A stretch of 64,000 nt of DNA from the IMG/VR virus record IMGVR_UViG_3300023179_000106, positions 1,675-65,674 of that record; one strand, written 5' to 3'. Under the pieces are notes generated by a model. That model saw only the letters and a program-made list of their open reading frames with translations. It was not told the DNA's origin and did not search any database. Origin of the DNA: a virus (taxonomy: Duplodnaviria; Caudoviricetes). The position numbers and the translations under genes are program-made. This document shows positions 1 through 64,000 of the stretch, piece by piece. How positions within the stretch are numbered: the first letter of the stretch is position 1; each line of letters opens with the position of its first letter.

Positions 1-1
1 G

Positions 2-1351
2 GTTACTCGCCCACATCGGCTTGGGGGTTATCACCTTGTCGCCGTCGACCACGTCGAACAGCTCGACCCACCTGTGTATCTGGTCCTTGGTCACCCCGAG
101 GTTTCTGCGGGACGAAAGCAGGCGCTGCAGGTCGTCCGCGTCGAACTCCTTGAGGCTTATGAGGAAGCAGACCATCTCGGCCTCGTGGTTCGACCACTTC
201 ATGCCCGAAAGAGTCCTTCTGACCTCGTCGGTCGGGTTGTCTTGGAGTATCCACGCGAGGGCAAGGAACCTGTCCTTCTTGTTTCGCATGCCCGGGGGCA
301 CGTCCGTCCTCAATGAAAGCCCCGGCAGGACGGTCTTCAGGAGGCCGAACTTGGCGTATGTCTTGATGTACTTGGTCGGGTCTATGTTCTTGTCCTCGAT
401 TCCCTTGACGAACTCCTCGCGGATCCTTTCCTGTGCAACTCCCTCCAGAGTGGCGAACTTGGGTATGGCCCTAGCCAGCTCTGCGTCGATCGACTTGTCG
501 CTTCCGTACTTCGAGTGGAACCTGACGGCCCTGAGTACGCGCAGGCGGTCCTCGTCGAATCTCTTCTCCGCGTTGCCCACGGCACGTATCCTGCCCTCGT
601 GGGCGTCGGCGTAGCCCTTCTTGGTGGGATCGTACAGCCTCTTGTTCTCGCCGTCGGCCTTGGACAGCTCTATGTACATGGCGTTGATCGTGAAGTCCCT
701 GCGCTCGGCGTCCTCGAGCGGGTTGTCGACGAAGTCAACCTCGGACTGCCCGTTGACCGTCTTGGCGTCCTTCCTGAAAGTGGCTATCTCGAACTCCTCG
801 CCGTTCACGACGGCTCCGATCACGAAGGGCTTGTTGTCTCGGCTGGCGTCCCTCCCCTTGAGGTACCAAAGCCTAGCGTCGCCCTCGTCCGCCACCTGCG
901 GCTTGAACGAGAGTCGCATCTCCTTGGCCATCTCTCCGTCCCTCGCGGTGTGCTTGCCACTCCTGTCGTAGTCGGGGACCATCTTGCCGTCTGGCCCCGG
1001 GGCGCCGGGGACTTTGAAGCCCGCGTTGTGGAGGATGTGGGCGATCTGCTCCGGCGTGGCGTTGGTGGCCATGTCGAAGTCCTTCGGCCTCTCGCCGCGG
1101 ACGATGTCGCGCACGGCCCCGCCCACGAGGTACAGGCTCTTCTTCGGCATGGTGACTTTCTTCGACAGGTCGTTGGTGAGCTCGATGCTCCCGCTGTCCA
1201 GGAACGCCTGGATCACCGGTCGCATGTTGGAATGGGGCTTGAACCCCGGCTCGAGGTTGACGAACTCCTGCTTCCAGTTGGTCTCCCTCTCCTTCTGCTG
1301 GGCCTCCTCGTGAATCTTCCTGCTCTCTATGAACTGCTTGAATGACTTCAT
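2..1351 (-). CDS. cca: Class II tRNA nucleotidyltransferase (CCA-adding enzyme / poly(A) polymerase family); 3' end runs off the window
   Basis: Not in the ORF track; translated by hand from ATG at 1351. Begins MKSFKQFIES and contains LYLVGGAVRD..PKDFDMATNATP (motif A), EIATFRKD, EDAERRDFTINAM (motif B) and RFDEDRLRVLRAVRF (EDxxR motif D). Confidence 0.9.
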   Translation of the reverse strand, partial: MKSFKQFIESRKIHEEAQQKERETNWKQEFVNLEPGFKPHSNMRPVIQAFLDSGSIELTNDLSKKVTMPKKSLYLVGGAVRDIVRGERPKDFDMATNATPEQIAHILHNAGFKVPGAPGPDGKMVPDYDRSGKHTARDGEMAKEMRLSFKPQVADEGDARLWYLKGRDASRDNKPFVIGAVVNGEEFEIATFRKDAKTVNGQSEVDFVDNPLEDAERRDFTINAMYIELSKADGENKRLYDPTKKGYADAHEGRIRAVGNAEKRFDEDRLRVLRAVRFHSKYGSDKSIDAELARAIPKFATLEGVAQERIREEFVKGIEDKNIDPTKYIKTYAKFGLLKTVLPGLSLRTDVPPGMRNKKDRFLALAWILQDNPTDEVRRTLSGMKWSNHEAEMVCFLISLKEFDADDLQRLLSSRRNLGVTKDQIHRWVELFDVVDGDKVITPKPMWASN

Positions 1352-1359
1352 GGTTTTCT

Positions 1360-1367
1360 TATTTATG
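1360..1367 (-). promoter_or_regulatory. Putative late promoter CATAAATA (T4 late TATAAATA-like)
   Basis: Lies 8 nt upstream of the cca ATG. The same octamer precedes the ORFs starting at 40552, 46678 and 56287. Confidence 0.55.
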
Positions 1368-2229
1368 TGGTCACAGGACCAGTTTGGGAAGTAGGTATTC
1401 CGGCGCCTACATTTTGCGAATAAGTTCCGGGAGCATTCTGTAGCGGGGGTTGCGTGGCATTCTTGTTCTTGTTCGTCCCGCCGCTCAATTGATCTGCTAT
1501 GTCGCCCCAGTCCTGACCGCCTATTTCGGCGTCTTTGTTCTTGGGGCTGACGGTGAACGAGCACATCATTATTATGTTCGACTGCTGGCCTTGGCGGGAT
1601 GTCGGGAACTCCTGCCTGTCTTTCAGAACTGGGTTTTCGACGTTCAGGAGATGGGAGTACTGGAGTGTCCTCGACATGAGCCCCACCTTCATGAGGGACT
1701 CCGTGAAGTTCACGGCCGACTGGTAAGCCGCCGCGTTGTGCTGGGGGCCGGTACTGGTGTCGTATGCGAAGAGCTTCGTCTTCATGTTGCTGCCGCCGGC
1801 CGCTATCGATGTGTTGTTGTTGTTGTCGACCCTCCATATGCCCGGGTCGTCCAGGGGCTTCTGGGATATACCCCGAGCCATGTTCATGGTGCTCCTGCCG
1901 GAGTACAAGACCTGCCCGGAGTTCTCGTCGTAGTTGGTCGGAAGCTGGAGGGGCATGTATATCGCCTTGAGCATCGACCGCCTGATGTCTTCGATGTTGT
2001 TGAACTGCGGGACTTGCCCCGGCTCCGCACCCTTCCTTGCCCTGATGCTGGCGTTTGCCGCGCCGATGCCTCCTATGAGGCTGGCCGTGGCCCTGTTGTT
2101 GAACGTGGCGTCCAACGGGAGCATGGCGCGGGGTCCGTACGTGGCGTCTGGGCCTCGCATAAGCCCCTGTGAAGGGGCGGCGGCCTGGGCGGCCTCCTCC
2201 ACAGAAATCAGCCATTCAGAGAAGTTCAT
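1363..2229 (-). CDS. Hypothetical protein, candidate internal head protein
   Basis: Likely start MNFSEWLISVEE (ATG 2229 overlaps the upstream stop). N/Q/G-rich low-complexity stretches. Confidence 0.65.
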   Translation of the reverse strand: MNFSEWLISVEEAAQAAAPSQGLMRGPDATYGPRAMLPLDATFNNRATASLIGGIGAANASIRARKGAEPGQVPQFNNIEDIRRSMLKAIYMPLQLPTNYDENSGQVLYSGRSTMNMARGISQKPLDDPGIWRVDNNNNTSIAAGGSNMKTKLFAYDTSTGPQHNAAAYQSAVNFTESLMKVGLMSRTLQYSHLLNVENPVLKDRQEFPTSRQGQQSNIIMMCSFTVSPKNKDAEIGGQDWGDIADQLSGGTNKNKNATQPPLQNAPGTYSQNVGAGIPTSQTGPVTT

Positions 2230-2525
2230 AGGGCCCCCGAACTGAAGCCGAGCTTGGCGAGGACGAACGAAGCGGTGACGACCCACATCAGCTGCACTAT
2301 GAAATTCAGGGCCATGTTCCACTTCTCCTTGTTTTCGTCGTGCTCCGACTCGAACGATTCCGCCTTGCCCTCCAGCCTCCAAATCTGCTGGCGAATGGGT
2401 TCGATGCCTTTGAACTCCAGGTCGTGAACCCTTGACTCCATGAACTTCATGGAATCCCTCATGTCTCGCACCGCCGACTCGACGGACCGGAGTCTCTCCT
2501 GCAAAACCTCTATGGATTCAGCCAC
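2226..2525 (-). CDS. Coiled-coil protein with a C-terminal transmembrane helix (XhlA/holin-like architecture)
   Basis: GTG start after GAGG; heptad-rich N-terminus; hydrophobic WNMALNFIVQLMWVVTASFVLAKLG. Confidence 0.6.
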   Translation of the reverse strand: MAESIEVLQERLRSVESAVRDMRDSMKFMESRVHDLEFKGIEPIRQQIWRLEGKAESFESEHDENKEKWNMALNFIVQLMWVVTASFVLAKLGFSSGAL

Positions 2526-2569
2526 GCGGCGGACCTCGACAATTGGGAACTCACACTCTATATAGCGCT

Positions 2570-3007
2570 ATGAGCGAAGAACTGACCCCCCAGGAAGCAG
2601 AGTTGGCAGTCCCTGCCGCAGGAGGGGTCAAGGACATGTCCATCGTCAGCGACGAGGCCCTTCTGGGGGTGTACGGCGAGATCATGGACAACCTTCGGAG
2701 CGACCGCGAGCAGGTTTCGGGCCTGCTCGACACCTTTTCCAACATGGTGCTCAACGACGGCGACTCCAGCACCGCCAGCAAGGAGGCCCTGGTGAACCTG
2801 CTCAAGACGAAGATCGAGGCGAGCGACAAGATGACCAGGATCGCCGACCTCATGACTCGCATAAAGCTCAAGCAGCCCGACACCTACCAGCCGTGGATGG
2901 GCAAGGGCAAGGAGAAGGGCGGAAACACGATAAACATATACGACTCTAGCGGGATAAACAGGAAGTCCCTCATAGAGCGGATACAGAAGGAGAAGGAAGA
3001 GAAATGA
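2570..3007 (+). CDS. Hypothetical protein
   Basis: ATG 2570 after TCTATATA; phage-typical codon usage; ATGA overlap with the next gene. Confidence 0.7.
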   Translation: MSEELTPQEAELAVPAAGGVKDMSIVSDEALLGVYGEIMDNLRSDREQVSGLLDTFSNMVLNDGDSSTASKEALVNLLKTKIEASDKMTRIADLMTRIKLKQPDTYQPWMGKGKEKGGNTINIYDSSGINRKSLIERIQKEKEEK

Positions 3008-4272
3008 GGCACAACCTTGAATTCTGGCTGGAGGAAGACCAGCAGATGCCGCAGATGCCACAGGACCCGCAGGTGACCAACCAGGCGGACGTGCAGGCCC
3101 AGGCTTCGGACGAAATGGGCCAGCCACCCGCCCCCGAAGAGGGCCAGGCTCCCCCGGCGGACGACGTGTCGGAGGACCCCGAGACGCCCGACATGCCAGA
3201 GGAAGGGGACGGGGACCAGGACTTCGAGGTCTGGAAGAGCAACTACTTCAAGGAGAGCATCAAGGGCGACGCCGCAGCGCTCCTCGAGATGCTCTCGCCC
3301 ATGAGGGAGAAGGAGGGCCTGGAGCCCTACCAGAGAAAGTTCGTCGACGACAACTGGAACGTTCAGCTTGTACGGCAAAACGCCAACGTGGCGGAGGCTT
3401 CGAAGCAGATAAGGAAGGCCATACGCGACCAGCTCGACAAGAACAACCCGGCGACGAGCGTGGTCAACCACATGTTCAACACGCTCCAGGGCATCCCTAC
3501 GCTGAACGAGACGTTCATCCGCATGATGGGATACACGGGGAACAAGGGCGAGCTCCACAGGAAGTTCGTCGCGGCGATCACGAGCTCCGTGCAGGTGAGC
3601 AGCAGCCCCGACAAGGAGAGCGTCATATTCAACGAGAAGGAGTATTCCATCAAGATCGCCACGAGGCTCAACAGCGACTGGGGCGAGGTTGCCCTCGGGA
3701 GCTGGTCGCTTCGGGAGGACGACCCCGAGCGCTACCTGTCCGAGCCCGAGATGAAGAGGCTGTCCGAGGGAAGCCCGCAGGAGCGGGACGTCTTGAGGAG
3801 GAGGGTCGTGGTGGAGTCGATATCCAAGCACTTCGACGAGCAGGCGTTCCTCATCACGGTCGTCTCGGACGACGGCACCATCTACCACCTCGGCTGGGAC
3901 ATGTCCAACGCGCTCAGGGGTGCGTACGCGGAGGGAAAGGTGGTTGTGAAGACCGTGAAGTCGGAGAACTCGGAGGCCATGATCAGCGACTCCGGAGAGA
4001 TACTGCCGATGGTCGACATGAAGATCTACTTCGTGAAGGACACCGACGAGCAGGACGAGAACGGCAACCCCAAGCCGGAGGAGATCGAGTTCATGGAGCG
4101 GAGGAACGGCATGCTGTTCCTCACGGCGAGCCTGCTCACCGTCAGGGAGGCCTCGTCGGCCATGCAGGGAACCGACTTCAAGGAGGTGCCGTACCAGGGC
4201 AACCCCAGCGACCTTAAGGCTCTAAAACGTTGCGTGTACAGCGCGCACGACATGCTAATGAGGCAGTGCTAA
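3004..4272 (+). CDS. Hypothetical protein with acidic Pro/Gln-rich N-terminus
   Basis: 422-aa ORF with strong GC3 bias, coupled to both neighbours. Confidence 0.8.
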   Translation: MRHNLEFWLEEDQQMPQMPQDPQVTNQADVQAQASDEMGQPPAPEEGQAPPADDVSEDPETPDMPEEGDGDQDFEVWKSNYFKESIKGDAAALLEMLSPMREKEGLEPYQRKFVDDNWNVQLVRQNANVAEASKQIRKAIRDQLDKNNPATSVVNHMFNTLQGIPTLNETFIRMMGYTGNKGELHRKFVAAITSSVQVSSSPDKESVIFNEKEYSIKIATRLNSDWGEVALGSWSLREDDPERYLSEPEMKRLSEGSPQERDVLRRRVVVESISKHFDEQAFLITVVSDDGTIYHLGWDMSNALRGAYAEGKVVVKTVKSENSEAMISDSGEILPMVDMKIYFVKDTDEQDENGNPKPEEIEFMERRNGMLFLTASLLTVREASSAMQGTDFKEVPYQGNPSDLKALKRCVYSAHDMLMRQC

Positions 4273-4273
4273 A

Positions 4274-4735
4274 ATGAAATTCTCCTCTTTCGTCGACAAG
4301 AAAACCAACAAGGCCCGCAAGGAACTCGCTCTGGTGCGGGGCGTACTCGAGGAGGGCGGCCTCAAGGTGGAGGACTTCACGAAGGAGAGGGATCCGTACC
4401 TGTACGTTCCGTCCACCAAGAAGGGCTTGGATTTCGGAGGAATTAGAATCTACAAGGTCGGATCATCGATAGCGTACAGGATACAGAACGAGGGCGACAC
4501 GGAGCCCTACGGGGCCTCGTACCCGCTGGACATCGAGGGCATGTTCGACGAGCTGATCAGCGAGATGGACGAGGACAAGGCGGCGGAGGAGATCAAGAAG
4601 GCCGTGTTGGAGGAGATAAACGGCTTCTTCGAGCGGAGCATGGAGGCCCAGGACGAGATCGGCGACAACATGTTCGACCCCCAGAGCAAGATAGTCGTCC
4701 CCGGCAGGGCGGGCGACCTCTCCAACATGATGTAA
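4274..4735 (+). CDS. Hypothetical protein
   Basis: 153-aa ORF immediately after the previous stop; starts MKFSSFVDKK. Confidence 0.75.
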   Translation: MKFSSFVDKKTNKARKELALVRGVLEEGGLKVEDFTKERDPYLYVPSTKKGLDFGGIRIYKVGSSIAYRIQNEGDTEPYGASYPLDIEGMFDELISEMDEDKAAEEIKKAVLEEINGFFERSMEAQDEIGDNMFDPQSKIVVPGRAGDLSNMM

Positions 4736-4802
4736 ACAGTCGAATTTTCTGCCAAAAACGGGCTATATACCCTGTTCCCGCCTTTCCCGAGAGCAGAATC
4801 CC

Positions 4803-5345
4803 ATGGCCCCTTTGCCACCAAGATCCACCGTTTTGCAGCAGTTCTTCAGGCCCGTGGGCCAGGACGTGGTCGCTAACCCTTCTCGCCGCATGGGCAAGAA
4901 CCTGGTGGCCAAGACGGGGAGCCTGGTCACCTTCAACTACGCGTTTTGGAAAAACGACCCGTACCCGCTGATCATCGTCATAGAGAACAACCTGGGCAAG
5001 GACAAACTCTCGGGCATCAACCTTCACTACCTGACCTTCAGAGACATCAAGAGTCTGATTTCGAAGGCCGGGAGCATGGGATTCTCCTACAAGTCGGTCT
5101 CCGACAGCCGTCCCTTCAGGGACTCCTACAGGTCGTACAAGCGTTCCGGCGTGCGCCAGCTCAAGGTGCTCGACCCCTCGTACCTGCTGGGCGTCATGGG
5201 CATGGTTCGCAGCTACGACCCCGCTGAGGTGCAGATCATAAGGAGGCAGGTGCAGGAGCAGCTGCGTACCCAGATCAACCCGAAAGCCTCGGAGGCGACT
5301 AATCTAGATCAGGCCGGCGCAGAACCGCCGGAAACCGGAGGCTGA
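4803..5345 (+). CDS. gp2: T4 gp2-like DNA end protector protein
   Basis: GSLVTFNY..DPYPLIIV..GINLHYL..YRSY matches the gp2 family pattern (FxY..D.FPL..GxNLHYL). Confidence 0.7.
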   Translation: MAPLPPRSTVLQQFFRPVGQDVVANPSRRMGKNLVAKTGSLVTFNYAFWKNDPYPLIIVIENNLGKDKLSGINLHYLTFRDIKSLISKAGSMGFSYKSVSDSRPFRDSYRSYKRSGVRQLKVLDPSYLLGVMGMVRSYDPAEVQIIRRQVQEQLRTQINPKASEATNLDQAGAEPPETGG

Positions 5346-8300
5346 TGGCAGAGGTACCTGACTATTTCGGACGGGTGGGGAACTTCAAGAACGCGGACTT
5401 CGACTCGCTCGCGGAGTCGCTGAAGTCGGCGGTAGGTAAGGCCGTGGAGTACGCGGCCGGTAAGGCGAAGTCCTCCGGCGACGAACTGAAGAAGGAGACC
5501 GACCGACTCGTCGACGCCATGGAGCAGCTCGGCGAGAAGATCAAGGAGAACCTGGAGGAGGTCAAGGACTTCGTGGACCAGGTCAAGAAGTCCTCGGAGG
5601 GCATCGAGAAGAAGAGGTCTTCCAAGGCCGCGGGCGGTGACGACCTGGCGGCCATGGCCCGGGAACAGACCCGAATCCTGCAGCAGATACTCAGGAGCCA
5701 GCAGAAGGCGGCGTCGGAGAAGGCTGCCAAGTTCACGAGCGGAGCCACCGCTCTTGCGGCCCCACGCGGCCGACGTGCGGGGCTCAAGGAAATGGGCTTC
5801 CGGCCGAAGGGGGCCGACAAGATACCCGCCATGCTAAGCCCCGGCGAGTTTGTGGTCAACAGGAAGGGAACGAGGGGCAACGAGTCGTTGCTAGACAGCA
5901 TAAACCGTGGCTATTTCAGGGGAGGCAAGGTCAAGCCGGCCTACCTTGCCGATGGAAACTTCTTGGATCGCATGTTCGGCGGCCGTGGAGCGAGGGCCCA
6001 AGCCTCCAAGATAAAACTGATCCTCGACGGCCCGTTCAACCAGAAGACGCACGACGAGGCGGTGGCGTGGTTCAATGGCCTGGGCCACGACGTCGAGGTC
6101 GAATTCTCCGACGAGTTCAACAAGAACCTAAAGAGTTCCGCCGCGAGGTGGATCACCAGCATAACCTCTGCCTTCGTGGGACACGATCCGTTCGCCGTGA
6201 TGTTCGAGGGCGGAGTGAAGGACATCACGGAGTTCCGCAGGGAGATGAGGAACCTCGCGTTCCAGGCGGAGGGCATAACGGGCGAGTTCCGCAAGTCGCA
6301 GGCGGAGTTCGCGAGGATAGGGACGGACATTGCGGGCAGGACGGGCGTTAGTGTGACGGCGTTCCAGAAGGCCTACCTCGCGAACGCACGAAAGGGCTTC
6401 AAGGACCAGAAGGCTTCGATGAAGGTTCTTGAGTCGGGGCTCAAGCTCTCCACGCTCATCGGTTCGGAGGCGCAGGCGACATCGACCTTGTTCGCGGACT
6501 GGCACAGGGACCTGGGTCTGGGTGCTGGCCAGATGGAACGCATGGCCAACAACATGCAGACGGTGGCGCGCAGGACGGGAATGACCGGCGACGAGCTCGT
6601 GGGCGTAATGAAGTCTTCGGAACAGATACTGAAGAACCTGCGTAGGCAGGGGACTCTCACGAACGAGGCCTCCAAAAACATCATCCAGAGCCTAGCGGAG
6701 TTCAAGAAGGAAGGCTTCGAAGACGTCGGCCAAAAGATGCTGGGGGCTATGTCTGGATACTCCGCATTCCAAGGCGCTGACGAAAAGACGAAGACTTTGC
6801 TAGGGGTTGCGGCCTCGCAAGGAGGCGTAGATTATCGAGACTTGATGTTCGGGCGAGTTCCCCAAAATGCAGAAAGCATGGGCAAGATGGCCGAGGGACT
6901 CAAGAAACAAATGGCCGACATGATCGGCGTGAGGGCGGAGGACTTTGATTTCGAAAAACTAACGGAAGCCCAAAGAGAGAAGCTCGCAATAGGATCCGAA
7001 GGAACCTTCGGAGTTCAGATATCGGAGGTGGAAGCGGCATACAAGTCCTTCTCCAAGACGGCCGCCGGCCTTGGCGGGTCTCTTGCCGAATTAGAGAAGG
7101 GACGATCCAACCAGTTCGCCACGCCCAAAGAGAGGCAGGAGAACGAAAAGAAGATCAACGATACGCTTCTGTCCGCGTCTATGGACTTGTTGGGTAGCGT
7201 CACCGCAAACACCAAGGATCAGAGCCTTGCTGACGCCGCCAAAGCCATAGCGGAAGGAAAGACGAAGGATGCGATCGACTTCAAGTCGGGCACAAAAGAC
7301 CTGTCAGCCATGGCTTCCTACATGTCTTCGGCGACAAAAGACCAATTCGGACTGTCTGGCACTCAAGAGGACATGGAAAAACAGATTCGGATGATGAGTG
7401 CCGAAAAGCAGATTCAGCTCAGGAGCATGACGGCAGCGGAGCAGCTGGACAAGACGATGCAGGCCCAGGGCAAGGGGTCGAAGAACTTCGCGGGTCAGAT
7501 GAAGGCGGCTCTCGCCAAGGGCGACACAACGAAGTTCAAGGCTCTCGCGGACGAGATGGGAGCGGCGTTCTCCGAGTCACAGGTCAAGGACGCAACTAGC
7601 GTCGACCCGATGGAAAGACTCAACCAGACTATTACGGAACTCAACGAAACATTCAGGGGCTTCATGTCCCCGCTTGTCGGCGGGTTCATAGACCTGATTG
7701 GTTCGATGGGACTCATGGCCGGCGTCGTGGGCTCGATGGGGGGAACCCTCTACAACATGATGCCGTGGGATGTCATCGGAAACATAGCGGACCCCGAAAA
7801 CGGAATAGGCAAGATACTGAAAGAGGGGATGGGGTCTGCCTTTTCTAGATTTGGCAAGTCTTTCAAAGCCGCAAAGTCGATGGGCTTCGGCACTGTGGAC
7901 GCCACTGGACTCGGCATAGCCAAGCAAATTCAAACCTCTCTCACGGCCATTTTTGGTGGCGGCCCATTCGCAAGCACCATGGCAACAGTGATGCGGGGAG
8001 CCATCGGCCCCGCTGTGCTATTGCTGGGCGCCATCAAGGGCGTGATGGAGTCATCGGAGGCAGGCCGCACCAAAACCGAGGGAGCAATTCTGGGGGCTTT
8101 CACTGGCGGAGCCAAGACAGGCAGTTTCCTCACTGGTCGGTATGGAAACGAGGCAACTGCCGGCGACAAGGCCTTGGGTGTTGCCGGAGCGGCCGCTTGG
8201 GGGGCAACTGCCGGGGCCGCGATAAGCGTGTCGCTTGGCGGAGCAGATTTAGGTCTTGCCATGGTTCTAGGGGCTTTATTTGCTGGATTCTGGGAGATAG

Positions 8301-11300
8301 TGAAGATCGTCACAGAAGGCACCGACATCCTCCAGGACATATTCAAGCCCGTGCAGGTCGTGGTCGACTATGTCTACGAGGTCTGCAAGGGAATTTACGA
8401 CATATTCGCCGGCCTCTTCACCTTGGATATCGGCAGGGTTTTTACGGGAATATTCAACATCATAGGCAGCACGATAATGGTGCTTCCGAGACTCATCCTC
8501 GGAGTGTTCCAATCGATCGTGATCGGGATTCCGAAGCTCATCCTGAGGGCCATCGGCATGATCTGGATGATACCGAAGGCGATAGGGGACTCGATCAAGT
8601 CCGCTCTCGCGGGCCTCGTCGACAACGCGTGGGTCGGCCCTATATTCAAGGTCTTGTCGGACGCGTTCAACGCGATATACGACGGGTTCATGGCGATATG
8701 GACGCCCATATCGGAGATATTCTCCGGCATCTACACGGTTTTCAACGACCTTGGCAAGGCCCTATTCGGGGCGGGCCAGGGAGGCGGAATACTGTCCGGA
8801 GTGATGTGGCTGCTGCAGAAGGCTGTCTACTCGCTCGCGTATGTGATCAGCTGGCTTCTCATGCCGATTAAGTTGTTGGCTTATGCCCTCGGCTTCGTGC
8901 TGAAGATCGTCGGCGCGCTGATCAAGGGCCTCATATATCCGTTCCAATATTTGTACGATGTGCTGGTGGGGCATTCCATCGTCCCCGACCTCGTCTTCGG
9001 CATCATCAAGTTCTTTGCCATGCTTCCGTTCAGGATATTCAAGGCGCTTTTGGCTCTTCCTCTGATCATAGGAAACATGTTCCTCAACGCGCTGCCGTCG
9101 GTCGGCAAACTCGTCTTCGGCATCATCAAGTTCTTTTCCATGCTTCCGTTCAGGATATTCAAGGCGCTTTTGACTCTTCCTTTGGTCATAGGAAACATGT
9201 TCCTCAACGCGCTGCCGTCGGTCGGCAAACTCGTCTTCGGCATCATCAAGTTCTTTGCCATGCTTCCGTTCAGGATATTCAAGGCGCTTTTGACTCTTCC
9301 TTTGGTCATAGGAAACATGTTCCTCAACGCGCTATCGTCGGTCGGCAAACTCGTCTACAGCGGCCTGAAGAGCATGTTCGACGTCAAGGCGTGGGGCAAG
9401 TGGCTCGGAGGCATCGGCACCTACGTTTACGACGGGTTCAAGTCGGCCCTGCAGGGGGTTTGGGACTGGATCCAGAGCTGGATACCGGGCCTGGGGGGGG
9501 CCAGCAAGGGATTCGGCGAGAGCTCAAAACAGCAAGAAGAAACGAGGCTCGCCGAGGGCGACAAGTTTTCTCACGCGATCGGCGGCCTAGCGGGAGCGGT
9601 CGGGAGCCTAGCGAAGGGCAACTTCGCCGAGGCTGGAGGAAAAGCTTGGTCTTCCACAAAGGAGGCCGCGGGTGCGACTTGGGAGGGCGTGAAGGCCGTC
9701 GGCTCCTACTTCAATCCCTTCAGTTACTTCAAGGAGGGCACCAAGAAGATAGAGAAGCCGGGGCTGGGAATGCTGCACGCGGGCGAGATGGTCGTGCCCG
9801 CGAACATGGTGGACAAGATAGCGGCCATGGGCAAGGGAGCGTTCGGATCGATCAAGTCGTTTGTGGGCGGCCGAGCCGAAGGCGACAAGGGGAGCCTGAT
9901 TTCGGGTTTGAAGGACAAGATCATGGGGCTGGGCGATGTATTTAAAGGCTGCTGCCCCGGCGAGGCGGTAGAGAATGCGAACGCGGCCGTCGAGGGCGTC
10001 CCAGAAGCGCTCGCGGAGGCCCTGAGCAAGGCGGACGACGGATCCTTCCTCGGCGGCATCAAGAAAAGGCTCTCCCAGGCGACGGGCTACACGAACAAGT
10101 TCTTCAAACCTCTGACCACGGGCTTCATTCGAGCGAGAAAGGGAGGGGAGGGATTCTTCGGCTCGATAAAGAGGGGCCTCAGCGCCCAATACATGAGCAT
10201 GACCAAGGGTGGCGAAGAGGGTCCGCTCGCGGCCGGCGTCAACTGGCTGAGCGACAGCATATTCGGAAAGAAGGAGGGCGAGCAAACCAAGAAGGGGATA
10301 CTGCAGAGGATTTCAGAGGGCTTGTTCGGGAGCAAGGGCGCGGAAGAAACAAAGAAAGGCATTTTCGGACTGATAAAAGAAGGTCTCTTCGGATCTGGGG
10401 ACGACGTCAAGAAGGGTCTGTTCGGGACGGTGAAAAGCGGCTTCAGCTGGATGAAGGAGAAGGTGTTTGGCCAGAAGATGGCCGAGGGCGAGATGGGCCC
10501 GCCTAGGCCCGGGGCGCTCGACAAAGTCAAGAACATGGGAAATTCGCTAGCTGAAAAGGCGATGGAAAAGCTGGGGATTGAGGCGGAGGATGGAATAGTG
10601 GGCGGGGCAAAGAAGGCAGCCAAGGGTCTCTACAGCAAGGGCAAGGAAAAGCTCTTCGGTCAGAAGGTGGCGGAGGGAGAGATGGGTCCACCCAAGCCGG
10701 GTCTTCTCGACAAGGCAAAAGGCAAGGCTATGGACATCTACGGAAAGGGCAAGGAAAAGCTCTTCGGTCAGAAGGTGGCGGAGGGAGAGATGGGCCCGCC
10801 CAAGCCGGGTCTTCTCGACAAGGCAAAAGGCAAGGCTATGGACATCTACGGAAAGGGCAAGGAAAAGCTCTTCGGTCAGAAGGTGGAGGAGGGAGAGATG
10901 GGCCCGCCCAAGCCGGGTCTTCTCGACAAGGCAAAAGGCAAGGCTATGGACATCTACGGAAAGGGCAAGGAAAAGCTCTTCGGCAAGGGCCCCACCGAAG
11001 CGGTGGAGTCCGCGGCCAAGGCGGACAGCAAGGCCTCTGGAAACATGGAGAGTTTCAAGGAAAAAATGAAAAACATAGCAGAGGGGGTGAAGCAGTTCTC
11101 TGGAGTACAAGTGTTGACCGGGGCTCTGAATCTAATACCCGCCTCCATCGGCTTGGCCGCCATGATTCCTGGCTCCTACGGTGCGAAGATGCTTGAGAAG
11201 TTGGACGGCGAGCGCCTCAAGACTTCGTTGGCGGGTCTCGCGGACGGCGTATCCTCGTTGGGCAAGGCCAAGGTACTTCTCGGCGCGGCCGCGATGCTTG

Positions 11301-12406
11301 TCGTGGGAGTGGCCTCGCTGGGGCTCATACCGGCCATACCCATGCTCGCGCTGCTTGGTACGGTCGGACCACTTGTCCAGGGCGGCCTGAAGGCCCTCGG
11401 AAAGGGGCTCTCTATGTTTGGCAAGGCGGCGGCGAACCCGTACACATGGCTGGGGCTTGCATTGCTGGGGGCTCTCAATGTGGTGATGATTCCCTTGGCC
11501 TACGCGATACGCCTGCTCGCCCCGTCCATCGAGGCCTTTGGCAAGGCTATCAAGGGAGCCTTTGAGGGAGCGGGGTCTATGCTCAAGGCGGTCGGCGAGA
11601 GCATAGGGATGATACTGAAAGAGATAACCATTTCCAAGGCTCTTGCCCTTGGCGTTGCTGCATTGGGCATAACCGCGCTGGGTGTGGCCATGGCAGCGTT
11701 CGCCGCCGGCGGCTTCGTAGCGAGCTGGATCGACTATTTCAGCGGCGACGGGGTTTTCAACAAGATAATGGATTTGGCGGCCATGGGCCCGAACCTGATG
11801 ATGGCGGCCGACGCAATCAGCAAACTCGGTGCCGCATTCCAGAGCTTCGCCGCGAACAAGGGTGGTGGGTGGTCGGAGTGGTTCGCAGGCAGCGACGGGG
11901 TCATAGAGGGATTCAAGAAGCTTTCTGAAATAGGCACCCCAGAGTTCATGATGACCGCTGACGCCGTCCACAGGTTCGCCGAGGGCATGGAGAAGATGCA
12001 ACAGACCCCCGGCGGCACGGGGTCTGAGGCCACCCAGGCGTCAGTTCGTCTAGATTCGCCGCCGGCGGCGGGTGTCGAGCCGGTTCATCTCCGCGACATA
12101 ACCGGGTCGATACTCCGCGATCGAGCCGGATCGAGCGGTTCGAAGCTCCAGAGCGACGAGCTGACGAGGATGGAGGAGACCGCCTACAAGCAGGTGGAGG
12201 AACTCGAGCAGATAAGACAGGGAATAAACGAGCTCGTTTCATTGATGAGGCCGAAGGGTTCCCCGGTGGGCTCTGCCGGCGAGGCGCAGCCAGGCAACAC
12301 CAAGGATCCGAGGAGACCATTGCACGCCGTGAGGTTCGGGAAGATGAAGTACGGCACCGTAGGCGGCCTCGCCAACAGGAGCTTCGTGAACAACGGAGAG
12401 GTATAA
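5345..12406 (+). CDS. Tail tape measure protein (2353 aa)
   Basis: Very long A/G/K-rich helical ORF with hydrophobic segments, DKIPAMLSPGEFVVN and GMLHAGEMVVP motifs and internal tandem repeats; directly upstream of baseplate genes. Confidence 0.85.
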   Translation: MAEVPDYFGRVGNFKNADFDSLAESLKSAVGKAVEYAAGKAKSSGDELKKETDRLVDAMEQLGEKIKENLEEVKDFVDQVKKSSEGIEKKRSSKAAGGDDLAAMAREQTRILQQILRSQQKAASEKAAKFTSGATALAAPRGRRAGLKEMGFRPKGADKIPAMLSPGEFVVNRKGTRGNESLLDSINRGYFRGGKVKPAYLADGNFLDRMFGGRGARAQASKIKLILDGPFNQKTHDEAVAWFNGLGHDVEVEFSDEFNKNLKSSAARWITSITSAFVGHDPFAVMFEGGVKDITEFRREMRNLAFQAEGITGEFRKSQAEFARIGTDIAGRTGVSVTAFQKAYLANARKGFKDQKASMKVLESGLKLSTLIGSEAQATSTLFADWHRDLGLGAGQMERMANNMQTVARRTGMTGDELVGVMKSSEQILKNLRRQGTLTNEASKNIIQSLAEFKKEGFEDVGQKMLGAMSGYSAFQGADEKTKTLLGVAASQGGVDYRDLMFGRVPQNAESMGKMAEGLKKQMADMIGVRAEDFDFEKLTEAQREKLAIGSEGTFGVQISEVEAAYKSFSKTAAGLGGSLAELEKGRSNQFATPKERQENEKKINDTLLSASMDLLGSVTANTKDQSLADAAKAIAEGKTKDAIDFKSGTKDLSAMASYMSSATKDQFGLSGTQEDMEKQIRMMSAEKQIQLRSMTAAEQLDKTMQAQGKGSKNFAGQMKAALAKGDTTKFKALADEMGAAFSESQVKDATSVDPMERLNQTITELNETFRGFMSPLVGGFIDLIGSMGLMAGVVGSMGGTLYNMMPWDVIGNIADPENGIGKILKEGMGSAFSRFGKSFKAAKSMGFGTVDATGLGIAKQIQTSLTAIFGGGPFASTMATVMRGAIGPAVLLLGAIKGVMESSEAGRTKTEGAILGAFTGGAKTGSFLTGRYGNEATAGDKALGVAGAAAWGATAGAAISVSLGGADLGLAMVLGALFAGFWEIVKIVTEGTDILQDIFKPVQVVVDYVYEVCKGIYDIFAGLFTLDIGRVFTGIFNIIGSTIMVLPRLILGVFQSIVIGIPKLILRAIGMIWMIPKAIGDSIKSALAGLVDNAWVGPIFKVLSDAFNAIYDGFMAIWTPISEIFSGIYTVFNDLGKALFGAGQGGGILSGVMWLLQKAVYSLAYVISWLLMPIKLLAYALGFVLKIVGALIKGLIYPFQYLYDVLVGHSIVPDLVFGIIKFFAMLPFRIFKALLALPLIIGNMFLNALPSVGKLVFGIIKFFSMLPFRIFKALLTLPLVIGNMFLNALPSVGKLVFGIIKFFAMLPFRIFKALLTLPLVIGNMFLNALSSVGKLVYSGLKSMFDVKAWGKWLGGIGTYVYDGFKSALQGVWDWIQSWIPGLGGASKGFGESSKQQEETRLAEGDKFSHAIGGLAGAVGSLAKGNFAEAGGKAWSSTKEAAGATWEGVKAVGSYFNPFSYFKEGTKKIEKPGLGMLHAGEMVVPANMVDKIAAMGKGAFGSIKSFVGGRAEGDKGSLISGLKDKIMGLGDVFKGCCPGEAVENANAAVEGVPEALAEALSKADDGSFLGGIKKRLSQATGYTNKFFKPLTTGFIRARKGGEGFFGSIKRGLSAQYMSMTKGGEEGPLAAGVNWLSDSIFGKKEGEQTKKGILQRISEGLFGSKGAEETKKGIFGLIKEGLFGSGDDVKKGLFGTVKSGFSWMKEKVFGQKMAEGEMGPPRPGALDKVKNMGNSLAEKAMEKLGIEAEDGIVGGAKKAAKGLYSKGKEKLFGQKVAEGEMGPPKPGLLDKAKGKAMDIYGKGKEKLFGQKVAEGEMGPPKPGLLDKAKGKAMDIYGKGKEKLFGQKVEEGEMGPPKPGLLDKAKGKAMDIYGKGKEKLFGKGPTEAVESAAKADSKASGNMESFKEKMKNIAEGVKQFSGVQVLTGALNLIPASIGLAAMIPGSYGAKMLEKLDGERLKTSLAGLADGVSSLGKAKVLLGAAAMLVVGVASLGLIPAIPMLALLGTVGPLVQGGLKALGKGLSMFGKAAANPYTWLGLALLGALNVVMIPLAYAIRLLAPSIEAFGKAIKGAFEGAGSMLKAVGESIGMILKEITISKALALGVAALGITALGVAMAAFAAGGFVASWIDYFSGDGVFNKIMDLAAMGPNLMMAADAISKLGAAFQSFAANKGGGWSEWFAGSDGVIEGFKKLSEIGTPEFMMTADAVHRFAEGMEKMQQTPGGTGSEATQASVRLDSPPAAGVEPVHLRDITGSILRDRAGSSGSKLQSDELTRMEETAYKQVEELEQIRQGINELVSLMRPKGSPVGSAGEAQPGNTKDPRRPLHAVRFGKMKYGTVGGLANRSFVNNGEV
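8990..9355 (+). repeat. Three near-identical 120-bp (40-aa) tandem repeats in the tape measure gene
   Basis: Unit LVFGIIKFFAMLPFRIFKALLxLPLxIGNMFLNALPSVGK starts at about 8990, 9110 and 9230. Confidence 0.95.
10637..10985 (+). repeat. About 3.2 copies of a 108-bp (36-aa) tandem repeat in the tape measure gene
   Basis: Unit KGKEKLFGQKVAEGEMGPPKPGLLDKAKGKAMDIYG at 10637, 10745, 10853 and 10961 (partial); degenerate copy near 10455. Confidence 0.95.
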
Positions 12407-12407
12407 C

Positions 12408-12953
12408 ATGCCAGCTGCTACAATAATAGGCGGTTCTTTAGTCCCGATAAGGGACTGCTATGTCACGATACCGAACGGCGGCGACGAGTTCAAGCTCGTG
12501 TTCAAGGTGCTACCCGACATCAGCGACTCCAAGACCGCCAGTTACAACGACGAGACGGTAATAGGCAGGGCGTCGCCCCTCAAGACCTACTCCCAGTCCG
12601 ACAACCGTACGATATCCATGACCATACACATGGTCGTATCCAGCGCCGAGGACGTGGACTACAACCTGAGGGCCATGCGCGCCATACAGAGTGCCGTTTA
12701 TCCAAGGAAGGGACAAAACGGGGCTCCGTTCGTCCCCCCTCCCGTGTGCAGGATGAAGTGCGGAAGGCTGCTCGCGGAGGGCGAGGAGCTCTGCGTGATC
12801 CTCAAGAGTTACTCCGTTAAGTTTCCGACGGAGATAGCCTGGGACGAGTCGTCCTACACGCCGTACAAGTTCGACATAGACACACAGTGGGATGTGGTCT
12901 ACACAAGTGCGGATCTGCCCGGGCAAGAGAGAATTTTCACATCGGGAAGGTGA
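12408..12953 (+). CDS. Tail tube initiator / baseplate tube-cap-like protein (contractile tail)
   Basis: ISDSKTASYNDETVIGRASPLKTYSQSDNRTISM..PPPVCRMKCG..VILKSYSV pattern of CIS-tube/gp48-like proteins; follows the tape measure. Confidence 0.7.
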   Translation: MPAATIIGGSLVPIRDCYVTIPNGGDEFKLVFKVLPDISDSKTASYNDETVIGRASPLKTYSQSDNRTISMTIHMVVSSAEDVDYNLRAMRAIQSAVYPRKGQNGAPFVPPPVCRMKCGRLLAEGEELCVILKSYSVKFPTEIAWDESSYTPYKFDIDTQWDVVYTSADLPGQERIFTSGR

Positions 12954-12955
12954 TT

Positions 12956-13282
12956 GTGGCAAACAAGATCGAATATGCAGACATAAGACCGGCAGAGTTC
13001 GTCACCAGACTGAGCAGATACTCGGAAAGCAAGGTGGTTTACTACTCCGAAACAAAAATAATAACATTTGAGACATACAAAAGGAAGGCGTATGTCCCTT
13101 CGCCGAGAGATCAGGTCACCGTCATAACGCCAGGAATGGAGTACAGGCCGGATTTGATGTCTTTCGACAAGTACGGGGCTCCTGATTTCTGGTGGAAGAT
13201 CATGGAGGCCAACAGCATGAAAGATGTGACCGAATTCAAGGCTGGCAGGACCATCGTCCTCCCAGAAAATGTTTATGGCTGA
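12956..13282 (+). CDS. gp53: gp53-like (LysM-like) baseplate wedge protein
   Basis: GTG start 12956; RPDLMSFDKYGAPDFWWKIMEAN..GRTIVLP is the gp53/LysM baseplate signature. Confidence 0.75.
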   Translation: MANKIEYADIRPAEFVTRLSRYSESKVVYYSETKIITFETYKRKAYVPSPRDQVTVITPGMEYRPDLMSFDKYGAPDFWWKIMEANSMKDVTEFKAGRTIVLPENVYG

Positions 13283-14801
13283 ACCGAACTGCCTTGCGGG
13301 TTGCATTGCGAATTACTTGTGCGGCACGCCCGATCTGCCGGGCCCTGCGGGGCAGCAGGCGGAGAGTTTCGCCCCGTGGTGCTGGATTACATTCGGCACC
13401 GGCACCGACAAGATAACGGTGGGCAACGAGTCTTATCAGGGCGACCCCAACACCGCATGCGTCAAGTCGATGGAGATCGGATGGACTGATACTCCCTCGA
13501 TGAAGTGCGAGATCGTGGACGAGAAGGGTGGCACTCTTCAGGCGGTGGCAAACTCTGTAAGGAAGTGCATAAAAGCCAGGTCGGGCAAGGGAGCCTTCTG
13601 TGAGTTTCAATTTGGATGGATATTGACGACCTGCTCGGGCGGCGCGAAATCCAGCCATGTAATTCCATCTACAACATTCAGACTTCTCATAGCGCAGTTG
13701 GACGTGAGCTATAGCGAAGGAAAAATCAAATACACGATAGAGAGCACCGCCTTCGACAAGGTCGAAGAAGTATCAAGAAAGGACGCGACCGTAGGGAGCG
13801 ACTCCAAGCCCGTGAAAATCGAGGACGCCATAAACTCGCTGTGCTCTCAAGATCCGCCGTGCACGGTCAGGTATGTGGAACTCACTCCTGACGGAAAGCT
13901 AAAAGACGTGAAGTTCAACTGGGCTCCTTCTGGCACCATACAGGCCGTGTGGCAGGGCGACAACATGAACAGAATTTCGGTCATAACGAAATGGCTGTCT
14001 CCGTTCAGAATAAAGGACGGGCCGTGCGATAAGGGCGTGGTCATATACTTCAACCCCCAGAAGCCGGACGAACTCATCATCATGAAGGATCCGTCCCCCG
14101 GACCAGACGAATCAAGGTCTTGCTCCAGAGAAGGCGCCGCCGGGGAGTGGGGACCCCTTGGGACTTTCATAGTCAACGGAGGAAAGTGCAGCAGCGTCAT
14201 AGAGTTCACGCCGACGATGAACATACTGAATGCTATAAACAGCATGGCTGCGGGCGGTGGCACATCGGGCCCGAACAAGACCGCCAGCCAACTCGCCGAA
14301 GACAGGCGGTGCTACAACCAAAATGCTCAGGGCGTCGACGCGGGAACCCAACTCCAGGGAACAATAACCCAGCAGGCCTTGGATAGCTACGGGACAAAAA
14401 CGGCCAACGACCAGGCGATGAAGTCCGAAATAGCCCATCACAAGGCTTCGCTTGTGACCGCCATACAGAACCCCGGAGTATCCGCCCAGCTGAAGATACT
14501 CGGCAACCCAGACTCCAGATTCTTGAACTGGGGTGCCAACCGATATCTTTCAATAGTGGTCATAAACCCCTACCACATAAGGGGATCGGGAAAGTGCGGC
14601 GACTGGCTTGCGTACCCAGTATGCAACGAGCTGTTCACGAACAGGCTTTGGATGGCGAAGAGCATAAACCATTCTATTTCTACGGGAAGTTACACAACCA
14701 CAATAGAGGCCGTTCTGGCCAGTCCTGTTCAAATTTCCGCAGGCGAACCTCTTGGTGGAACTGGCGGTGGCGGACCTAATCTAGAGAATAACTGTGAGTG
14801 A
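13275..14801 (+). CDS. Baseplate hub protein (gp27/late control D-like), Cys-rich
   Basis: Between the LysM and spike genes; EFQFGW, AQLKILGNP and WMAKSINHSISTGSYTTTIE motifs typical of hubs. Confidence 0.65.
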   Translation: MAEPNCLAGCIANYLCGTPDLPGPAGQQAESFAPWCWITFGTGTDKITVGNESYQGDPNTACVKSMEIGWTDTPSMKCEIVDEKGGTLQAVANSVRKCIKARSGKGAFCEFQFGWILTTCSGGAKSSHVIPSTTFRLLIAQLDVSYSEGKIKYTIESTAFDKVEEVSRKDATVGSDSKPVKIEDAINSLCSQDPPCTVRYVELTPDGKLKDVKFNWAPSGTIQAVWQGDNMNRISVITKWLSPFRIKDGPCDKGVVIYFNPQKPDELIIMKDPSPGPDESRSCSREGAAGEWGPLGTFIVNGGKCSSVIEFTPTMNILNAINSMAAGGGTSGPNKTASQLAEDRRCYNQNAQGVDAGTQLQGTITQQALDSYGTKTANDQAMKSEIAHHKASLVTAIQNPGVSAQLKILGNPDSRFLNWGANRYLSIVVINPYHIRGSGKCGDWLAYPVCNELFTNRLWMAKSINHSISTGSYTTTIEAVLASPVQISAGEPLGGTGGGGPNLENNCE

Positions 14802-14819
14802 TAAGGGGCGTAAAAAATA

Positions 14820-16958
14820 ATGGGATATGTGAACTTGTCACTTCCGGAGACGATCCAGACCATGGAGCAGAGGCTCGCTCAGGTGGAGGAGCGATTCTCG
14901 GAGATGGGGTACGGCATAAAGAATCTCGTGCAAAGCCAGTTAAGTACAAACTGGCACACGCCCGCCCAAGAAGAGACCATCTATGGGATGCACACTGCCA
15001 TATGCATTGACACCGTGGACATATACAAGCAGGGCAGGGTCAGGTACTTCAGCCCCCTCCAGCACTCGCCGAACGCCGAGGTGAAGTCGCTACCTTGGGC
15101 TTGGCCCATATCGAACCAGGGCGGATTTGACGACTGCGGATGCACGTGGGTGCCGCCAGCGGGGTCCAAACTCTGCCTGATATTCGAGGCGGGCAACAGG
15201 CAGTGGCCGTACTATCTGGGTACCACCTGGGACAGAGACCGTACGGAGGGGTGGGGCTACCCAGTCCCAGAGTATGAGAAGATACACCGCGGACACAGGG
15301 GCGGGTACCTCCTCGGCAAGGACGAGACCCAGGTGTTCCCGCCGTGGAACACGGAGAACTACAACGGAGTCGACATCGACTCCGTGAGCGACTTCGAGAA
15401 CGATCCGGAGGCCAAGAACAAGATAACCTACCCGAACATATACGGGTGGAAGACGCCCCAGAAGCACATGATCAAGATGGTCGACGGCAACTACAAGTGC
15501 AACTTCAGGTGGCAGCGCCTGGAGATCAAGTCGGCACAGGGAAACCACCTGATATTCAAGGATGACCGTGTGCACCCCGCGGCCCAGTGGGCCCATCCGG
15601 ACTGCGGTTGCGGGAGCGGGGATGTCTCGAAGTGCAACGAGGGAGACGAGCCGATAGAGAAGGTCGACAGGTGCCCGACCGATGTGCGGGGCGACAACGC
15701 TCCGATAGCGCCCATGGTGATGATGATAGGACGTGGCGGAGAGGCCCCGCCCCCCAGCGAGAGCGGGAGCTCCGAGGGGCAGTGCGCCAATCCTTACTTC
15801 AAGCACAGGAGCGAATGCAGGCCGTTTTCCGGCCCCGGCAACCCGCAGAACAACAAGGTGGACAAGACGACCCTGCCGCAGTCGGGCATACAGATGACCT
15901 CCCTCAGCGGGCACACCTTCTGGATGGACGACGCTGTGAGCGAGCCGAAGGGCAAGAACGACTGGGAGAGCGGGATCAAGCCGTTCGACTACGGATGCGA
16001 TGAGGTCTACAAGGGCAAGACGGTTTGGAAGTCGGCCCACGGCCACCAGATCATGATGAGCGATGTCGAGCCCGACGGGACGCCGAAGGGCAGGAGCGCC
16101 GAGAACTTCATAAGAGTCCTCACTGCCACCGGCAACCGCATAGAGCTCAACGACGACACGAACCCAAACTCGTGCCGGGCGGGCTCCCGGAGGGGCATCG
16201 AGCTTCACAGCACCTCGAATCACATCATACAGATGATCGACGAGAACAACGATCACTGCAACCTTAACCGCCGAGAGGGCATGGCCCCCGCAGCCAAGGC
16301 AACCAACGCGTTCGTGAGGATACGAACCGGGTATGGGCTTGAGGTCATGATGGCTGACGACAACCACCAGGAGGACACGCAGAAACAGTACATCCAGATA
16401 ACGGCCCCCCAGAAGGACGCCTGCGCCGGCCCCCACTTCATCAGGATGCAGGAGAGCGACTACTGCGGGTACATTTGGGTGCGGGCGGGGGGCGATTACG
16501 TGTGCATGACGGAGGGCGACCACTTCACCGTGGTCGGGACGGGAAGCACCACCCCGGAGGACGACTTTTGCAAGGGCGGGTGCCTCGGGCCGAGGAACTG
16601 GCTCACCGCGGTGTCGAAGCACTCCGTGCACTACAGCTGCAACTTCTACTTCAACAAGTCGGAGATCGCCGCGTTCCTCGCCGACAAGATGATTCTCCTG
16701 ATGGCCGGCAAGGACTGCCCGCCCCCGCCCGAAGCCGAGGAGTGCGGGCCGTGCCTGGGCAGCGTGGCCATCCTCGTCTCGGATCCGAAGACTGGATTCT
16801 CGAAGCTCGTGGCGAGCGACAGGGTGTATGCGTCAGCCTCCCTCGAGTCACGCTGCATAACCCAGTTCGACCTTTCGCCCAACGCCTCTTGCGGCAGCCC
16901 GAACTGCCCGCCACCCGGCAAGGGCAACACTTCGCCTTCTTACGCGGGAGAGACCTGA
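14820..16958 (+). CDS. gp5: Baseplate central spike (gp5/VgrG-like, OB-fold plus beta-repeats), Cys-rich
   Basis: D..KQGRVR..LPWAWP..VPPAGSKLCLIFEAGNRQWPYYLG OB-fold; repeated [ST]xxG[HN]xhxhxD units; no lysozyme domain recognised. Confidence 0.8.
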   Translation: MGYVNLSLPETIQTMEQRLAQVEERFSEMGYGIKNLVQSQLSTNWHTPAQEETIYGMHTAICIDTVDIYKQGRVRYFSPLQHSPNAEVKSLPWAWPISNQGGFDDCGCTWVPPAGSKLCLIFEAGNRQWPYYLGTTWDRDRTEGWGYPVPEYEKIHRGHRGGYLLGKDETQVFPPWNTENYNGVDIDSVSDFENDPEAKNKITYPNIYGWKTPQKHMIKMVDGNYKCNFRWQRLEIKSAQGNHLIFKDDRVHPAAQWAHPDCGCGSGDVSKCNEGDEPIEKVDRCPTDVRGDNAPIAPMVMMIGRGGEAPPPSESGSSEGQCANPYFKHRSECRPFSGPGNPQNNKVDKTTLPQSGIQMTSLSGHTFWMDDAVSEPKGKNDWESGIKPFDYGCDEVYKGKTVWKSAHGHQIMMSDVEPDGTPKGRSAENFIRVLTATGNRIELNDDTNPNSCRAGSRRGIELHSTSNHIIQMIDENNDHCNLNRREGMAPAAKATNAFVRIRTGYGLEVMMADDNHQEDTQKQYIQITAPQKDACAGPHFIRMQESDYCGYIWVRAGGDYVCMTEGDHFTVVGTGSTTPEDDFCKGGCLGPRNWLTAVSKHSVHYSCNFYFNKSEIAAFLADKMILLMAGKDCPPPPEAEECGPCLGSVAILVSDPKTGFSKLVASDRVYASASLESRCITQFDLSPNASCGSPNCPPPGKGNTSPSYAGET

Positions 16959-16960
16959 CA

Positions 16961-17383
16961 ATGGACTTCAGAGGAGCGCCTTACCCAATAACCAAGCACC
17001 CGCTCGGGCTTCTGAGGAGCCAGCGAGGGGTCGCGCAGGTCAAATCCGACCTGCTGAGCCTTCTCCTGACCGAGCCCGGGGAGCGGGTGATGCTCCCCAC
17101 CTTCGGAACGCCCCTGAAGCAGTTCTTTTTCGAACAAAACGACTCTGTTATTGTCGAAAGGGTCAAGGATGCCATAGCCAACGCCATCAGGACTTGGGAG
17201 CCGAGGATCGCCGTCACGGCCATAGAGGTGACGAACTCCTCTTCGAACATGGAGTCGTCTTTCAGTCCCCTGGAGAACGGCGAGAGCACGGAACATGTGT
17301 TGATGATCAGGATACTGTTCACGGACTTCGATGACATTCGTAGCGTCCAGGAACTCAAACTAGAAATTCCCCTAGGAGGTTGA
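16961..17383 (+). CDS. gp25: gp25-like baseplate wedge / sheath initiator
   Basis: LLLTEPGERVMLPTFGTPL..FE..AIRTWEPRIAV (GPW/gp25 signature). Confidence 0.9.
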   Translation: MDFRGAPYPITKHPLGLLRSQRGVAQVKSDLLSLLLTEPGERVMLPTFGTPLKQFFFEQNDSVIVERVKDAIANAIRTWEPRIAVTAIEVTNSSSNMESSFSPLENGESTEHVLMIRILFTDFDDIRSVQELKLEIPLGG

Positions 17384-17385
17384 CG

Positions 17386-18960
17386 ATGCCAGAGAATTGC
17401 CCGTTCGAAGTGACTCCGTTCGCCCGTTCGAATCCGATAAAGATCGACAAGATACTGAGCCTGAACTACACGAACCAGGACTTCTGGTCGCTGAAGACTA
17501 GGCTCGTCGAGTTCATCAGGGAGAGGTTCGGCGATCAGGGTAGCGTGCTTCCGAACACATTCAACGACTTGGTCGAGGGTTCAATAGCGATCATGCTGAT
17601 GGAGAACTGGGCGTTCATCGGCGACATGCTCTCGTTCAAGATGGACCAGATGGTGAACGAGCTCTTCATCGACACGGTCACGGAGCCGGACAACGCCTTC
17701 AGGCTCTGCCGTCTGGTGGGCTTCAAGCCCACCCCGCCGATACCTTCGACCTGCATGTGGACCGCGACGCTGAACTCCGTGCTCGACTCCGACATAGTCC
17801 TGAGCACGCCGATAACCGTGGAGACCGCGACCGAGGACGGCTTGCTAACCATTGAGCTGTTTGCGGCGGACGCGAGGGGACGTCCGATCTTCGGCCAGGA
17901 GATCGTGATCCCCGCCGGGTCTTTCTCCAACTCCGCGGTTGTGGGCGTTGAGGGCAAGACCTTCTTGGACAACTACACGGGAACGGGCCAGACACTCCAG
18001 AGTTACCCAACCACGAAGGACTCCGTGATATTCGAATCCGTAAATGTCAGGGTCGACGGGGTTCTGTGGGATCGGGTCGATTACTTCAGCGACTCCCAGC
18101 CGAGGAGGGAGTACAGGGTTGAGTTCGACTCCTCGTACAGGGCCTACATCATGTTCGGCAACAACAAGGCCGGGCTGAGCCCGCCCGCCGGCGCCCAGAT
18201 ACAGATCGAGGGCAGGCAGGGGGGCGGGGTAATAGGGAACATAGTCACCGGGTACGTGGAGACGCAGATTCAGGCCAGGGTGTTCGGAATCACCGGGGGC
18301 ATACCCGTTTCGTTCCGCAACTACACAAGAGGGGAGAACGGATACAACGGCGACACGGTCGAGGACATTCGCAGGAAGTTGCCGCTCTACCTCCGCACGC
18401 AGGACAGGGCCGTAACGGGCCTGGACTACAAGACTCTCACCGACCAGTTCGTGACGCCGTACAACGGCCAGATAGGCAAGAGCACAGCCGTGCTTCGCAA
18501 CCACGGGTGCGCCGGCAACGTAGTGGACATATACATACTGGCCCGCGAGGGTTCGTCCGGGCTTACGAGGGCGAACGACAACCTCAAGATGGAGCTCGCC
18601 GAGATGCTGGAACTCAAGAAGATGGTGACGGACTATGTCTGTCTCAAGGACGGTGTGGTTCTGGAGGCCGACGTGTCCATCGAGGTTAAACTTTCCAGGA
18701 TCAACAAGAAGTTCGAGCAGGAGATAATGACGGACATAGAGAACAGGACCGAAGAGTTCTTCTCTCTGACGAACTGGGAATACGGGAAGGAACTCAGGGA
18801 GGGAGACCTAGTCAAGACACTGGCCGCCGTCAAGCAAGCTGAGGGCTTCGACATAGTCTTCACCACCGACGACGAGGGCAACTCAGGAAACATGGTCACC
18901 GCCAAGTTTTTCGAGATAATCAGGCCGGGCAGGGTCGACATATCTTTCATGTATCAGTGA
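17386..18960 (+). CDS. gp6: gp6-like baseplate wedge protein (baseplate J family)
   Basis: NYTNQDFWSLK..NELFIDT..FGNNKAG..GGGVIGN..QDRAVTGLDY; SD AGGAGG. Confidence 0.88.
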   Translation: MPENCPFEVTPFARSNPIKIDKILSLNYTNQDFWSLKTRLVEFIRERFGDQGSVLPNTFNDLVEGSIAIMLMENWAFIGDMLSFKMDQMVNELFIDTVTEPDNAFRLCRLVGFKPTPPIPSTCMWTATLNSVLDSDIVLSTPITVETATEDGLLTIELFAADARGRPIFGQEIVIPAGSFSNSAVVGVEGKTFLDNYTGTGQTLQSYPTTKDSVIFESVNVRVDGVLWDRVDYFSDSQPRREYRVEFDSSYRAYIMFGNNKAGLSPPAGAQIQIEGRQGGGVIGNIVTGYVETQIQARVFGITGGIPVSFRNYTRGENGYNGDTVEDIRRKLPLYLRTQDRAVTGLDYKTLTDQFVTPYNGQIGKSTAVLRNHGCAGNVVDIYILAREGSSGLTRANDNLKMELAEMLELKKMVTDYVCLKDGVVLEADVSIEVKLSRINKKFEQEIMTDIENRTEEFFSLTNWEYGKELREGDLVKTLAAVKQAEGFDIVFTTDDEGNSGNMVTAKFFEIIRPGRVDISFMYQ

Positions 18961-21900
18961 GGAAAATCTTGAAAACAGTAGGGGTCGACGGGGACATATC
19001 AGTTGAGGAGCCGATCAGGTTCGTCTTGGAGACCAAAGACGGGGACGACTGCCTGATCAATCCGTACCGCATAGACTCCGTGACCGTATATTTCGTGTCG
19101 AGGGAATTCACGGACGTCACCGCCAACTCCTACCAGATGGTAGTCGAGAACGAAAGGGCGGTGCGAGAGTACGAGGAGGCAAGGGACGTCCTGTGCTCTA
19201 AGAAGAAGGACCCCGTGGGGGCCGCCACCACCTCGGAAATAACGCTGTCCGGCCTGCAGACCGTCGACGGCATAGCTCTTGACGAGGGCGCGAGGGTGCT
19301 CGTCAAAGACCAGGCGGACGCGACGCAGAACGGCATATACATCGCGTCGTCCTCGGCGTGGAAACGGTCGGACGACGCGAGGTCTTTCATGCCCAAGTCG
19401 TATGTCTTCGTGGAGGAGGGGATAGCGAATATCGGGAGCGGATGGTACTTGGAGTCGGGTCGGACGGTAGTGGTGGGCTCCACCCCTTTGACGTTCGTTC
19501 GGTTCTCTGACAACGGCGATCCCGCCTCGCCTGACGCCTACTCGGAGACCCGCGTCGCACAGCTCAAGAAGATCAAGTCCGACTCGGCGTCGAAAAGCGA
19601 CTTCTACTACAAGGACGCGGCGGTCGTAAAGACTTTCGGAGGGGTGCAGGATCGGCAGACGGGGGAGCTCTTCCCAGCGTGGCTCAACCCAGACATGGTG
19701 TCATCCGAACTACGCGACAAGGTGGCCGGAGACAACATACTGACGAGAGTCTACGAGGGGGACGAGCCCGCCACAGGAAAATTTGAACTCGTGTGGGATC
19801 CGTCCGGTTGTCGAGAAGGCGACTATTTCGTGTGTTGGTCCTGGCGTCCGACCCTTTCGGGCGAGACGATGTCCGCCCACCTCTATTTCTCGCTGGGCGG
19901 GGGCGTCGGGCTGACGTCCAGTATTCCCACGCACAGAACGGACCCCAAAAAATACAACATGTTGATGGCGAGGTACCTGCCCGACATGTTCGAGAACTTC
20001 ATATCGGAAAACGACCTGAGCCCTTTGGTTCTCAAGGGGCTGAACGAATCGGTGGCGGCCGGCTTCACGATGATCGAGAACTTGGCCAACCAGATAATAG
20101 ACCTTTTGGACTCCAACGCCACGCACGAGCAGCTTCTGCCGCTTCTGTCGAACATGTTCGCCCTGAAGGTCAAGTCTTCCGACTCGACCCTGTGGCGTCG
20201 CCAGATAAAGAAGGCAATACCAAACTTCAAGAAGAAGGGGACGATCGTGGGTCTGCGGGAGGCTTACGGCGACGCCGGCATGAAGCTGCTGAGGCTCGCA
20301 AGGCTATGGCAGGTGGTCTCGGAGTACACGCACCAGGAAAGCTTCACCTACGAAGACTCCAACACATTCCCGCTTTCCAAGGCGATGATCCTTCCGGTGG
20401 ACTCTAATTTCGAATTGTGGTTTCGCCCCGCGGAAGGACAGTGGCAGGATGTGACCTCGAGCCACGGCGTGCTGGCGGGCTTCGACGGCTCCAATCTTGT
20501 GTGGAACGGGACCATTTCCAAGGGCGACTCGGTGCGCGTACTGTACAAGACCAAGGAGATACCCTCGTCCAGGCAGGCGCTGGAGGACTACATCCGTGGG
20601 ATGCCGCTCATGGACAACCGGGACGAAAGAGGCCAGCAGTACCCGCCGAAGAACTGGAACGTGCGGGTCGTGGAGGAGGACGATCCTATGTTCGGCGTCC
20701 TAGTGCCCGTGCGTCACCCCCTCGCAGATCCCGTGGTCTGGGGCAGGGTTCGCACGGAGTTCCCCTACAGCGAGAACGCCTACAACATGGACGAGTACAA
20801 CGGCTCCAAGAGGGACAGCCTTGATCCTTGCGACATCGACAAGGACTTCGTCGATTCGTGCGGAAGTTGCCAGGCGAGCGTTTTCAACATCGACTTGGAG
20901 GTGGAGGGCCTATCCGACGCAGGCTTCGCGGAGGCCATGCAGGTGGCGGAGGAGAACATGCCGTTTCACTCCATGGTGCACACTTACAACCTGAGCGGCT
21001 CTCGCACGGAGTTCGTGGGGCCTCTGGAGGAGCGCATAGAGACTTTGGTCACCGTGTCGGGCGGGGAGACGCTCATAGCCGGCGAGGCGCAGCACATTTT
21101 CAATAGGAGTGTGGACGCCAGCCAGGTCGACGACGTGAGAAGGGACATACTCGCGAGTTTTGAGGCCGTCGAGGCTCCCGGCGGAGGCACCACATGGGGA
21201 GGAGTCCTGCGGAACAGCAGGGTTTGCCTATTCCCGTCGTCCCTCAATTCGGAGTCTGACCTCAACGAGCCCGACACGGCGGGACTGTCGCAAGGCTTCG
21301 GACAGTACAACATAGACACAAGTTCGCCCGACGAAGACCCGTTTGAGAGTGGAAACCTCTTGGAGTTGTTGGGTTCCACCGCCAGATACCACACTCTGTC
21401 TTCGATAGACCTGTCTGCGGCCGAGATATACGGCGAGGTCGACCCATCCACCGTCGGCCCTTTGTTCGAATACCGCATATCCAACAAGGTCGCCGACATC
21501 ACCGTCGACATCGTCCAATCGGACCGCGTCGTGTTTTCGGACGAGGACGCAGATTTCTATCTGGTCGGCATCGTGTCACAAAAGGACGTGGACGACGAGG
21601 TCGCCCCCGGGCCGGCGTGGACACTGAGGTTCGAGTCTTCCGAGTACAAGGTTCTCGACCTGCTTCCCGACGGGACGCTTCTGTTGGAGGAGGCAGGGGC
21701 CGTGCCTTCCTTGTCCGGTTGGCAGCTGTGGGCCGTCGGCGAACAAGTCGCCAGCGGGCCGGGAGGCTCAAAGGCCGTCAAGAAGATGGGGCTCGTCGAG
21801 GTGGTTTCGGCATTGGGCGTCGGGGCTCGATCCCTGATCCGACTTGGCGACTACCTGTACATCGGGTGGGGGTCGACGCCTTCAAGGCACAAAGTGAGAT

Positions 21901-22490
21901 CATACAAGGCGGGCGAGGAACTCTTCTACATAGAGGACTACGAGGGGGGCGGCGCCGGGGGCGTGGATGCGAAGGTCTACCGCAGGGTGATAGAGTCGCG
22001 GGTGGGGCAGGTCGGGTACGACGGTTTGGTCCTGGACTCTGATGCGGATCTGGAGTCGGAACTGCCCATTTCCAACGGGCTGTCGGCGAATGTAAACGAG
22101 GTCAATTCGGACTTCTTGCGAGAGAACTACCTCATTTTTATAGGGTCGGAATACTACACTATTCTGCATGTCGACGGCTCCAGCGCCATCCTAGGGGGGC
22201 GGCTGGACTCCTACACCAAGGACGGGCAGGAGGTTGATTTCACCGTCTACAGGTTCTCGAAGCAGGGTCTTACTTTGCGCGAGCGGGTCGAGCCCCGCGT
22301 GCCTTCGTTCGACTTCGACTTCGTCGACAGGTCCGGGAAGGCATTGATAAAGAGCACGCAGGCTGTGGGCGGGATGAGTGTCCTTTCCTCAAGGTTGAAC
22401 TCCGCCAACAGCGGACAGCCATTCGATACGGCAGCGCAAGACGAGCAAATAGAGTTCACGGTGGAATACAGAGACGGAGAAGAAACATGA
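18957..22490 (+). CDS. Large baseplate wedge/tail protein (gp7/P2 gpI-like segment plus fibre-type domain)
   Basis: LLPLLSNMF..WRRQIKKAIPNFKKKGT (P2 gpI-like) and LSGLQTVDG..RVLVKDQADATQNGIY (common virion/fibre domain). Confidence 0.7.
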   Translation: MRKILKTVGVDGDISVEEPIRFVLETKDGDDCLINPYRIDSVTVYFVSREFTDVTANSYQMVVENERAVREYEEARDVLCSKKKDPVGAATTSEITLSGLQTVDGIALDEGARVLVKDQADATQNGIYIASSSAWKRSDDARSFMPKSYVFVEEGIANIGSGWYLESGRTVVVGSTPLTFVRFSDNGDPASPDAYSETRVAQLKKIKSDSASKSDFYYKDAAVVKTFGGVQDRQTGELFPAWLNPDMVSSELRDKVAGDNILTRVYEGDEPATGKFELVWDPSGCREGDYFVCWSWRPTLSGETMSAHLYFSLGGGVGLTSSIPTHRTDPKKYNMLMARYLPDMFENFISENDLSPLVLKGLNESVAAGFTMIENLANQIIDLLDSNATHEQLLPLLSNMFALKVKSSDSTLWRRQIKKAIPNFKKKGTIVGLREAYGDAGMKLLRLARLWQVVSEYTHQESFTYEDSNTFPLSKAMILPVDSNFELWFRPAEGQWQDVTSSHGVLAGFDGSNLVWNGTISKGDSVRVLYKTKEIPSSRQALEDYIRGMPLMDNRDERGQQYPPKNWNVRVVEEDDPMFGVLVPVRHPLADPVVWGRVRTEFPYSENAYNMDEYNGSKRDSLDPCDIDKDFVDSCGSCQASVFNIDLEVEGLSDAGFAEAMQVAEENMPFHSMVHTYNLSGSRTEFVGPLEERIETLVTVSGGETLIAGEAQHIFNRSVDASQVDDVRRDILASFEAVEAPGGGTTWGGVLRNSRVCLFPSSLNSESDLNEPDTAGLSQGFGQYNIDTSSPDEDPFESGNLLELLGSTARYHTLSSIDLSAAEIYGEVDPSTVGPLFEYRISNKVADITVDIVQSDRVVFSDEDADFYLVGIVSQKDVDDEVAPGPAWTLRFESSEYKVLDLLPDGTLLLEEAGAVPSLSGWQLWAVGEQVASGPGGSKAVKKMGLVEVVSALGVGARSLIRLGDYLYIGWGSTPSRHKVRSYKAGEELFYIEDYEGGGAGGVDAKVYRRVIESRVGQVGYDGLVLDSDADLESELPISNGLSANVNEVNSDFLRENYLIFIGSEYYTILHVDGSSAILGGRLDSYTKDGQEVDFTVYRFSKQGLTLRERVEPRVPSFDFDFVDRSGKALIKSTQAVGGMSVLSSRLNSANSGQPFDTAAQDEQIEFTVEYRDGEET

Positions 22491-22978
22491 AAGACGCGAT
22501 GGGCTGCAGGGGAGACATCCAGATGATCGTGGAGAGAAGGGGGAGCGTCGAGGTCGTCGAGTTTCGGAACGCGATACTGCGGACGGGTCGGGAGGCTTTG
22601 GCGTTGTCTTTGGCGAACAGGCTGGGCGGCGACTTCGACTTCTTCGTGAGCAGAATGCTGTTCGGCGACGGAGGGGCGATCGGAGGTTCTCCCAAGGCCG
22701 TAAACACGGAGCGGACGGCCCTGTACGGGACGACTCGAGTGTGCAAGCCCGTCGTGGCCAACATCGACCCGAACAACGGCTCGCAGGTAACCTTCACTTC
22801 CGTGGTGTCCTACGACGAGGGCAACGGATTCGACATAAACGAGATGGCCCTCCAGCTCCACGGAAGCGTGCCACCTGGCGGAACGAGCCCCAGCCTGTAC
22901 AGCATGGCCACATTCCCCGGAATATCAAAGACCTCGCTCATGCAGCTCACCTTCAACTGGCGCATCAGTTTCATCTAG
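22487..22978 (+). CDS. Baseplate/tail fibre attachment protein
   Basis: NAILRTGREALA..FGDGG..EGNGFDINEMAL..FPGISKT..FNWRI pattern of fibre N-terminal anchor domains. Confidence 0.6.
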   Translation: MKDAMGCRGDIQMIVERRGSVEVVEFRNAILRTGREALALSLANRLGGDFDFFVSRMLFGDGGAIGGSPKAVNTERTALYGTTRVCKPVVANIDPNNGSQVTFTSVVSYDEGNGFDINEMALQLHGSVPPGGTSPSLYSMATFPGISKTSLMQLTFNWRISFI

Positions 22979-22985
22979 GAGTGCC

Positions 22986-23234
22986 ATGGCGAGGGACATC
23001 GAGTTTCGATCCGAATCCGGCAGGATATTGATAGACGGCGAGCCCTTCGACTGGGGGCTTGACGACGAAGCCATCGAAGAGGCCAACAGGCACGCCGGCA
23101 CGCCTCGCTTCATGAAGGCGATACACAACGACATCATGGGTCACTTCCTTGACTCGTTGTCCGAGGTCTTGGGCTTCAGGCCGTCAATGAAGCAGGTAAA
23201 CGAGGGTCTAGACAGGGGCTTCATATCTAAATGA
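22986..23234 (+). CDS. Hypothetical protein
   Basis: SD AGGAG; coupled to the next gene. Confidence 0.65.
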   Translation: MARDIEFRSESGRILIDGEPFDWGLDDEAIEEANRHAGTPRFMKAIHNDIMGHFLDSLSEVLGFRPSMKQVNEGLDRGFISK

Positions 23235-23761
23235 TACTCATCGATGAGAACGACGACAGGTTCTACATAGCGAGGTCGACACAGCCGGAGGCCGGCAGGG
23301 GGCTGTTCGCGTCGCGCGATATCGAGGAAGGCGACTGCCTAGAGGTCAAAGGGGTGATGGTGGACAAGGGTTCGCCTGCCGACTCCTGCACCGCCTACGC
23401 CGACGCCTTCAAGTTCGCGGCTGACTACGCAGGCGTCTACACCCGCCACATAATACCGATGGGCTACGCGGGCATCGTCAACCACGCCAACAACAAGGAA
23501 GAGCAGAACGTAGAGATCAGGCACATCATGCGCGGAGGCAAGAAGGTCTGTGTGTACCAGTTCGTCAAGCCCGTCGCCGCGGGACAGGAAATCCTCGGGG
23601 ACTACGGCGACGATTGGAGGGGGCTTGACGGGTGGAGCAGGAAGGTGAACGAGGCCTCAGACGAGTCGGAGGAGAGGGAGTGGGCCTCTTTTATAGGGCG
23701 CGGTCTATATAACCTGGACAGGCTCAGCAGGCCGAGGGGGGACGATGCCACAGATCAATAA
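23231..23761 (+). CDS. SET-domain protein-lysine methyltransferase
   Basis: AGRGLFASRDIEEG (motif I), GYAGIVNHA (NHS motif), PVAAGQEILGDYG (GEELxxDY). Confidence 0.88.
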   Translation: MILIDENDDRFYIARSTQPEAGRGLFASRDIEEGDCLEVKGVMVDKGSPADSCTAYADAFKFAADYAGVYTRHIIPMGYAGIVNHANNKEEQNVEIRHIMRGGKKVCVYQFVKPVAAGQEILGDYGDDWRGLDGWSRKVNEASDESEEREWASFIGRGLYNLDRLSRPRGDDATDQ

Positions 23762-24605
23762 CATTCCGCAGGTGCTCTACGAGCCGAACCAGCCGTACCA
23801 CTATCACTACGACAACCTGCCCCTCCGCAACATCCTCGCGAGGATCGGGCTGGTCAACATACAGGTCGACACGAACACGGACATGTTGCGCGGGGCGGCT
23901 GGCGACGCCGGTTCGCTGAACGCCCGATTGGCCGAGGCTCTGGAGTCGGACGGCTCAATCAAAACCTCCGCAGTCGATTCGGCTCTTCATGGGATAGGGC
24001 ACCATTCGGACGGGCCCGGGCCCGACGGCGTAGAGTACGTAAGGATGAAGGAGGCGGAAAGGGCCAAGCTCTTATCCGTGGAGAGTTCCGCCAACAAGCT
24101 GACTATTTCCGTGGAGGACGATTTTCCCACCATCGGCGACACGGTCGAAATACTCAACGGAACAGTTAGCCTGCGGGGCTCTTCCAGCATATTCTTCGAC
24201 TTCGAGGCTCCCAACATCGTTCGGGCACACTCTGCGTTCCCGCCGGATACCGCCCATCGGCACCATTACGGTCGTGAGCCAGTATTGTTGGCCAATTCTT
24301 CGTCTTCGTCGTCCAGCTTGTCTAACTATGCGACGACTTCGGTCTCCACGCCCTACGCGGAGGGGACTCTGCGCGTTTATGTGAACGGCGTGCGTCTCTC
24401 GAACTCTTCTGTGCCCGTGCCCAACAGCGACGGGAGTTCATTCGCCGCCACGCACGTCGTATCGGAGGAGCCTTCCGAAGGCCACTTCTCCTTGAACAGG
24501 CCGCTCGACGAGTCGGAAGTCATAAGGATAGATTTTGACGAGAAGTTTGTTGCCTCGTCATCTTCATCTTCAAGTTCATCTTCATCGTCGAGTTCATCTT
24601 CCTAA
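23745..24605 (+). CDS. Putative virion structural protein with poly-Ser tracts
   Basis: GTLRVYVNGVRL beta-sandwich motif; internal Ser7 run and C-terminal Ser16 run. Confidence 0.65.
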   Translation: MPQINNIPQVLYEPNQPYHYHYDNLPLRNILARIGLVNIQVDTNTDMLRGAAGDAGSLNARLAEALESDGSIKTSAVDSALHGIGHHSDGPGPDGVEYVRMKEAERAKLLSVESSANKLTISVEDDFPTIGDTVEILNGTVSLRGSSSIFFDFEAPNIVRAHSAFPPDTAHRHHYGREPVLLANSSSSSSSLSNYATTSVSTPYAEGTLRVYVNGVRLSNSSVPVPNSDGSSFAATHVVSEEPSEGHFSLNRPLDESEVIRIDFDEKFVASSSSSSSSSSSSSSSS

Positions 24606-24614
24606 AAGGGGAAC

Positions 24615-25184
24615 ATGCAGTCCTGCGCCGATTTTTCATCTTCGCTCGGGTTCGTGATACTGTCGCCGGAGCCCAACATAGCGAGGCTGAGGGACACGGT
24701 GCGGTCTATTGGCTACCTTTTCGGTGACGCGACCCCGATTGTTTGCTCAGTCGCCAAGGGGGCCGGAAAGTCCAGGATCGAAGAGATGAAGGGCGTGTGC
24801 TCGGTCGTCGAGGGCGGATCAACCATAATGTCCCTGATAAACCGCGGCATGAAGGGGTGCAAGGGCGAGGGCTGGAGGATGCTGGTGATGGAGGGCGCCA
24901 GAATCCCGCGCGGAATAGAGAAGAGATACAGCCGCTGGATACGCGGCGAGAAGGACGTCCTGTTCCCGATAACGGTCAGCCAAGACCGTGAGGGCCGGCC
25001 CCTGAAGATCATGGCCAACTTCGAGGAGTGCACACTCAACGGAATAGCGATGCACACAAGTCTGTTCAAAGAGGTCGGGGAGTTCTCGGACAACCCTATC
25101 GCCGTATCCAAGAGCTTCTGGGCGGTCGGGGCGCTTCAGAGCGGCGCGACTTTCAAGGCGGTGCTTGGGGTGAAGGTCATCTAG
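24615..25184 (+). CDS. Divergent GT-A/GT2-like glycosyltransferase-fold protein
   Basis: FVILSPEPNIARLRDTVRSI..SLINRGMKGCKGEGWRMLVMEG resembles a GT2 N-terminal half; DxD not conserved. Confidence 0.45.
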   Translation: MQSCADFSSSLGFVILSPEPNIARLRDTVRSIGYLFGDATPIVCSVAKGAGKSRIEEMKGVCSVVEGGSTIMSLINRGMKGCKGEGWRMLVMEGARIPRGIEKRYSRWIRGEKDVLFPITVSQDREGRPLKIMANFEECTLNGIAMHTSLFKEVGEFSDNPIAVSKSFWAVGALQSGATFKAVLGVKVI

Positions 25185-25717
25185 ACCGAAAAAAAGTACC
25201 ACCTCGACTTGAGGTCGACTTGGTCGGACGAGTCGACCTCCTTGAGATAGTTCATTATCTCTCCCCAGCTTGAGAAGATCATCTCGTGAGGTATGGTACC
25301 AAACAGCCAGTCGGGGGCCTGGTTCTTGCCCTGCTCGACGTGCACCAGTATGGGCTTCTTCTGACGATTCGCCCAGAATATCTCCTCGAGCGTGCCGCAG
25401 GGATGCGTGTTTATGTCCAGATTGACGACTAGGAAGTCGCTTATGTCGACTAGCCTGAGGTCGGTGGCTCTGATCACCTTCATCATAGCCGACAGCTCGT
25501 CATAGCGCTCGGACGCCTTGAGCGAGGCCTTTGTCTCGTGGGTGGAATCGTCCTCCGCGCCGACTTCAGTGGGCTTATTGAGGGGGTTGAAGACGACCAC
25601 GCCCATGTCCTTGAGAAAAGGCGTGATGTCCGAACGCCACCCCGCCCCCCTGTCCGGAACCCTGTCTATGGCTCCCGCGAGGTACGCCCTCTGGTTCTTG
25701 AGTCTGTTCAAGGCCAA
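25181..25717 (-). CDS. Nucleoside 2-deoxyribosyltransferase-like protein
   Basis: YLAGAI..WR..FNP..DLRLVDISDFLVV..GTLEEIFWA..KPI. Confidence 0.8.
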   Translation of the reverse strand: MALNRLKNQRAYLAGAIDRVPDRGAGWRSDITPFLKDMGVVVFNPLNKPTEVGAEDDSTHETKASLKASERYDELSAMMKVIRATDLRLVDISDFLVVNLDINTHPCGTLEEIFWANRQKKPILVHVEQGKNQAPDWLFGTIPHEMIFSSWGEIMNYLKEVDSSDQVDLKSRWYFFSV

Positions 25718-25760
25718 ATTCCCTCCTTGTTTTCTCTAATACTATAGGAGGATCAATACC

Positions 25761-26426
25761 GTGTCAAGCGATATGATAACGCAGGCTTCTGACATCCTAT
25801 CAAAAACTAGGATTTCGGGGCGCCACACATTCTACCAGCTCAAGCACTTCGTGCTGGGCAAGGAACTCACGACCCAGGCCAAGATGTGGAAGTGCCTCCG
25901 CGAGCTCGAGGCCAGGCTGGCGTCCGCCAAATCGGCAGAGGCGGCCATCGAAGAGGCCGAGGACGACGCCCGAATCCTGCAGATAAAGATGGAGGTTTTG
26001 GAAAAAAAGAAGACCAAAGGAAGACTACATAGGGAGCACAACGAGATTCAGGGGCGCAAGCTTGGGCGCAAGAGGAAGGTCTTGATGGATTCTATTTCCG
26101 AGATGAAGAAAAGGCTTGCGGAGACGGAGGAAGAGATGGGCTTTTTCATGGGCGCCTTCCGCCAGTTGGAGGCCATCGAGCCTTTGAGGAGCCAAGACGA
26201 CCCGGAAACCTGTTCTCATTACTGGGACCAGAATTTCGCACAGGAACTCCATCTCAGGCTCATGTTTCAGAAGCCCCTTGATCTGGAGCTCATCAAGTCG
26301 ATTCTGGCCCTTGACGACAAGTCTTCGACCCGAAGGGAATTGGTGGGGATGATCGAGCAGATACAGCGAATGGCCATTTCGGCCAGGGAGCCCGAGGCCA
26401 TAGGTCAAAAAGGGGCAGCGAGTTGA
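25761..26426 (+). CDS. Coiled-coil protein, possibly fibre-associated
   Basis: SD AGGAGG with GTG start; long heptad region; precedes the fibre-like genes. Confidence 0.65.
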   Translation: MSSDMITQASDILSKTRISGRHTFYQLKHFVLGKELTTQAKMWKCLRELEARLASAKSAEAAIEEAEDDARILQIKMEVLEKKKTKGRLHREHNEIQGRKLGRKRKVLMDSISEMKKRLAETEEEMGFFMGAFRQLEAIEPLRSQDDPETCSHYWDQNFAQELHLRLMFQKPLDLELIKSILALDDKSSTRRELVGMIEQIQRMAISAREPEAIGQKGAAS

Positions 26427-27400
26427 GGAGAATATCCAGCTACGACGATGGCTATGTCACCGGAGACCTGTCCTTGTTCCCTGCGGCCTTGGACGACAAG
26501 GACAGTCTGTACGAGGCGAGGAACAACGCGGAGACGCGCCTGAGGTCGGGGCTGTCTTACAATGCGAGGCAGATCATAGTCGAAAGCACGGTCGGGTTCC
26601 CCGACAAGGGTCTCGTGCGCGTCGGGCCGCCTGCGGGGCGCTCGGGCGAGGCGGAACTCATCTACTACGGGGCGAAGACCGACTCCGTTCTCAAAGACCT
26701 GACTCGGGGCTTCTCGGGTTCCAGGCAGAACCAGTGGCCTTCCGGGTCTTGGGTCACCAACGCCGTCACCGCGGAGCCGCACAACGCGATCAAGGACGCC
26801 CTGATCAACATGCAGCGCAGGCTGGGCCTGAAGTCGTTCCCGGAGGAGGGCACGCTCAACAGGAGGCTCCGGGACATGGAGCTTCGCTACCTGTCGCCCA
26901 AGGCTCTCTTCAGGGTGTTCCCGCGGGCGTGCAAGCCCGGGACGCCGATAAGGTTTCAGAGCCTGTGCGAGGGCGACATCATCCGATACATGTGGGATTT
27001 CGGCGACGGCGGGACGAGCGTCGAACAGAATCCCGTTTACGCCTACGCTAACGAGGGGACTTATACCGTCAAGCTGCACCTCGTTACGGCATCCGGGGCG
27101 CAGGGCATATCGACCAAGTCGAACTACATCAGGGTTTCTATGGCCGAGCAGGCGCCGTTCTTTTATGTGTCGCTCATCTCTGGCCGCACCTACAGGTTTG
27201 TCGACCAGACGGACGGCGACGTCAAGCAGCGCTTCTGGGTGTTCGGCGACGACCAGAACTATGTGGAGTCCGACCCGAATGTGCACGAGCACATACACAC
27301 CTATGCAGACGCCGGCACATATAGGCCGTCGCTTCTGGTCGGCTTCGCCGACCAGTCCATAAGAAGGGTGTTCCTGAAAGAGACGCTGGAGGTGGCATGA
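26423..27400 (+). CDS. PKD-domain fibre-like structural protein (paralog 1)
   Basis: YMWDFGDGGTSVEQNPVYAYANEGTYTVKL plus a second WVFGD..HTY..GTY PKD. Confidence 0.8.
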   Translation: MRRISSYDDGYVTGDLSLFPAALDDKDSLYEARNNAETRLRSGLSYNARQIIVESTVGFPDKGLVRVGPPAGRSGEAELIYYGAKTDSVLKDLTRGFSGSRQNQWPSGSWVTNAVTAEPHNAIKDALINMQRRLGLKSFPEEGTLNRRLRDMELRYLSPKALFRVFPRACKPGTPIRFQSLCEGDIIRYMWDFGDGGTSVEQNPVYAYANEGTYTVKLHLVTASGAQGISTKSNYIRVSMAEQAPFFYVSLISGRTYRFVDQTDGDVKQRFWVFGDDQNYVESDPNVHEHIHTYADAGTYRPSLLVGFADQSIRRVFLKETLEVA

Positions 27401-29676
27401 CCATTCCTACGGCGAGTCTGTTTCCGGACGAGTACGACAGCGACCTCAACCTGTTCCTGGTTAGGGACTCCCTTCGAGTTCGACTTCTCAACGACTACGA
27501 GCCCGGCGATGCGAGCGTGATAGTCGAGGACTACCCCGAGATGATGGACAGGTTCCCTCCGACGGGGATCATCACCCTCACAGAACAATGCAGCGACATA
27601 GACCTGCGGGCGTTGAGCTTCCACTACTCTTCCAAGACATCCACGAGCTTCGACGGCCTGGAGATACTTCCCGAGTTCGCCGCTCTGGACTCCGTGAAGC
27701 CGAAGAAGGCGACGAATGTGACCATGAACGTAGTGGCCATGCACCACAACCACCTCAAGGACTCGCTGGTGGCCATACAGGGCAACTTGGGGACAAAGTA
27801 CACAACCGACAGGGAGACCATAACCGGCAGGATAAAATATCTGGAGGGCCTGGCATTCCGTCCGAAGGCGTGGTTCTCCGCCAGCACGCCGATAGGACTC
27901 GCCCCGCTTTCGGTCACCTTCAAGAACGAGAGCTTCAGGCTCGGCCCGTCGGCCGTGACGCACACATGGGACTTTGGGGAAGGAAATCCGGTGACCTTCC
28001 AGACGGCGAACCAAAGCGAGTACGAGAGCTACGAGGGCGTCATAGACGGTGTGCAGATAAAGGGATCGACCCTCACGAAGGTCTATTCCACCCCGGGCAT
28101 TTACACCGTGTCGCTTATCATGAGCAACGAGTGGGGCGATAGCGAGGTCGCATTCGAGGACATGATAACGGTCAAGACAGAGTGTCCCGAGGAGGCCTCG
28201 ATAGTCATAAACGCTAGGTCGACGCAAACATACACGGACGGCGATCCCGCGCTCGGCACGCGCCCGAAGATACGATCCGTGGCGAACAGCTTCGTGGACT
28301 TCGAGGTTCCGTACGGAAACGACCCCTCCAGAAGCGGATTCTCCTACGCGGGGGAACTCTTGGAGCTGACGAGCAGCTCGAGCATGTTCGGAAGCCCAGT
28401 CGACCCTATCGTGGAATACACATGGAGCCTCGGCGATGACCTGCCCCATTCGAATTCGGCGTCCGCTCGAGCCTCTTACGGAATAGGAGGGATATACGAC
28501 ATAGTGCTCCGCGTCGACACGAGCTTTGGGTCGTATCGCATAACGAAGTACGAAGGCTCTGTCGACATAGTCGAATCAAGGAACCTCTGGCTTTTCAAGT
28601 TCGATTCAGAAGGCTACAGCGGAGCGGTTAAGGCATACGAGTTCGGGCTCGACAGCGAGACTTTCAAGCTCCTCGGAAACCAGACCATATCAATAGACAG
28701 GAACAGAGAGTTCCTGGACGTGTATGTAGGGGCGGCATACGACTCGTCCACGCGGTCGCGGGCGAGGAGCGAGTTCGAAAGGAACACCGAATTTGTGCCG
28801 TACGGAAGCCTCAGCTCCGGCCTGCGGGGCAATTCAATGTTGTTCTGGGCGAAGGGTGGATCTTCGCAGGATTCGGCGCAGATCGGAGTGGCAAAATACA
28901 ATGCCTTCGACGATCAGTATGAGTCGTTCAGTTCCATATCAGGAAGGCCGTGGAACTGGGTGGCTCTGAACTCTCCGGACAAGACTTACTTCCTTTTCGG
29001 AAGTGCGAACCAGTCCCTGCCGAACACCAACGCGTCGACGGCCTTGCGGACGGACTACGACCTTCCGAGCCATTCGGTGACATCGTCGTCGGCTCTGGAC
29101 TCGTCGTCGTTCGGCAACGGCGCGGACGAGCTTCTTGAGCATCCGTCATACTTCGAGAACGGTGTGCCGACCAATGGGTATTTCGCGACGTACAGGTCTG
29201 CATGGAAGGATTCGGTGGGATACATACTGCGCAACTCGGCGGTGAACGAGTTCTTCCGCATCTCCAGTTTCTACAAGACCGTCGGAAGCGTATCCACGCC
29301 ATTCAGCACAATCACGAAGTTGATCGACATGACTGGCACGGCCAAGACCGAGGGTCGACTCGTAACAATGTCGAACGGCATATTCTTCTTTGGCAACTCC
29401 GGCGAGGTGAGCGCCTGGAACGACACCACGATGACATGGGAGGTCGGACGCACGGGGTCTGCGTCGCTGACCTTCAGGTCGGTACAGGACACCGCGGCCT
29501 CCGGGTTCGACGAACGTTCGAATACGCTTCTTGCCTCTTCGGACGGGGATCGGGTCGCGTACCTGAGTTATGACTACAGCAACAAGGCGTTCGTGAAGTT
29601 CAACGGCACGGACTTGACGTTCTCGATGCTGAAACAGCGCCCCGCCGGCTCTCAATTCAACATGGGGGTGTACTGA
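27397..29676 (+). CDS. PKD-domain fibre/receptor-binding-like protein (paralog 2)
   Basis: GLAPLSVTFKNES..TWDFGEG..YSTPGIYTVSL, a second PKD and a beta-rich C-terminus. Confidence 0.8.
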   Translation: MTIPTASLFPDEYDSDLNLFLVRDSLRVRLLNDYEPGDASVIVEDYPEMMDRFPPTGIITLTEQCSDIDLRALSFHYSSKTSTSFDGLEILPEFAALDSVKPKKATNVTMNVVAMHHNHLKDSLVAIQGNLGTKYTTDRETITGRIKYLEGLAFRPKAWFSASTPIGLAPLSVTFKNESFRLGPSAVTHTWDFGEGNPVTFQTANQSEYESYEGVIDGVQIKGSTLTKVYSTPGIYTVSLIMSNEWGDSEVAFEDMITVKTECPEEASIVINARSTQTYTDGDPALGTRPKIRSVANSFVDFEVPYGNDPSRSGFSYAGELLELTSSSSMFGSPVDPIVEYTWSLGDDLPHSNSASARASYGIGGIYDIVLRVDTSFGSYRITKYEGSVDIVESRNLWLFKFDSEGYSGAVKAYEFGLDSETFKLLGNQTISIDRNREFLDVYVGAAYDSSTRSRARSEFERNTEFVPYGSLSSGLRGNSMLFWAKGGSSQDSAQIGVAKYNAFDDQYESFSSISGRPWNWVALNSPDKTYFLFGSANQSLPNTNASTALRTDYDLPSHSVTSSSALDSSSFGNGADELLEHPSYFENGVPTNGYFATYRSAWKDSVGYILRNSAVNEFFRISSFYKTVGSVSTPFSTITKLIDMTGTAKTEGRLVTMSNGIFFFGNSGEVSAWNDTTMTWEVGRTGSASLTFRSVQDTAASGFDERSNTLLASSDGDRVAYLSYDYSNKAFVKFNGTDLTFSMLKQRPAGSQFNMGVY

Positions 29677-32543
29677 TGGCTGTCGGATATCCCCCGAGAC
29701 CAGCGTTCCCTATTTCCCTAGATTCCGATCGCACCCTGTATTTGGTCTACAACACGAGTGAGGCCAAGACCACTTCCGAAAACGCTCCGTGGCAAGAGGA
29801 GATCGAAATAGTTCCGGTCGGCCCCGGCGACCTAGAGATATGGGCGGACAACGGGTTTGCCAACATATCTGGAGAGTTGTTCTACTACGACTCCGTGGAC
29901 AAAGACGAGAACGGCAAGGTGTTCAGGCTCAAGCGTTGCGCCAGAAACCTAGGGGGGAAGCAGACCAGGTTCAACCCTTCGGGCACGTGGGTTCGCGGCT
30001 TTGTCATAGCCGAACACCACAATCAGTTGGTGGACGCCACGATAGCCACCCAAGCGTACATATTCGACCTTGAGGAAGACCTTTCGGCGTTGGAGGAGGA
30101 GACCCCATGCCTCGACGACTCTCCATGCGTCGACGCACAGATCGAAACCGAAGTGGTAGACCCTAACCCGCCGAATTGTGCAGGAACGGTGGTCAGCTAT
30201 TCGGTGACGATCAACGGAACATTCAACAATTTTGTGTTGGACTTCGGAGACGGCCAGTCGACCACTTCTAGCCTTTCTGGCCTGCACACTTACAGTCCGG
30301 GGGCAAACATAGATCCCGTCCTAACCGTGTTCAGCGATTCTTGCACGGTAGTCCAGACCCCTCGAGAACGAGACAGGGACGAAGTTCCAGATTCCCCTGC
30401 GCCAGACGAGCCCACCCTTACTGTTCCGGAACTGTGTCTTTTTCCGACTATCAACATACCGACGCTGGAGGTGCCCTCGACGACTGTGGAGGTGCCCCCC
30501 ATCGTGTTCCCCTGTCTCAATCTGGCGCCTAGCCTGAATCTGCCGAGCATAATCAGCATAATCCCGCCAGAGATATCGATTGTTCCGTTCAGCTTTACGC
30601 CCATAACCATAAGTTTCGGCCCGGCTCCATTCATATCGCCAAGTTTCACCTTCGGACCGGCTCCGACCATACCGCCGGTGTCGTTCACCTTCGGTCCCGC
30701 TCCGGTGGTAACGCCGGCCTCCTTCATTTTTGGGCCGATGTCGTTCACTTTCGGTCCGGCTCCGACCATACCTCCGGTGTCGTTCACGTTCGGGCCTGCT
30801 CCAAACATACCGCCGGTGTCGTTCAACTTCGGCCCCGCTCCGCTGATACCGCCGGTGTCGTTCAACTTCGGCCCGGCTCCGACCATCCCTCCGGTGTCGT
30901 TCAACTTTGGCCCGGCTCCGACCATCCCTCCGGTGTCGTTCAACTTTGGCCCTGCTCCGCTGATACCGCCCGTTTCTTTCAACTTCGGTCCGGCCCCGAA
31001 AGTCGAACCCGTGCAGTTCACATTCGGCGCTGCTCCGAAGGTCCAGCCTGTCGAGTTCACATTCGGCGCTGCTCCGAAGGTCGAACCTGTGTCGTTCAAC
31101 TTCGGCCCGGCTCCGAAGATATCGCCTGTGTCGTTCAGTTTCGGCCCGGCTCCGAAGATATCGCCTGTGTCGTTCAGTTTCGGCCCGGCTCCGAAGATAA
31201 CGCCTGTGTCGTTCAGTTTCGGCCCTGCTCCGAAGATATCGCCCGTGTCGTTCAGTTTCGGCCATGCTCCGAAGATATCGCCCGTGTCGTTCACATTCGG
31301 CCCTGCCCCCGTGGTGTCGGCGACTTCGTTCACATTCGGCCCTGCCCCCGTGGTGTCGGCGACTTCGTTCAGTTTCGGCCCTGCTCCGAAGATATCGCCC
31401 GTGTCGTTCAGTTTCGGCCATGCTCCGAAGATATCTCCCGTGTCGTTCACATTCGGCCCTGCCCCCGTGGTGTCGGCGACTTCGTTCACATTCGGCCCTG
31501 CCCCGAACGTACAGAGTTCCTTCGAATGGGGACAGCCGCCGAAGATAGATGGCTCTTTCACATTCGGCACGGCGCCCAAGGTGGGAGGATCGTTCACATG
31601 GGGGTCTCCGCCGAAGGCAGGAGGGTCGTTCACATGGGGTACGGCCCCCAAGGTGGGAGGGTCGTTCACATGGGGGTCGCCACCGAAGATAGACGGATCC
31701 TTCACATGGGGTCAGCCGCCTCAAATTGGAGGTTCGTTCACTTGGGGCGAGCCACCCCAGGTCGGGGGTTCGTTCACATGGGGCGATCCTCCCGCGATAC
31801 AGACATCCATAGATTGGGGCGAGCCTCCTGCGATTCAGGCGTCGATTGACTGGGGAAATCCCCCGAAAATACAAATCGACTGGAGCGACCAGCCAACCAT
31901 TTCCTGCGTAGTTTCCGTCGAATGCCCCTCAGGAGGATCCGGGAGTTCTGGGCAGCCGTTCAGGAGGAACATGACTCTCGACGACAACTTCGTCGACGAT
32001 TTCAATACCGACGACTTTGAGATAGAGATAGGCAATCTCGGTATACCTTCCGAAATCAAGGTCGTGGCTCCCAAGTTCCCGGACATAAAGGTCGTGCACG
32101 ACATGCCCGAGTTCATAGAACTCAAGTCGGACATCCCGAGCAGGATCATAGTGTACCAGGCCGACGTGCTTCCCAAAGAAATAAAGATCGTGTCGGAGTC
32201 GATACCCGACACGATCGCCGTAGACGCCTCTTCTGTTCCGAAGTCTATAGTCATGGACGCCTCCGCCGTTCCTAGCTTCATAACGGTAGTGGCTCCGGAC
32301 CTGCCGTCCGTCATAAAACTCGACGGCTCGGGAGTCCCCGATTCGATCAAGGTCTTCGGGATACCCGACTCCATAGAGGTTCGCATGCCCAGCGAGATAG
32401 TGGCCCGACTGGAGGTCCCAGAAAACCTCGAGGTGCCACTCGTATACAGAGGAGACCCTGTGCCGGTGAGGTTTGACGCATCGGTGATATCCGAATCGGG
32501 CGAGCAAATGTGCTTCGCTTTGGTCCCTTGCGGCAAGAAATGA
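29676..32543 (+). CDS. PKD-like fibre protein with a long Pro-rich repeat stalk (paralog 3)
   Basis: Shared N-terminal module, LDFGDG..HTY PKD-like domain, and about 30 FGPAP/WGxPP repeats. Confidence 0.8.
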   Translation: MAVGYPPRPAFPISLDSDRTLYLVYNTSEAKTTSENAPWQEEIEIVPVGPGDLEIWADNGFANISGELFYYDSVDKDENGKVFRLKRCARNLGGKQTRFNPSGTWVRGFVIAEHHNQLVDATIATQAYIFDLEEDLSALEEETPCLDDSPCVDAQIETEVVDPNPPNCAGTVVSYSVTINGTFNNFVLDFGDGQSTTSSLSGLHTYSPGANIDPVLTVFSDSCTVVQTPRERDRDEVPDSPAPDEPTLTVPELCLFPTINIPTLEVPSTTVEVPPIVFPCLNLAPSLNLPSIISIIPPEISIVPFSFTPITISFGPAPFISPSFTFGPAPTIPPVSFTFGPAPVVTPASFIFGPMSFTFGPAPTIPPVSFTFGPAPNIPPVSFNFGPAPLIPPVSFNFGPAPTIPPVSFNFGPAPTIPPVSFNFGPAPLIPPVSFNFGPAPKVEPVQFTFGAAPKVQPVEFTFGAAPKVEPVSFNFGPAPKISPVSFSFGPAPKISPVSFSFGPAPKITPVSFSFGPAPKISPVSFSFGHAPKISPVSFTFGPAPVVSATSFTFGPAPVVSATSFSFGPAPKISPVSFSFGHAPKISPVSFTFGPAPVVSATSFTFGPAPNVQSSFEWGQPPKIDGSFTFGTAPKVGGSFTWGSPPKAGGSFTWGTAPKVGGSFTWGSPPKIDGSFTWGQPPQIGGSFTWGEPPQVGGSFTWGDPPAIQTSIDWGEPPAIQASIDWGNPPKIQIDWSDQPTISCVVSVECPSGGSGSSGQPFRRNMTLDDNFVDDFNTDDFEIEIGNLGIPSEIKVVAPKFPDIKVVHDMPEFIELKSDIPSRIIVYQADVLPKEIKIVSESIPDTIAVDASSVPKSIVMDASAVPSFITVVAPDLPSVIKLDGSGVPDSIKVFGIPDSIEVRMPSEIVARLEVPENLEVPLVYRGDPVPVRFDASVISESGEQMCFALVPCGKK
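30610..31880 (+). repeat. Coding tandem array of 39-bp (13-aa) units grading into 36-bp (12-aa) units
   Basis: FGPAPxIxPVSFx grades to FTWGxPPKVGGS and then IDWGEPPAIQxS; includes a 156-bp higher-order duplication (about 31221 vs 31377). Confidence 0.95.
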
Positions 32544-33391
32544 GAGTAAAAAGGACAAAGAACAACGAGTTCGTGCTTGAGGAGGGGGTTTGGATTAGAA
32601 ATCCCTTTTCGGGCTCTAGGCCACTGGACATCAACTCTCTTGCCAAGACCGAGTCGTCCCTTTTTCTGCGCAACGAGTTCGAAAATCTCCGGCGCCCGTA
32701 CATGCAAATGGATGAGGCTCTTGATTTGACCATGGAGAACGTGGTCATAGTTTCGGACGGATACGGTTGGGACGAAAGGCAGTTGGCGCTCGGGTCGCTC
32801 CCCAACAAGCAAGTCAAGGTTCTTGGCGTGAACGGAAGCCTGGCGAGGTGGGGCATGGTTGGCGACTCTGCCCCGACCAAGAGGACGATGACCTTCTATG
32901 TGGTGAACAACCCCTATCCTGAATGCATGGGGTATCTGCCGAGGAAGCACCGCTACTACCCGAATCTGATCGCCTCGACGAGAACCTTCCCGCGTTTTCT
33001 TCAGGAGTACCGAAACGAGCCGTACATGTACCGCCCAACTCAAGATTTGGACTTTTCGGGGGCGGGCTTCGCGGAGGTGAACTCAGTGATTGACGACTAC
33101 AGGAACCCCATTTGCGCGGCCATAAGCGTCGCCGTCAAAAGGGGAGCCAAAAAGATCGCCCTTATGTGCTGCGACGAGTCGTTCAAGGACAGTCGGCCAG
33201 GGGCCGACAGGATGCCAAACGGCCTGTACCAGTACCCCCAGCAGGCCAAGTGCCAGAAAATTATCGACAAGCAACTTTTTTGGCTTCGTTCGGCGGGCAT
33301 CGAGGTGGCGGATTGCTCTTCGGGCTTGGAAATGAAAAATGCAAGATATATAGATGTTGAGGGTTTGCCAAAGTTTTTTGAAAGGATTTAG
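32540..33391 (+). CDS. Divergent Maf/CstII-like glycosyltransferase-fold protein
   Basis: VVIVSDGYG..VLGVNGS..ICAAISVAVKRGAKKIALMCCD resembles the IIxxGPS..A..hG.K.I.L.G.D pattern of Maf/GT42-like proteins. Confidence 0.5.
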   Translation: MRVKRTKNNEFVLEEGVWIRNPFSGSRPLDINSLAKTESSLFLRNEFENLRRPYMQMDEALDLTMENVVIVSDGYGWDERQLALGSLPNKQVKVLGVNGSLARWGMVGDSAPTKRTMTFYVVNNPYPECMGYLPRKHRYYPNLIASTRTFPRFLQEYRNEPYMYRPTQDLDFSGAGFAEVNSVIDDYRNPICAAISVAVKRGAKKIALMCCDESFKDSRPGADRMPNGLYQYPQQAKCQKIIDKQLFWLRSAGIEVADCSSGLEMKNARYIDVEGLPKFFERI

Positions 33392-33392
33392 A

Positions 33393-33677
33393 ATGGTAGA
33401 CTTCAGACATCTGAACCCGGACGACTTCAGGCGCTGGATCAAAAATAAAGAAGACAAAGAAGATACGGACGCTTGGATGGTGGGCCGTAAGGTCGACCCG
33501 AAGTTCTGCGGAAAGAAAACCGCAAGGAGCATTTCGCTGGAAAGCGGCAAGGCAGGGAGAGTGGTTCGCGAGTTCGTTCAGGCAGGTGGCGTCATAAAGT
33601 CGGTCTGCGGCGATGAGGTTTTGGTCGAGGTCGACTCGGGGTCTTTCTATATCTGCAAGAAGAAGGTCATCTTTTGA
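33393..33677 (+). CDS. Hypothetical protein
   Basis: ATG 33393 right after the previous stop; SH3-like C-terminus. Confidence 0.6.
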   Translation: MVDFRHLNPDDFRRWIKNKEDKEDTDAWMVGRKVDPKFCGKKTARSISLESGKAGRVVREFVQAGGVIKSVCGDEVLVEVDSGSFYICKKKVIF

Positions 33678-34035
33678 GGCTTGAGGCCCTTCTCATCATG
33701 GTAGACTTTTCAGTTACGACGGAGTCTTTGTTCAGCCCGGTGGAAGGAACATATCCGTTGAATTGACTCATGGGCAGGTTTGTGTAGCCCCGCTTTCTGA
33801 GGGCGCTCTTGAGCTCCTCGAACGACATCGCTGACTCCGCGTAGAGTTCGTGGGTCATCTTGTTCGCGTGACATTCGGAGTTTACCTTGTGGGCAAGCCC
33901 TCGCTCCAGGCCTAGCGATCCCACGTCGCGAACTCGCGTGGGATAGACCTTCATGTGGCTTTCGAAGGCTGTCACGACATCTATTCCCTTTTTGTCGAGG
34001 CGAGCGAGGTATATGTAGACTCTACTCTTTTTCAC
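33667..34035 (-). CDS. Hypothetical protein
   Basis: GTG start 34035 after GGAG (MKKSRVYIYLARLD). Confidence 0.55.
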   Translation of the reverse strand: MKKSRVYIYLARLDKKGIDVVTAFESHMKVYPTRVRDVGSLGLERGLAHKVNSECHANKMTHELYAESAMSFEELKSALRKRGYTNLPMSQFNGYVPSTGLNKDSVVTEKSTMMRRASSLKR

Positions 34036-34207
34036 CCATGAGCTCCCGAAAAAATTCTTCAAGTACGATTGAGGCGTGGGCGTCGATTGTTCCGAACTGG
34101 CCGAAGAATGCCTCAAGGGCGTCCGCGGCGTCTTTTTCTTCCCCGTCTCCGTTTTGCCCCTGCATGACATATATAAGGGACGAGCGGGGCAAAAAGAGAG
34201 GGATTCC

Positions 34208-34753
34208 ATGAGCGTTTTTAGGGTGAGGCTGAGCAACAGCAGGCAGGGCCTTTTGGACATCTACGACAACCAGAGAACGGCCTACATAATGGGTCCGAAC
34301 CGAATCAACAGGAGGCTGAAGGACGGGGAGGTCTTCACGGACTGCAACTACTGGAAGCGCTTCGCTCATCCCAACTTGCCCCTCGAAGAGGCGTTCATAG
34401 AGGTGGTGGAGGACGACGGCACAATATACAGCGACCAGATACGGGACAACACATACCCAAAGGTCTACGACATATCGGCGGCAGCCGGCTCCGGCTTTGA
34501 AGACAACCGGGCGGACATAGCGGGCGACTCCGGCAGTTTCGCCCTGTTCGCACAGATCACAAACAAGGGTTCGGAGTCGATCAGGGTTCGGATCAACGGG
34601 CTCGACAGTGCGATCATAGACCTGCCGGGCGGGGCGACCCAGACCTTCGCGGTCGGCGATCTTACGATAGGCCTCATAGAGGTGGCGAACCAGTCGGAAG
34701 AGACCGTGGATGTGCAGATAGTGGTGTCCGTCAGGGTCGCGTCCACGAGTTGA
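34208..34753 (+). CDS. Hypothetical beta-rich protein
   Basis: ATG 34208 after GAGGG; CATATATAA upstream. Confidence 0.7.
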   Translation: MSVFRVRLSNSRQGLLDIYDNQRTAYIMGPNRINRRLKDGEVFTDCNYWKRFAHPNLPLEEAFIEVVEDDGTIYSDQIRDNTYPKVYDISAAAGSGFEDNRADIAGDSGSFALFAQITNKGSESIRVRINGLDSAIIDLPGGATQTFAVGDLTIGLIEVANQSEETVDVQIVVSVRVASTS

Positions 34754-34790
34754 AAAACCTGTCTCGGCCACTAATTTATCAGGGGGGCGA

Positions 34791-35009
34791 ATGCCTAATT
34801 TGATCAAGCAGGGCGAGGCCAGGGTGGTGACGAAGAACGGAGAGGTCTTCGTCAACATCTCTCTTGAATTGAACATCAAGCTGGAGGGCGTGTCCGGAGT
34901 CCAAGGATTCTCGCAGGCCGCAGGAGCGACGACGGCTTTGCCCAACGAAGACAAGGTGAACTGGGAGATACCCGACTTCGCCCCTGGAAAAATAGATTTC
35001 GGAAAATGA
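34791..35009 (+). CDS. Small hypothetical protein upstream of the actin-like gene
   Basis: SD-like AGGGGG; stop 10 nt before the ATG of the actin-like gene. Confidence 0.6.
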   Translation: MPNLIKQGEARVVTKNGEVFVNISLELNIKLEGVSGVQGFSQAAGATTALPNEDKVNWEIPDFAPGKIDFGK

Positions 35010-35019
35010 GGTGTACAAA

Positions 35020-36039
35020 ATGAGGATCGGATTCGACTGTGGCACTTATCATCTGGTGAGCTGCAAAAGGGGCGAGGACAACGCCTTGTCGTACAAGAAA
35101 GAAGTTAACGCTTTCCTTCAGATGCCGTTGGACAACCGCTTCGTCTTCAACATGATGAAGAACGCGGGAGTCCCTTTGATCGAGCAGCCAGAGGCCAACG
35201 TGGGCTACGCCCTAGGCGAGGCTGCCGTGAACATGGCCTACACTATGACTCAAATCGAACTCAAGAGGCCCATGAAGGACGGATGCCTCAACCCCAAGGA
35301 GAAGCACGCCCAGCAGATAATGAATGTCATGTGCCACAGCCTCATAGGCGACGTGGACGAGGACGGCTCCCTTCTGTACTACTCGGTTCCCGCGAACGCC
35401 ATCAACCAAGAGACCGACGCCGACTATCACGGCAAGGTGTTGGAGGCGATGTTCAAGTCATACAGAAGCGAGAAGGGATACCGCGTGGAGCCTCACCCCA
35501 TCAACGAGGCCTTGGCGCTCGTGTATGCGGAACTGCAGGGCAAGGCTTGGACGGGCGTGGGGATCAGCTTCGGGGCCGGAATGGTGAACCTCTGCTATGC
35601 CATGTACGGGGCTCCGATATTTCAGTTCTCCCTGGTGAACAGCGGCGACTGGATCGATAAGATGGCGTCCAAGGCCATCGGAGAGGATACGACCACCTAT
35701 GTGAACAGGGAAAAGATGCACGCCGACCTGACCGTGGAACACCCGGAGACCCTGGTCCAGAGGGCCATAAAGTCCCAGTACGAGATAATGATCCAGCACA
35801 CCGTGGCGGGCATCAAGAAGGGCGTCGAGGAGGCGGGCAACAAGGCTCGATCCGAACAGCCAATAGACATCGTCATAGCTGGCGGCACGAGCATGCCGAA
35901 GGGCTTCGACGTTCTGTTCAGGAAGATACTCGAGCAGGCGAAGATAACGAACATGAAGATCGGGGAGGTGATCCGCCCGGCGGATCCGCTATTCTCGGTG
36001 GCGCGCGGCTGCCTGATCGCCGCAGAAAACGCGAAGTAG
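35020..36039 (+). CDS. Actin-fold ATPase (MreB/ParM/FtsA superfamily)
   Basis: IGFDCGT (phosphate 1), INEALA (connect 1), GISFGAGMVN (phosphate 2), VIAGGTS (adenosine), DPLFSVARGCL (connect 2). Confidence 0.88.
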   Translation: MRIGFDCGTYHLVSCKRGEDNALSYKKEVNAFLQMPLDNRFVFNMMKNAGVPLIEQPEANVGYALGEAAVNMAYTMTQIELKRPMKDGCLNPKEKHAQQIMNVMCHSLIGDVDEDGSLLYYSVPANAINQETDADYHGKVLEAMFKSYRSEKGYRVEPHPINEALALVYAELQGKAWTGVGISFGAGMVNLCYAMYGAPIFQFSLVNSGDWIDKMASKAIGEDTTTYVNREKMHADLTVEHPETLVQRAIKSQYEIMIQHTVAGIKKGVEEAGNKARSEQPIDIVIAGGTSMPKGFDVLFRKILEQAKITNMKIGEVIRPADPLFSVARGCLIAAENAK

Positions 36040-36055
36040 AAAGAAAGGAAAGAAA

Positions 36056-36274
36056 ATGAAGAAGACTGTTAGCGACTTGGGGGCGGGTGCGTACCTGCTC
36101 ATGCACGGCCACAAGGTTGTGGGCAGGAGAGGCCGGGACTTCATATTTGAGGTGGCCGAGCACGAGGATTCGGAGTTCGAGCAGAGAAAGTTGGAGTACC
36201 TCTCCAGCGAATTCCATCGGTTCGACTCGTACATCATGTCCCTCAAGAAGATTGGGGAGTACAACCCGGAATGA
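36056..36274 (+). CDS. DUF5659-like small protein
   Basis: TVSDLGAGAYLLMHGHKVVG..FIFE pattern. Confidence 0.55.
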   Translation: MKKTVSDLGAGAYLLMHGHKVVGRRGRDFIFEVAEHEDSEFEQRKLEYLSSEFHRFDSYIMSLKKIGEYNPE

Positions 36275-36666
36275 GTCCGAAGGGGCTGGAGTACTTCGTC
36301 GGCAAGGTGTGCACGGTCTTCACCGTGCCCATCAACAGGGACTTCAAGTCGGAAAATCCCCAGACCTTTCCCCAGCCGGTGTTCCACTACTTCGTGGGAA
36401 AGGTTCTGGAGGTTGGGAGCCGCGGGGTGGCCCTCGAGCAGTGGAACAGCGACAAGAAACTCAGAACTTTCTTCTTCGTCGACCACATAGTCGCCATATC
36501 AGAAGAAGAAATCCTCGATCCTTCGAACCCCAAGGACAGGGCGCTCATAGAGGACTACAAAAAGACCAGCGAGGCGTCCGTGGGCGAAACAAAGGAGAAG
36601 GCATCCGAGGAGGAGGCCTGCAAGTACGTCGACATCAGGCAGCTCACGGAACTTTCGTCCAAGTAG
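36271..36666 (+). CDS. Sm/LSm-like fold protein
   Basis: VGKVCTVFT..FVGKVLEVGSRGVAL..FFFVDHIVAISE. Confidence 0.5.
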   Translation: MSPKGLEYFVGKVCTVFTVPINRDFKSENPQTFPQPVFHYFVGKVLEVGSRGVALEQWNSDKKLRTFFFVDHIVAISEEEILDPSNPKDRALIEDYKKTSEASVGETKEKASEEEACKYVDIRQLTELSSK

Positions 36667-37716
36667 TCAGCATATGCCGTTCAGGCCGAGTCTGGTTCCC
36701 TCCCAATCGCCCCCCGCCACGGTTTCGTAGTCTCTCTCTTGGCTCTTTATGTACTCGGCCAATATTCTGGAACCCTTTGCGACGAGCAGGCCGTTCCAGT
36801 CCTTGTATTCGCGGCTAGGTCTTACGTAGCGTATCGTCTTGAACTTGTTCTTTTGGAGTTTTTGAGCGATGCGGGGCAGGGCTTCGGCGCCCGCTTCGTC
36901 CGCGTCAAGGCAAAGAACCGGGTTCGTTCCGACCAACATGGCGACCTGTTTGTCCGTCATGTTCTTGCCCCCGAGGGCGACCGATTTGAGGCCGCACAGG
37001 TCCAAGGAGATCGAGTCCATCTCTCCCTCCGTGATGTAGACCTTTTCGCCGGGAGATGGCCAATCTCGGCAGTAAAGGACATCGCCCTTGCCGATGCCCA
37101 ATTCTTTCGGAGGCCCGAGATACCGCAGGTTGGTGCCCGGATCGCCGATGTACCTGCCGTTGTAGTAAATGAGCCTTCCCTGACGATCTCTGTACGGGAT
37201 CATTATTCGGTTCCTGTACCTTCCCGCGGTGCATATCATCAGGCCGGCCGTGGGAATTTTCCTCAAGGCGAGGTATTCTTCGGCCTGCGATCGGAGCCTG
37301 TGGCTGGAAGGCAGGTCGTCGAAGAGGTAGCAGTCTGGGGGCATGTCGAGAGATCCTATGGGCTCTCCCGTTGGCGTCTGATTTTCTTCCGCTCTGCCGG
37401 CGAACATGTCGTTCACGCGTTTCTCGAGATCCTCGAGGCTCCCTTCGGACACGGCGCCGAGCGCCTCGACAGCCTGCTCGTACGAGCAGTTGTCCACGAT
37501 CATTACGAGTCCGACGAGGCTTCCCTTCTTGTCGGACTTCCAGCAGTGGTAGACGCCCGACTTCGACCCTGTTTTTCCTCCCGAGGGGTTGCACCAGAGG
37601 TGCCTCTTTCGGTCTTCGCAGAAGATGGAATTGACCTTTATTTCGTCTCCGCTCACCACGGCGTCGCCGAGCCTGGACTCCGCCCAGTCTAAAAATCTAT
37701 CGAAATCTATTGACAT
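36667..37716 (-). CDS. DNA primase (DnaG/gp61-like, Zn-finger remnant plus TOPRIM)
   Basis: YHCWKS; RIMIPYRD..YYNGR..RYLGP; VYITEGEMDSIS..LCLDADEAG..KDWN. Confidence 0.88.
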   Translation of the reverse strand: MSIDFDRFLDWAESRLGDAVVSGDEIKVNSIFCEDRKRHLWCNPSGGKTGSKSGVYHCWKSDKKGSLVGLVMIVDNCSYEQAVEALGAVSEGSLEDLEKRVNDMFAGRAEENQTPTGEPIGSLDMPPDCYLFDDLPSSHRLRSQAEEYLALRKIPTAGLMICTAGRYRNRIMIPYRDRQGRLIYYNGRYIGDPGTNLRYLGPPKELGIGKGDVLYCRDWPSPGEKVYITEGEMDSISLDLCGLKSVALGGKNMTDKQVAMLVGTNPVLCLDADEAGAEALPRIAQKLQKNKFKTIRYVRPSREYKDWNGLLVAKGSRILAEYIKSQERDYETVAGGDWEGTRLGLNGIC

Positions 37717-37782
37717 GTTCGCTCTCCAAGCCGTATGATACTTCGAAGACTAGAAAATGGCAATTCCGCCCTCTATCACCTC

Positions 37783-38583
37783 ATGAACATCGAGCACATA
37801 TCCGTGTCGAGGGGCAAGTCCTATAGGCAATGCCCATACTACTACAAACTCAAGTACCACGACAAAATACCTAATCCGGGCGAGGAGCAGTTCTATTTCG
37901 TCTACGGCAAGATAATCCACAAAATAGCCGAATGCCACGTGGCAGAGGAGGGTGCCAGGAGCATCAAGGAGATATCCAAGGAGGTGCTTGGCGGGAAGAT
38001 CGAACTAGAGCACGGGAAGTTCGCGCCTCCTTTGCCGCCGGAGTTCAGAAGTCGTCTGCCGGGGCATCTCAAGGCCTTGGAGAGGCTCAACAAGAAGATC
38101 GGATGCTCCGGAATCACGGAGCACAAATTCAGGTACGACCTGGAGATCCCCAACTGCAAGTATGTGACGGGTTTTATCGACCGTATCATACTGAAGGAGG
38201 GCAAGGCGTGGATAATCGATTACAAGACCACGAAGAAGGGCCCGTTCAGGGAGGATAAGAAAACCATCAAGTACGACCCCCAGCTTCGGATCTATTCCAG
38301 GGTCGTGCAGAAGGAGTTCGGGATAGATCCGAAGGACATCAGGGCCGCGTTGTTCTACCTTGAGGACGAGGAGATCATAGACGCTTCGTACTCGGAGGAG
38401 TCTCTGGAGGCGGCCGAAAGAGAACTTCTGGAGTTGTACGACTCTATAAGCTCGCACCGGGCCGAAGACGCCAGGGGAATAACGGGACAGCACTGCAAGC
38501 GGTGCGAATACAGAGACATGTGCCCCTTCTTCAAGAACAGCCAGAGAAAGGTCTATTGGAACGGCGACCTGTCGTCTCTCTGA
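37783..38583 (+). CDS. PD-(D/E)XK RecB/Cas4-like exonuclease
   Basis: S.S..Y.QCP, GKIIH, GFIDRI..IIDYKT, QLRIY, CKRCEYRDMC (four Cys, Fe-S type). Confidence 0.88.
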   Translation: MNIEHISVSRGKSYRQCPYYYKLKYHDKIPNPGEEQFYFVYGKIIHKIAECHVAEEGARSIKEISKEVLGGKIELEHGKFAPPLPPEFRSRLPGHLKALERLNKKIGCSGITEHKFRYDLEIPNCKYVTGFIDRIILKEGKAWIIDYKTTKKGPFREDKKTIKYDPQLRIYSRVVQKEFGIDPKDIRAALFYLEDEEIIDASYSEESLEAAERELLELYDSISSHRAEDARGITGQHCKRCEYRDMCPFFKNSQRKVYWNGDLSSL

Positions 38584-39437
38584 TTTCGGTTCGATGGTCT
38601 GGGCACGAAGTGCCTGTCGTACCTCGCCTCTGGATTCTCTCTGTCGACCACCGGTATCGCGGACGGGTCGAAGGCCGAAGAAAGAAGCCAGGCGTGTGCG
38701 TTTTTCGTGAACACCTCGCTGATCGCGGAGAGCGGCGTGAAGAATCCGATCCCGTCGCCCGAAGATACGTCGGAAGTACCCCAACACACGCCCACAAGTA
38801 GCCCGTCGTCGGTGAGCAGCCCTCCACCCGACCTGCCCGGGCGCGGGCTGTTCAGCCTCGTTACGAGGTCGGCGCCCTCCGTGGACTTCACGACGACTTC
38901 GTAGCGCGCGACCTCTTTTCCTCCGTCGCATCCCATCGAGTTCAGGCGCATTCCGACCTTCGGAGAGAAACCCATCGAGATCGGAGCGAAGGAGCATTCC
39001 CAGTCTGGCTTGAACCTGAGTAGGCTGACGTCTTGTCCTCTCCTGTTGCTCCAGAATAGCACCTCTGCCTCGTAGGAGGCGGGAGAGGCCAGCCTGGGTC
39101 CATCCTGATACCAGGTGGTTATTTTGGCTCGCTCCATTCCGTTCGGGCTGTAGTCCATATCTCCGCTCCACAGGTGGCCGCAGGATATTACATAAGCCCA
39201 TCCCGTTTCCCTGTCGTAATGGCATATGGTTCCGGAGCCCGCCGCGCCGTGGACGGAAATTCTCACGGAAACCATCAGCAGGTTCTGGAACCTCTCGTCC
39301 CTTTGCTCGTTTAGTATGCACGGGCTGTAGGAGCAGGACTCCCTGTATAGGGGGTGCTCAGGGGCGACGGGCGAAGCCGTCGCAGACGATGCCCAAGAGA
39401 GGGCTAGAATGATCCCCAGAAGCAAAATCCTTTTCAT
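38553..39437 (-). CDS. Secreted trypsin-like serine protease
   Basis: Signal peptide MKRILLLGIILALSWASSATA; GSGT, ISCGH (His), DVSLL (Asp), PGRSGGGL (Ser), VGVCWG. Confidence 0.85.
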   Translation of the reverse strand: MKRILLLGIILALSWASSATASPVAPEHPLYRESCSYSPCILNEQRDERFQNLLMVSVRISVHGAAGSGTICHYDRETGWAYVISCGHLWSGDMDYSPNGMERAKITTWYQDGPRLASPASYEAEVLFWSNRRGQDVSLLRFKPDWECSFAPISMGFSPKVGMRLNSMGCDGGKEVARYEVVVKSTEGADLVTRLNSPRPGRSGGGLLTDDGLLVGVCWGTSDVSSGDGIGFFTPLSAISEVFTKNAHAWLLSSAFDPSAIPVVDRENPEARYDRHFVPRPSNRNQRDDRSPFQ

Positions 39438-39480
39438 ATTTTCAGCCTCCATGCCGTACTAGTTTTATATAGGTTTTACG

Positions 39481-39996
39481 ATGTCCAATAATCTCGCCCT
39501 GTTCGTCACTCACCACGTATTTTTGACCGACCACGAAATCTCGCTGGCCGTTTGCGGTCGCTCGCTGCGGAAGATCGGACACTGCGTCCCCGTGTGGGTT
39601 GATGCAAAAACTGGCAAGACGACGGAGCCGGCCAAAGAGGTTTTTTGCGACTATCACTTGGCGGGGATATCGGAATCCTCCGGCGAGGTGAAATTGGAAG
39701 GCGACGCGACATTCAGAATCATGCTGCCGAACGCGGGTGCTTGGAAACCGCCGCAGGAGTTGGACTTCGCCGAAATGGCCGAGTGGACGAGCGAGATGAG
39801 GCTTGAATTTATGAAGCAGAGGGATGCATGGTGGTTCAACAACCCCAGGCCATCGGACTTCAAAGACCTTGCTCGTGGATACCTGCGTTTCGAGGTGAGG
39901 AAACAGGATTTGAAGCTGGGGCGCAGGAAGTACTCGGCACAGCACGTGGTCGAGATCGCGTCTGAAAAAAGGTTGCTTGACTCCCTAACAGCCTGA
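39481..39996 (+). CDS. Hypothetical protein
   Basis: 171-aa ORF filling the gap between neighbours. Confidence 0.6.
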   Translation: MSNNLALFVTHHVFLTDHEISLAVCGRSLRKIGHCVPVWVDAKTGKTTEPAKEVFCDYHLAGISESSGEVKLEGDATFRIMLPNAGAWKPPQELDFAEMAEWTSEMRLEFMKQRDAWWFNNPRPSDFKDLARGYLRFEVRKQDLKLGRRKYSAQHVVEIASEKRLLDSLTA

Positions 39997-40491
39997 AAGC
40001 GACATGGCCATCCGTATGGATATTGTCTCCCCCGGAGACACGACGAGGTTCTGGCCTATGTTCGCGGACGATATGAGAATGGTTCCGCTTCCGTAGTCCA
40101 CTCCTGTGCTCATGAAGATGTTCCGAACCGGACCCCACGACTCCGTGGTGGATGTGAACAAGACCGTCGGGCTGTTGGCCTGGTTGCCCGTCGGAGCAGA
40201 CGTGACATCGAAGTTGTCGGATCGGATCGCCTGACGCTCGTAACCACCTGCGTCGGGCTCCAAGCCTTCCAGGGTGGCTATGGTGTCCGACGCCGAAATC
40301 GAACTCCTTGAGTCCAAGCCGAGATAGTACTGGTTCGGTATCTCGCCTCCCGCGAACAGAACTCGCAGTATGTAGTCCTCTCCAAGCACGTGCATCGTGT
40401 TAAGTATGTTCCGTTCCGTTCGCAGGACGCTTCCGGTGCGGGATGTATGCACCAGTTCGACTATACGCATGATTCCATTCCACTTCTTCAT
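39985..40491 (-). CDS. Putative virion structural protein
   Basis: YYLGL..GGYERQAI..ANSPTVLF..SWGPV..VSPGETI pattern of phage tail beta-sandwich proteins. Confidence 0.6.
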   Translation of the reverse strand: MKKWNGIMRIVELVHTSRTGSVLRTERNILNTMHVLGEDYILRVLFAGGEIPNQYYLGLDSRSSISASDTIATLEGLEPDAGGYERQAIRSDNFDVTSAPTGNQANSPTVLFTSTTESWGPVRNIFMSTGVDYGSGTILISSANIGQNLVVSPGETISIRMAMSLSGC

Positions 40492-40539
40492 GACCTAATT
40501 TAGGCCCGCTGGCATCCTTTTTGATCGGAGGCGGTGCAG

Positions 40540-40547
40540 CATAAATA
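40540..40547 (+). promoter_or_regulatory. Putative late promoter CATAAATA
   Basis: 4 nt before ATG 40552, with no SD. Confidence 0.55.
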
Positions 40548-40551
40548 GGTC

Positions 40552-40734
40552 ATGGAATTCAAGAGGTGGCTGGCGGAGGTTGGCATGGGGGGCGGAGGGC
40601 CGGGTTCTGGGATGGCGCCGCCGCTCCAGAGGCCCGGAGTGGAGGCCCTTGCTGATTATCAGGGCCCTGAGCAGACCGATCCCAGAAATCCCAAGGGGAA
40701 GCTGCCCCCGACAAAAAGGAAAATCAAGAAATGA
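40552..40734 (+). CDS. Small Gly/Pro-rich protein with a capsid-targeting-like N-terminus
   Basis: Starts MEFKRWLAE; basic C-terminus; ATGA overlap with the next gene. Confidence 0.65.
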   Translation: MEFKRWLAEVGMGGGGPGSGMAPPLQRPGVEALADYQGPEQTDPRNPKGKLPPTKRKIKK

Positions 40735-41450
40735 GGTCAGCATTCGCATTTCTTCTGGTGGTGTTCGCACATGTGGCTCTGGCCTCTGATGGGGACGCGA
40801 TCGCCAGGTACAAGGTGGCTACCGAGGATTTTTCGTCCGAAAAAGCCCACATCAACACGGTTGTGCCGGCATATGTGTCCTCTGGTCGGGACGAGCCGGT
40901 AGAGACGCTTCAGTGCCCGATACCCCGCTCCGACCGAGTGAAGAACTTCACGGGCATTCAGTGCGTGTGGTCGTCCATAGAGACGCTCGGCAGATGGGCG
41001 GGGGAGGAGAGGCTCATGATCCCTCCGCTAACCAGCAGGGCGCAATGCAAGAGTTACTCCGGCCCCGACAAGTCCGCAACGGTCATGAAGTCGTTAGGGG
41101 TCAGATTCTCGCAGACTTACGGCGACAAAAGGAAGGGCGTGGAGATGATAAGGGCTGCAATGGAGCAGGGTCGCGGAGCTCTTTTTGACGTCCCGGGCCA
41201 CGCGATGGTGCTTGTGCACTTCGACGAGGCCGGGGACAGGGCTTGCTGGATCGACAATTCCGACGAGACGCTCAAGGTTCAGAAGAGCACGGTCGCGGCC
41301 TTCATGAAGAGGTGGGGGTCGTGGGTTCTAGTCATCTACGCAGAGCAGGAAATCGTGCAATATAAGGCATATGGGCCATTTATGCCCGTGATGGAGGCCG
41401 AACCTCCCTTTCTTCGACTCGAGGGAAATTTCGTGCCCCGTCCTCACTAA
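40731..41450 (+). CDS. Secreted papain-fold (C39-like) cysteine peptidase
   Basis: Signal peptide MRSAFAFLLVVFAHVALA; GIQCVWSSIE (Cys), GHAMVLV (His), WIDNS (Asp/Asn). Confidence 0.7.
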   Translation: MRSAFAFLLVVFAHVALASDGDAIARYKVATEDFSSEKAHINTVVPAYVSSGRDEPVETLQCPIPRSDRVKNFTGIQCVWSSIETLGRWAGEERLMIPPLTSRAQCKSYSGPDKSATVMKSLGVRFSQTYGDKRKGVEMIRAAMEQGRGALFDVPGHAMVLVHFDEAGDRACWIDNSDETLKVQKSTVAAFMKRWGSWVLVIYAEQEIVQYKAYGPFMPVMEAEPPFLRLEGNFVPRPH

Positions 41451-41453
41451 ATA
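41446..41453 (+). promoter_or_regulatory. Putative late promoter ACTAAATA
   Basis: 6 nt before ATG 41460, with no SD. Confidence 0.45.
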
Positions 41454-41459
41454 ACAAAA

Positions 41460-43265
41460 ATGAATCCCGAAGAGCTCAAAAGTCAGATAAGTCAGGTTGT
41501 TGACCTATGGGTCAGCGACATACTGCGTTCCAAGTTCCTCCAGAAGCCCGACAACCAGGAGAGAAGGAGCCTGTGGGACAAGTTCAAGCAGGGGATGACG
41601 AACTGGTGGTGGGGCAGGAACGGGGAAAAGTACAACCCCTACAGGTGGAGGAACAGGTTCGGCGACGAACTGGGGGTGTCCGAATCCTTCGATCCAGCCG
41701 TATTTACCTTGAACGAATACAAGAACATAAAGACTCTGGTTGATTCGGTCGAGGTCGGGTTCAACGAGTCCGAAGAGGGATTCGACAACCTTCGCCTTAT
41801 GCAGATCGTTCGCTCCGCAGCCGAACGTCTAAAGGAAATGCTTTTCGACGCACTGCGTGGCAGAGTGCAGGCCGCCGAACAGCCGGCTCAGGGGGCTCCA
41901 TCTGCCGAACGGCCGCCGCAGTCACGACCAAGCCCCCGCACAGGGCTCGTACAGGATCCCAAGGCGACATCTGGTGGTTCGGGAGAATCTTCTGACGGTG
42001 GTCAGGAAGGAGCCATGGGACTCGTTAAGGCCTCCGCAGTTGGAAGCACGGAGGCTGACTTGTCGTCTAGACCCAAGAGGAAGAGCGACCGCGCGAAGAT
42101 CGAAGATGGCGCCCGCGAGGTCGCCGCGATGCCGAAGTCGGAGCTGAAGCCCGAAGCCACTTGGCTTAACCTAAAAAACCAAGTCAAGAAGGAAAAGCTC
42201 CCTCATGTAATCGCTTGGATGGCAATGAAGTCGCACAAAAACCCGCTTGATGACGAAGAAATCAAGGGAGAACTACAACTGGCGCTGGGGAAGAAGGTCG
42301 ACCTTGGAATCCGCGGTGCGGGCAAGATAAAACTGAAGAGTTACCTGCAGCAAGTTCTTGACGATAAGTTCGAAAAGATGATGTCGCTTTTAGGTGTGGA
42401 GGTCGCGGGCTCCATCGGCTCCGCCGCACGGGAGCCCGCAAAGCGAACCAACCCCCGAACCGTTCCGCTCAAAGCGCCCAAAAAGACGCCCGAAAAGAAA
42501 GAGCCAGAGAATTCAAAGCCAGCGGCAGATCCAGTCAGTGAGCCCCCGGCCCGCGAGCCCAAGCAAGAACCAGAGGGCGGCGACGACGATCAACTCAAGG
42601 GCTACCTCTATGAGGGCGATCGCCCAAAGACGATAAATTCTGTCATGTCGCTCCTCCGCGACTTTGTCAAGCAAATCGGTCATGAGAGGAACAAGGTAGA
42701 TGATGTGAGGAGTTGGTGGTCTTCGGAGATCAAAAGACTGGAGGGCATTCCGAAGGCCGACAAGTTCGAATACCTAGAGGCAGCCATCTTGGGGTCGGGC
42801 GAGTATGTCGACGCTATCGCCAAGGCGGTGGGCATGTCTTCTGGCGACCTGCGCAACAAGATGAAAGATTTCTTGGGTTCGGAAGGCGCCGCTTCCAAAA
42901 CCACGCCTTCCGACGAAAAGACCGCAGACGAGGTGGACGAGTCTCTAGGGATCGACTCGTATTTGATGACCGACGGCAAGCCACACGGCCTAGAAAGGAC
43001 TTTGAATCTCATCGGGCGTTTTATGAACAATCCAATGGCCCTCATCAATGTGGGTCAGGACGACGCTCGGGTAAGAAGACTTGCAGAATGGTGGGACAGG
43101 GAGAAAGAGTCAATATCTAAAAATAGCGACCCCATGGGATACATCAAGAAAAGTCTTACGGAAGACAAGTCGTGGTTCAAGTCCGTTGGAGAAATATTAG
43201 GTAAATCGCCAGATTTCGTCAAGAATATTATGGCTTCTCATATAAAAAGAAAATCGAATCGATAA
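41460..43265 (+). CDS. Hypothetical protein with low-complexity linkers and a duplicated C-terminal helical domain
   Basis: 601 aa; two related units YL..[DG][RK]P..WW..E..Y[LI]..G.S. Confidence 0.8.
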   Translation: MNPEELKSQISQVVDLWVSDILRSKFLQKPDNQERRSLWDKFKQGMTNWWWGRNGEKYNPYRWRNRFGDELGVSESFDPAVFTLNEYKNIKTLVDSVEVGFNESEEGFDNLRLMQIVRSAAERLKEMLFDALRGRVQAAEQPAQGAPSAERPPQSRPSPRTGLVQDPKATSGGSGESSDGGQEGAMGLVKASAVGSTEADLSSRPKRKSDRAKIEDGAREVAAMPKSELKPEATWLNLKNQVKKEKLPHVIAWMAMKSHKNPLDDEEIKGELQLALGKKVDLGIRGAGKIKLKSYLQQVLDDKFEKMMSLLGVEVAGSIGSAAREPAKRTNPRTVPLKAPKKTPEKKEPENSKPAADPVSEPPAREPKQEPEGGDDDQLKGYLYEGDRPKTINSVMSLLRDFVKQIGHERNKVDDVRSWWSSEIKRLEGIPKADKFEYLEAAILGSGEYVDAIAKAVGMSSGDLRNKMKDFLGSEGAASKTTPSDEKTADEVDESLGIDSYLMTDGKPHGLERTLNLIGRFMNNPMALINVGQDDARVRRLAEWWDREKESISKNSDPMGYIKKSLTEDKSWFKSVGEILGKSPDFVKNIMASHIKRKSNR

Positions 43266-43283
43266 GAGCCTTGGAAGATTAGA

Positions 43284-43727
43284 TCAAGAGCTCTCCCAGT
43301 CGTCTTCGTCTTCGTCTTCGTCTTCCCAATCATCTTCGTCTTCGTAGTCGTCCCAGTCGTCCTCGTCCTCGTCCTCCCAATCTTCATCTTCGTCGTCTTC
43401 TTCATCTTCGTCGTCTTCGTCGTATTCGTCGTCTTCTTCATCTTCGTCGTCTTCTTCATCTTCGTCGTATCCGCGCCAATCATCGGCATCGTCGTCTTCA
43501 TCTTCATCATCCTGATCGTCTTCAAGGATTTCCTCGTAGTCTTCTTCGTCCTCATCGCCGTAAGAAGCTTCCTCCCAACTCCATTCCGCTATGTATTGGA
43601 GACGAGACGGCTCATGCGGACTTTCTGATGTCTGATCGGACTTTGCGCTTGCAGAAGCCCACTCTTCATACCACCCAGTGCCGTATATGTCATCGGCAGA
43701 CTCTTCGAAATCCTCTCTGAAGTGCAT
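43284..43727 (-). CDS. Extremely acidic protein
   Basis: SD AAGGAG upstream; C-terminal ~90 aa almost entirely D/E with spaced W/Y. Confidence 0.75.
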   Translation of the reverse strand: MHFREDFEESADDIYGTGWYEEWASASAKSDQTSESPHEPSRLQYIAEWSWEEASYGDEDEEDYEEILEDDQDDEDEDDDADDWRGYDEDEEDDEDEEDDEYDEDDEDEEDDEDEDWEDEDEDDWDDYEDEDDWEDEDEDEDDWESS

Positions 43728-43832
43728 CCTTTGAATGTCTCCTTTAGGGCTTTAAACTTACCAATAGAATCTAGCTGAGTCAAGGCCGGTTTAGGGCTTT
43801 GGCGGTCGTTATGTATGCGCCTCAAACTCTTT

Positions 43833-45229
43833 TCAGCGCATGAATTTACGAACCAGTTTGCCTCCCGACTCCTCCCACATGCCGTCGGACAGGGCCTGGG
43901 CGACGCAAGCCGCGGAGGCCAAGCGGGCCTCTTTTGGGTCGTGCACGACCTCGTCGACCAGCTTGCCTGACGGGTCGAATTCGTAGTAGGAATCCGAGGC
44001 GATCTCCACCTCTAGGTCTGGGCTCACATTGAGCACAGAGACGACTGGCAGGTCTGATATCTTGGCGTATTTCGGCTCCCTGACCGCCACGATCGCGCCT
44101 CCGCCCTTCGTTTTGACGACCTTGTCGCCCCGATTGAGGCCGACGAGAACCTCGGCCCAGGACTTCGAAGAAAGCGCCTTGATTTCGTTGGGCTCCACTA
44201 TCTTCCAAGCCACAAACACTTCCCGGAAAATGTTCGATATGTCCGCGCCTTGATCTTTTGCGCAGGCCACCATGCATTTCGCCGCGGCCGAATAGTACTT
44301 GGGCGTTCTGGGGGTGAGGGGCACGGCCTTGAGCAGGACGGAAAAGCATATGTCTCTGGCCTTCTTGAACGCCACGGACCTCGCGTCTCCTTTGGCCACA
44401 AGGGAGTCATAGACCTTGGTGAATGCGTTGTACCAGGCTGCCGAAAAAACCCTTCCGAAGCTGTGGCACTCCGCCGCTAGCTTGTTGTTGGATGTTTCGG
44501 CGGGAAGCTTGGACGGGTCGACGTACAGGAAAAGCTCTCTGGCGGGGTCGCGCAAGGCGTTGGGGAGGTAGGACGGGTCTTGGTGACGGCCCTTATGAGT
44601 TCGCCGACCTCTTCGGCAAGGCGGGAGGCGGAGTTGGAGAGCCTCAGGTCGCCGCCCGTTTCCTTGAGTACCTTTTCTATCACCGCGTCATAATTCATGA
44701 GATTGAACATCGCCACGATGTCGGAGAACGCCTCGTGGAACGACCATATCTCGAGAGCCTGGACGCTCCAGAAGTCGGGTCTCATAGAGTCGAGCACGGC
44801 GTGTCCCAGTTCGTGCGTCACTATGTCCGAGGAGTCTGCGAAGTATGTGTTTTTGCCCCTGTAGTTGTAGTAGAAGAACCTGAGGGAACGCCTGTCGTAG
44901 TACGCGTTCATTTCTACCCCGGCCGCCGGAATCACGGAAAGAGAGCTGGTGGCCGCCCACCGCTGCAGGGGCGACTTCAGCAGGGCCTGGATCGCGTTTA
45001 TGCAGGATCCCACGGAGATGTGGCAGTTGAGGGCCCTTCTTTCGCTGGCGTTTTTTGGCTGCGGCGACAGGCCTTGAACCGAGTATTTCAGAGCCCCAAT
45101 GGCGGGCGGCTGGACGTTCGCTACCAGGTCGGGGGTGGTGGGGTCGTTTATCACGAAGCCTCCAACCATGTTGACCAGTTCCGCGCGTATCTTTGCGAGG
45201 CGTCCCGCCTCCGTGGTTTTCTTGAGCAT
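43833..45229 (-). pseudogene. HExxH gluzincin metalloprotease (M4/M36-like), split by a 1-nt frameshift near 44579
   Basis: 5' part has NAYYD, VTHELGH and FHEAFSD; the other frame continues DPSYLPNALRDPA..ECHSFGRVF; SD AGGAGG before ATG 45229. Confidence 0.75.
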
Positions 45230-45278
45230 GCTACCTCCTTGTGGCTCTAAACATATATACGCAACTAGGAGGTGCATA

Positions 45279-45896
45279 ATGATGGATTCCTTCCACTCGC
45301 ACGAAAGAGCGTTCATCGGACGAATAGGGGAGAAAGAATGGAGGGAATACAAGAGATTCGCCTTCAGGGACGACATGCTGAAGCTGAGCGTGGGAGTCGT
45401 GCTCGGAAGCGCATTCAACAAGGTGGCAAACAGCATTTCCGACAACCTCTTGATGCCCGTTCTGTCGTTCCTCGCGCTTGATGCCGGGGAGGCCTGGAGG
45501 GACTGGTCTTGGAGTCCTCTGGTCGGCCTGAACTTCAGGCTGGGGCGGGTTGCGGGAGACGGGTTCGACTTTCTTATCGTTTCGGTCGCCCTCTATCTCG
45601 TTTATGTCAAGATGGCCGGTTTTGGGCCGAAAGAGCCCCCTCCATGCAGGCGGTGTCGCCTGTGCATGGAGTGCGTGAACCCCGAGGCGGTCAAATGCAG
45701 GTCTTGTGGAGGAGAACTAGATGGCGTCGAAAGAAGAGATCGAGTCGAGGATAAAGGAACAAAGGACGGCGGAGGCGAACAAAAAAGGACTGATGGGTCA
45801 AGGAGGAAAGATCGGAACCGTGCTTCGGATGCTGGGAAGTCCGATAGTCGGCCAGTCGGAAGACGTCGCGTTCCTCGATCTCGAGGGAAGGGGTGA
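45279..45896 (+). CDS. mscL: MscL-family mechanosensitive channel with a C-terminal Zn ribbon
   Basis: EYKRFAFRDDMLKLSVGVVLGSAFNKVANSISDNLLMP (S1-TM1), FDFLIVSVALYLV (TM2), CRLC..CRSC; SD AGGAGG. Confidence 0.85.
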   Translation: MMDSFHSHERAFIGRIGEKEWREYKRFAFRDDMLKLSVGVVLGSAFNKVANSISDNLLMPVLSFLALDAGEAWRDWSWSPLVGLNFRLGRVAGDGFDFLIVSVALYLVYVKMAGFGPKEPPPCRRCRLCMECVNPEAVKCRSCGGELDGVERRDRVEDKGTKDGGGEQKRTDGSRRKDRNRASDAGKSDSRPVGRRRVPRSRGKG

Positions 45897-46314
45897 CGAC
45901 CCGACTGGGTCGCCCATGATGGACCTGCCGGTCGCATACCTAGAAGGGGTCATGAGGCCCGAGGGCGTCGAGTGGGGGGACATAGCAGACGCCGTCCCGG
46001 TTTCTACGAGGACAGCCGGAATGCACTTCGACGGCCTCAGTCGATCGATGCATCTTGAGATAATCTACAAGGACGAACCGCCGGAATTGAGCGTCTATCA
46101 CAGGGGCCACTTGGTCTACAGAGAAGTCCAAGGCGACCTCGTCTGCTATGTGCCGCTAGACGAGTGGGAGGAGTGGGTGTCGTCCCTCTTCAAGACGGCG
46201 AAAAGAATTCAAAGGGAGTCCAAGGAACTGGAGTTCAAGGAGAGGGTTCAACAGGCCGACGAGTCAAAGCAGTCTTGGCTCAGGCACATCGCATCCCGAT
46301 GGGGAATCACATGA
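45721..46314 (+). CDS. Hypothetical protein
   Basis: SD GGAG; 197 aa; overlaps the MscL tail by 176 nt. Confidence 0.7.
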   Translation: MASKEEIESRIKEQRTAEANKKGLMGQGGKIGTVLRMLGSPIVGQSEDVAFLDLEGRGDDPTGSPMMDLPVAYLEGVMRPEGVEWGDIADAVPVSTRTAGMHFDGLSRSMHLEIIYKDEPPELSVYHRGHLVYREVQGDLVCYVPLDEWEEWVSSLFKTAKRIQRESKELEFKERVQQADESKQSWLRHIASRWGIT

Positions 46315-46678
46315 AGAAAAGCACATACGCCAACGCGGCGACCTGAACGAGTATGATCGCGCCGAACACATAGATGCTCTTTTTGATTCCCGATATCTTC
46401 TTCTCCACGGCGGCCCTCATCGGAGAAGCCACCGACTGCACAGAGGCCTGTCCGCCTCCCGCACAGAGGTTCTCGACGACGCTGCTTACCACCTCGCCGG
46501 TTGTCTCGTCAAGGGTCTGCGTCTCGCGCTCGCAGACGCAGAGCCTCTCGATCACGCGTTGAGACAGGCGCTTCACGGCCTTGGGCTCGACGTAGACCTC
46601 CGTGACCTTTGTGCGGGCGTCTGGGGCCATCTCGACCTTCTCTGCCTTCCTGCCGTCGTCAAGCGTGAACTCTGTCAT
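46307..46678 (-). CDS. Membrane-anchored protein with a C-terminal TM helix
   Basis: SD AAGGAG; ends IYVFGAIILVQVAALAYVLFFM. Confidence 0.7.
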   Translation of the reverse strand: MTEFTLDDGRKAEKVEMAPDARTKVTEVYVEPKAVKRLSQRVIERLCVCERETQTLDETTGEVVSSVVENLCAGGGQASVQSVASPMRAAVEKKISGIKKSIYVFGAIILVQVAALAYVLFFM

Positions 46679-46706
46679 TTTAAGTCTCCTTGTTTTGATC
46701 CGAGAG

Positions 46707-46714
46707 TATTTATG
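46707..46714 (-). promoter_or_regulatory. Putative late promoter CATAAATA
   Basis: Between the terminator and the SD of ORF 46678. Confidence 0.55.
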
Positions 46715-46739
46715 GGCCGGCGAAAAAATTTGCGGACAC

Positions 46740-46782
46740 AAAAAGCAGGGGGTCGATTGGTCTTTTGACCAATCGACCCCCT
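46740..46782 (-). terminator. Rho-independent terminator
   Basis: Perfect stem AGGGGGTCGATTGGTC-TTTT-GACCAATCGACCCCCT, followed on the minus strand by GCTTTTT; downstream of ORF 46805-47089. Confidence 0.8.
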
Positions 46783-46804
46783 CAAGACCGCGTCGGGCGG
46801 GATT

Positions 46805-47089
46805 TCAGGCTCCGTGGACGACCAGATCAGCAAGCGTGTGCTTGCTGAGCGTGGTCCGAGAAGAGCCACGGATGGTTGCCATCTCGCTCTTCTTGAAGCT
46901 CTTGACGGGGGCGTCCTGGAGGCGGGCGCAGACTGCGTTGCCCCTCCGCAGGACATATCCCTTCACGATGTTGCCCTTCACCTCCGTGACCGCGAGGGTC
47001 GTCCGAACGGGCTTGCTGTGGGTTCCCTTGTAGAAGAACTTCCAGACGGGAAGGTTCCTGATGAGGCAAAAGTCATTGGTCTTCGACAT
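46805..47089 (-). CDS. Small basic WYL/SH3-like protein, probable early gene
   Basis: SD AAGGAG; KFFYKG..PVR..VKGY..VKSFK pattern; has its own sigma70 promoter and terminator. Confidence 0.65.
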   Translation of the reverse strand: MSKTNDFCLIRNLPVWKFFYKGTHSKPVRTTLAVTEVKGNIVKGYVLRRGNAVCARLQDAPVKSFKKSEMATIRGSSRTTLSKHTLADLVVHGA

Positions 47090-47128
47090 TTTTGAACTCC
47101 TTTCTTTTAAGTTCAGGTGTGTGGTCAC

Positions 47129-47156
47129 ATTCTAACAAAATCTAAGCCGCTGTCAA
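47129..47156 (-). promoter_or_regulatory. Sigma70-type promoter
   Basis: TTGACA-N16-TAGAAT on the minus strand. Confidence 0.7.
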
Positions 47157-47623
47157 CGTCTTCCTTCAAGCATCTCCAAGATGTTGTCGGCGTCCGCTCG
47201 GCTGTCGAGAATCTGGTCTTCCAGGAACAACGCGACATACATCCCGTCGACGGAGTCCTCGGGCGACGAGGCCGCCAGCTCCTCGGCCTGCGCATGGCGC
47301 AGGACGTAGTTCTGCACGACTTGATCTTCAAGCGCCAGCGCGGAACGGAGGATTTCCGCTGGGTCCGACGACTTGACCTGAAATTCCCCGACGGCACTGG
47401 GGACTGACGGGTCTAACCCGCGGCGGGTCGCGATGCCGTGAATCAGCCTGCGGAACTGTTCGATGTGCTTCATTTCCCCGGAGGCCTGCTCCAGGAAGAA
47501 CTCCGACATTTCTTCGCGGTGCAGGCCACGCACGGTGGTGGCGGCCTGCATGTAGAAGTGCCAGTGTGCGTACTCATTCGCCAGGTCGACCTTCAGGAGG
47601 CCAACCATCTCGTCAATCTTCAT
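47153..47623 (-). CDS. Ferritin/bacterioferritin-like protein
   Basis: DLANEY..FY..FLEQASGEMKH..ALALEDQVVQNY four-helix bundle pattern. Confidence 0.8.
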   Translation of the reverse strand: MKIDEMVGLLKVDLANEYAHWHFYMQAATTVRGLHREEMSEFFLEQASGEMKHIEQFRRLIHGIATRRGLDPSVPSAVGEFQVKSSDPAEILRSALALEDQVVQNYVLRHAQAEELAASSPEDSVDGMYVALFLEDQILDSRADADNILEMLEGRR

Positions 47624-47909
47624 TTTCAATGTCCTTTCTTGGGCTGAACTTGGGCTCTCCTTGTCCGTCGAAGCCAACTATGCTGACCGAGCCGGACAAG
47701 AAATTCTTCCACAGTATTTCGCCGATCCTAACGGATCCGCACCACTGTATGACCTTGAATATGTCGTCCAGTTCTTTGATGTCCTGGAGTACGCATGCGG
47801 CGATTATGTCGTCCATCTCCTCGCGCGAGAGAGAAACATACTTGCCCTCCTCCTCGCACCAGTGGAGGTCGTCGGCGGGTATGATGTTGTTGATTACGTA
47901 TTTATACAT
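47613..47909 (-). CDS. Hypothetical protein
   Basis: Start MYKYVINN after AAGGG; overlaps the ferritin start. Confidence 0.55.
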   Translation of the reverse strand: MYKYVINNIIPADDLHWCEEEGKYVSLSREEMDDIIAACVLQDIKELDDIFKVIQWCGSVRIGEILWKNFLSGSVSIVGFDGQGEPKFSPRKDIENED

Positions 47910-47953
47910 GAAATGCCCTTGTGGGCACATCATATTAGAAAATGCGAGATAAA

Positions 47954-48109
47954 TCAACTCCGGCGCTCGCGGCGGGACTTCCATTTTTCCCACCCGTGCT
48001 TCGTAAAGAACGCGGCGGTCGCGTACAGGACGCCCCCGGCCACGGTTCTGACGAGCCATGCGATCAACGCGCAGCTTGCAATGCTGACGGCAACAAATCG
48101 CCTCTTCAA
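47954..48109 (-). CDS. 51-aa membrane peptide (below the ORF-track cutoff)
   Basis: TTG start after GGAGGG: MKRRFVAVSIASCALIAWLVRTVAGGVLYATAAFFTKHGWEKWKSRRERRS. Confidence 0.5.
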   Translation of the reverse strand: MKRRFVAVSIASCALIAWLVRTVAGGVLYATAAFFTKHGWEKWKSRRERRS

Positions 48110-48139
48110 TTGCGTCCCTCCCTAACTAGATATCTAGAG

Positions 48140-49951
48140 ATGGAAAATGGAAAAAACGGAGTACCAGAGGGGCTTCCCTACCCGAAGGAGCCCTTCGAGG
48201 ACTTTTATTTCAGATTCAAGAACACTTCGGAGATGGTCGAGGACCCAGAGTGGTCGTCCATATACGCGACCTACTACAGCCTCACGCCGTACGAGACCGA
48301 CATACCCATCGGGGAGAAAGTCGAGGACTTGAACTCGTTCTCTGCGGACAAGCAGATCGCCGAGGTCACGAAGTGCGCCAGAAATTTCTTCTACTGGTGT
48401 CATCGGTATGTGAAAATCCTTCACCCCAAGTTCGGCACGATACCCTTCGTCCTGTACAAGTACCAGAGGAGGGTGATCGAGGAGTACGGGCGGAACAGGT
48501 TCAACATGATCAGCAAGTTCCGCCAGGGCGGACTCAGCACCGTCAGCGTGCTATGGGGCCTCCATAAGTGCATGTTCCAGAAAGACCAGCAGATATACTT
48601 CCTTTCCAAGACCGACCGCGAGGCGCTCGCCTCCGGCGACATAGCCAGAAGGGCGATGGACAACTTCCCCTACTGGATGTACGACTCGTCCGCCGCGGAC
48701 ATCACGAAGCACGAGAAGTCGTTCAACGACATAGGCTCGAAGATGTGCTTCTATACGCCGGAGGCGGCGCGAGGCAAGTCCGCGACCTACATCATGATCG
48801 ACGAGGCCGCGTTCATCGACAAGATGGACGAGCACTGGAAGGCCATGTACCCCGTGATCGCGACGGGCGGACACATCGAGATCATCTCGACGGTCAACGG
48901 CCTTGGCAACTGGTACGAGGAGACCTACCACGAGGCCACGGCGGGCAAAAACTTCTTCAATGTGATAGACCTGGACTACTGGGAGCACCCTGTCTACGCG
49001 AACCCCGAGTGGGCCGAGGCGATGCGGGCGAACCTCGGCGAGAAGGGTTGGAGACAAGAGGTTCTGCGCGACTTCCTCGGCTCGGGGGACACCTACATAT
49101 CGACAAACGTCATAAGCCAGTACGACAGGGCCTCGAAGTCTTCTCCTCCCGTCAGGACGACGTTCGCCAAGTGGGCGAACGAGGAACAGAAGGGTCAGGA
49201 ATGGGGCGACGGGGCTCTCTGGATATGGCGGGAGCCGATGGAGGGGCACGAATACATCATCGGCGTCGACTGCGCGGAGGGGGTGGGCAAGGAAGGCGAC
49301 AACTCCTGTTTCCAGGTCATCGACGCATCCAGCATGGAACAGGTTGCGGAGTTCTACAGCAACCTTGTCCCGCCGAATGTGTTCGCCCAGATCATCCACC
49401 AGATAGGGATATACTACAACACGGCGACCGTGGTGGTGGAAAACAACGCCATCGGAAGTGCCGTGATTAGCACACTCGGCAACGACCTCGGGTACGAAGC
49501 CGTGTACTACGAGAACAAGAAGACCTCCTCGCGGCTGGGGATCAAGGTCACGCCGTCGAACAGGCCGGTTCTGCTCGAGGCGATGCAGAGCCGTCTGATG
49601 AACGGGAGCGTGAGGGTGAACAGCCAGAGGCTGGTGTCCGAGATGAAGACGTTCATCTACAGCCCGCAGAAGAAGAGAGCCGAGGCGATTCGGGGCAAGC
49701 ACGACGACGCCATCATGGCCCTTTGCCTCGCCCTTTACGTGCGTGACGAGCGTCTGCGGGGATTGCCACTAGACGTCGAGTACTCCGAGGGAATGGCGAA
49801 CTTGTCGAGGGGCGGCCCGATCGAGGAAATCAAGAAGGAAATCATGGAGGGCGGGGTAGATAGATGGATGGAGTTTCGGATAGAAGACGCGAGGCAGGAC
49901 GATCAGGAGCCTTCTAGAAGAAACCCACTGCTCAAGGAGTTCGGCTGGTAG
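48140..49951 (+). CDS. gp17: Terminase large subunit
   Basis: LYKYQ, SKFRQGGLST (Walker A), IMIDEAAF (Walker B), ISTVNG, IIGVDCAEG, HDDAIMAL. Confidence 0.95.
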   Translation: MENGKNGVPEGLPYPKEPFEDFYFRFKNTSEMVEDPEWSSIYATYYSLTPYETDIPIGEKVEDLNSFSADKQIAEVTKCARNFFYWCHRYVKILHPKFGTIPFVLYKYQRRVIEEYGRNRFNMISKFRQGGLSTVSVLWGLHKCMFQKDQQIYFLSKTDREALASGDIARRAMDNFPYWMYDSSAADITKHEKSFNDIGSKMCFYTPEAARGKSATYIMIDEAAFIDKMDEHWKAMYPVIATGGHIEIISTVNGLGNWYEETYHEATAGKNFFNVIDLDYWEHPVYANPEWAEAMRANLGEKGWRQEVLRDFLGSGDTYISTNVISQYDRASKSSPPVRTTFAKWANEEQKGQEWGDGALWIWREPMEGHEYIIGVDCAEGVGKEGDNSCFQVIDASSMEQVAEFYSNLVPPNVFAQIIHQIGIYYNTATVVVENNAIGSAVISTLGNDLGYEAVYYENKKTSSRLGIKVTPSNRPVLLEAMQSRLMNGSVRVNSQRLVSEMKTFIYSPQKKRAEAIRGKHDDAIMALCLALYVRDERLRGLPLDVEYSEGMANLSRGGPIEEIKKEIMEGGVDRWMEFRIEDARQDDQEPSRRNPLLKEFGW

Positions 49952-49956
49952 AGTTC

Positions 49957-50259
49957 ATGGAAAAGCACAAGGAAATCAAAAGACTGATAGAGCGCGCCTT
50001 GGCTTCGTGCACTGGCTATCGCATGCGGGAGGTAAGGCTTCGCCTTGAGAGCTCCTTGGCGGCGTTGGGGCGCGTCGAGGCCGAAAGGAAGACGAGTCAA
50101 CAGCCCTCAAGACCGCAGTGGTTTCTTGACCTGTCTAGCGGCTCGCTGCGCAATCTCACCCGCAGTCAGGCGAGAGACGCCATAAGCAAGATCGAACAGA
50201 TGATCGGCGACGAAAGAAAGAGAATTTCTTACGGCAACGAAGATGTAATCATGGGATGA
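49957..50259 (+). CDS. Hypothetical protein
   Basis: 100-aa ORF right after the terminase. Confidence 0.55.
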   Translation: MEKHKEIKRLIERALASCTGYRMREVRLRLESSLAALGRVEAERKTSQQPSRPQWFLDLSSGSLRNLTRSQARDAISKIEQMIGDERKRISYGNEDVIMG

Positions 50260-50367
50260 AGCGTACGGAAAGACAACCAAGAAGGTACCCCAGCAAATAA
50301 GCCGCGGCACACACAGACCCGAAAAAAATCGATTTTGTCATTGTGGTATAAACGAATGGGTTTACCA

Positions 50368-51096
50368 TCAAGACGGTAGTCTTTGGCTGATCTTTGCCAC
50401 TCCCCATTCTGACCCCTTGTTCGCCACATAGTCTTGTCTTATTGCCGCATCCTCGCATATGTTCTTGCTCAGATCCATCGTCTCCCGTATGTCCTTGAGT
50501 TGGCAGTTCGCTGTTCTGACCTCGTTGGAATGGGCGATGCAGGAAAGGACCGGCGGGGCGACAAAAAGCTCCAGCCTGTTGTGCATGCGAACCCTGAACT
50601 GGTAGTTGGTGTCGTCGTACCCCCAGCCTAGGTTTATGCTCTCGTCGTAGCCGTTGACGGAATAGAAGTCCTCCCTCGTCGCCCCAATGAATCCCGCGCA
50701 TCCGTTGTTTCCGTTCGCATCCTCGCTTGCGAACGACATCACTATCCTTTTGTTCGCGAAAGACCGCTCGACGAACTCGCAGAACCCATTCGGCATCGTG
50801 ATGTCCGAGTCGAGGTTGCACAGGATGTCGCCTCCCGCGGCCCTGTGGGCTATGTTCTTGGCGTGTGCGGCGACCCAGTACCGAGGCTCGTCGGTTCTCA
50901 AGAAACGAAGCATGCCGGAATCAAGGTAGGAAGACAGATTTTCTGAAACCCACTTGCCCACTTCGTCCTTCCCTCCGTAGTCGAGAAGCACGAACTCTAC
51001 GTTGCCGTACGACTCGCACGCCTTCAGGTTCTTGGGGTAGGTCTCCTTGAGGTGGAAGAGTCGATCCATGCACGTGGTGCAGAAGGATATTTTCAA
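50368..51096 (-). CDS. GT2-family glycosyltransferase with a GT7C-like C-terminus
   Basis: TTG start after AAGGAG; ISFCTTCMDR, VLLDYG, AKNIA..CNLDSD (DxD), VNGYDE..GWGYDD. Confidence 0.88.
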   Translation of the reverse strand: MKISFCTTCMDRLFHLKETYPKNLKACESYGNVEFVLLDYGGKDEVGKWVSENLSSYLDSGMLRFLRTDEPRYWVAAHAKNIAHRAAGGDILCNLDSDITMPNGFCEFVERSFANKRIVMSFASEDANGNNGCAGFIGATREDFYSVNGYDESINLGWGYDDTNYQFRVRMHNRLELFVAPPVLSCIAHSNEVRTANCQLKDIRETMDLSKNICEDAAIRQDYVANKGSEWGVAKISQRLPS

Positions 51097-51725
51097 GCGT
51101 TCTCCTTGAAGAAGCCCACCACGGAAGCGCGACAGTGATCGCCCGCGTCTGCGTCCACCCTGTTTATGCTGTGCCATACGCCGGCCCTCGTCAGCACCAG
51201 CCTGTTTGGCTTGCAAGTCACGTAAGTTCCTATGCCGTAGGTGGCAAGGAAGCCGTCCTCGTACCTGTGGTCAAGATGGGGGTGAACGAAGTTCTCTTCG
51301 CGAGGCGTCTTGGCGAGGAGCAGTTCGCCGCCCCAAGTGCTGGCCCATTCGGGGTGGACATAGTATATGACGGCCCCTGTGTACCCTTGGTCGTTGTGCC
51401 AGGAAAGCTTGGTGCCCCGCGGGTAGAGGTAGGCCCTGACGGTCAGAGCCGCCCAGTTCGGCACAAGCGAAGGATGGGCCTTGGCCACGTTTGTGAACAT
51501 CACGTTCATGAGGTCGATGTAGTTGCCGTAAGGGCACCCCGAAGCGTCGTAGTTCTTGCCGCCGATGCATGTCCCGTCTGTGAGCCGCCAGACCTTCGAC
51601 CACCCGGATATGTGAGGCATGAGGTACTCCTCCTGCTGCACGGCAGTCCAAAGCGCGTCGAACTGGGTTTTCTCGAGCACATCGTCGTACACGACGAAGT
51701 CTTCAGTCTCCATCAATTTTATCAT
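51093..51725 (-). CDS. 2OG-Fe(II) oxygenase (prolyl-4-hydroxylase/EGLN-like)
   Basis: WHND (HxD), YYVHPEW...WGGEL, KPNRLV..WHSI (distal His), RASVVGF (2OG-binding Arg). Confidence 0.88.
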   Translation of the reverse strand: MIKLMETEDFVVYDDVLEKTQFDALWTAVQQEEYLMPHISGWSKVWRLTDGTCIGGKNYDASGCPYGNYIDLMNVMFTNVAKAHPSLVPNWAALTVRAYLYPRGTKLSWHNDQGYTGAVIYYVHPEWASTWGGELLLAKTPREENFVHPHLDHRYEDGFLATYGIGTYVTCKPNRLVLTRAGVWHSINRVDADAGDHCRASVVGFFKENA

Positions 51726-52305
51726 TCGATCGACCCAATCCGATGCTTTTAAGGTAGTAGAAGTATCTGTCGTAGGCCTGCTGGCACTCCTCGACGACCG
51801 CCTCGGAACACAGTTCCGCTTCCGGGACGGTCGCCTGCACCGACTGAAGCGGGGCGGACAGGCCCAGGAACTCGTGAATTATACTCATGCTTGATTCTCT
51901 AGCAAGGTCGTCCCAGGTGACCAAGAGGGAGTGTTTCGACCTCCTTGCCATCTCGCAGATCCGCCGCAGCCTGAACCTGTAGTAGGAGGATGCCCCCTTC
52001 TCGTTGTACCCGTGACGCAGTATCTCGTTGAGGGAGTGCCTTGCGGGCCTGATGACGAATATGTTCATGAACATCCCGTACAGCCTTCTGCTCGACATGG
52101 ACGCGTTGAACAGCAGGTGGTCGCCGTACACGGCGGATGCGTCCCTGCACTTGTGGCCCAGCCGGAACAGCCACCTGACGCCCGAGGGGCTGTCGTACCT
52201 CGCCCCCGACTCCCTTATTTCGCACCTCGGGTCGGAGTTCAGGGCGGCCACGAGGCTTCCGGAACCTGATCCGAGATGACTAACTACGAAACAGACCTTT
52301 TTCAA
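51703..52305 (-). CDS. Sulfotransferase-like protein
   Basis: TTG start 52305; FVVSHLGSGSGSLVAAL (5'-PSB-like), IFVIRPARHSL (3'-PB-like), LVTWDDL..FLGL. Confidence 0.65.
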   Translation of the reverse strand: MKKVCFVVSHLGSGSGSLVAALNSDPRCEIRESGARYDSPSGVRWLFRLGHKCRDASAVYGDHLLFNASMSSRRLYGMFMNIFVIRPARHSLNEILRHGYNEKGASSYYRFRLRRICEMARRSKHSLLVTWDDLARESSMSIIHEFLGLSAPLQSVQATVPEAELCSEAVVEECQQAYDRYFYYLKSIGLGRSNDKIDGD

Positions 52306-52370
52306 CGCGTATCGCCCCTCCGAAGCTACCTTAATGGAGCGGCGTCCAGCAAGAATCAGAGAGGGAATAG

Positions 52371-54872
52371 ATGGCGTGGTGGGATTTCTACAGGCTTTGG
52401 ACTTACCAGTTCGAGAAGGGACCACTTGAGAAGCTCGACAACCGCAATCTGACGGGTGCGGGCGTCGTCGTGCCCGACGCCATGCCAGACCTCCGCAGCG
52501 ACGCCTACGGCGACGCGAGGAGTCAGATCAGGCTCCACGACAGCAACGACTTCATCGACCTGAGCACCGTCACAAACCGCCAGAGCCGATACAAGGAGTA
52601 CGAGAGGCTCAGGAGCGTGGCGGAGGTCGAGATGGCCATGACCGTCATCAGCGACGAGGCCTGCGTCCACGGCGACACCCGTATCTCCACCCTTTTCGAC
52701 GGACAGAAGACCATACGCTGGCTCACCGAGAGGTGGAAGAAGAACCCCAGTCCGTTCCTGGTCTACTGCTGGGACTTCTCCAAGGAGGACTACACACTCG
52801 GGTGGGCCTACGAACCCAGGATCGTCAAACGGGACAAGACCGTGAAGGTGCTGCTGGACGACGGCACGAGGTTCGTGGTCACGCCGGACCACAGGATACT
52901 CACACGCGACCAGAGGTGGGTGGCCGCCGGCGACCTGAAGAAGGGCGACGAGCTCATGCCGTTCTACCGCCTGCAGCCGAACAAGAAGCTGAATAGGCTG
53001 CGTACGGGCCAGTTCCCCAGAATATTCACGTTCGACGGCTGGAAGCACGAGAGGCAGTTCATAGACGAGTGGAAGGGCGAGGGGGAGCGGTACGGAAAGG
53101 TCGGGATGGCGACGAAGCTCCTCGCCTCGGGGTTCAGCACCAGGAAGGTGGGGAGCATCATGAAGCACTCCTGGAACAGCGTCAGGGACTGGATCGGCAA
53201 GGAAGGGTTCAACACCAAGGAGCTCAAGTGGCTCGGGCGGATGAACGACAGAAGGCGCGTGGTCGGCGTGATAGAGGGCGAGGACGCCGAGGTCTACGAC
53301 CTCAGCGTAAGGGAGCACGAGAACTTCTGCACCGACGGCGTGGTGATGCACAACTGCCAGAAGAACGACAAGGGCGACATCTTCAGGATATCGTGCGAGG
53401 ACGAGCAGGTTCGCAAGGAACTCGAGTTCCTTTGCTTCAACAGGAAGATGCTGAACCTGAACCGCAGGGCGTGGCAGATGGTAAAGAAGCTGTGCATATT
53501 CGGCGACGCCTTCTACGAGCTGGTGACGGATCCGGAGGAGCCCAAACAGGGCGTGCTGAAGATGCAGGAGCTCCCTCCCGACAGCATGTTCAAGATCGTA
53601 ACCACGAAGGGGCGGGTGGTCGAGTACCAGCAGAGCAAGGAGGGCCCCGACTACCAGGCCCTCACGAGGAGCTCCGTCACGACGGCTTCGGAGCAGGAGC
53701 TCATGCAGTCCAATGCGATAAGGTTCGCCCCCAGCCAGGTGATCCACATATACCTCGGCGACGACAGGAGGACGTTCTACCCCTACGGGCAGAGCCTCAT
53801 GGAGCCGGCGAGGGGGCCGGCCCACCAGCTGCGTCTGATGGAGGACGCCATGCTCGTGTACCGGCTCGTAAGGGCCCCGGAGCGCAGGATATTCTACATC
53901 GACGTCGGGCAGCTCCCGCCGTACAAGGCCGAGGCCTTCGTGGAGAGGATGAAGGACCAGTTCAGGAAGAAGAAGGTGCAGACGGGACGCGGAACCGGGG
54001 CCAACGCCGTCGACGAGAGGTGGCACGCCCCGGCGGCCGACGAGGACTACTGGATACCGATCCGCCCGAACGCAAACACGAGGATAGAGACGCTGCCCGG
54101 CGCCCAGAACCTCGGAGAGATCGACGACGCCATCTACTTCAGGAACAAGCTCTTCACCGCCCTGAACTTCCCGAAGAACTACATGAACAACGAGGACGCG
54201 GGGGCGACGAGGATAACGCTCAGCGCCCAGGACGCAAGGTTCGCGAGGATGGTGGAACGCATACAGTCGAGCGTCGAGGACGGCATCCTTGAGATATGCG
54301 AGAGGCACCTCGAGATGAGGGGCTTCCCGGCGGAGGCCTACGAGGATCTCAAGATCGAGATGACCCCGCCGAGCAGCTGGAAGGAACTGAGCGAGGCAGA
54401 GATCATGAACAACAGGATCAGCGTGGTCACCTCGCTCAAGAGCAGCATGCTGATGAGCGACTTCGACCTTCTCACCCGATACATGCGGGTGTCTGAGGAG
54501 GAGGCTCAAAGGATAATCAGCCGCAACAAGATCCAGAAGCTCGAGGATCTCAAGATACAGATCATCGGCCAGAACCCGCAGCTCCTCGGCGTGGGTGTGC
54601 CTGGCTCCGACTCCGGGGGCCCCGAGATGGGCGCGGAGATGGGCGGGCCGACGCCAGACATCGGCGGGGACCAGCCCCTCGGCATGGACGGGCCGCCTGA
54701 AGGTGGTGGCGAGCAACCAGAGCTAGAGGGACTACCGAAAGAAGAGGGCGACGAGGCGCCGCCGGAGCTCCCCGATCCGACAGACGAGGAGATCAAGAAG
54801 TACGACCTCGGCGTTGAGGACTACAGCAGGGTGATCGACCAGGAGGACATCGACTGGAGCGAGGAGGGTTAG
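52371..54872 (+). CDS. gp20: Portal vertex protein containing an intein
   Basis: QLRLMEDAMLVYRLVRAPERRIFYIDVG, EDYWIP, IETLPGAQNLGEIDD..YF..KL. Confidence 0.95.
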   Translation: MAWWDFYRLWTYQFEKGPLEKLDNRNLTGAGVVVPDAMPDLRSDAYGDARSQIRLHDSNDFIDLSTVTNRQSRYKEYERLRSVAEVEMAMTVISDEACVHGDTRISTLFDGQKTIRWLTERWKKNPSPFLVYCWDFSKEDYTLGWAYEPRIVKRDKTVKVLLDDGTRFVVTPDHRILTRDQRWVAAGDLKKGDELMPFYRLQPNKKLNRLRTGQFPRIFTFDGWKHERQFIDEWKGEGERYGKVGMATKLLASGFSTRKVGSIMKHSWNSVRDWIGKEGFNTKELKWLGRMNDRRRVVGVIEGEDAEVYDLSVREHENFCTDGVVMHNCQKNDKGDIFRISCEDEQVRKELEFLCFNRKMLNLNRRAWQMVKKLCIFGDAFYELVTDPEEPKQGVLKMQELPPDSMFKIVTTKGRVVEYQQSKEGPDYQALTRSSVTTASEQELMQSNAIRFAPSQVIHIYLGDDRRTFYPYGQSLMEPARGPAHQLRLMEDAMLVYRLVRAPERRIFYIDVGQLPPYKAEAFVERMKDQFRKKKVQTGRGTGANAVDERWHAPAADEDYWIPIRPNANTRIETLPGAQNLGEIDDAIYFRNKLFTALNFPKNYMNNEDAGATRITLSAQDARFARMVERIQSSVEDGILEICERHLEMRGFPAEAYEDLKIEMTPPSSWKELSEAEIMNNRISVVTSLKSSMLMSDFDLLTRYMRVSEEEAQRIISRNKIQKLEDLKIQIIGQNPQLLGVGVPGSDSGGPEMGAEMGGPTPDIGGDQPLGMDGPPEGGGEQPELEGLPKEEGDEAPPELPDPTDEEIKKYDLGVEDYSRVIDQEDIDWSEEG
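52662..53354 (+). mobile_element. Intein (231 aa) in the portal gene
   Basis: Block A CVHGDTRI; block B VTPDHRIL; block F VYDLSV; block G VVMHN followed by +1 Cys. Confidence 0.92.
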
Positions 54873-54922
54873 GATCGCAGCCGAAAAGACCTAGCTGAAA
54901 AGGCGTAAAACAGGAGGCAAAA

Positions 54923-55114
54923 ATGGGATTCGATTATGAGACGCCCGAGATGGTGAGCAAACCTATGGCGGGCGGAGGCGGAGGCGGAGGCGGAGGAAGA
55001 AACAAATTCGGCTCTCCCGAACCGCCCGACCCCAACAAAAACAACAGAGACCTTAAGTTCAAGCCCGAAGCCTTCAAGACATGGCTCGGCAACAGGATAA
55101 GGAAGCAGAAGTGA
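54923..55114 (+). CDS. Small poly-Gly protein
   Basis: SD AGGAGG; Gly9 run; FKTWL near the C-terminus. Confidence 0.55.
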   Translation: MGFDYETPEMVSKPMAGGGGGGGGGRNKFGSPEPPDPNKNNRDLKFKPEAFKTWLGNRIRKQK

Positions 55115-55212
55115 ATTCAAGAAACAGGATGGGATAAAAAAGTCGTTCGCACTTGATGCGTTCTGGATTGCGCAACAGGGCTATAATCCGGCCGCGGCCG
55201 GGGGAGGGCCGA

Positions 55213-55392
55213 ATGGAAGAGTGGCGTATCGTTTGCAAGATCGCGGAGATGAGGAGCTACATAGCGAGCGACTGGCCGGGCGTACAGGAGAGGAAGAATC
55301 TCTACAAGGCGGTGGCCGAACTAGAAGTTGAACTAAAGAGGATTAGGGATGATGCCGAAAAGGCCAAGTCGAAAAAAGATAAAGAGGCTTGA
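55213..55392 (+). CDS. Small hypothetical protein
   Basis: ATG 55213 after GGAGGG. Confidence 0.45.
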   Translation: MEEWRIVCKIAEMRSYIASDWPGVQERKNLYKAVAELEVELKRIRDDAEKAKSKKDKEA

Positions 55393-55534
55393 GAGACAGA
55401 GCAGGTTGAGGGACAGATTCGAACTCTGGGTCTGTCGCCACAACCACAAGATGGAGCTCGTGCGAACCCTGACCAGCGTAATGGGGCTGGTGGTCTCGTC
55501 CATAGTCATGATGAAGGTTTTCGGCATAATTTGA
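55349..55534 (+). CDS. Small basic protein with a C-terminal TM helix
   Basis: K/R-rich N-terminus; ends LTSVMGLVVSSIVMMKVFGII. Confidence 0.5.
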   Translation: MMPKRPSRKKIKRLERQSRLRDRFELWVCRHNHKMELVRTLTSVMGLVVSSIVMMKVFGII

Positions 55535-55636
55535 TTTGTCGACGCGAATGCGACGCGTATTGTTGTGGAAAATAGTGCTTCCAAAACATATGCAATTGCC
55601 ATCGGCCTCCTTCTAAATAACATAAAAGGAGGCCGT

Positions 55637-56176
55637 ATGTTTTCCAGCAGCAAACTGGTGTTCGCCTGTGATTTGAATCAGAATTCCTCAAACCCGAACA
55701 ATCCAGGCGACGACTGCAATCCGGCCTTGTTCGACCAGAATGGATACCCACAGACATGCGGACTCTGGTATGTGGAGCTGCCGAGCATGCTACAGTCGGT
55801 CGTGATAGAAGGAATCCAAGGGATCGACCCGCAGAGCGTATACACGCAGTGCGTGTTTTCGACTGATTCTCAAGGGCAAGCCCTGAAACAGTGCATAATG
55901 TACTTCACAGACTCAACATTCGGTTTTCAGCCAGGGATTCCCGCGGCCAACCGCACTGTCGCCGTGAACCTCTCGACCGGAACCCTATCTAGAGGGGCCA
56001 TAAGCCTGCTTTTGACCAACGATCCCACGGATTTCGAATGCCCACTGGGCACCTACTTCACCGGGGGCGGAAACTACGGATCTGGCACCTGCCTGGCAAT
56101 CAGATGCTGCGGTGGCCCATGCGCGTCCAGCGGTGATGCATCAAGGTGCGGCACATGCAGACTTGGCACTTGTTGA
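55637..56176 (+). CDS. Cys-rich hypothetical protein
   Basis: SD AGGAGG before ATG 55637; ends CLAIRCCGGPC..CGTCRLGTC. Confidence 0.6.
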   Translation: MFSSSKLVFACDLNQNSSNPNNPGDDCNPALFDQNGYPQTCGLWYVELPSMLQSVVIEGIQGIDPQSVYTQCVFSTDSQGQALKQCIMYFTDSTFGFQPGIPAANRTVAVNLSTGTLSRGAISLLLTNDPTDFECPLGTYFTGGGNYGSGTCLAIRCCGGPCASSGDASRCGTCRLGTC

Positions 56177-56274
56177 GGACGGCCTGTCGCCAACGCGAAC
56201 AAAAAGCGCCTTCGCCATTATTTGGCGGTTATCATACTTTCACCCTGAAAAACATTGATTATTCCGCCGCAATA

Positions 56275-56282
56275 CATAAATA
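56275..56282 (+). promoter_or_regulatory. Putative late promoter CATAAATA
   Basis: 4 nt before ATG 56287. Confidence 0.55.
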
Positions 56283-56286
56283 GGGC

Positions 56287-56961
56287 ATGTTTGCATTTAG
56301 GGAATGGCTCATGAACGAGGCCGCCATGGGCCCCAACAGCATCCGTTACGACGCCCAAGGCAGGCCGAACTTCCGAGTTTACATAATGAACGACGGCGGA
56401 CTCGTAGGCCTTGAGACGCTGCAGAATGGCCAATACAAGTTCGCGGGAGACATGTTCAGCAACATCTTCGGGGACTCAAGCCTATTGAGGGGCCGAAAGA
56501 TATTCAACTGGCATTCCGACCTCCCCGAGGGTTCGGGCTACGGCCCAATGTTCTACGACATATGCATGGAAATCGCGACGATCAAGGGAGGTCACCTCGC
56601 CTCCATGACGCTCGTGAATCGACTCGCGCTCGTAAGTTCGGGGAAGGACTTCGACTACGAACAGTCGAAAGAGAGGAAGGGCGCCTCCATGGGCGACACG
56701 AGCGACAGGGCGGAGCCGATCTATAAGTTCTATTACGAGAAGAGGGGCGATGTCGAAAAGGTCGACCCCGGTGTCAGGGTGGCCAAGCTGCGAGCCGCGG
56801 CGGACAGGGCGGGGATACCGAAAACCCAGCAGAGCAACCTGAAGGGCCATATGGTCGGAGGCGTTGTGGTCTCCGTCAACAGCAGGAAAGTACGCCTGAC
56901 GCCCGATGAGGCCGAGAACTTAAAGTTCGCCCAGGAGTTAGCAAGGAGAATGGGCAACTAG
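56287..56961 (+). CDS. Candidate internal head protein with a GNAT-like motif
   Basis: Starts MFAFREWLMNE; GSGYGPMFYD..S..A..IY pattern. Confidence 0.6.
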   Translation: MFAFREWLMNEAAMGPNSIRYDAQGRPNFRVYIMNDGGLVGLETLQNGQYKFAGDMFSNIFGDSSLLRGRKIFNWHSDLPEGSGYGPMFYDICMEIATIKGGHLASMTLVNRLALVSSGKDFDYEQSKERKGASMGDTSDRAEPIYKFYYEKRGDVEKVDPGVRVAKLRAAADRAGIPKTQQSNLKGHMVGGVVVSVNSRKVRLTPDEAENLKFAQELARRMGN

Positions 56962-58091
56962 AAGCCGACCTTGTTCTCCTGCTTCTCGACATGGAAGTTG
57001 TCGTCGGGGTTATATATCTCCGCGAGCGTCATGGGGCCAGATGCCCTTCTCCCGTCGCCGACCCTCTCCAAGACCCTGTTCGACGCCTCTTCGGAGAGCG
57101 GGCCGAAGTGGTGCTCCACGAGCAGCCTGCCCTTCCTGACGAGGGCGGAGTCGATCCTCTCCCTGTCTATGTTGAAGGTCGCGATCACCATGACGTTCAG
57201 GCAGTCGCCGAGGATGCCGTCCGTGATGTTCAGGATGTTGCTGATGGCCGTGTTGTCCTGCTCGTCGCGGGCACGCAGCACCTTCTCCGCGTCCTCAAGC
57301 AGAAGGACGCAATCCCTGTGTCTCATGATGAAGGTGAGAAAGTCTGGGCTGGTCAGGTGGTCCGCCGCCCCGCTGGACAGGTAGATGACCTTCCTCGTGG
57401 TCTTGGTGGTGAGGTACTTGATGAAGGTGCTCTTGCCCGTCCCCGGGTCGCCCGACAGCAGCACCAGGCCGTTCTTGTCGGCGGACAGCTCGCCGACGAT
57501 CTTGTCGAACTTCATGGAGGCCTCGGCCCCGTAGTTCAACTCCAGGTCGACGCCTGCGCGAGGGAGCTTGACGTTGAACCTCTGGAGCATGAGCATGCCG
57601 TCCATGCTGCACAGGAGGTGGACGTTGCCCTTCCTCTTGCGTTCGGACTCCCGCGATATCAGGCGCAACGCCGAATCAAGCTCCCAGGGGCGGGAGTAGA
57701 CTATCTTGCATCGGTAGCCTTCCCCGACTTCTTCCCGCTCGTCGTTGCCGTCCTCGCCTTCGTCGTCGTCGTCCCTTTCGGAGAACTCGAAGCGGTGGAT
57801 TAGCCCCTCCTTCCTGAAGAAGTAGACCAGGGCGCCCTCCAGTTGGTAGCACGCCTCGGACGGGGCCACCACCTTCTGTCCCTTCACGAGGCGCTCCGTC
57901 TCGCAGAGGAAAATCCTCCTGGCGCCAGCCTTTTCAAGGGCCTCCAACGAGCAGGGCTTCACCAGATTCGCGAACTCGTACATATCCGGGTGGGACCCGA
58001 ACTTCTCCATGTAGTAGTACAGGAGGTTGAAGTACGTGCCGTAGTCGGAGGGCGAGGCCTTGCGGGCGAATGGGTTGAAGTCCTTCTTCAT
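56958..58091 (-). CDS. AAA+ ATPase
   Basis: GDPGTGKST (Walker A), LLLEDAE (Walker B), ATFN..IDSALVRKGRL (SRH). Confidence 0.88.
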   Translation of the reverse strand: MKKDFNPFARKASPSDYGTYFNLLYYYMEKFGSHPDMYEFANLVKPCSLEALEKAGARRIFLCETERLVKGQKVVAPSEACYQLEGALVYFFRKEGLIHRFEFSERDDDDEGEDGNDEREEVGEGYRCKIVYSRPWELDSALRLISRESERKRKGNVHLLCSMDGMLMLQRFNVKLPRAGVDLELNYGAEASMKFDKIVGELSADKNGLVLLSGDPGTGKSTFIKYLTTKTTRKVIYLSSGAADHLTSPDFLTFIMRHRDCVLLLEDAEKVLRARDEQDNTAISNILNITDGILGDCLNVMVIATFNIDRERIDSALVRKGRLLVEHHFGPLSEEASNRVLERVGDGRRASGPMTLAEIYNPDDNFHVEKQENKVGF

Positions 58092-58275
58092 GGACGAGGA
58101 TTGTAAGCGCAAAGGAAGAAAAACGCAACACTTGCTACGAAACCTCGGTTAATAGGCATAACTACCCTACATCCGCGAGTTGTAGGGTGCCGCCAATTAA
58201 AAAACGGAGGCAGAAGCATACATAGTACCTAGCTCCGGCTTTCCAGAGCGGCAGCAGAAGAATCAGGAGTAAATA

Positions 58276-60084
58276 ATGAAAAGAAAACTGATCGAGTTCG
58301 AAGCCTTCCGCAAGATCAGGGAGGGCTCGCTTTCCAACACGCAGACCGAGCTTGAGGCCGCCGCGCCGCTGCTCGCCGCCGCCCTAGAGGTCGACGGGCT
58401 CGCGCTAGAGTCGTTCGACACGGAAGGGGCGCTCTTCGAGTCGCCCTCGGGCGAATTCGTACACGCAAACTACGCCATCCGCAACGGATTCGTGCAGTTC
58501 GACAACGTCGAGCAGCTCGTCCTCAACGAGGAGACGGAGGCCAAGGCCAGCCGTGAAATCCTGTCCGGCATGCTTGACGCGCTCATCGAGAGCGACGAGG
58601 CCAAGGCCGACGCCCTGTTCGGCGAGTGGATGGGCCTCCCGAGGACCAAGGGCCTCTTCAGCGAGGCCAGGAAGCTCCGCAGCGCGCCGAAGTACAAGAC
58701 CGTGGGCGGGAAGAAGAAGATCGTCGGCTACCGCAAGGTGCGCTGGAGCGACACCCCCAAGCACCACGAGAGCAGCAGCAAGACACTCAAGAGGATGCGG
58801 AGCAAGAAGATCAACAACCGCAGGATGCCCCCGGGGCTCAAGAAGTTCCTCAAGATGAAGCGCTCGCAGGTAAACCGCTCGATCGGCAAGAGCATGAAGG
58901 AGTGGACCGTCATCGCGGAGAACGTGCTCGGGTTCGTCGACCTCCAGGTCAACGGGCCGGACGTCAACCGCGTCGAGGTGCTCCGCAAGTACGGCGAGAT
59001 CGCATCCGTCAGGGTTCCGACCGTGGCCCTCCGCAACGAGGCCAGAATCCTCAAGTTCGACTGGAAGACCATGAACACCGACGTCGCCATCAAGAGACGC
59101 GACAGCAAGAGAATGCACGAGAGCGAGGAATTCGCCAAGACGGCCTCCGACCTCCGCAAGCTCAATGCCCTCTCCGACTCCAAGGGTTTCGAGACCGCCC
59201 TTGAGAACGCCGTCGCCAGGTTCCCCGGCGTGGTATACCTCACCCAGGACGAGCTCGCCAACGGCGTCAAGACGGCTCTCGAGGCCGTCGGCGACAGCAA
59301 CTTCGACGACGAGGCATGCGCCTTCATCGCCGAGGGGCTCCTCCGAACGGCGCACGACTCGTTCGCCGACAGGATCGCCAAGATCGTCAAGCTGGCCGGC
59401 GGGAAGCTCAACGAGCAGGCCGCCGACCCGTACGCCGAGTTCCGCAACATAGCAGACCAGTTCTACGCCACGCTCGACGAACAGGCCGAACTTGAGATGC
59501 AGGCGTTCGTCGACGTGTACGAGTCGCTCCGCCAGGTCCACGAGCTCGCCAAAGAGGAGAAAAACGAGGACGTGGCCAACGAGACGGCCGCCCACCTCGA
59601 CGCCCTCCTCCCGATCGTGTCAGGCAAGACCGGACTCGACCTCGAGGTGCTCGGCGAGGCCGCCGAGTGGCTCTACGACGTCGTGGAGGCCACGCAGCCA
59701 GAGGAGTGGAAGGTGTCCGAGCCGGTCGTGAGCGCCATGGGCGACCACCCCGAGCTCGCCAAGAAGGGCCGCCACTCGCAGTCGCCGGCTGACATGGAGG
59801 GGTCTACACCCGACGCCCACCACACCAGCGACGGCAAGGACTACAAGGGCGCCGCCGCAAGCGAACTGGCCAACGACGGCTGGAGCAACATGGGCGGCGA
59901 CGGCGTCTACCCCGAGATCGACAACCCCTACGTCCCCAAGGCCGAAGTGCCGAAGATCGTGGGCGATAAGGACGTCGACTCCGACAGCGGGCAGCTCGCC
60001 CACTGGGGGGACAACGACACATGGCCGAACCTGCAGAACCCCTATTCAAAGGCCTCGGTGACCCCGAAGTCCGTCAAGGAGTGA
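58276..60084 (+). CDS. Prohead core protein (putative)
   Basis: SD AGGAG; directly upstream of gp21; acidic with an internal very basic segment; many hxE sites. Confidence 0.65.
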   Translation: MKRKLIEFEAFRKIREGSLSNTQTELEAAAPLLAAALEVDGLALESFDTEGALFESPSGEFVHANYAIRNGFVQFDNVEQLVLNEETEAKASREILSGMLDALIESDEAKADALFGEWMGLPRTKGLFSEARKLRSAPKYKTVGGKKKIVGYRKVRWSDTPKHHESSSKTLKRMRSKKINNRRMPPGLKKFLKMKRSQVNRSIGKSMKEWTVIAENVLGFVDLQVNGPDVNRVEVLRKYGEIASVRVPTVALRNEARILKFDWKTMNTDVAIKRRDSKRMHESEEFAKTASDLRKLNALSDSKGFETALENAVARFPGVVYLTQDELANGVKTALEAVGDSNFDDEACAFIAEGLLRTAHDSFADRIAKIVKLAGGKLNEQAADPYAEFRNIADQFYATLDEQAELEMQAFVDVYESLRQVHELAKEEKNEDVANETAAHLDALLPIVSGKTGLDLEVLGEAAEWLYDVVEATQPEEWKVSEPVVSAMGDHPELAKKGRHSQSPADMEGSTPDAHHTSDGKDYKGAAASELANDGWSNMGGDGVYPEIDNPYVPKAEVPKIVGDKDVDSDSGQLAHWGDNDTWPNLQNPYSKASVTPKSVKE

Positions 60085-60085
60085 T

Positions 60086-60793
60086 ATGAAGCTACTTCTG
60101 GAGCACGAACTGACCCCGGGATCGGTGTTCGAGAACAGGCTCATCCTGGGCGGGGGCGCCGTCCTCAACGAGATGGACCTGCACGAGGCCACCGGGGCCG
60201 GCGGACTCGTCAAGTTCCGCGGCAAGTTCCAGGAGGCCGACGCGGTCAACAAGAACAAGAGAACCTACCCGTTCAACATCCTCAACGACAACGTGAAGGG
60301 ACTCCAAGAGACCATCAAGAACGGCGGGCTGATCGGCGAACTCGACCACCCCACCGACTCGATCGTCCACTTCGCAAACGCCAGCCACAAGATCACCAGA
60401 CTCTGGTGGGAGGGCAAGACCCTCATGGGCGAGGGCGTCATTCTGAACACACCCCACGGCAAGATTCTCAAGGCGCTCATCAACGACGGCGTCAGGGTTG
60501 GCATCTCCAGCCGCGGGGTGGGCAACGGTAAGGTCAACGAGGAAGGCATCCTCGTCATCGGCGAGAGCTACAAGCTCATCACCTTCGACGCGGTCGCCGA
60601 CCCCAGCACCAGCCAGGCGTTCCAGGAGAAAGTAGTCTCCAAGGAGAGCGTGGTCCACGCGGCTGCCCCGGAGGAAGCGCGCGTGTCAGTGAAAAATGAA
60701 GCCAGCGGCATACATACCCTGAACAAGGACATAGTTCTTGCCGCCCTCGGCGGAATCATCCAGAAACAGGCCAAAGCCATAAAGAGAGGTTGA
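60086..60793 (+). CDS. gp21: Prohead core protease
   Basis: NKNKRTYP, GELDHP, GISSRGVG, FDAVADPST. Confidence 0.93.
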   Translation: MKLLLEHELTPGSVFENRLILGGGAVLNEMDLHEATGAGGLVKFRGKFQEADAVNKNKRTYPFNILNDNVKGLQETIKNGGLIGELDHPTDSIVHFANASHKITRLWWEGKTLMGEGVILNTPHGKILKALINDGVRVGISSRGVGNGKVNEEGILVIGESYKLITFDAVADPSTSQAFQEKVVSKESVVHAAAPEEARVSVKNEASGIHTLNKDIVLAALGGIIQKQAKAIKRG

Positions 60794-60798
60794 ATCAC

Positions 60799-61716
60799 AT
60801 GGAAAAGATTGTTGAAGCTTTGACTAAGCTGCTCCCCGAGGACGCGGTCGCCGAGGTGACTGAGGCTGTCAAGAACGAACTCGAGACCGCCAAGCAGGCC
60901 CTCGAGACCGAGTACACCACCAAGCTCGAAGAGGCCTACGCGGAACTCTCCGACGAGCTCAAGGGCGCCGAAGAGACCGCCATCAAGGGCTACAAGGAGG
61001 CGTACGCCATCATCACCGACCTGCGCGCCAGGCTTGAGACCCAGCAGAAGGAGTTCGAGGCCAGCATGGAGGAAGGTTACGAAGAGGCCTACCAAATGCT
61101 CCAGGCCGAGAAGAGCAAGAACGAGAACCTGGAAGTCGAGATGTACGACACCTTCGACAAGAAGCTCCAGGAGATGAAGGAGTACATGGTCGACAAGGTC
61201 GACCAGTTCCTCCAGTACAAGGGCTCGGAGATCTACGAGAGCGCCCGCAAGGAGCTCGAGGGCGACCCGCGCACCAACGAACACAAGGTCGCCCTCGACA
61301 AGATCGTCGAGGCAGTGGCCAGCTACATCGGAGAGGAAGGCGTCGCGGCGACCGACTCGGCCAAGGCCGACGAGCTCGCCCGCAAGGTCGAGGAGATCAA
61401 GGCCCAGGTCAAGATCCTCGAGGCCCGCAACATACGCCTCAGCTCCGAGAACACCAAGCTTACCGAGGCAGTCCGCGAGACCCAGAAGGTCATCACGGAA
61501 AGCGCCAAAGCCGAGAAGAAAGAAAGAACCGAAAGAGCGAAGAATGTGCAGGGGAGAGGACGTGCCGTCAGCGAGGCGGAGGTCGTCGCCGAATGGACCG
61601 GAGACAAGACCGCCAAGCCCGAGAAGGGCAACGCCGACAACACCCTGGTCGAGAGCATCGACCCGGACCTGCTTCGTCAAATGCAGGTTCTAGCCGGGAC
61701 GAAGAAGGAAGACTAA
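60799..61716 (+). CDS. gp22: Prohead scaffolding protein
   Basis: Acidic coiled coil with MVDKVDQFLQY, located between protease and capsid genes. Confidence 0.8.
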   Translation: MEKIVEALTKLLPEDAVAEVTEAVKNELETAKQALETEYTTKLEEAYAELSDELKGAEETAIKGYKEAYAIITDLRARLETQQKEFEASMEEGYEEAYQMLQAEKSKNENLEVEMYDTFDKKLQEMKEYMVDKVDQFLQYKGSEIYESARKELEGDPRTNEHKVALDKIVEAVASYIGEEGVAATDSAKADELARKVEEIKAQVKILEARNIRLSSENTKLTEAVRETQKVITESAKAEKKERTERAKNVQGRGRAVSEAEVVAEWTGDKTAKPEKGNADNTLVESIDPDLLRQMQVLAGTKKED

Positions 61717-61754
61717 GGGAAACCATTTCTAGTTAAACCAAGGAGAATTACCAA

Positions 61755-63182
61755 ATGCAAGCTAATGCAAAGTTCCTGAATGAAGCAAGGGAGCTGGAAT
61801 CTCGTTGGGCGCAGACAGGTTTGCTAGAGAACATCACAGACAAGTACACACGTTCTTGCACTGCCGTTCTCCTCGAAAACCAGCGCCTCATCAACGAGTC
61901 CAGCACCGACTCGGGCGACGTCGCCCAGTTCAAGAGGATCTCGATTCCGCTCGTGCGCAGAATCTATCCGCAGCTGATCGCCAACAAGGTCGTCTCGGTC
62001 CAGCCGTTGCTCGGCCCGACCGGCCTCGTGTACTACCTCCGCTTTCGCTACGGTAGCAACAAGGGTTCGGTACGCGGAGCCACCAAGAGCGGCTTCCCGA
62101 CCGACGACGTCAACTCGCTCCAGCAGCTCGCCTCCGGCGACGCCAACCTGAGCGTGTACTACTCGCACCAGTTCGTCGAGAACGAGTCGAGCGCGACCGA
62201 CGCGGGCGGCACCAGCACGTCCCACGTCCTCGAGCACACGCCCGTCCTCGCCGGCACCGTGACAGGTACCGTCTATGACGGCACCGTCGCCGTCCAGACC
62301 TTCGTGGTCTCGGAAAGCGGCTCGTTCACGTTCAACGACATCGGCACCCCCGCCAACAAGGTCACCGGCGCAACGCTGAACCTGACCACCGGCGAGATGG
62401 CCCTGACGTGGAACAACGACCCGGGCGCCAACCGTGTTGTCGTCTCGTACGAGTACAACATGGAATGCAACCAGGACCTCCCCGAAATCAACCTCGTGGT
62501 TGAGAGCGAGGAGATCGCGGCCAAGACCCGCAAGCTGAAGGCCGTCTGGAGCTACGAAGCCCAGCAGGACCTCCGCTCGCAGCACAACCTCGACGCCGAG
62601 GCTGAGCTTACCGCCGTCCTGGCCCAGGAGATCAATCTCGAGATCGACCGTGAGGTTCTCTCGGACCTGCGCAACAACGCCGGCACCGTGGCCTCGTGGG
62701 ACTTCAACACCGCCCTTGGTGACACCATCAAGGAAAAGTACGAGTCCCTCTACGTCAAGGTCGTCGAGGTCAGCAACGTGGTGCATCGCAAGACGCTCCG
62801 CGGCGGCTGCAACTGGCTCGTGACCAGCCCCGAAGTCGCCTCGATCTTCGAGACGGCCACCGCTGGCTTCGCCCCGGCTCCGTCGGAAGGCTTCACCTCG
62901 TCGCTCGGCATCCAGTATGTCGGCACCGTGAACAACCGCTGGAGGCTCTACAAGGATCCGCTGTTCCCGACGGGACAGATCCTCATGGGCTATAAGGGCG
63001 ACTCGTACATGGACAGTGGTTACTTCTACTGCCCGTACGTGCCACTCACCCAGACGCCAGTCGTACTCGATCCCGAGTCCTTCTGCCCGCGTAAGGGAAT
63101 TTTAACAAGGTACGGGAAGAAGCTTCTGAGAGAAGGCGCCAAATTCTACGCCCGCCTCTCGATAGCCAATTTCGTGATTTAG
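61755..63182 (+). CDS. gp23: Major capsid protein
   Basis: AVLLENQ, PLVRRIYPQLIA..VQPLLGPTG, AKTRKLKAVWS.EAQQDL, EINLEIDRE, FYCPYVPL, GILTRYG. Confidence 0.97.
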   Translation: MQANAKFLNEARELESRWAQTGLLENITDKYTRSCTAVLLENQRLINESSTDSGDVAQFKRISIPLVRRIYPQLIANKVVSVQPLLGPTGLVYYLRFRYGSNKGSVRGATKSGFPTDDVNSLQQLASGDANLSVYYSHQFVENESSATDAGGTSTSHVLEHTPVLAGTVTGTVYDGTVAVQTFVVSESGSFTFNDIGTPANKVTGATLNLTTGEMALTWNNDPGANRVVVSYEYNMECNQDLPEINLVVESEEIAAKTRKLKAVWSYEAQQDLRSQHNLDAEAELTAVLAQEINLEIDREVLSDLRNNAGTVASWDFNTALGDTIKEKYESLYVKVVEVSNVVHRKTLRGGCNWLVTSPEVASIFETATAGFAPAPSEGFTSSLGIQYVGTVNNRWRLYKDPLFPTGQILMGYKGDSYMDSGYFYCPYVPLTQTPVVLDPESFCPRKGILTRYGKKLLREGAKFYARLSIANFVI

Positions 63183-63218
63183 GCAAAACCCCTTGTTTTC
63201 AAGGGTTTTTCGAACAAG

Positions 63219-63250
63219 AACCCTCCGGTCGCAAGACCGGGGGGTTTTTT
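63219..63250 (+). terminator. Rho-independent terminator after gp23
   Basis: AACCCTCCGGTC-GCAA-GACCGGGGGGTT followed by a T-tract. Confidence 0.85.
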
Positions 63251-63357
63251 GTTGTACTCACGCGAACTTTGCTCCAAAAGACTGTTTCGTGATTGTGGCA
63301 AAATATTGTTTCGGGAATTCTTGGGATTTGGTACTATGATAGGGAGGAGGAAAAATC

Positions 63358-64000
63358 ATGTACCAAGTCAAATGTCCCGAGTGCGGTAACCAAAGGTCTG
63401 TGCAAGCGAGGAAGCCCTGGATGACGGGGGAGCCTCCCTTCCAGAAGGTTTGCAAGGCGTGCTGCCAGAAAGGAAGGGAGTCAACCAAGGAGTATCGCCT
63501 GAAGATTTCGAAGACCCTGCGAACTTCCCACTCCATGGGCGAAAAGGCGATCGGACTTAAGGAGTTTGAATCGGCCTATGCCGATTTTCTGTCCACAGAA
63601 CGGATTACTATCAAGTGCGGGATAGAGGGGTGCGACGGCGAGGAGACGCTCCGCAAGGACTCCGCCGCTCTGAACATCAAAAAGTACGGCTTGTTCAAGT
63701 GCAGAACCTGCTGCTACACGGAAGAAGGCAGGCGGAGAATCGGCGAAGCCAACTCCTACAAGCGCTCCCCCGAGACCTGCCAGAAGATGGCGGAAGCCAA
63801 GAAGGCCCTCTACGAAACAGAGAAGGGCAAAGAACTCAAGAAGAAGCTTTCGGTCGTGGCCGCGGAGAACCACTCCACCCACAAGTACGATAGGGCCAAG
63901 AGGAGGGGCGTGTTCGAGTCCCAGAAGACCGGCAGGAAGCTCTCCTACGACTCCTCCTACGAACTGCTCCTGTGCTGGATGCTGGACTCGAACACGCCCC
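63358..64000 (+). CDS. Putative free-standing homing endonuclease (Zn fingers, NUMOD3-like segments, TnsA-like nuclease start); 3' end truncated
   Basis: Hand translation from ATG 63358 (SD GGAGG) is open to the window end: CPECG..CKAC, C....C..CRTC, RSPETCQKMAEAKK, GVFESQKTGRKLSYDSSYE..LD. Confidence 0.7.
   Translation, partial: MYQVKCPECGNQRSVQARKPWMTGEPPFQKVCKACCQKGRESTKEYRLKISKTLRTSHSMGEKAIGLKEFESAYADFLSTERITIKCGIEGCDGEETLRKDSAALNIKKYGLFKCRTCCYTEEGRRRIGEANSYKRSPETCQKMAEAKKALYETEKGKELKKKLSVVAAENHSTHKYDRAKRRGVFESQKTGRKLSYDSSYELLLCWMLDSNTP

Follow-up and report, generated by a model that had tools for sequence, protein, structure and literature searches.

A tRNA nucleotidyltransferase with a T4 internal-protein-like leader in a large uncultured phage

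The window analysed in this work (64,000 nucleotides, C1:1675-65674 of a virus record of 65,674 b) belongs to an uncultured phage, and the record represents about 13% of a genome estimated at roughly 500 kb. Its first positions carry, on the minus strand, a gene for a class II tRNA nucleotidyltransferase of the CCA-adding type, identified from Pfam, PHROG and PDB matches and from an AF2 model. The features of this gene and its surroundings were as follows:

2..1351, minus strand: gene for the class II tRNA nucleotidyltransferase (CCA-adding type)
842..1009, minus strand: family-specific insert in the head domain, residues 115-170, about 55 aa, facing a gap in the human enzyme (query 114 to 171)
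1073..1123, minus strand: motif A, residues 77-93 (GGAVRD...DFD), aligned to the human and Bacillus CCA enzymes
1277..1321, minus strand: variable acidic linker, residues 11-25, recognised by its length and composition in homologues and by low pLDDT
1307..1315, minus strand: I13-H14-E15, predicted prohead-protease site of the L/I-x-E type, from motif fit and enrichment in homologues
1322..1351, minus strand: leader, residues 1-10 (MKSFKQFIES), a candidate capsid-targeting peptide like the N-termini of T4 IPI, IPII and IPIII
1360..1367, minus strand: CATAAATA, a T4-late-like promoter motif, 8 nt (AGAAAACC) before the enzyme ATG
1363..2229, minus strand: upstream neighbour of 288 aa, MNFSEWLISVEE, with a leader as on the enzyme, syntenic with the enzyme gene in relatives
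2558..2565, no strand assigned: palindromic CTATATAG, a putative promoter of a second class, lying where two operons diverge; the enzyme gene is the last gene of the operon downstream of it
3004..4272, plus strand: gene for a 422-aa protein that starts leader-like (MRHNLEFWLEED) and continues with a linker rich in Pro, Gln and acidic residues; its homologue in locus L018 starts MNNLVFTDWLLEQD

The ATG of the enzyme gene was located at window 1351-1349 (minus strand), with the frame running out past the window start: the ORF has 519 aa in the full record (L001:1295-2851:-, P0001), of which the first 450 codons fall within the window. The protein begins MKSFKQFIESRKIHEEAQQ, and the start MKSFKQFIES that the original prediction had given was found in both the window and the full record. 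The frame is open 5' of the ATG as far as 2215; a longer ORF beginning there was rejected, as this stretch is the coding region, in another frame, of the neighbour 1363-2229 (minus strand; GC3 0.77). Since the upstream stretch codes for this neighbour and all 60 aligned homologues start at or near MKSF, the ATG at 1351 was taken as the true start. The neighbour itself gave no usable match in atlas and family searches.

The enzyme matched the Pfam families PolyA_pol (head domain, PF01743, E 9.7e-26) and PolyA_pol_RNAbd (E 1.2e-6) and the PHROG family of tRNA nucleotidyltransferases (E 4e-45). In an alignment of 60 homologues (45-84% identity, chosen among the 120 matches listed), the motif A residues G77, G78, V80, R81, D82, D91 and D93 were near-invariant, the RRD residues R217, R218 and D219 were kept in at least 90% of the family, and in EDxxR, E267 was conserved in at least 90% while D268 and R271 were invariant; we take RRD to be motif B and EDxxR the nucleotide-selecting motif D. 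The AF2 model (pLDDT 87.6) contained the head-neck-body-tail fold of tRNA nucleotidyltransferases as judged by Foldseek, whose two best matches were CCA-adding enzymes (4x4w, E 1.6e-16, TMt 0.63; then 1miv, E 7.6e-15), with E. coli poly(A) polymerase in 14th position (TM-score 0.51 vs. 0.63 for the best CCA neighbour). In structural alignments, bacterial CCA enzymes superposed on the query from residue 32/35 through residue 516. The protein is thus an active-looking class II tRNA nucleotidyltransferase of the CCA-adding type as far as its sequence and model indicate; C-C-A addition itself stays a prediction because NCBIfam scores were below every equivalog cut-off (NF009814, the CCA model, 133 bits vs. 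290; PcnB, 120 vs. 305.65).

The protein had been described as carrying an extension of about 70 aa before motif A. Motif A does begin at residue 77, and in cellular homologues (40 parsed of the best 80 matches, identity to the enzyme at most 41%) the median distance from the ATG to GGxVRD was about 29 to 35 aa, but the extension is not one 70-aa block: bacterial CCA enzymes align from residue 32-35, so that only about 30 aa lie outside the fold, and the rest of the added length comes from inserts, one of 15 aa before strand 1 and the one of about 55 aa at residues 115-170. The latter was partly ordered in the model and had its own conserved residues (F149, P151, D158, W162, G166 and D168).

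All 60 aligned homologues shared one layout: leader, variable acidic/Ser/Gly linker, and conserved enzyme body. Leader residues S3 and F4 were conserved in at least 90% of these homologues, and the conserved leader positions overall were F4, F/Y7 and I/V/L8 (F4, F7 and I8 in the query). The linker was about 6 to 35 aa long and rich in Ser, Gly and Glu. In the model, pLDDT was about 60 in the leader and below 50 at residues 16-22, and residues 1-30 as a whole had low values and lay outside the globular fold. The family consensus of the leader, MKSFKEF, was near the N-terminus of IPI as read from the T4 genome (MKTFKEF), where IPII and IPIII begin MKTYQEFIAE; the likeness to the T4 capsid-targeting sequence (CTS, an N-terminal peptide of 10-19 residues) that the original prediction had pointed out is real and stronger than was claimed.

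Forty-two of 60 distinct N-termini in viral contigs fitted one of two leader patterns, a further nine showed the leader by eye, as a variant or behind a miscalled start, and the clearest exceptions were six of the most distant homologues (L059, L064, L072 and L076-L078). Enzymes of the family with as little as about 30% identity still had the leader, which also spanned GC contents from 29 to 61%. Cellular homologues (the same 40 parsed of the best 80) had no leader, no linker and about 30 aa before motif A. No leader was seen in the enzyme of Atu_ph07 or in the other cultured-phage homologues examined. A tblastn search of the phage collection with the first 25 residues of the enzyme gave no match.

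Behind the leader, [LI]-x-E tripeptides occurred before the conserved Trp in 46 of the 60 homologues; the leader/linker had 0.036 of them per residue vs. 0.0056 in the rest of the proteins (6-fold enrichment). In PMC9026906, the T4 protease gp21 is described as cleaving after L/I-x-E, and CTS residues 4 and 7 as serving targeting and residues 8 and 10 processing. Three glutamates (E9, E15 and E16) had been named as possible cleavage sites in the phage enzyme. Since I13-H14-E15 fits L/I-x-E, E15 would be the best candidate, and E9 and E16 are poorer ones; the Glu at position 9 follows F-I, hence there is no L/I-x-E at that point, and in T4 IPIII the Glu is at position 10.

A late-promoter-like motif 8 nt upstream of the enzyme ATG had also been proposed, and CATAAATA was indeed found there, at 1367-1360, overlapping the TAA stop of the upstream neighbour. 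T4 late promoters have the consensus TATAAATA, near -10, with which CATAAATA agrees at seven of eight positions. The window contained 4 copies of the motif where 0.31 were expected, a count that no shuffle out of 100 attained, and all four lay 4 to 28 nt upstream of ORF starts. The other three copies were these:

40540..40734, plus strand: CATAAATA, 4 nt ahead of the ATG for a 60-aa protein (MEFKRWLAEV, then a Gly-rich stretch)
46307..46714, minus strand: CATAAATA right after a terminator-like hairpin; 28 nt further on begins an SD-led gene (123 aa) without leader
56275..56961, plus strand: CATAAATA, 4 nt ahead of the ATG for a 224-aa protein (MFAFREWLMNE), between the portal and protease genes

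No relatives of the last of these genes (56287-56958) were found in viral contigs or in the phage collection. In a complete relative, TAAATA ended 3-7 nt upstream of the start codon for 8 of 44 genes with the leader (tagged genes) vs. 19 of 872 others (OR 10), and the 19 untagged genes included the scaffold homologue. In the nearest relative, TAAATA also preceded the capsid gene; the capsid, scaffold-position and protease genes of the window had no CATAAATA-type motif directly upstream. For pooled loci with GC of at least 0.42, TAAATA preceded 10 of 59 tagged vs. 32 of 584 other genes, a modest link which was not significant at lower GC. The enzyme gene itself had TAAATA within 45 nt upstream in 26 of 60 distinct homologues; in the closest relatives (L002-L009, L015 and L017) it was preceded by an SD sequence and no TAAATA. 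Judged by copy number and placement, CATAAATA behaves as a real promoter-like element.

The enzyme gene is the third of its operon. Since the motif overlaps the stop of the neighbour and no terminator was found between 1363-2229 and the enzyme gene, the latter may also be read from an upstream promoter (CTATATAG). CTATATA was present in 6 copies in the window (0.70 expected), and a scan for sigma-70 promoters and terminators around the enzyme gene gave no excess over shuffles. Two other explanations of the arrangement were discarded: an archaeal TATA box, suggested by a Volactin match, as the motif is 4-8 nt from the ATG and not about 26 nt from the start; and a translational need of leaderless mRNAs for the leader peptide, as leaders were also seen downstream of SD sequences, and some genes of the leaderless type lack the leader.

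The head genes of the window were of the T4 type:

52371..54872, plus strand: T4-type portal (Gp20 family; PF07230, E 4e-77) with an intein (PF14890, E 2e-12)
60086..60793, plus strand: prohead core serine protease, T4 gp21 family (PF03420, Peptidase_S77, E 2.1e-28; phrog_207, E 3e-49)
60799..61716, plus strand: 305-aa ORF at the place that gp22, the scaffold gene, occupies in T4; assigned by position, with no family match
61755..63182, plus strand: major capsid protein, Gp23 family (PF07068, E 5.5e-85)

The major capsid protein was 78% identical to that of the uncultured phage LR756511.1, and no cultured member of the clade was found. In the T4 system the tag binds a scaffolding core of the gp22 type. 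The homologue of the 305-aa ORF in genome G001 had the arrangement TAAATA-N4-ATG. Among five large related genomes, the S77 protease was detected in three, Gp23 in four, and a gp55-like late sigma factor in two by the PHROG profile phrog_234 (in none of the five with T4 gp55 as a single-sequence query). The two relatives without an S77 match gave no match to phrog_207 and one weak match to Portal_T4, below the cut-off. One nearly complete genome (G004) contained tagged genes, but no T4-type portal, capsid or protease gene was detected in it.

The leader was not restricted to the enzyme. The N-terminal pattern F-x-x-[WFY]-[LIVM] was present in 206 of 1919 ORFs near the homologues vs. 112 of 9227 internal Met positions (1.2%), in crude gene calls (first ATG, longest non-overlapping ORFs, some N-termini miscalled) with duplicate loci retained, and in 61 of 756 families when proteins were clustered without their first 25 residues. 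The complete relative (572 kb) showed it on 44 of 916 ORFs vs. 21 of 2506 internal Mets. Codons at the conserved leader residues varied synonymously (all six Leu codons; Phe TTT 133 and TTC 66), and selection therefore acts on the peptide. The pattern is loose: a primase also matched it, and in 70 kb of T4 three of six matches were unrelated to the CTS. Tagged genes were often ORFans located in variable regions. Thirteen of 61 tagged proteins had a Pfam match (HAD_SAK_1, ArdC-N, SNF2 helicase, a sigma-70-like protein and an AAA_33 kinase among them), as did four of 24 in a second tagged set, including NUDIX; in this set, ART-PolyVal scored 31.1 bits against a cut-off of 31.2. The paper on “polyvalent proteins”, which predicts that such proteins are injected together with the DNA, names ARTs, ArdC-N and a DNA methylase-helicase dyad in its section headings (PMC5512222).

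Potential substrates and a potential partner of the enzyme were found in relatives. The 40 tRNA genes of the complete relative all lack an encoded CCA and offer a simpler substrate than defence-damaged tRNA. In 30 of 79 loci, again with duplicate loci retained, the enzyme gene had a HAD gene (DxDxT) as its neighbour, and four of five HAD neighbours tested matched PF10307; no HAD partner adjoined the enzyme gene in this contig. Jumbo phages commonly encode CCA-adding enzymes, which are interpreted as serving RNA repair or maturation (PMC7824862; PMC7162821).

Because the leader resembles the T4 head-loading tag and many phage proteins share it, the enzyme may enter the host with the DNA; its packaging and injection are plausible from sequence. 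The full reading, to which we give an even chance, is that of a tagged CCA-type enzyme made partly from a T4-late-like motif, packaged, trimmed, injected and acting on tRNA 3' ends; its timing, docking, cleavage, packaging, injection and substrate are what we infer. Residues 1 to about 10 would constitute a capsid-targeting peptide of the T4 internal-protein type, and residues 11 to about 30 a flexible acidic linker with an L/I-x-E site (IHE15). Transcription would start, at least partly, from the CATAAATA abutting the ATG and give an mRNA almost without leader; the N-terminal peptide would dock the enzyme on the prohead scaffolding core and would then be cut off by the gp21-family protease; and the mature enzyme would remain in the head, enter the next host alongside the DNA, and add or rebuild 3' CCA ends from the first minute. 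Its substrates may be phage tRNAs (with no encoded CCA in the complete relative) or 3'-trimmed tRNAs, and in many relatives it may work with the neighbouring “Swiss-army-knife” HAD RNA 3'-phosphatase.

Three other explanations were weighed. The enzyme might act in the cytoplasm only, maturing phage tRNAs that lack an encoded CCA or topping up host CCA repair, with the peptide as some other signal of the regulon (e.g. a helix for docking to a cytoplasmic assembly, a tag for chaperones or degradation, or one for localisation near the membrane). The 40 tRNA genes not followed by CCA, the usual reading of jumbo-phage CCA enzymes as repair or maturation enzymes (PMC7824862; PMC7162821), the related genome with tagged genes and no detectable T4-type head genes, and the leader pattern on a primase all agree with this explanation, as does the Atu_ph07 enzyme, gp18, which was not among the 131 proteins of the virion proteome table. 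The Atu_ph07 enzyme has no leader, however, and its absence from virions therefore fits the packaging reading equally well. A cytoplasmic enzyme also leaves aside the closeness of the peptide to a proven T4 CTS at positions that matter in T4 (PMC9026906), the flexible linker with enriched L/I-x-E sites that follows it, the TAAATA-N4-ATG arrangement common to tagged genes and scaffold/structural genes, and the abundance in the tagged set of domain types predicted to be injected (PMC5512222). We consider this explanation unlikely, while giving it real weight.

A different catalytic activity is improbable: the protein would be a poly(A) polymerase, an A-adding or another tailing enzyme that marks host or phage RNAs, in keeping with a PcnB score nearly equal to that of the CCA model, both under their cut-offs, and with the E. 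coli poly(A) polymerase chains among the best PDB sequence matches (9.4e-24 vs. 3.3e-24). The best structural neighbours were nevertheless CCA-adding enzymes, matched over the full length, with poly(A) polymerase lower in TM-score, and bacterial CCA enzymes aligned through residue ~516; the HAD RNA 3'-phosphatase next to the gene in many loci and the many phage tRNA genes without encoded CCA also favour CCA addition. Finally, the leader could be a functionless by-product of modular shuffling, copied before genes by recombination as part of a mobile cassette of promoter plus first codons. The promoter-like motifs that many tagged genes have 3-7 nt upstream of their ATG, and the many ORFans of variable regions among these genes, are what such a cassette would give, but the free synonymous variation at conserved residues, the persistence of the leader to low identity and over a wide range of GC, the leaders behind SD sequences without the motif, and the motif ahead of genes without leader make this very improbable.

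If packaging is the function of the leader, the enzyme need not be its only cargo. We propose, tentatively and at somewhat less than an even chance, that huge T4-like phages made the T4 internal-protein tag a general loader: an F-x-x-[WFY]-[LIVM] peptide would send dozens of unrelated proteins per genome into the capsid, and the virion would bring in a ready set of tools for repairing and maturing tRNA 3' ends and for taking over the host before any phage gene is expressed. The tag would often stand behind a TAAATA-N4-ATG promoter giving nearly leaderless late mRNAs, and candidate cargo includes the CCA-adding enzyme, the HAD RNA 3'-phosphatase, and ArdC-like, SNF2, sigma-factor, NUDIX and ART-like proteins. 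CCA enzymes of phages and the T4 CTS are each known; their combination is not described in the literature found. If the tag works as in T4, enzymes of translation repair would join the injected cargo, changing the view of the opening minutes of a huge-phage infection and of tRNA-targeting defences. The tag would then predict virion cargo from sequence in a large uncultured clade in which 80 to 90% of genes are unannotated, and the tagged proteins would be a candidate set for counter-defence and host take-over.

Compared with the class II CCA enzymes of Bacillus (1miv) and human mitochondria (4x4w), the phage enzyme has the common fold, motif A, RRD and EDxxR, but about 30 extra N-terminal residues, the inserts of 15 and about 55 aa, and a longer C-terminus. 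Gp18 of Atu_ph07, a jumbo phage with a T4 core and many tRNA genes, belongs to the same enzyme family; it has 421 aa, starts MLTPELENIAEIF, and has 23 residues and no leader before motif A. The ejection proteins of phiKZ-like phages and SPN3US are head-packaged, delivered with the DNA and cut after Glu by a gp21-related protease (PMC9026906; PMC5694885), but their propeptides mostly exceed 100 residues and the motif is S/A-x-E. In polyvalent proteins many domains are fused per chain, whereas here each domain would have one short tag.

The closest parallels come from T4. IPI, IPII and IPIII share with the system described here a short N-terminal peptide with an aromatic residue at positions 4 and 7 and an aliphatic one at 8, an L/I-x-E site ending in Glu after this peptide (a candidate site here), a genome that also encodes a Gp20/Gp23 head with a protease of the gp21 family, and a tag placed on otherwise unrelated, fast-evolving proteins. 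They differ in the cargo, which here is a 58-kDa housekeeping-type RNA enzyme and not a small anti-restriction or DNA-binding protein; in the Glu, here at position 9 with the best cleavage site at residue 15; in the variable acidic/Ser/Gly linker that follows the tag here; and in number, with dozens of tagged genes per genome here, for which packaging is predicted, vs. three or four in T4. T4 Alt is an ADP-ribosyltransferase which, according to PMC5694885, is packaged, injected and trimmed by gp21 at ITE-6 to a mature protein of 68.2 kDa. Its activity and target are different, its propeptide has six residues and it is also trimmed at the C-terminus, but it is a precedent for an enzyme of such size travelling with the DNA, and one relative encodes a tagged ART-like protein.

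The enzyme gene (ATG at window position 1351, minus strand) leaves the window at its start and forms an ORF of 519 aa in the full record. Its product is a class II nucleotidyltransferase, with a Pfam PolyA_pol head (E 9.7e-26), an RNA-binding domain (E 1.2e-6), a match to the PHROG "tRNA nucleotidyltransferase" (E 4e-45), and 20 related solved structures at E ≤ 0.001, the human mitochondrial CCA-adding enzyme first (3.3e-24). An AlphaFold2 model built with 60 homologues as input (mean pLDDT 87.6) matched CCA-adding enzymes best in Foldseek (4x4w, 1.6e-16; 1miv, 7.6e-15; the psychrophilic and Thermotoga enzymes next), with E. coli poly(A) polymerase only at rank 14. In NCBIfam the protein scored under every equivalog cut-off (CCA 133 bits vs. 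290, PcnB 120 vs. 305.65), so CCA addition is its putative chemistry. The original prediction placed an extension of roughly 70 aa before motif A, which begins at residue 77. The extra N-terminal residues were real, as bacterial CCA enzymes aligned to the model only from residues 32-35, but the remaining extra length consisted of two inserts, one of 15 aa ahead of strand 1 and a conserved one of ~55 aa (residues 115-170). Low model confidence was confined to residues 1-30 (pLDDT 60, 49 and 65 per ten-residue block).

The predicted start of the protein, MKSFKQFIESRKIHEE, and the motif upstream of its gene, CATAAATA, 8 nt before the ATG, were both confirmed. A protein search listed at least 120 relatives (coverage 88-100%, contigs up to 546 kb), and all of the 60 aligned (45-84% identity) had the same three parts: a leader with the consensus MKSFKxF (usually MKSFKEF and then V, I or L, with conservation of S3 and F4 at 90% or more), a low-complexity acidic/Ser/Gly linker of very variable length, and a conserved body beginning at W26. 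The 79 viral-contig loci (GC 29-61%) held 60 distinct enzyme N-termini; either of two leader patterns matched 42 of these, and in 9 more the leader was visible by eye, after a miscalled start or as a variant. The clearest exceptions were six of the most distant homologues (loci L059, L064, L072 and L076-L078), whose matches began at residue 50-73 or later. The leader-bearing form was not found in cultured phages, where matches began at residue 32 or later, mostly at 57 to 75. In the best 80 relatives from one genome per prokaryote species (185,579 species), identity was at most 41%, most matches began at residue 59-76, and GGxVRD lay a median of 29-35 aa from the ATG (40 parsable sequences). 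As proposed, the leader was kept family-wide in phage relatives and was absent from the cellular homologues examined.

The same kind of start was present on other proteins. With crude gene calls, which took the first ATG and the longest ORFs that did not overlap, the pattern M-x(0-4)-[FY]-x-x-[WFY]-[LIVM] opened 206 of 1919 ORFs from the window and the 79 loci, vs. 112 of 9227 internal Met residues followed by it; in a complete 572-kb relative (G001) the figures were 44 of 916 and 21 of 2506. Distinct non-enzyme examples numbered 140 among those listed, typically MNFKEWLxxxE, and 61 of 756 families (clustered without the first 25 residues) were tagged in half or more of their members. Synonymous codons varied freely at the conserved leader residues. 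Once the enzymes and one large family were removed, Glu at positions 6-10 was found in 78% of 144 distinct leaders vs. 34% of 87 internal controls, and [LI]-x-E in 35% vs. 10%. Judging by these starts, many proteins carry the tag across the clade. The pattern is loose, since in a T4 control (70 kb, 127 ORFs) it matched three unrelated ORFs besides ipII, ipIII and gp61.1; the last (NC_000866, 18966-19130, minus strand), 54 aa and annotated as hypothetical, has the internal-protein-like start MKTFKEFIKED. Matches in the window, besides the enzyme itself, were:

1363-2229: upstream neighbour of the enzyme gene, tagged, start MNFSEWLISVEE, syntenic in relatives
3004-4272 and 4274-4735: looser leader-like starts
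36667-37716, minus: DnaG-type primase, start MSIDFDRFLDWAESR
40552-40734: tagged gene, start MEFKRWLAEV
56287-56961: tagged gene between the portal and protease genes, start MFAFREWLMNE

The primase was also matched in G001 (start MSISFDKFVSWAESR); because the linker is absent from both, this N-terminus is probably family-specific and a false positive.

The motif before the enzyme gene was a real promoter-like element: CATAAATA occurred four times in the window vs. 0.31 expected (none of 100 shuffles reached four), each time before a gene. The enzyme copy (1367-1360, minus strand) shares bases with the TAA stop codon of the gene upstream, and no terminator was seen between the two genes; two copies lie 4 nt ahead of the ATG of tagged genes, and the fourth lies 28 nt before an SD-led gene, right after a terminator-like hairpin. 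T4 late promoters carry TATAAATA near -10, and if the geometry is the same here, transcription would begin at the ATG or no more than a few bases from it. At eight of ten TAAATA sites in the window, an ORF of 50 aa or longer began within 80 nt (one of the eight looks spurious). In G001, 8 of 44 tagged genes had a TAAATA that ended 3-7 nt ahead of their ATG, vs. 19 of the 872 untagged ones (odds ratio 10, p 1.7e-5), a group that includes the scaffold homologue and very large ORFs that look structural; SD sequences were rarer before tagged genes (8/44 vs. 320/872). In the nearest public relative (LR756511.1), the capsid gene has TAAATA 33 nt upstream, and two leader-like genes beside the head module directly follow TAAATA-N4-ATG:

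14521-15018: start MLTWTEFLEARQ
16847-20077: start MEFREWFRSAE, 1076 aa

In the pooled loci the association of tag and TAAATA was modest; the motif lay within 45 nt upstream of the gene in only 26 of 60 distinct enzyme homologues, and was absent before the enzyme gene in the nearest relatives. A second enriched motif, CTATATA (six copies vs. 0.70 expected), may mark another promoter class; upstream of the enzyme operon it forms the palindrome CTATATAG between divergent operons, and most copies (2558-2565, 4763-4769, 23705-23711, 33347-33353 and 39466-39472) are just upstream of gene starts.

The window takes up bases 1675-65674 of its source record (65,674 b; GC ~58%), which was 13% complete by CheckV, so that the whole genome would measure about 500 kb. 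The nearest public genome belongs to an uncultured phage of 595 kb, whose capsid protein is 78% identical, and all cultured phages were at or below ~40% identity. The gp21-family protease invoked for leader cleavage was present on the same fragment as the enzyme (Peptidase_S77, E 2.1e-28). It belongs to a T4-type head module that also has a Gp23-family capsid protein (E 5.5e-85), a large terminase of T4 type, baseplate genes, an ORF of 305 aa at the place of the scaffold gene, the portal and a tape-measure-like protein; the last two are listed here with other features of the fragment:

5345-12406, plus: tape-measure-like protein, 2353 aa, with several internally triplicated segments
23231-23761, plus: SET-domain protein
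35020-36036, plus: Volactin (actin-family protein), full-length PF25216 match, E 1.4e-62
38553-39452, minus: trypsin-like peptidase with a hydrophobic, signal-like N-terminus
47153-47623, minus: ferritin-like protein
52371-54872, plus: Gp20-family portal gene with an intein (PF14890, residues 153-328)

Among five large relatives, S77 was found in three, Gp23 in four and a gp55-like late sigma factor in two; one 98%-complete relative with tagged genes showed no T4-type head genes in these searches.

Pfam was searched with 61 of 134 tagged proteins from the loci, leaving out a large 155-170-aa family (one member kept), some near-duplicates and spurious-looking items. Thirteen matched: HAD_SAK_1 (four), ArdC-N (two; L015 15803-17497 and L017 18716-20233), a 971-aa SNF2 helicase (L063 3487-6399), a sigma-70-like protein (L030 15668-17254), an AAA_33 kinase, AdoMet decarboxylase, a small nucleotidyltransferase, DUF5591 and DUF5661. 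In G001, 4 of 24 matched (DUF5661, an HTH, NUDIX, and ART-PolyVal at 31.1 bits, cut-off 31.2). Section headings in the work on "polyvalent proteins", which that work predicts to be injected with the DNA, name ARTs, ArdC-N and a DNA methylase-helicase dyad (PMC5512222).

As to the task of the enzyme, maturation of phage tRNAs would be the simplest, because G001 (572,167 b) has 40 tRNA genes, none followed by CCA (two, with anticodons CTA and TCA, would read stop codons); the window has no tRNA genes. In 30 of the 79 loci, counted with duplicates (L012, L016, L019 and L026 at ~11.5-12.4 kb, and 26 more), the enzyme gene adjoins a HAD gene with a DxDxT motif, which was HAD_SAK_1 in four of five tested and often carries the same leader; no such neighbour was found in the window's contig or its nearest relatives. 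According to one source, this HAD family is the linear 3'-phosphatase of jumbo-phage RNA repair and the CCA-adding enzyme restores CCA (PMC7824862). The HAD 3'-phosphatase neighbour in many relatives additionally points to a putative repair of cut 3' ends. The original prediction, under which the enzyme would be made late, packaged, cleaved, injected and used in repair against host defences, was partly supported, and we judge its packaging an evenly balanced proposition.

In the literature covered, mostly outside subscription journals, no description was found of such a tag, whether for huge phages or for the CCA enzyme of a phage. In the sole virion proteome checked, that of Atu_ph07 (131 virion proteins, Table S5), the CCA enzyme gp18 was not listed; gp18, unlike the window enzyme, has no leader, so its absence is compatible with both readings. 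A close parallel is T4, in which IPII and IPIII begin MKTYQEFIAE and IPI begins MKTFKEFTSTTTPVSTITE, as read from the genes. According to a review of T4 head assembly, propeptides of T4 internal proteins have 10-19 residues, the first 10 of IPIII are enough for packaging, positions 4 and 7 count for targeting and 8 and 10 for processing, and gp21 cleaves after L/I-x-E (PMC9026906). In 46 of 60 homologues, [LI]-x-E fell between the N-terminus and the conserved Trp (0.036 per residue vs. 0.0056 in the remaining protein), the candidate site of the window enzyme being I13-H14-E15; Glu9, preceded by F-I, does not fit the motif. The proposed resemblance to the T4 capsid-targeting sequence holds: like the T4 internal proteins, the enzyme-family consensus is aromatic at residues 4 and 7 and aliphatic at residue 8.

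Follow-up and report, generated by a model that had tools for sequence, protein, structure and literature searches.

Introduction

Do bacteriophages with genomes of half a megabase build an actin cytoskeleton of their own? To our knowledge, the phage-built cytoskeletons so far are the tubulin PhuZ of nucleus-forming jumbo phages and one actin, AlpC, of a small prophage. The question is raised by a run of genes at positions 34208-36666 of a 64,000-nucleotide stretch of viral DNA, which we call the window and which covers positions 1,675 to 65,674 of IMG/VR record IMGVR_UViG_3300023179_000106. An earlier reading from the letters alone (hereafter the sequence-only reading) had described this run as a phage actin-like ATPase operon with small partner genes. 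No published account of huge-phage volactin actins was found in the literature searched, and no actin homologue is mentioned in the passages searched of PMC7162821, PMC7824862, PMC13282480, PMC12619734 and PMC9123017, the supplements of which may list such annotations.

The phage and its relatives

The window comes from a huge freshwater phage, with a genome of about 0.5 Mb, which carries T4-type head genes. CheckV puts the completeness of the 65.7-kb record at 13%, which gives an estimated genome of ~500 kb. Pfam matches to Portal_T4 (4.1e-77), Gp23 (5.5e-85), Peptidase_S77 (2.1e-28) and Terminase_6N/6C (TerL) establish the presence of the T4-type core gene set in the window, namely the gp20 portal, the gp21 protease, the gp23 capsid and a gp17-type terminase. 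The description of this virus as a T4-like phage is therefore apt for its head, portal and terminase genes, but not for its size, which at ~0.5 Mb is far above that of T4.

Five near-complete relatives of 430-595 kb were available, and each of the five encodes exactly one actin, while a Pfam Tubulin match was found in none of them (0/5). In a comparison with LR756511.1, the actin is less conserved (60% identity) than the major capsid protein (78%). The GC content of the window is 57%, and the base composition of the relatives varies widely, including AT-rich upstream regions, so that their hosts are probably diverse. Matches of 64-65% identity occur in metagenome-assembled genomes (MAGs) from three unrelated phyla, one of them on a 546-kb contig; we read these matches as mis-binned phage, and no host can thus be inferred from the MAGs. 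The two strong DNA data-set matches for 34208-36666 are lake-water or freshwater metagenomes, one of them possibly the origin of the record itself, and no RNA data sets covering these positions were listed. IMG/VR calls two related records 'provirus'; no IMG/VR relative was found for P0126.

A compact gene run converging on primase

The genes at 34208-36666 are closely spaced, making up a single unit that centres on a volactin-family actin and lies between the tail-fibre module and the head module. Its features, with those of its immediate surroundings, are as follows:

34168..34175, + strand, promoter-like octamer CATATATA, 33 nt 5' of the first ORF of the run
34208..34753, + strand, 181-aa conserved protein (g181), first gene of the run, present in 74/80 actin loci
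34791..35009, + strand, u72, 72-aa partner and candidate filament adaptor (52-sequence alignment, synteny)
34950..35006, + strand, u72 tail, residues 54-72, DKVNWEIPDFAPGKIDFGK, proposed docking peptide and the most conserved stretch of the family
35020..36039, + strand, volactin-family actin (PF25216), 339 aa; 342 aa if read from GTG 35011, where the longest ORF begins
36056..36274, + strand, d72, 72-aa small alpha/beta protein, weakly DUF5659-like, present in 77/80 loci
36271..36666, + strand, d131, 131-aa protein, overlapping the d72 stop by 4 nt in the window
36667..37716, - strand, DnaG-type primase, convergent, given as context (Toprim_2 E 1.3e-15; phrog_47 DNA primase E 9e-40)

The five tightly spaced ORFs on the + strand (34208-34753, 34791-35009, 35011/35020-36039, 36056-36274 and 36271-36666) converge, as had been noticed earlier, on a DnaG/Toprim primase encoded on the opposite strand. 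No terminators lie between the genes of the run on the + strand; the terminator search returned four, against 4.7 expected. The motif CATAWATA occurs six times in the window, compared with an expectation of 0.55, and 0/100 shuffles reach six; all six sites lie 4-32 nt 5' of the ATG start of an ORF that is 60 aa or longer. We take this octamer to resemble the T4 late promoter. In many relatives, TATATAA or CATAAATA-type octamers are found just 5' of the 181-aa gene and of the u72 gene. A repeat search of 33300-37800 agrees with the earlier remark that centromere-like repeats are absent: it returned only short, low-identity pairs, and the largest direct repeat families have three members of 17-19 nt, which are 74-89% identical and dispersed within coding sequence. 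As for the first gene of the run, the g181 family counts 1327 proteins, all annotated as 'hypothetical' and without a Pfam domain, with a dN/dS of 0.14-0.16 and a GC3 of 0.80.

The central gene encodes a volactin-family actin

Judged by its profile match, which runs over the full length of the family model, the product of the central gene truly has the actin fold and belongs to the volactin family (PF25216). It scores 212.5 bits against the Pfam Volactin profile (cut-off 35; E 1.4e-62; positions 1-321 of 321), and the value is 212.1 bits when the record is searched in six frames. The only other Pfam family listed for the ORF at E<=0.1 is MreB_Mbl, at 21 bits and hence under its cut-off of 27; no match to ParM/StbA appears there. 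The likelier start is ATG 35020 rather than GTG 35011, because database homologues start at the former. An alignment of 58 sequences shows that the residues of phosphate-1 (D6/G8/T9), E163, phosphate-2 (G179/S183/G185/G187) and the adenosine motif (G288/G289/T290) are invariant or near-invariant: D6, G8, G185, G288, G289 and G330 are fully invariant, and T9, E163, S183, G187 and T290 nearly so. The phosphate-1, connect-1, phosphate-2, adenosine and connect-2 motifs of the actin fold, all five of which the sequence-only reading had recognised in the 342/339-aa ORF, are borne out, together with the four-subdomain fold, by the full-length PF25216 match, by this alignment and by the AlphaFold2 (AF2) model described below. 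Most actins carry Asp at the phosphate-2 position occupied here by Ser; the alignment reveals Ser across the volactin family, archaeal members included.

The search for homologues returned 1648 proteins, or 840 representatives after clustering at 50%. The best 120 of the 1648 are 66-100% identical to the query, all match PF25216, and they lie on contigs of up to 634 kb. The gene is under strong constraint (dN/dS 0.02-0.06). All seven long homologues (7/7) carry an intein with a LAGLIDADG endonuclease within the phosphate-2 loop, a choice of insertion site that is typical of indispensable active sites; the presence of inteins in the nucleotide loop of some homologues is thus one more indication of an important active site.

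Phylogenetic placement was obtained from a tree of 92 rows, consisting of 90 volactin-family sequences and two MreB (quick search under LG+G4, with SH-aLRT values and no bootstrap). The volactin family is split from MreB at SH-aLRT 100. Nested within this family, 23 rows make up the phage clade, which forms one side of a branch with SH-aLRT 96. Branches within the phage clade are short (0.1-0.2, versus 0.5-0.8 elsewhere), and the four archaeal rows form a clade of their own (SH-aLRT 99).

The AF2 model of the actin is of high confidence (pLDDT 94.6, pTM 0.92). Its best Foldseek match is MamK (5ljv_A, E 1.7e-16, TM 0.71), followed among others by BeeR (8r2n_A, 2.0e-14) and MreB (1jcf, 4.7e-14). 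All matches listed, to rank 50, are MamK, BeeR, MreB/Mbl or eukaryotic actin and related proteins, with no kinase or Hsp70 among them. Sequence identity to the MreB-type structures, MamK and BeeR is 14-18%, and a phmmer search of the PDB at E<=1 returned no relative, bar one chance match. The predicted structure supports the assignment of this protein to the filament-forming branch of the ASKHA superfamily. In the tree the protein is placed within the volactin family, and its nearest folds are those of filament actins, not of kinases or Hsp70.

The upstream partner u72 is specifically coupled to the actin

Directly upstream of the actin lies the gene for u72, noted previously as a 72-aa ORF ending in WEIPDFAPGKIDFGK. 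This ORF is real, and the 52-sequence alignment identifies its tail as its most conserved part. The family opens with a conserved N-terminal module of ~33 aa that looks like beta structure and ends in a conserved C-terminal tail with the pattern W-x-IPDF...K-x-x-FGK, the two being joined by a variable linker. In the tail, F63, F70 and G71 do not vary, and W58, P61, K67 and K72 are at least 90% conserved. Homologues of u72 are 70-85 aa long and almost always encoded directly 5' of the actin; a longer or fused form is represented by one 163-aa protein on a 1-kb contig, which is weak evidence for such a form. The dN/dS of u72 is 0.23, and no Pfam or PHROG family matches it. The full-length u72 profile has a single match per genome in 5/5 near-complete relatives (E<=1), and a tail-only HMM finds no second copy of the tail in the window.

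Among 80 actin-seeded loci, u72 was found in 71. In the reciprocal direction, starting from u72 homologues and counting only the 75 loci with enough flanking sequence, the actin is located downstream in all (75/75), with a gap of <=60 nt in 66 of them, and inserts are common on either flank of the pair. Of the operon with small partners proposed by the sequence-only reading, this upstream coupling is the part that stands, while d72 and the ORF at 36271-36666 are more loosely associated; among the small neighbours, specific coupling to the actin is limited to the upstream u72 gene.

With HMMs of u72, d72 and g181, no match was obtained next to the more distant volactin genes (9/9) or in four further phage loci. 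In other phage volactin lineages, an upstream ORF on the same strand ends, by eye, in a short basic ...L-K-G-(G)-K in 3/4 loci. A single look-alike ORF, at locus L085, was rejected as not significant (hhalign probability 4.6% over 13 columns).

The downstream neighbours d72 and d131

The AF2 model of d72 has a pLDDT of 94.6 and the order b-a-b-b-a-a. In the PDB this fold has no convincing counterpart, the best E from Foldseek being 0.53 and the best Z from VIA wide 4.7. Most relatives are tandem: 38/60 distinct homologues have 147-188 aa and represent a tandem two-domain form. The gene is highly constrained (dN/dS 0.03). Its product had been called DUF5659-like, and this label survives as a weak likeness of the family, resting on three leads: weak matches to PF18903 (DUF5659) in 4/29 members (best E 0.0072), two Atlas clusters (scores 0.88 and 0.86) in which 30% and 37% of members carry DUF5659, and a DUF5659 protein at rank 2 of a BFVD search (E 0.07, TM 0.50). 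The window protein itself has no match to PF18903 at E<=1. Clusters of d72-type DUF5659 proteins are widespread in viruses. Variable inserts separate d72 from the actin, and hairpins precede d72 in distant loci.

The last ORF of the run, d131, was seen in 45/80 loci, in six of which, those of the closest relatives, it lies on the same strand as the actin, and in 39 on the opposite strand. In these 39 loci d131 adjoins the primase gene wherever the primase is also seen; by its gene neighbourhood, d131 belongs with the primase. Its earlier description as Sm-like is not upheld, since 0/26 members match the LSm/Hfq Pfam families at E<=1 and all leads are sub-threshold: Phage_Hfq at rank 28 of the Atlas search (score 0.84), a RimP SH3 domain at TM 0.45, and Atlas structure matches at TM 0.45-0.50, where no family exceeds the threshold. 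The g181 protein and the DUF5659-like neighbour may be part of the actin system.

A proposed actin-based system

The conserved actin gene, with the tailed partner gene just 5' of it, makes a phage-built actin cytoskeleton probable in this group. We estimate at roughly 60% the probability that the volactin-family actin forms filaments which, together with u72 as adaptor, organise or move a large cargo in this ~0.5-Mb phage. During infection the phage actin would bind nucleotide and assemble in the cell into dynamic filaments, like those that archaeal VolA forms in vivo. The C-terminal peptide of u72 (W-x-IPDF...K-x-x-FGK), carried on a flexible linker, would dock on the actin, and the N-terminal module would hold a cargo or an anchor, so that the system could organise or move something large, such as replicating DNA, capsids or an assembly site. 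ParR has the same layout, its C-terminal peptide docking on the ParM filament. We infer a positioning or trafficking role for the phage actin, as the sequence-only reading had proposed. Against this mechanism, the Pfam and repeat searches turned up nothing that would point to a cargo, be it a DNA-binding domain, a membrane anchor or centromere-like repeats.

A broader scheme is tentative and, on balance, rather doubtful. Half-megabase phages without a detectable tubulin might possess a volactin transport of their own, in which the C-terminal peptide of a 72-aa adaptor connects the actin to a phage cargo, such as the genome, a procapsid or an assembly site, and lineage-specific adaptors bear similar short basic tails; this would be a counterpart of the PhuZ spindle, with ParR-like docking reinvented in lytic phages.

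Alternative explanations

Three other explanations deserve consideration, each with a small and about equal chance of being correct. According to the first, the actin acts alone or with unlinked partners, and its small neighbours are adjacent through inherited gene order only. Within one clade of generally conserved gene order, the linkage of u72 and actin could be due to inheritance rather than function, and u72, d72 and g181 are indeed confined by HMM to this clade; the wide occurrence of d72-type DUF5659 clusters in viruses, the variable inserts between actin and d72 and the hairpins just before d72 in distant loci fit the same explanation. However, the u72-actin junction stays closed (gap <=60 nt in 66/75 loci) although both flanks take inserts, the combination of variable linker and conserved terminal peptide is what marks a docking motif, and a tailed upstream ORF is also found in other phage volactin lineages. 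We regard purely inherited adjacency as improbable.

Segregation of the ParMRC kind is given a similarly low probability. Here the phage would be a low-copy extrachromosomal element (a pseudolysogen or plasmid prophage), and the actin with its adaptor would push sister genomes apart from a centromere. The layout of actin plus small adaptor does resemble ParM/ParR, two related IMG/VR records bear the 'provirus' label, and Salactin, a haloarchaeal actin, aids DNA partitioning according to passages of PMC10869688. No repeat array lies near the genes, though, neither u72 nor d72 belongs to a recognisable DNA-binding family, the actin has no ParM (StbA) Pfam match at E<=0.1, and the genes, which follow a late-promoter-like motif, have the tail-fibre module on one side and the head module on the other.

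It is just as unlikely that the system serves to take over the host, the actin reshaping or enlarging the cell or disturbing MreB, FtsA or the divisome, and u72 being a regulator or a mimic of a host tail peptide. The C-terminal peptide of FtsZ binds FtsA, an actin-fold protein, and the u72 tail has a P-x-F core in common with the FtsZ C-terminus of a bacterial MAG (...TPTFMRRKAD); this likeness amounts to three residues, and because only the P-x-F core is shared, FtsZ-tail mimicry is a rival of low probability. Volactin affects the cell shape of H. volcanii, as stated in passages of PMC10869688, but copolymerisation with host MreB is unlikely given the identity of only 14-18% to MreB-type structures, and the widely varying base composition of the relatives, from which diverse hosts are inferred, argues against a single host target.

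Finally, a kinase-like or Hsp70-like role, in which the protein would keep the actin fold but act as an ASKHA enzyme or chaperone without polymerising, is very improbable: the phosphate-2 Ser in place of the usual Asp could be taken to favour it, but this Ser is family-wide and found in archaeal members too, the Foldseek matches listed are filament-forming actins and related proteins without a kinase or Hsp70, and the family includes a protein that forms filaments in vivo (VolA, in passages of PMC10869688).

Implications

Were the proposed filament and adaptor system to prove correct, a single-copy actin under constraint, together with an adaptor of its own, would be carried by a widespread clade among the largest phages known, and an actin cytoskeleton would be part of the infection cycle in viruses of bacteria. 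The volactin family, hitherto studied only in one archaeon, would thereby be extended to viruses. The 339-aa actin and its 72-aa partner constitute a small two-gene unit that is directly expressible and imageable.

Comparison with known systems

The closest studied protein is volactin VolA (HVO_2015) of Haloferax volcanii, for which passages of Schiller et al. (2024; PMC10869688) describe dynamic filaments of VolA-msfGFP. The phage actin matches the same PF25216 family over its full length and shares its set of motifs, with GISFGAG as the phosphate-2 loop, the two belonging to one family that is clearly apart from MreB. It differs from cellular volactins in being only ~30-34% identical to them, and the phage clade scores 193-245 bits against PF25216, compared with ~410 for archaeal members. 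Unlike VolA, it is encoded not by an archaeon but by a virus of bacteria-like GC content. Archaeal volactin loci contain tandem paralogues with a membrane protein between them, whereas the phage locus has a 72-aa tailed partner. The role of VolA in cell shape is not transferable to the phage actin. In structure, MamK, BeeR and MreB provide the nearest solved folds, yet they are just 14-18% identical to it.

The type II partition system ParM/ParR/parC offers an analogy in that an actin-fold NTPase lies beside a small protein whose C-terminal peptide possibly docks on it. The phage locus differs in having neither a StbA/ParM Pfam match nor centromere repeats, and its partner is encoded upstream, not downstream, and lacks a recognisable DNA-binding fold. 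A phage actin-like protein tied to viral DNA replication, together with an adaptor, is described for AlpC/AlpA of prophage CGP3 of Corynebacterium glutamicum (PMC4446434). AlpC is of a different actin family and comes from a small temperate prophage, compared with the 0.5-Mb phage here. PF25216 has no match in a C. glutamicum control genome, a result relevant to AlpC only if that strain bears CGP3.

The PhuZ proteins of jumbo phages belong to the tubulin family. The protein described here has an actin fold in place of PhuZ's tubulin fold, and Pfam Tubulin is matched in 0/5 near-complete relatives. As a functional analogy, we propose that it may resemble the PhuZ spindle of nucleus-forming jumbo phages (Chimalliviridae) in being a filament built by a very large phage itself.

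The gene run and its actin

The actin ORF starts at GTG 35011 (342 aa, the longest ORF) or, more likely, at ATG 35020 (339 aa), and belongs to a run of five closely packed plus-strand ORFs that meets a primase gene on the minus strand, as the sequence-only reading of an operon converging on primase had it.

Genes of the run and the facing primase (window coordinates)
34208-34753, plus strand: g181, ORF of 181 aa, first of the five
34791-35009, plus strand: u72, ORF of 72 aa, putative upstream partner of the actin
35011/35020-36039, plus strand: actin, ORF of 342/339 aa, Volactin family
36056-36274, plus strand: d72, ORF of 72 aa, weakly DUF5659-like
36271-36666, plus strand: d131, ORF of 131 aa, last of the run
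36667-37716, minus strand: DnaG/Toprim primase, head-on against the five ORFs

Successive ORFs are separated by 37, 10 and 16 nt and the last two overlap by 4 nt, with no terminator-like sites on the plus strand between the genes of the run. All five ORFs are under purifying selection relative to close relatives, with dN/dS values of 0.02-0.06 for the actin, 0.03 for d72, 0.08-0.16 for d131, 0.14-0.16 for g181 and 0.23 for u72, ratios that are rough because dS is saturated (>1). A repeat search of positions 33300-37800 found no centromere-like repeats, in agreement with the earlier impression. Note also that the start of g181 is overlapped by a minus-strand ORF of 197 aa (33667-34260) that is retained in 54 of the 80 loci; judged by eye, its likely start is an internal GTG near 34032 (~121 aa), which would leave a divergent intergenic region of 175 nt.

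Pfam Volactin (PF25216), the family of VolA of Haloferax volcanii, matches the actin along the full length of the model (E 1.4e-62; 212.5 bits against a cut-off of 35); MreB_Mbl gets 21 bits, under its cut-off, and no further actin-type Pfam family matched at E<=0.1. PHROGs held no family for the protein, and phmmer found no solved relative. The actin-fold motifs first recognized by eye are upheld by a 58-sequence alignment, in which the expected residues are conserved (D6, G8, T9, E163, the GISFGAGMVN loop and AGGTS). An AlphaFold model of high confidence (pLDDT 94.6, pTM 0.92) has the MamK filament as its best Foldseek match (E 1.7e-16, TM 0.71). The other top matches are to the BeeR filament, MreB and eukaryotic actins, and identities, that to MamK included, are 14-18%. 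Clustering with non-polymerising ASKHA enzymes, which had been named as one outcome that would speak against a cytoskeletal protein, was not observed: the fold matches are polymerising actins, and neither a kinase nor an Hsp70 is among the matches listed (ranks to 50). The identity of the ORF as an actin is secure (probability of about 0.97), and its family and predicted fold argue that the protein probably polymerises.

An intein splicing domain was found in all seven long homologues tested (500-731 aa; proteins P0121, P0128, P0130, P0133, P0134 and P0140, and contig ORF L088:3644-5782), accompanied in six of them by a LAGLIDADG homing endonuclease. The intein site falls within or close to the phosphate-2 nucleotide loop in the Volactin profile, whose N-terminal match breaks at 172-179 in the clearest cases and at 146-194 overall. 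Inteins typically sit in indispensable active sites, so their presence at the nucleotide loop would be consistent with the actin being an active nucleotide-binding protein. To our knowledge, inteins have not been reported in proteins with the actin fold.

Distribution among huge phages

A word-indexed search retrieved 1648 actin homologues, the best 120 of which are 66-100% identical, all carry PF25216 and lie on contigs of up to 634 kb, while an exhaustive search gave 840 cluster representatives at E<=0.001. The phylogeny that had been proposed as a check (92 rows including two bona fide MreBs; quick search under the LG+G4 model, no bootstraps) places the actin inside the volactin family, which is separated from the two MreBs with an SH-aLRT of 100. 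The phage clade, with 23 labelled rows, forms one side of a branch with support 96, and four archaeal rows form a clade of their own (support 99); branches within the phage clade are short, 0.1-0.2 vs 0.5-0.8 elsewhere in the tree. Three phage-clade contigs binned into metagenome-assembled genomes (MAGs) of three unrelated phyla are read as mis-binned phage. Scores against the PF25216 model are ~410 bits for archaeal proteins, 320 for a Desulfobacterales MAG, 274 for an Omnitrophota MAG and 193-245 for the phage clade, and on these scores the phage protein can be taken as a divergent but unambiguous member of the family. Archaeal and Omnitrophota MAGs (loci L090, L093 and L089) carry two tandem volactin paralogues, some with long N-terminal extensions, and in the archaeal tandem loci a membrane protein of ~320 aa lies between the two.

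The source virus is a huge phage: CheckV puts the completeness of the 65,674-base IMG/VR record, of which the window covers 64,000 bases, at 13%, so that the genome is estimated at ~500 kb. The label of a T4-like phage holds for the head module, which comprises a T4-type portal, a gp21-type protease, a gp23-type capsid protein and the large terminase, and not for the phage as a whole; baseplate and PKD-domain fibre genes are also present. The closest GenBank record is the uncultured phage LR756511.1 (595 kb; capsid protein 78% and actin 60% identical). Together with relatives of 430, 527, 533 and 572 kb, of which the 572-kb one has terminal repeats, it makes up five near-complete genomes, each with exactly one volactin gene and none with a Pfam Tubulin match. 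Two lake-water or freshwater DNA runs contain the stretch, and one of them may be its source; no RNA run contains it.

In the product of the portal gene (52371-54872), residues 153-328 form an intein splicing domain that precedes the Portal_T4 match. Elsewhere in the window are encoded a SET-domain protein (23231-23761, E 2.3e-06), a ferritin-like protein (47153-47677, E 1.1e-11) and, on the minus strand at 2-1351, an ORF that runs off the window edge, with 450 aa read, and whose GGAVRD motif presumably marks a tRNA nucleotidyltransferase or poly(A) polymerase-type enzyme. A 955-aa protein with no Pfam match (29676-32543, array core 30734-31459) closes the tail-fibre/PKD module and is made up largely of PVSFxFGPAPxIx-type repeats of ~13 residues, with GGSFTWGxPPKx units after them; TRF reports a period of 39 nt, 18.6 copies and 82% matches, with flanking arrays of period 36/72. 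Phage fibres do not usually have FxFG-like repeats of this kind.

The neighbours of the actin

The upstream 72-aa ORF noticed at first is real and specific, as shown by family conservation and by linkage to the actin. The u72 family (52 aligned sequences) begins with ~33 conserved N-terminal residues, continues with a linker that is variable and of low complexity, and closes with a conserved C-terminal peptide; there, F63, F70 and G71 do not vary, and conservation is at least 90% at W58, P61, K67 and K72. By tblastn, u72 is found in 71 of the 80 IMG/VR loci fetched with the actin, some of the misses being in truncated loci, and almost always ends just 5' of the actin. Reciprocally, 77 loci were fetched with u72, and a same-strand actin lies downstream in all 75 that have at least 600 nt of downstream DNA, at a distance of <=60 nt in 66 and 66-798 nt in the other nine; the two samples share many contigs and are not independent. 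The g181-u72 and actin-d72 distances vary by up to ~2 kb across the 80 loci, which makes the u72-actin junction the one that resists insertion.

The gene is single-copy in the five large genomes, matches no family in Pfam or PHROGs and occurs in no informative longer form, and no second protein with its type of tail was found in the window. Filament adaptors such as ParR combine a folded head with a flexible linker and end in a short, conserved peptide. Since u72 shares this layout, we infer that it may be a filament adaptor; that it is a direct partner of the actin is plausible, at roughly even odds. Other phage volactin lineages, 29-33% identical to protein P0124, were inspected by eye at four loci: in three, an upstream same-strand ORF, directly adjoining the actin in one of the three, ends in a short basic ...L-K-G-(G)-K, an echo of the ...K-I-x-F-G-K end of u72. 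On L085, a sister-group contig, an ORF overlapping the actin start has a u72-like layout, its match being non-significant (hhalign probability 4.6%). Otherwise, HMMs of u72, d72 and g181 found nothing beside distant volactin genes at nine of nine loci.

Of the two downstream genes that had been placed in the actin operon, d72 is found with the actin in 77 of 80 loci and may belong to its system. Tandem two-domain forms of d72 (147-188 aa, taken as longest ORFs) make up 38 of 60 distinct homologues. The d72 model is confident (pLDDT 94.6, order b-a-b-b-a-a) and has no convincing solved fold; its DUF5659 likeness goes back to three weak leads. In distant loci a hairpin lies just 5' of its purine-rich ribosome-binding site, and d72 is thus not always co-transcribed with the actin. 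The first gene, g181, occurs in 74 of the 80 loci; its family counts 1327 proteins, none of them named. We take d131 out of the module because it shares a strand with the actin in no more than the six closest loci and, in the other 39 where it was seen, lies on the opposite strand, adjoining the primase gene where that too was seen; moreover, its proposed Sm-like nature was not confirmed, with no Sm or Hfq family in any of 26 relatives scanned and Atlas leads below threshold.

A candidate promoter motif

The octamer CATAWATA occurs six times in the window (57% GC) vs 0.55 expected (~11-fold), a count that none of 100 shuffles reached. Each site (1360, 34168, 40540, 45252, 46707 and 56275) lies 4-32 nt 5' of an ORF-opening ATG, that at 34168 being placed 33 nt upstream of g181, and some leave no room for a Shine-Dalgarno sequence. 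In relatives, TATATAA / CATAAATA-type octamers are found a few bases 5' of both g181 and u72. CATAWATA, which we take to resemble the T4 late promoter, is a candidate phage promoter motif.

Comparison with known systems

The tubulin PhuZ is a known phage cytoskeletal system. So is AlpC/AlpA of prophage CGP3 (PMC4446434). The volactin of H. volcanii is described as an actin that appears to be essential, assembles into filaments showing dynamic instability and has an effect on the change from rod to disk shape; no mention of viruses was found in the accessible part of that description (PMC10869688). Nor was an actin homologue of huge phages found in the accessible main-text literature on volactin and on huge or jumbo phages, a 2026 review included. 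Phage-encoded cytoskeletal filaments are already known as a kind; the variant here is a volactin-family actin that has a putative tailed partner of its own and is shared throughout a clade of the largest phages.

Follow-up and report, generated by a model that had tools for sequence, protein, structure and literature searches.

Terminal elements on unrelated enzymes

Short terminal tags that bring unrelated enzymes to a single place have proved informative on mechanism and useful as tools, as dockerins, cargo-loading peptides and secretion domains show. In the dockerin-cohesin system of cellulosomes, unrelated exported enzymes share a C-terminal module that docks to one partner; the dockerin is a folded, duplicated Ca-binding domain of roughly 70 residues. 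Encapsulin cargo-loading peptides and phage capsid-targeting sequences are short terminal peptides on unrelated enzymes. Encapsulin shells have the HK97 capsid fold, and the cargoes targeted to encapsulins or capsids are cytoplasmic. The type IX CTD and the sortase, exosortase and archaeosortase signals (LPXTG, PEP-CTERM, PGF-CTERM) combine an N-terminal signal with a conserved C-terminal element, and many of the proteins involved are proteases.

The window analysed here, a stretch of 64,000 nucleotides of phage DNA, encodes two probably exported peptidases, T and C, which carry a similar 21-residue tag near the C-terminus (Table 1). Unlike a dockerin, the tag is 21 residues long and is modelled as coil, and no scaffold protein was found for it; its assignment as a dockerin (PF00404) was rejected, as Pfam gave no match. 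An encapsulin-type cargo peptide was rejected as well, as 110 of 120 members of each family, among the matches listed, have a signal or anchor at the N-terminus. In contrast to encapsulin cargoes, the carriers of the tag have putative Sec-type or lipoprotein signals (the latter with lipoboxes in two further carriers, L134 and L138). Neither PF18962 nor TIGR04183 matched, and the 21-residue coil is not the 70-100-residue beta-sandwich of a type IX domain. A sortase, exosortase or archaeosortase signal was discarded because no hydrophobic helix with a basic tail lies behind the tag and no NCBIfam CTERM model matches. The tag has no match in Pfam, NCBIfam, the PDB or the literature, in agreement with the first-pass annotation, which did not recognise it as a known sorting signal. 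It is unrelated in sequence to dockerins, cargo-loading peptides and secretion domains, and is very short.

The two tagged peptidases

Table 1. Features of the locus (positions in the window)
Feature	Positions	Strand	Remarks
Gene T, HtrA-like serine protease of chymotrypsin fold, putatively exported, 299 aa	38553-39452	-	Pfam Trypsin_2, Foldseek
T residues 1-26, putative N-terminal export signal	39375-39452	-	KR, Leu-rich core, ATA before S27
T residues 266-286, tag IPVVDRENPEARYDRHFVPRP	38595-38657	-	within the 299-aa ORF 38553-39452
Extension after the T tag, 13 residues, SNRNQRDDRSPFQ	38556-38594	-	variable in orthologues
171-aa ORF between T and C	39481-39996	+	no family, no export signal
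168-aa ORF between T and C	39985-40491	-	weak Gp80 (podophage fibre) likeness
Gene C, C39-like cysteine peptidase of papain fold, putatively exported, 239 aa	40731-41450	+	AF2, Foldseek
C residues 1-18, putative N-terminal export signal	40731-40784	+	ALA before S19
C residues 218-238, tag MPVMEAEPPFLRLEGNFVPRP	41382-41444	+	within the 239-aa ORF 40731-41450
T4-type prohead protease, Peptidase_S77	60086-60793		in the same genome

The description of T as trypsin-like in the first-pass annotation is borne out by its Pfam match (Trypsin_2, E 1.1e-8) and by its AF2 model (pLDDT 83.4), the top Foldseek matches of which are the protease domains of DegS, DegP, DegQ and HtrA1 (E about 1e-9). The triad H93, D141 and S208 (GRSGGG) is invariant in an alignment of 59 sequences (A2). 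T has the chymotrypsin-fold domain and the His-Asp-Ser triad of the HtrA/DegP family (S1C). The C-terminal PDZ domain(s) of that family are absent: Pfam finds Trypsin_2 only, and the protease domain is followed by only about 50 residues, modelled as coil. NCBIfam HtrA models score far under their cut-offs. Members of the HtrA family are regulated by C-terminal peptides, and the T protease domain is nearest in fold to periplasmic proteases of the HtrA/DegS type; however, T has no PDZ domain and has variable residues after the tag. A PDZ ligand of the OMP-like YxF type was rejected, since variable residues follow the tag and the last residues of the window's two proteins are Q and H. Five large related records yielded no PDZ_2 domain.

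Gene C has no Pfam family at E <= 0.01, so profile membership in PF03412 or PF13529 was not found, and a PDB profile search gave no match. Its papain fold, proposed earlier, is supported by the AF2 model (pLDDT 89.7), for which Foldseek returned C39 domains (6mpz, 5xe9, 3k8u, PCAT1) and papain-like toxins with E about 1e-4 and probability 1.0; the target-normalised TM for the C39 domains is 0.63-0.74. In an alignment of 66 sequences (A1), Q77-C78, G156-H157-A158-M159, N176 and D178 are invariant. C has the papain-like fold and the catalytic Cys/His pair (C78, H157) of peptidase C39 (clan CA). Its ESM Atlas neighbours are Peptidase_C39_2/C70 clusters, a likeness of features that serves as a lead only. 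Fold and Cys/His pair are shared with C39 bacteriocin-processing domains; unlike these, C is free-standing and probably exported, and is not the N-terminal domain of an ABC exporter.

The first-pass annotation had assigned signal peptides to both proteins. Hydrophobic N-termini with AxA following (the hydrophobic segments span residues 8-27 in T and 1-25 in C), helices in the models (N-terminal in T, residues 2-16 in C) and a hydrophobic N-terminal 12-mer in 110 of 120 homologues of each protein, among the matches listed, argue for the same. The tagged peptidases are probably exported, with putative signal-peptide cleavage before S27 in T and before S19 in C.

T, the 171-aa ORF, the Gp80-like ORF and C form a conserved cassette. 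Homologues of the 171-aa ORF, which has no Pfam, PHROG or Atlas assignment, occur in 72 of 133 loci, and those of the 168-aa ORF (Pfam PF23140, E 5.7e-5, under the curated cut-off) in 82 of 133.

Conservation and distribution of the tag

The positions of the two tags, their 10 identities in 21 residues and their gap-free alignment, as given in the first-pass annotation, were reproduced by ORF check and alignment. The pair is the highest-scoring ungapped 21-mer pair between whole T and whole C. At least 10 identities were reached in 0 of 300 shuffles of T, the maximum being 9, in two shuffles. A six-frame regex scan of the entire 65,674-base record found the full motif at these two sites only. 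At the DNA level, the tags have 33 of 63 bases in common and differ in Arg and Pro codons; hence, the likeness is one of protein and does not reflect a recent DNA copy. The T tag scores 30.8 bits with the tag HMM, and the C tag, a divergent and atypical copy of the consensus, 16.3 bits. Conservation of at least 90% was found for P267, D270, P284 and P286 of T (A2) and for P219, P236 and P238 of C (A1).

The consensus is IPIxDRNNPQxxYPxxYIPxP, with Pro2, Asp5, Pro19 and Pro21 nearly invariant. The tag comprises 21 residues in fixed register (exactly 21 in 108 of 125 aligned tags), or about 26 when the L-A-R/N-x often seen ahead of it is counted, and is joined by a variable linker to the catalytic domains that precede it. 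The FVPRP ending reported earlier is present in both proteins; it is not their end, as T has 13 more residues and C one more. Nor is FVPRP the conserved core, since its Arg varies in orthologues: the conserved ending is [FY][IV]PxP, and the FVPRP form is specific to this genome. In homologues, 2-24 variable residues (mostly 2-5) follow the tag in T and 0-37 in C. Because residues follow and no hydrophobic stretch lies behind it, the tag is no membrane anchor and is unlikely to act as a free-carboxylate ligand. The 13-residue T extension overlaps the 3' end of a convergent PD-(D/E)XK gene.

The motif is conserved in orthologues of both proteases; the absence of such conservation, named in the first-pass annotation as grounds for rejection, was thus not observed. 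Among the metagenomic matches listed, the loose pattern was found in 111 of 120 homologues of C and in as many of T; even this pattern was absent from 9 of 120 per family. The strict pattern was found in 69 of 120 C and 101 of 120 T homologues, again among the matches listed. Comparison of the A1 and A2 profiles by hhalign gave a single match, of 44 columns, confined to the C-termini (probability 91%, E 1.1e-6). A tag-HMM scan of 2.34 Mb around T and C (133 loci and the genome itself) yielded scores of at least 8 bits for 54 of 88 T ORFs, 42 of 60 C ORFs and no others, the top other ORF reaching 7.2 bits. The joint loss of Pro19 from the T and C tags is striking, but on the tree it comes down to a single change in T and a pair of changes in C, too few to carry weight. 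Judged by these sequences, the tag is under selection in orthologues of both proteases.

The motif search in related phages, proposed in the first-pass annotation, revealed a broader distribution, with a third carrier family and an M14 fusion. On 15 large related phage records, the tag profile matched three further putatively exported ORFs with a conserved His-Gly...Cys dyad (L134, L136 and L138). L134 has a Pfam Peptidase_C14 match above the cut-off (E 3e-9). L138 is 50% identical to L136 and 25% identical to L134. L136, L138 and nine library members of this family, K, have no Pfam caspase match and no PDB match; they align to L134, with H-G and C invariant. In IMG/VR, the tag was found in 10 of 12 K loci, all 10 with hydrophobic N-termini. 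K is probably a family of caspase-like exported cysteine peptidases, often lipoproteins, with Pfam support from L134. A search of 1.84 billion representative proteins (E <= 1e-3) gave 63 matches. Of these, 19 belong to T, 11 to C and 13 to K, another 13 are repeat-derived ORFs, and the remaining 7 are short or chimeric ORFs, P0292 among them being repeat-like as well. The matches reach 67.8 bits (E 4.7e-14). One T match is a Peptidase_M14 + Trypsin_2 fusion, with an M14 carboxypeptidase, ending in the tag. In the large records and the library, the only carriers besides T, C, K and this fusion are repeat-derived false ORFs and a few fragments.

These results bear on the idea that the tags share no function, their likeness being due to chance or convergence or surviving neutrally from an ancient shuffling of domains. 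The window copies are identical at only 10 of 21 positions and the C copy is atypical, as such a reading would have it, but the shuffles, the hhalign and library E-values, and the near-invariant Pro/Asp/Pro/Pro in fixed register in hundreds of orthologues of three families make it extremely improbable.

The distribution also bears on a second-step sorting, in which, after Sec export, a machinery would move or fix the tagged enzymes across or onto the outer membrane or the surface. A Sec or lipoprotein signal together with a C-terminal element on unrelated enzymes matches known two-step systems; L134, L138 and some T members have lipoboxes, and the tag is near the C-terminus. However, no sorting domain was matched in Pfam or NCBIfam, 21 unstructured residues are far below the size of a T9SS domain, and there is no transmembrane helix. 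Furthermore, the tag was not found in cellular proteins of the 1.84-billion library, and a host machinery would therefore have no native substrates. Such a sorting step, which would make the tag a new, very short counterpart of the C-terminal secretion domains, is quite unlikely.

Possible roles of the tag

A common docking or sorting function fits the data because the tag is restricted to exported peptidases of three folds and an M14 fusion. We tentatively favour, at somewhat less than an even chance, a short docking peptide that would bring several peptidases to one putative envelope partner. T, C and K would leave the cell by Sec export, some as lipoproteins; the unstructured tail would then serve as a common docking peptide binding one envelope-located partner, phage- or host-encoded, and docked peptidases of different specificity would work on the same site or substrate, conceivably in lysis, in receptor removal or exclusion, or in remodelling of the envelope. 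The role in envelope remodelling, lysis or exclusion suggested in the first-pass annotation found no support in the data. The docking or sorting tag of the first-pass annotation stands as far as its pattern and its restriction to exported peptidases are concerned; no common partner was found.

Both tags are modelled by AF2 as coil, with pLDDT blocks of 64/79/66 in T and 68/79/63 in C. Coil with pLDDT 63-79 behind well-folded cores is what would be expected if the tag were a linear motif becoming ordered once bound. Moderate-pLDDT coil may also come from a functionless tail; conservation argues otherwise.

The flexible linker and the position at the very end of the protein would suit an easily removed pro-segment. 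The tag could accordingly be imagined as a common latency, activation or turnover element (pro-segment or degron) recognised by one processing protease, either a tagged enzyme or a host protease of the tail-specific or HtrA type, so that the peptidases are activated or cleared together. Every carrier is a peptidase, a class in which zymogen control is common, and the Ala-Arg/Asn-x frequent ahead of the tag in all three families is a candidate cleavage site. However, one and the same inhibitory peptide can hardly be expected to suit the catalytic sites of three unrelated folds. The upstream A-R is missing from the window's T and C, and at the sixth position ahead of its catalytic Ser, T has a Ser in place of Asp, which by trypsin chemistry gives no sign of Arg specificity. 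This regulatory role is unlikely.

Up to three tagged ORFs occur per genome. Tags of T and C from the same genome are closer than those across genomes (11.25 vs 9.29 of 21 in 8 genomes), the observed sum being reached by 296 of 40,320 pairings, a likeness confounded by kinship. In many genomes a distance of about 1.1-1.9 kb separates T from C, the two being part of a divergent cassette. All this would agree with tails that bind each other or the catalytic domains and join T, C and, in genomes that have it, K into a hetero-oligomeric multi-protease particle. Against this, neither model gives the tag any regular structure, and T and C are 48-260 kb apart in some genomes; a role in assembly is highly doubtful.

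The tag is confined to exported peptidases of phages that are abundant but uncultured. Under the docking reading, it suggests that several of their proteases act as one coordinated set. A bait of 21-26 residues would offer a handle for finding the envelope structure that these phages attack or remodel, and the tag, if sufficient alone, could serve as a small targeting peptide. A more far-reaching proposal, possible though on the unlikely side, is a phage-built extracytoplasmic multi-protease machine with three to four exported peptidase types gathered on one receptor or on each other. Its members would be Ser, papain-like Cys, caspase-like Cys and sometimes Zn carboxypeptidases; it would serve host takeover, exclusion or lysis in a global lineage that includes 0.5-Mb phages. 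If this is true, the tag would represent a new class of targeting peptide, portable and directed to the periplasm or the cell surface.

All carriers belong to one widespread T4-core phage lineage, many members of which are huge. Tags are weak or beyond recognition in some lineages; in the complete 572-kb record G001, T and C are present without a tag-profile match. By tblastn, neither T nor C is present in a related 595-kb phage (MCP identity 78%), so the lineage can do without the tag-protease system. The protein-rich host envelope suggested in the first-pass annotation found no support; lipoboxes on some carriers, one LysM-linked fragment and the HtrA-like architecture are weak pointers to an ordinary bacterial envelope. 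Archaea are indicated by two MAG labels and by an actin of the Volactin family.

A shared tail on two predicted exported peptidases

Protein T matches Pfam Trypsin_2 (E 1.1e-8), and its AlphaFold model (pLDDT 83.4) is nearest to the protease domains of DegS, DegP, DegQ and HtrA1 (E about 1e-9); a PDZ domain is absent. H93, D141 and S208 are invariant among 59 homologues of this HtrA-like serine protease. The cysteine peptidase C has no match in Pfam, PHROG or NCBIfam, and its model (pLDDT 89.7) resembles C39 peptidase domains, papain-like toxins and staphopain. Its neighbours in the ESM Atlas are C39_2/C70 clusters, and all of 66 homologues keep C78, H157, N176 and D178. Both N-termini pass from a basic to a hydrophobic stretch and then to AxA, and 110 of the best 120 homologues of each protein have a hydrophobic N-terminus, from which we infer that T and C are exported.

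The first-pass annotation had described a 21-residue tag common to both proteins and ending in FVPRP. The two peptides were found where it had placed them, within ORFs T and C, and their gap-free alignment has 10 identical residues out of 21. FVPRP is present, but is not the protein end, as 13 residues follow it in T and one in C. The two tags form the top-scoring ungapped 21-mer pair between the proteins, a score reached by none of 300 shuffles, and the full pattern turned up at T and C only when the whole record was scanned in six frames. Their coding DNA has 33 of 63 bases in common, with different Arg and Pro codons; the likeness is therefore maintained at the protein level, and recent gene conversion between the tags is ruled out. 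In both AlphaFold models the tag is a coil (block pLDDT 63–79) preceded by a variable linker. No Pfam, PHROGs or NCBIfam model searched over T, C and their neighbours covers it.

Conservation of the tag and range of its carriers

A word-indexed search found 268 proteins related to C and 768 related to T. Among the best 120 of each, a loose tag pattern occurs in 111 of 120 in either family and a strict one in 69 (C) and 101 (T). The tag is thus conserved in orthologues of both proteases, and the first-pass proposal of a shared docking or sorting tag, which had been staked on such conservation, survives that test. Exactly 21 residues are found in 108 of 125 aligned tags, with the consensus IPIxDRNNPQxxYPxxYIPxP (Pro2, Asp5, Pro19 and Pro21 each at least 90%) and frequently L-A-R/N-x upstream. 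When the T and C families are compared profile to profile, only the C-terminal 44 columns match (probability 91%, E 1.1e-6).

Specificity was assessed in 133 related loci, two from genomes and 131 from IMG/VR (contigs of 2.4 kb to 572 kb), in whose 2.34 Mb a tag HMM was scanned over all 23,434 stop-to-stop ORFs that reach 40 aa; ORF counts include overlapping loci of one contig. Scores of at least 8 bits were confined to ORFs of T (54/88) and C (42/60), the top other ORF reaching 7.2 bits. The weaker-scoring T and C tails mostly represent one variant that has other residues in place of Pro2 and Pro19 (IKIxD...YILxP).

A 33-column tag profile searched against 1.84 billion representative proteins gave 63 matches at E ≤ 1e-3 (best E 4.7e-14), which core HMMs sorted into 19 T, 11 C and 13 members of a third, caspase-like family, K. 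One T match is a 597-aa Peptidase_M14 and Trypsin_2 fusion with the tag at its end. Another 13 matches are ORFs of IPIRDWN-type repeats. Such ORFs (13–14, including P0253, P0259, P0261 and P0264) were rejected as false positives with regularly spaced IPIRDWN / NPYQGLK repeats; because of this regular repeat-spacer layout they look like translated, CRISPR-like arrays and not relatives. The remaining seven ORFs are short or chimeric, and P0292 among them is also repeat-like. In this group a C-like tail follows a LysM fragment, a K-like tail an LptF/G N-terminus, and a T-like tail a sub-threshold ParB_N match. At this threshold, the tag was found on no cellular protein family in the library. INPHARED phages gave no tblastn match to T or to C, and neither the C and K families nor the tag profile gave anything meaningful in sequence-profile searches of the PDB. 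In full-text literature, short tag strings matched only unrelated food-peptide work, and the main text of Al-Shayeb et al. 2020 (PMC7162821) mentions no proteases, peptidases or secreted proteins, "signal peptide" occurring only in the reference list.

In 15 large related records the tag profile matched T, C and three more ORFs, L134, L136 and L138; one record carries two tagged T paralogues. L134 has a lipobox and a Pfam Peptidase_C14 match (E 3e-9), L136 an N-terminal anchor, and L138 a lipobox and the highest score of all (46 bits with the search's own profile A3). L136 and L138 are 50% identical, L138 and L134 25% identical over the His-Gly...Cys region, and H-G and C are invariant in an alignment of 12 K sequences. 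The tag scores at least 8 bits in 10 of the 12 IMG/VR loci of K, and all 10 have hydrophobic N-termini. In members of K other than L134, the caspase fold is putative. Sub-threshold EF-hand loops (D-x-D/N-x-D-G-x-I-x-x-x-E), located about 40–60 residues upstream of the tag in P0260, P0271, P0288, P0291 and P0302, suggest that K carriers may bind calcium.

Possible roles of the tag

The tag is short, unstructured, proline-framed and of fixed register, and lies near the C-terminus, not at it; the chance that a tail so conserved has no function seems very slight. It is confined to peptidases predicted to be exported; these have three unrelated folds, and a genome encodes up to three carriers. Known docking and sorting tags show a similar pattern, and we tentatively favour a docking peptide through which all carriers would bind a single partner in the envelope, a reading given somewhat less than an even chance. 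A search for a phage-encoded receptor with the PDZ_2 model (PF13180) alone found none in five large records. The resemblance extends to a second-step sorting signal, although the tag lacks the defining features of T9SS domains and sortase-type signals, as well as those of dockerins, PDZ ligands and capsid cargo peptides; we consider such a signal rather unlikely. The restriction to peptidases would also suit a shared regulatory element or pro-segment, set here on catalytic domains of unrelated fold, and this is the least improbable of the alternatives to docking. A small part of the probability is assigned to none of the readings considered here. The idea of prohead protease or capsid cargo is ruled out by the separate canonical Peptidase_S77 gene and by the export signals on the carriers.

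The T and C tags were compared in 17 genomes with both genes (18 tabulated, one omitted because its T is truncated where the locus ends). Nine genomes retain Pro19 in both T and C, seven have lost it from both, and one is discordant. On the T-core tree T has lost it once and C twice; the joint loss therefore counts as one event, and the co-variation was dropped as a statistical argument. With one identical duplicate removed (16 genomes), same-genome tag identity is 6.9 versus 5.5 of 21 (10,000 permutations, p 0.004), a value inflated by clade structure. In the eight genomes whose T and C both have full Pro-type tags (c629, c3779, c6316, c0025, c461, c3070, c209 and L012 dropped), identity is 11.25 versus 9.29 and the observed sum is reached by 296 of 40,320 pairings. 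This last comparison is suggestive of concerted change of the two tags, with kinship only partly removed. A hetero-oligomer joined through the tags would accord with such change, as docking to one partner would, and seems improbable.

Genome context and host

The record carries T4-type genes for MCP, an intein-containing portal, terminase, gp25, a prohead protease and a 2353-aa tape measure. The 595-kb phage LR756511, with whose MCP that of the record was compared, is without T and C by tblastn, and a literature search on its accession gave no match. A block around T and C is conserved in 60–87 of the 133 loci and contains a Volactin-family actin, primase, PD-(D/E)XK nuclease, T, a 171-aa ORF, a Gp80-like ORF, C, more ORFs of unknown kind, ferritin and terminase. 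At least seven other genomes have T and C in divergent orientation at a distance of 1.1–1.9 kb; elsewhere 10–260 kb separate them. The ESM Atlas yielded nothing usable for the 171-aa ORF. The Volactin-type ORF has homologues in 65 of the 133 loci and is thus a core actin-like gene of the lineage.

Related IMG/VR records are as long as 572 kb, with terminal repeats. Since the present record has no terminal repeat and related records of 144–245 kb are rated 28–48% complete, the 65.7-kb sequence may be a fragment. Alternatively, the lineage may have a very wide genome-size range. None of the scanned ORFs of this possible fragment has a Pfam match to a muralytic enzyme, so the argument that T and C are lysins for want of an endolysin is unusable.

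MAG labels conflict (Crenarchaeota, Bacteriovoracaceae, Thermoplasmatales), and no tRNAs were found. A bacterial host is suggested by lipoboxes, by the chimeras with LysM and LptF/G, by the likeness to HtrA and by Shine-Dalgarno-like motifs before 20 of 48 genes (versus 20% background); two MAG labels and the Volactin-family actin suggest an archaeal one. Passages of Labonte et al. 2015 (PMC4611503) associate T4-core myoviruses with Verrucomicrobia cells and with Thaumarchaeota cells. The earlier speculation about a protein-rich host envelope remains unsupported.

Features of the window (bases 1675–65674 of a single virus record of 65,674 bases); window coordinates unless stated
Feature	Position	Strand	Description
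807-aa ORF	1466–3889 of the record (L139)	-	spans window start; poly(A) polymerase/CCA-adding head and RNA-binding domains, E 6.5e-25
SET-domain protein	23231–23761		
Nucleoside 2-deoxyribosyltransferase-like protein	25181–25717		
Volactin	35011–36039	+	full-length Pfam Volactin match, E 1.4e-62; actin family described in haloarchaea
T	38553–39452	-	299 aa, bears tag peptide
Intergenic gap	39453–39480		28 bases between T and the divergent 171-aa ORF; AT-rich TATA-like near-palindrome, AAAACCTATATAAAACTAG on T side
C	40731–41450	+	239 aa, bears tag peptide
147-aa ORF	43284–43727	-	C-terminal half nearly all Asp/Glu
HELGH ORF	44477–45445	-	zinc-metallopeptidase-type motif; in 75/133 loci; no Pfam match, export signal or tag
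MscL-like ORF	45099–45896	+	probable start near 45279; Pfam MscL E 1e-14; Cys-rich zinc-ribbon-like tail; overlaps annotated ends of ORFs 44477–45445 (-) and 45721–46314 (+)
Ferritin/Dps-like protein	47153–47677		
2OG-Fe(II) oxygenase	51093–51725		
T4-type portal	52371–54872	+	Portal_T4 E 4e-77; intein splicing domain interrupts at residues 153–328
Peptidase_S77 prohead protease	60086–60793		canonical gene
MCP	61755–63182	+	Gp23, E 5.5e-85; 78% identical to MCP of 595-kb uncultured phage LR756511 (L140, LR756511.1)

The MscL-like homologue of a mechanosensitive channel could have a bearing on lysis or osmotic control. The near-palindrome beside T might serve both divergent genes as a promoter element, of either the bacterial -10 or the archaeal TATA type.
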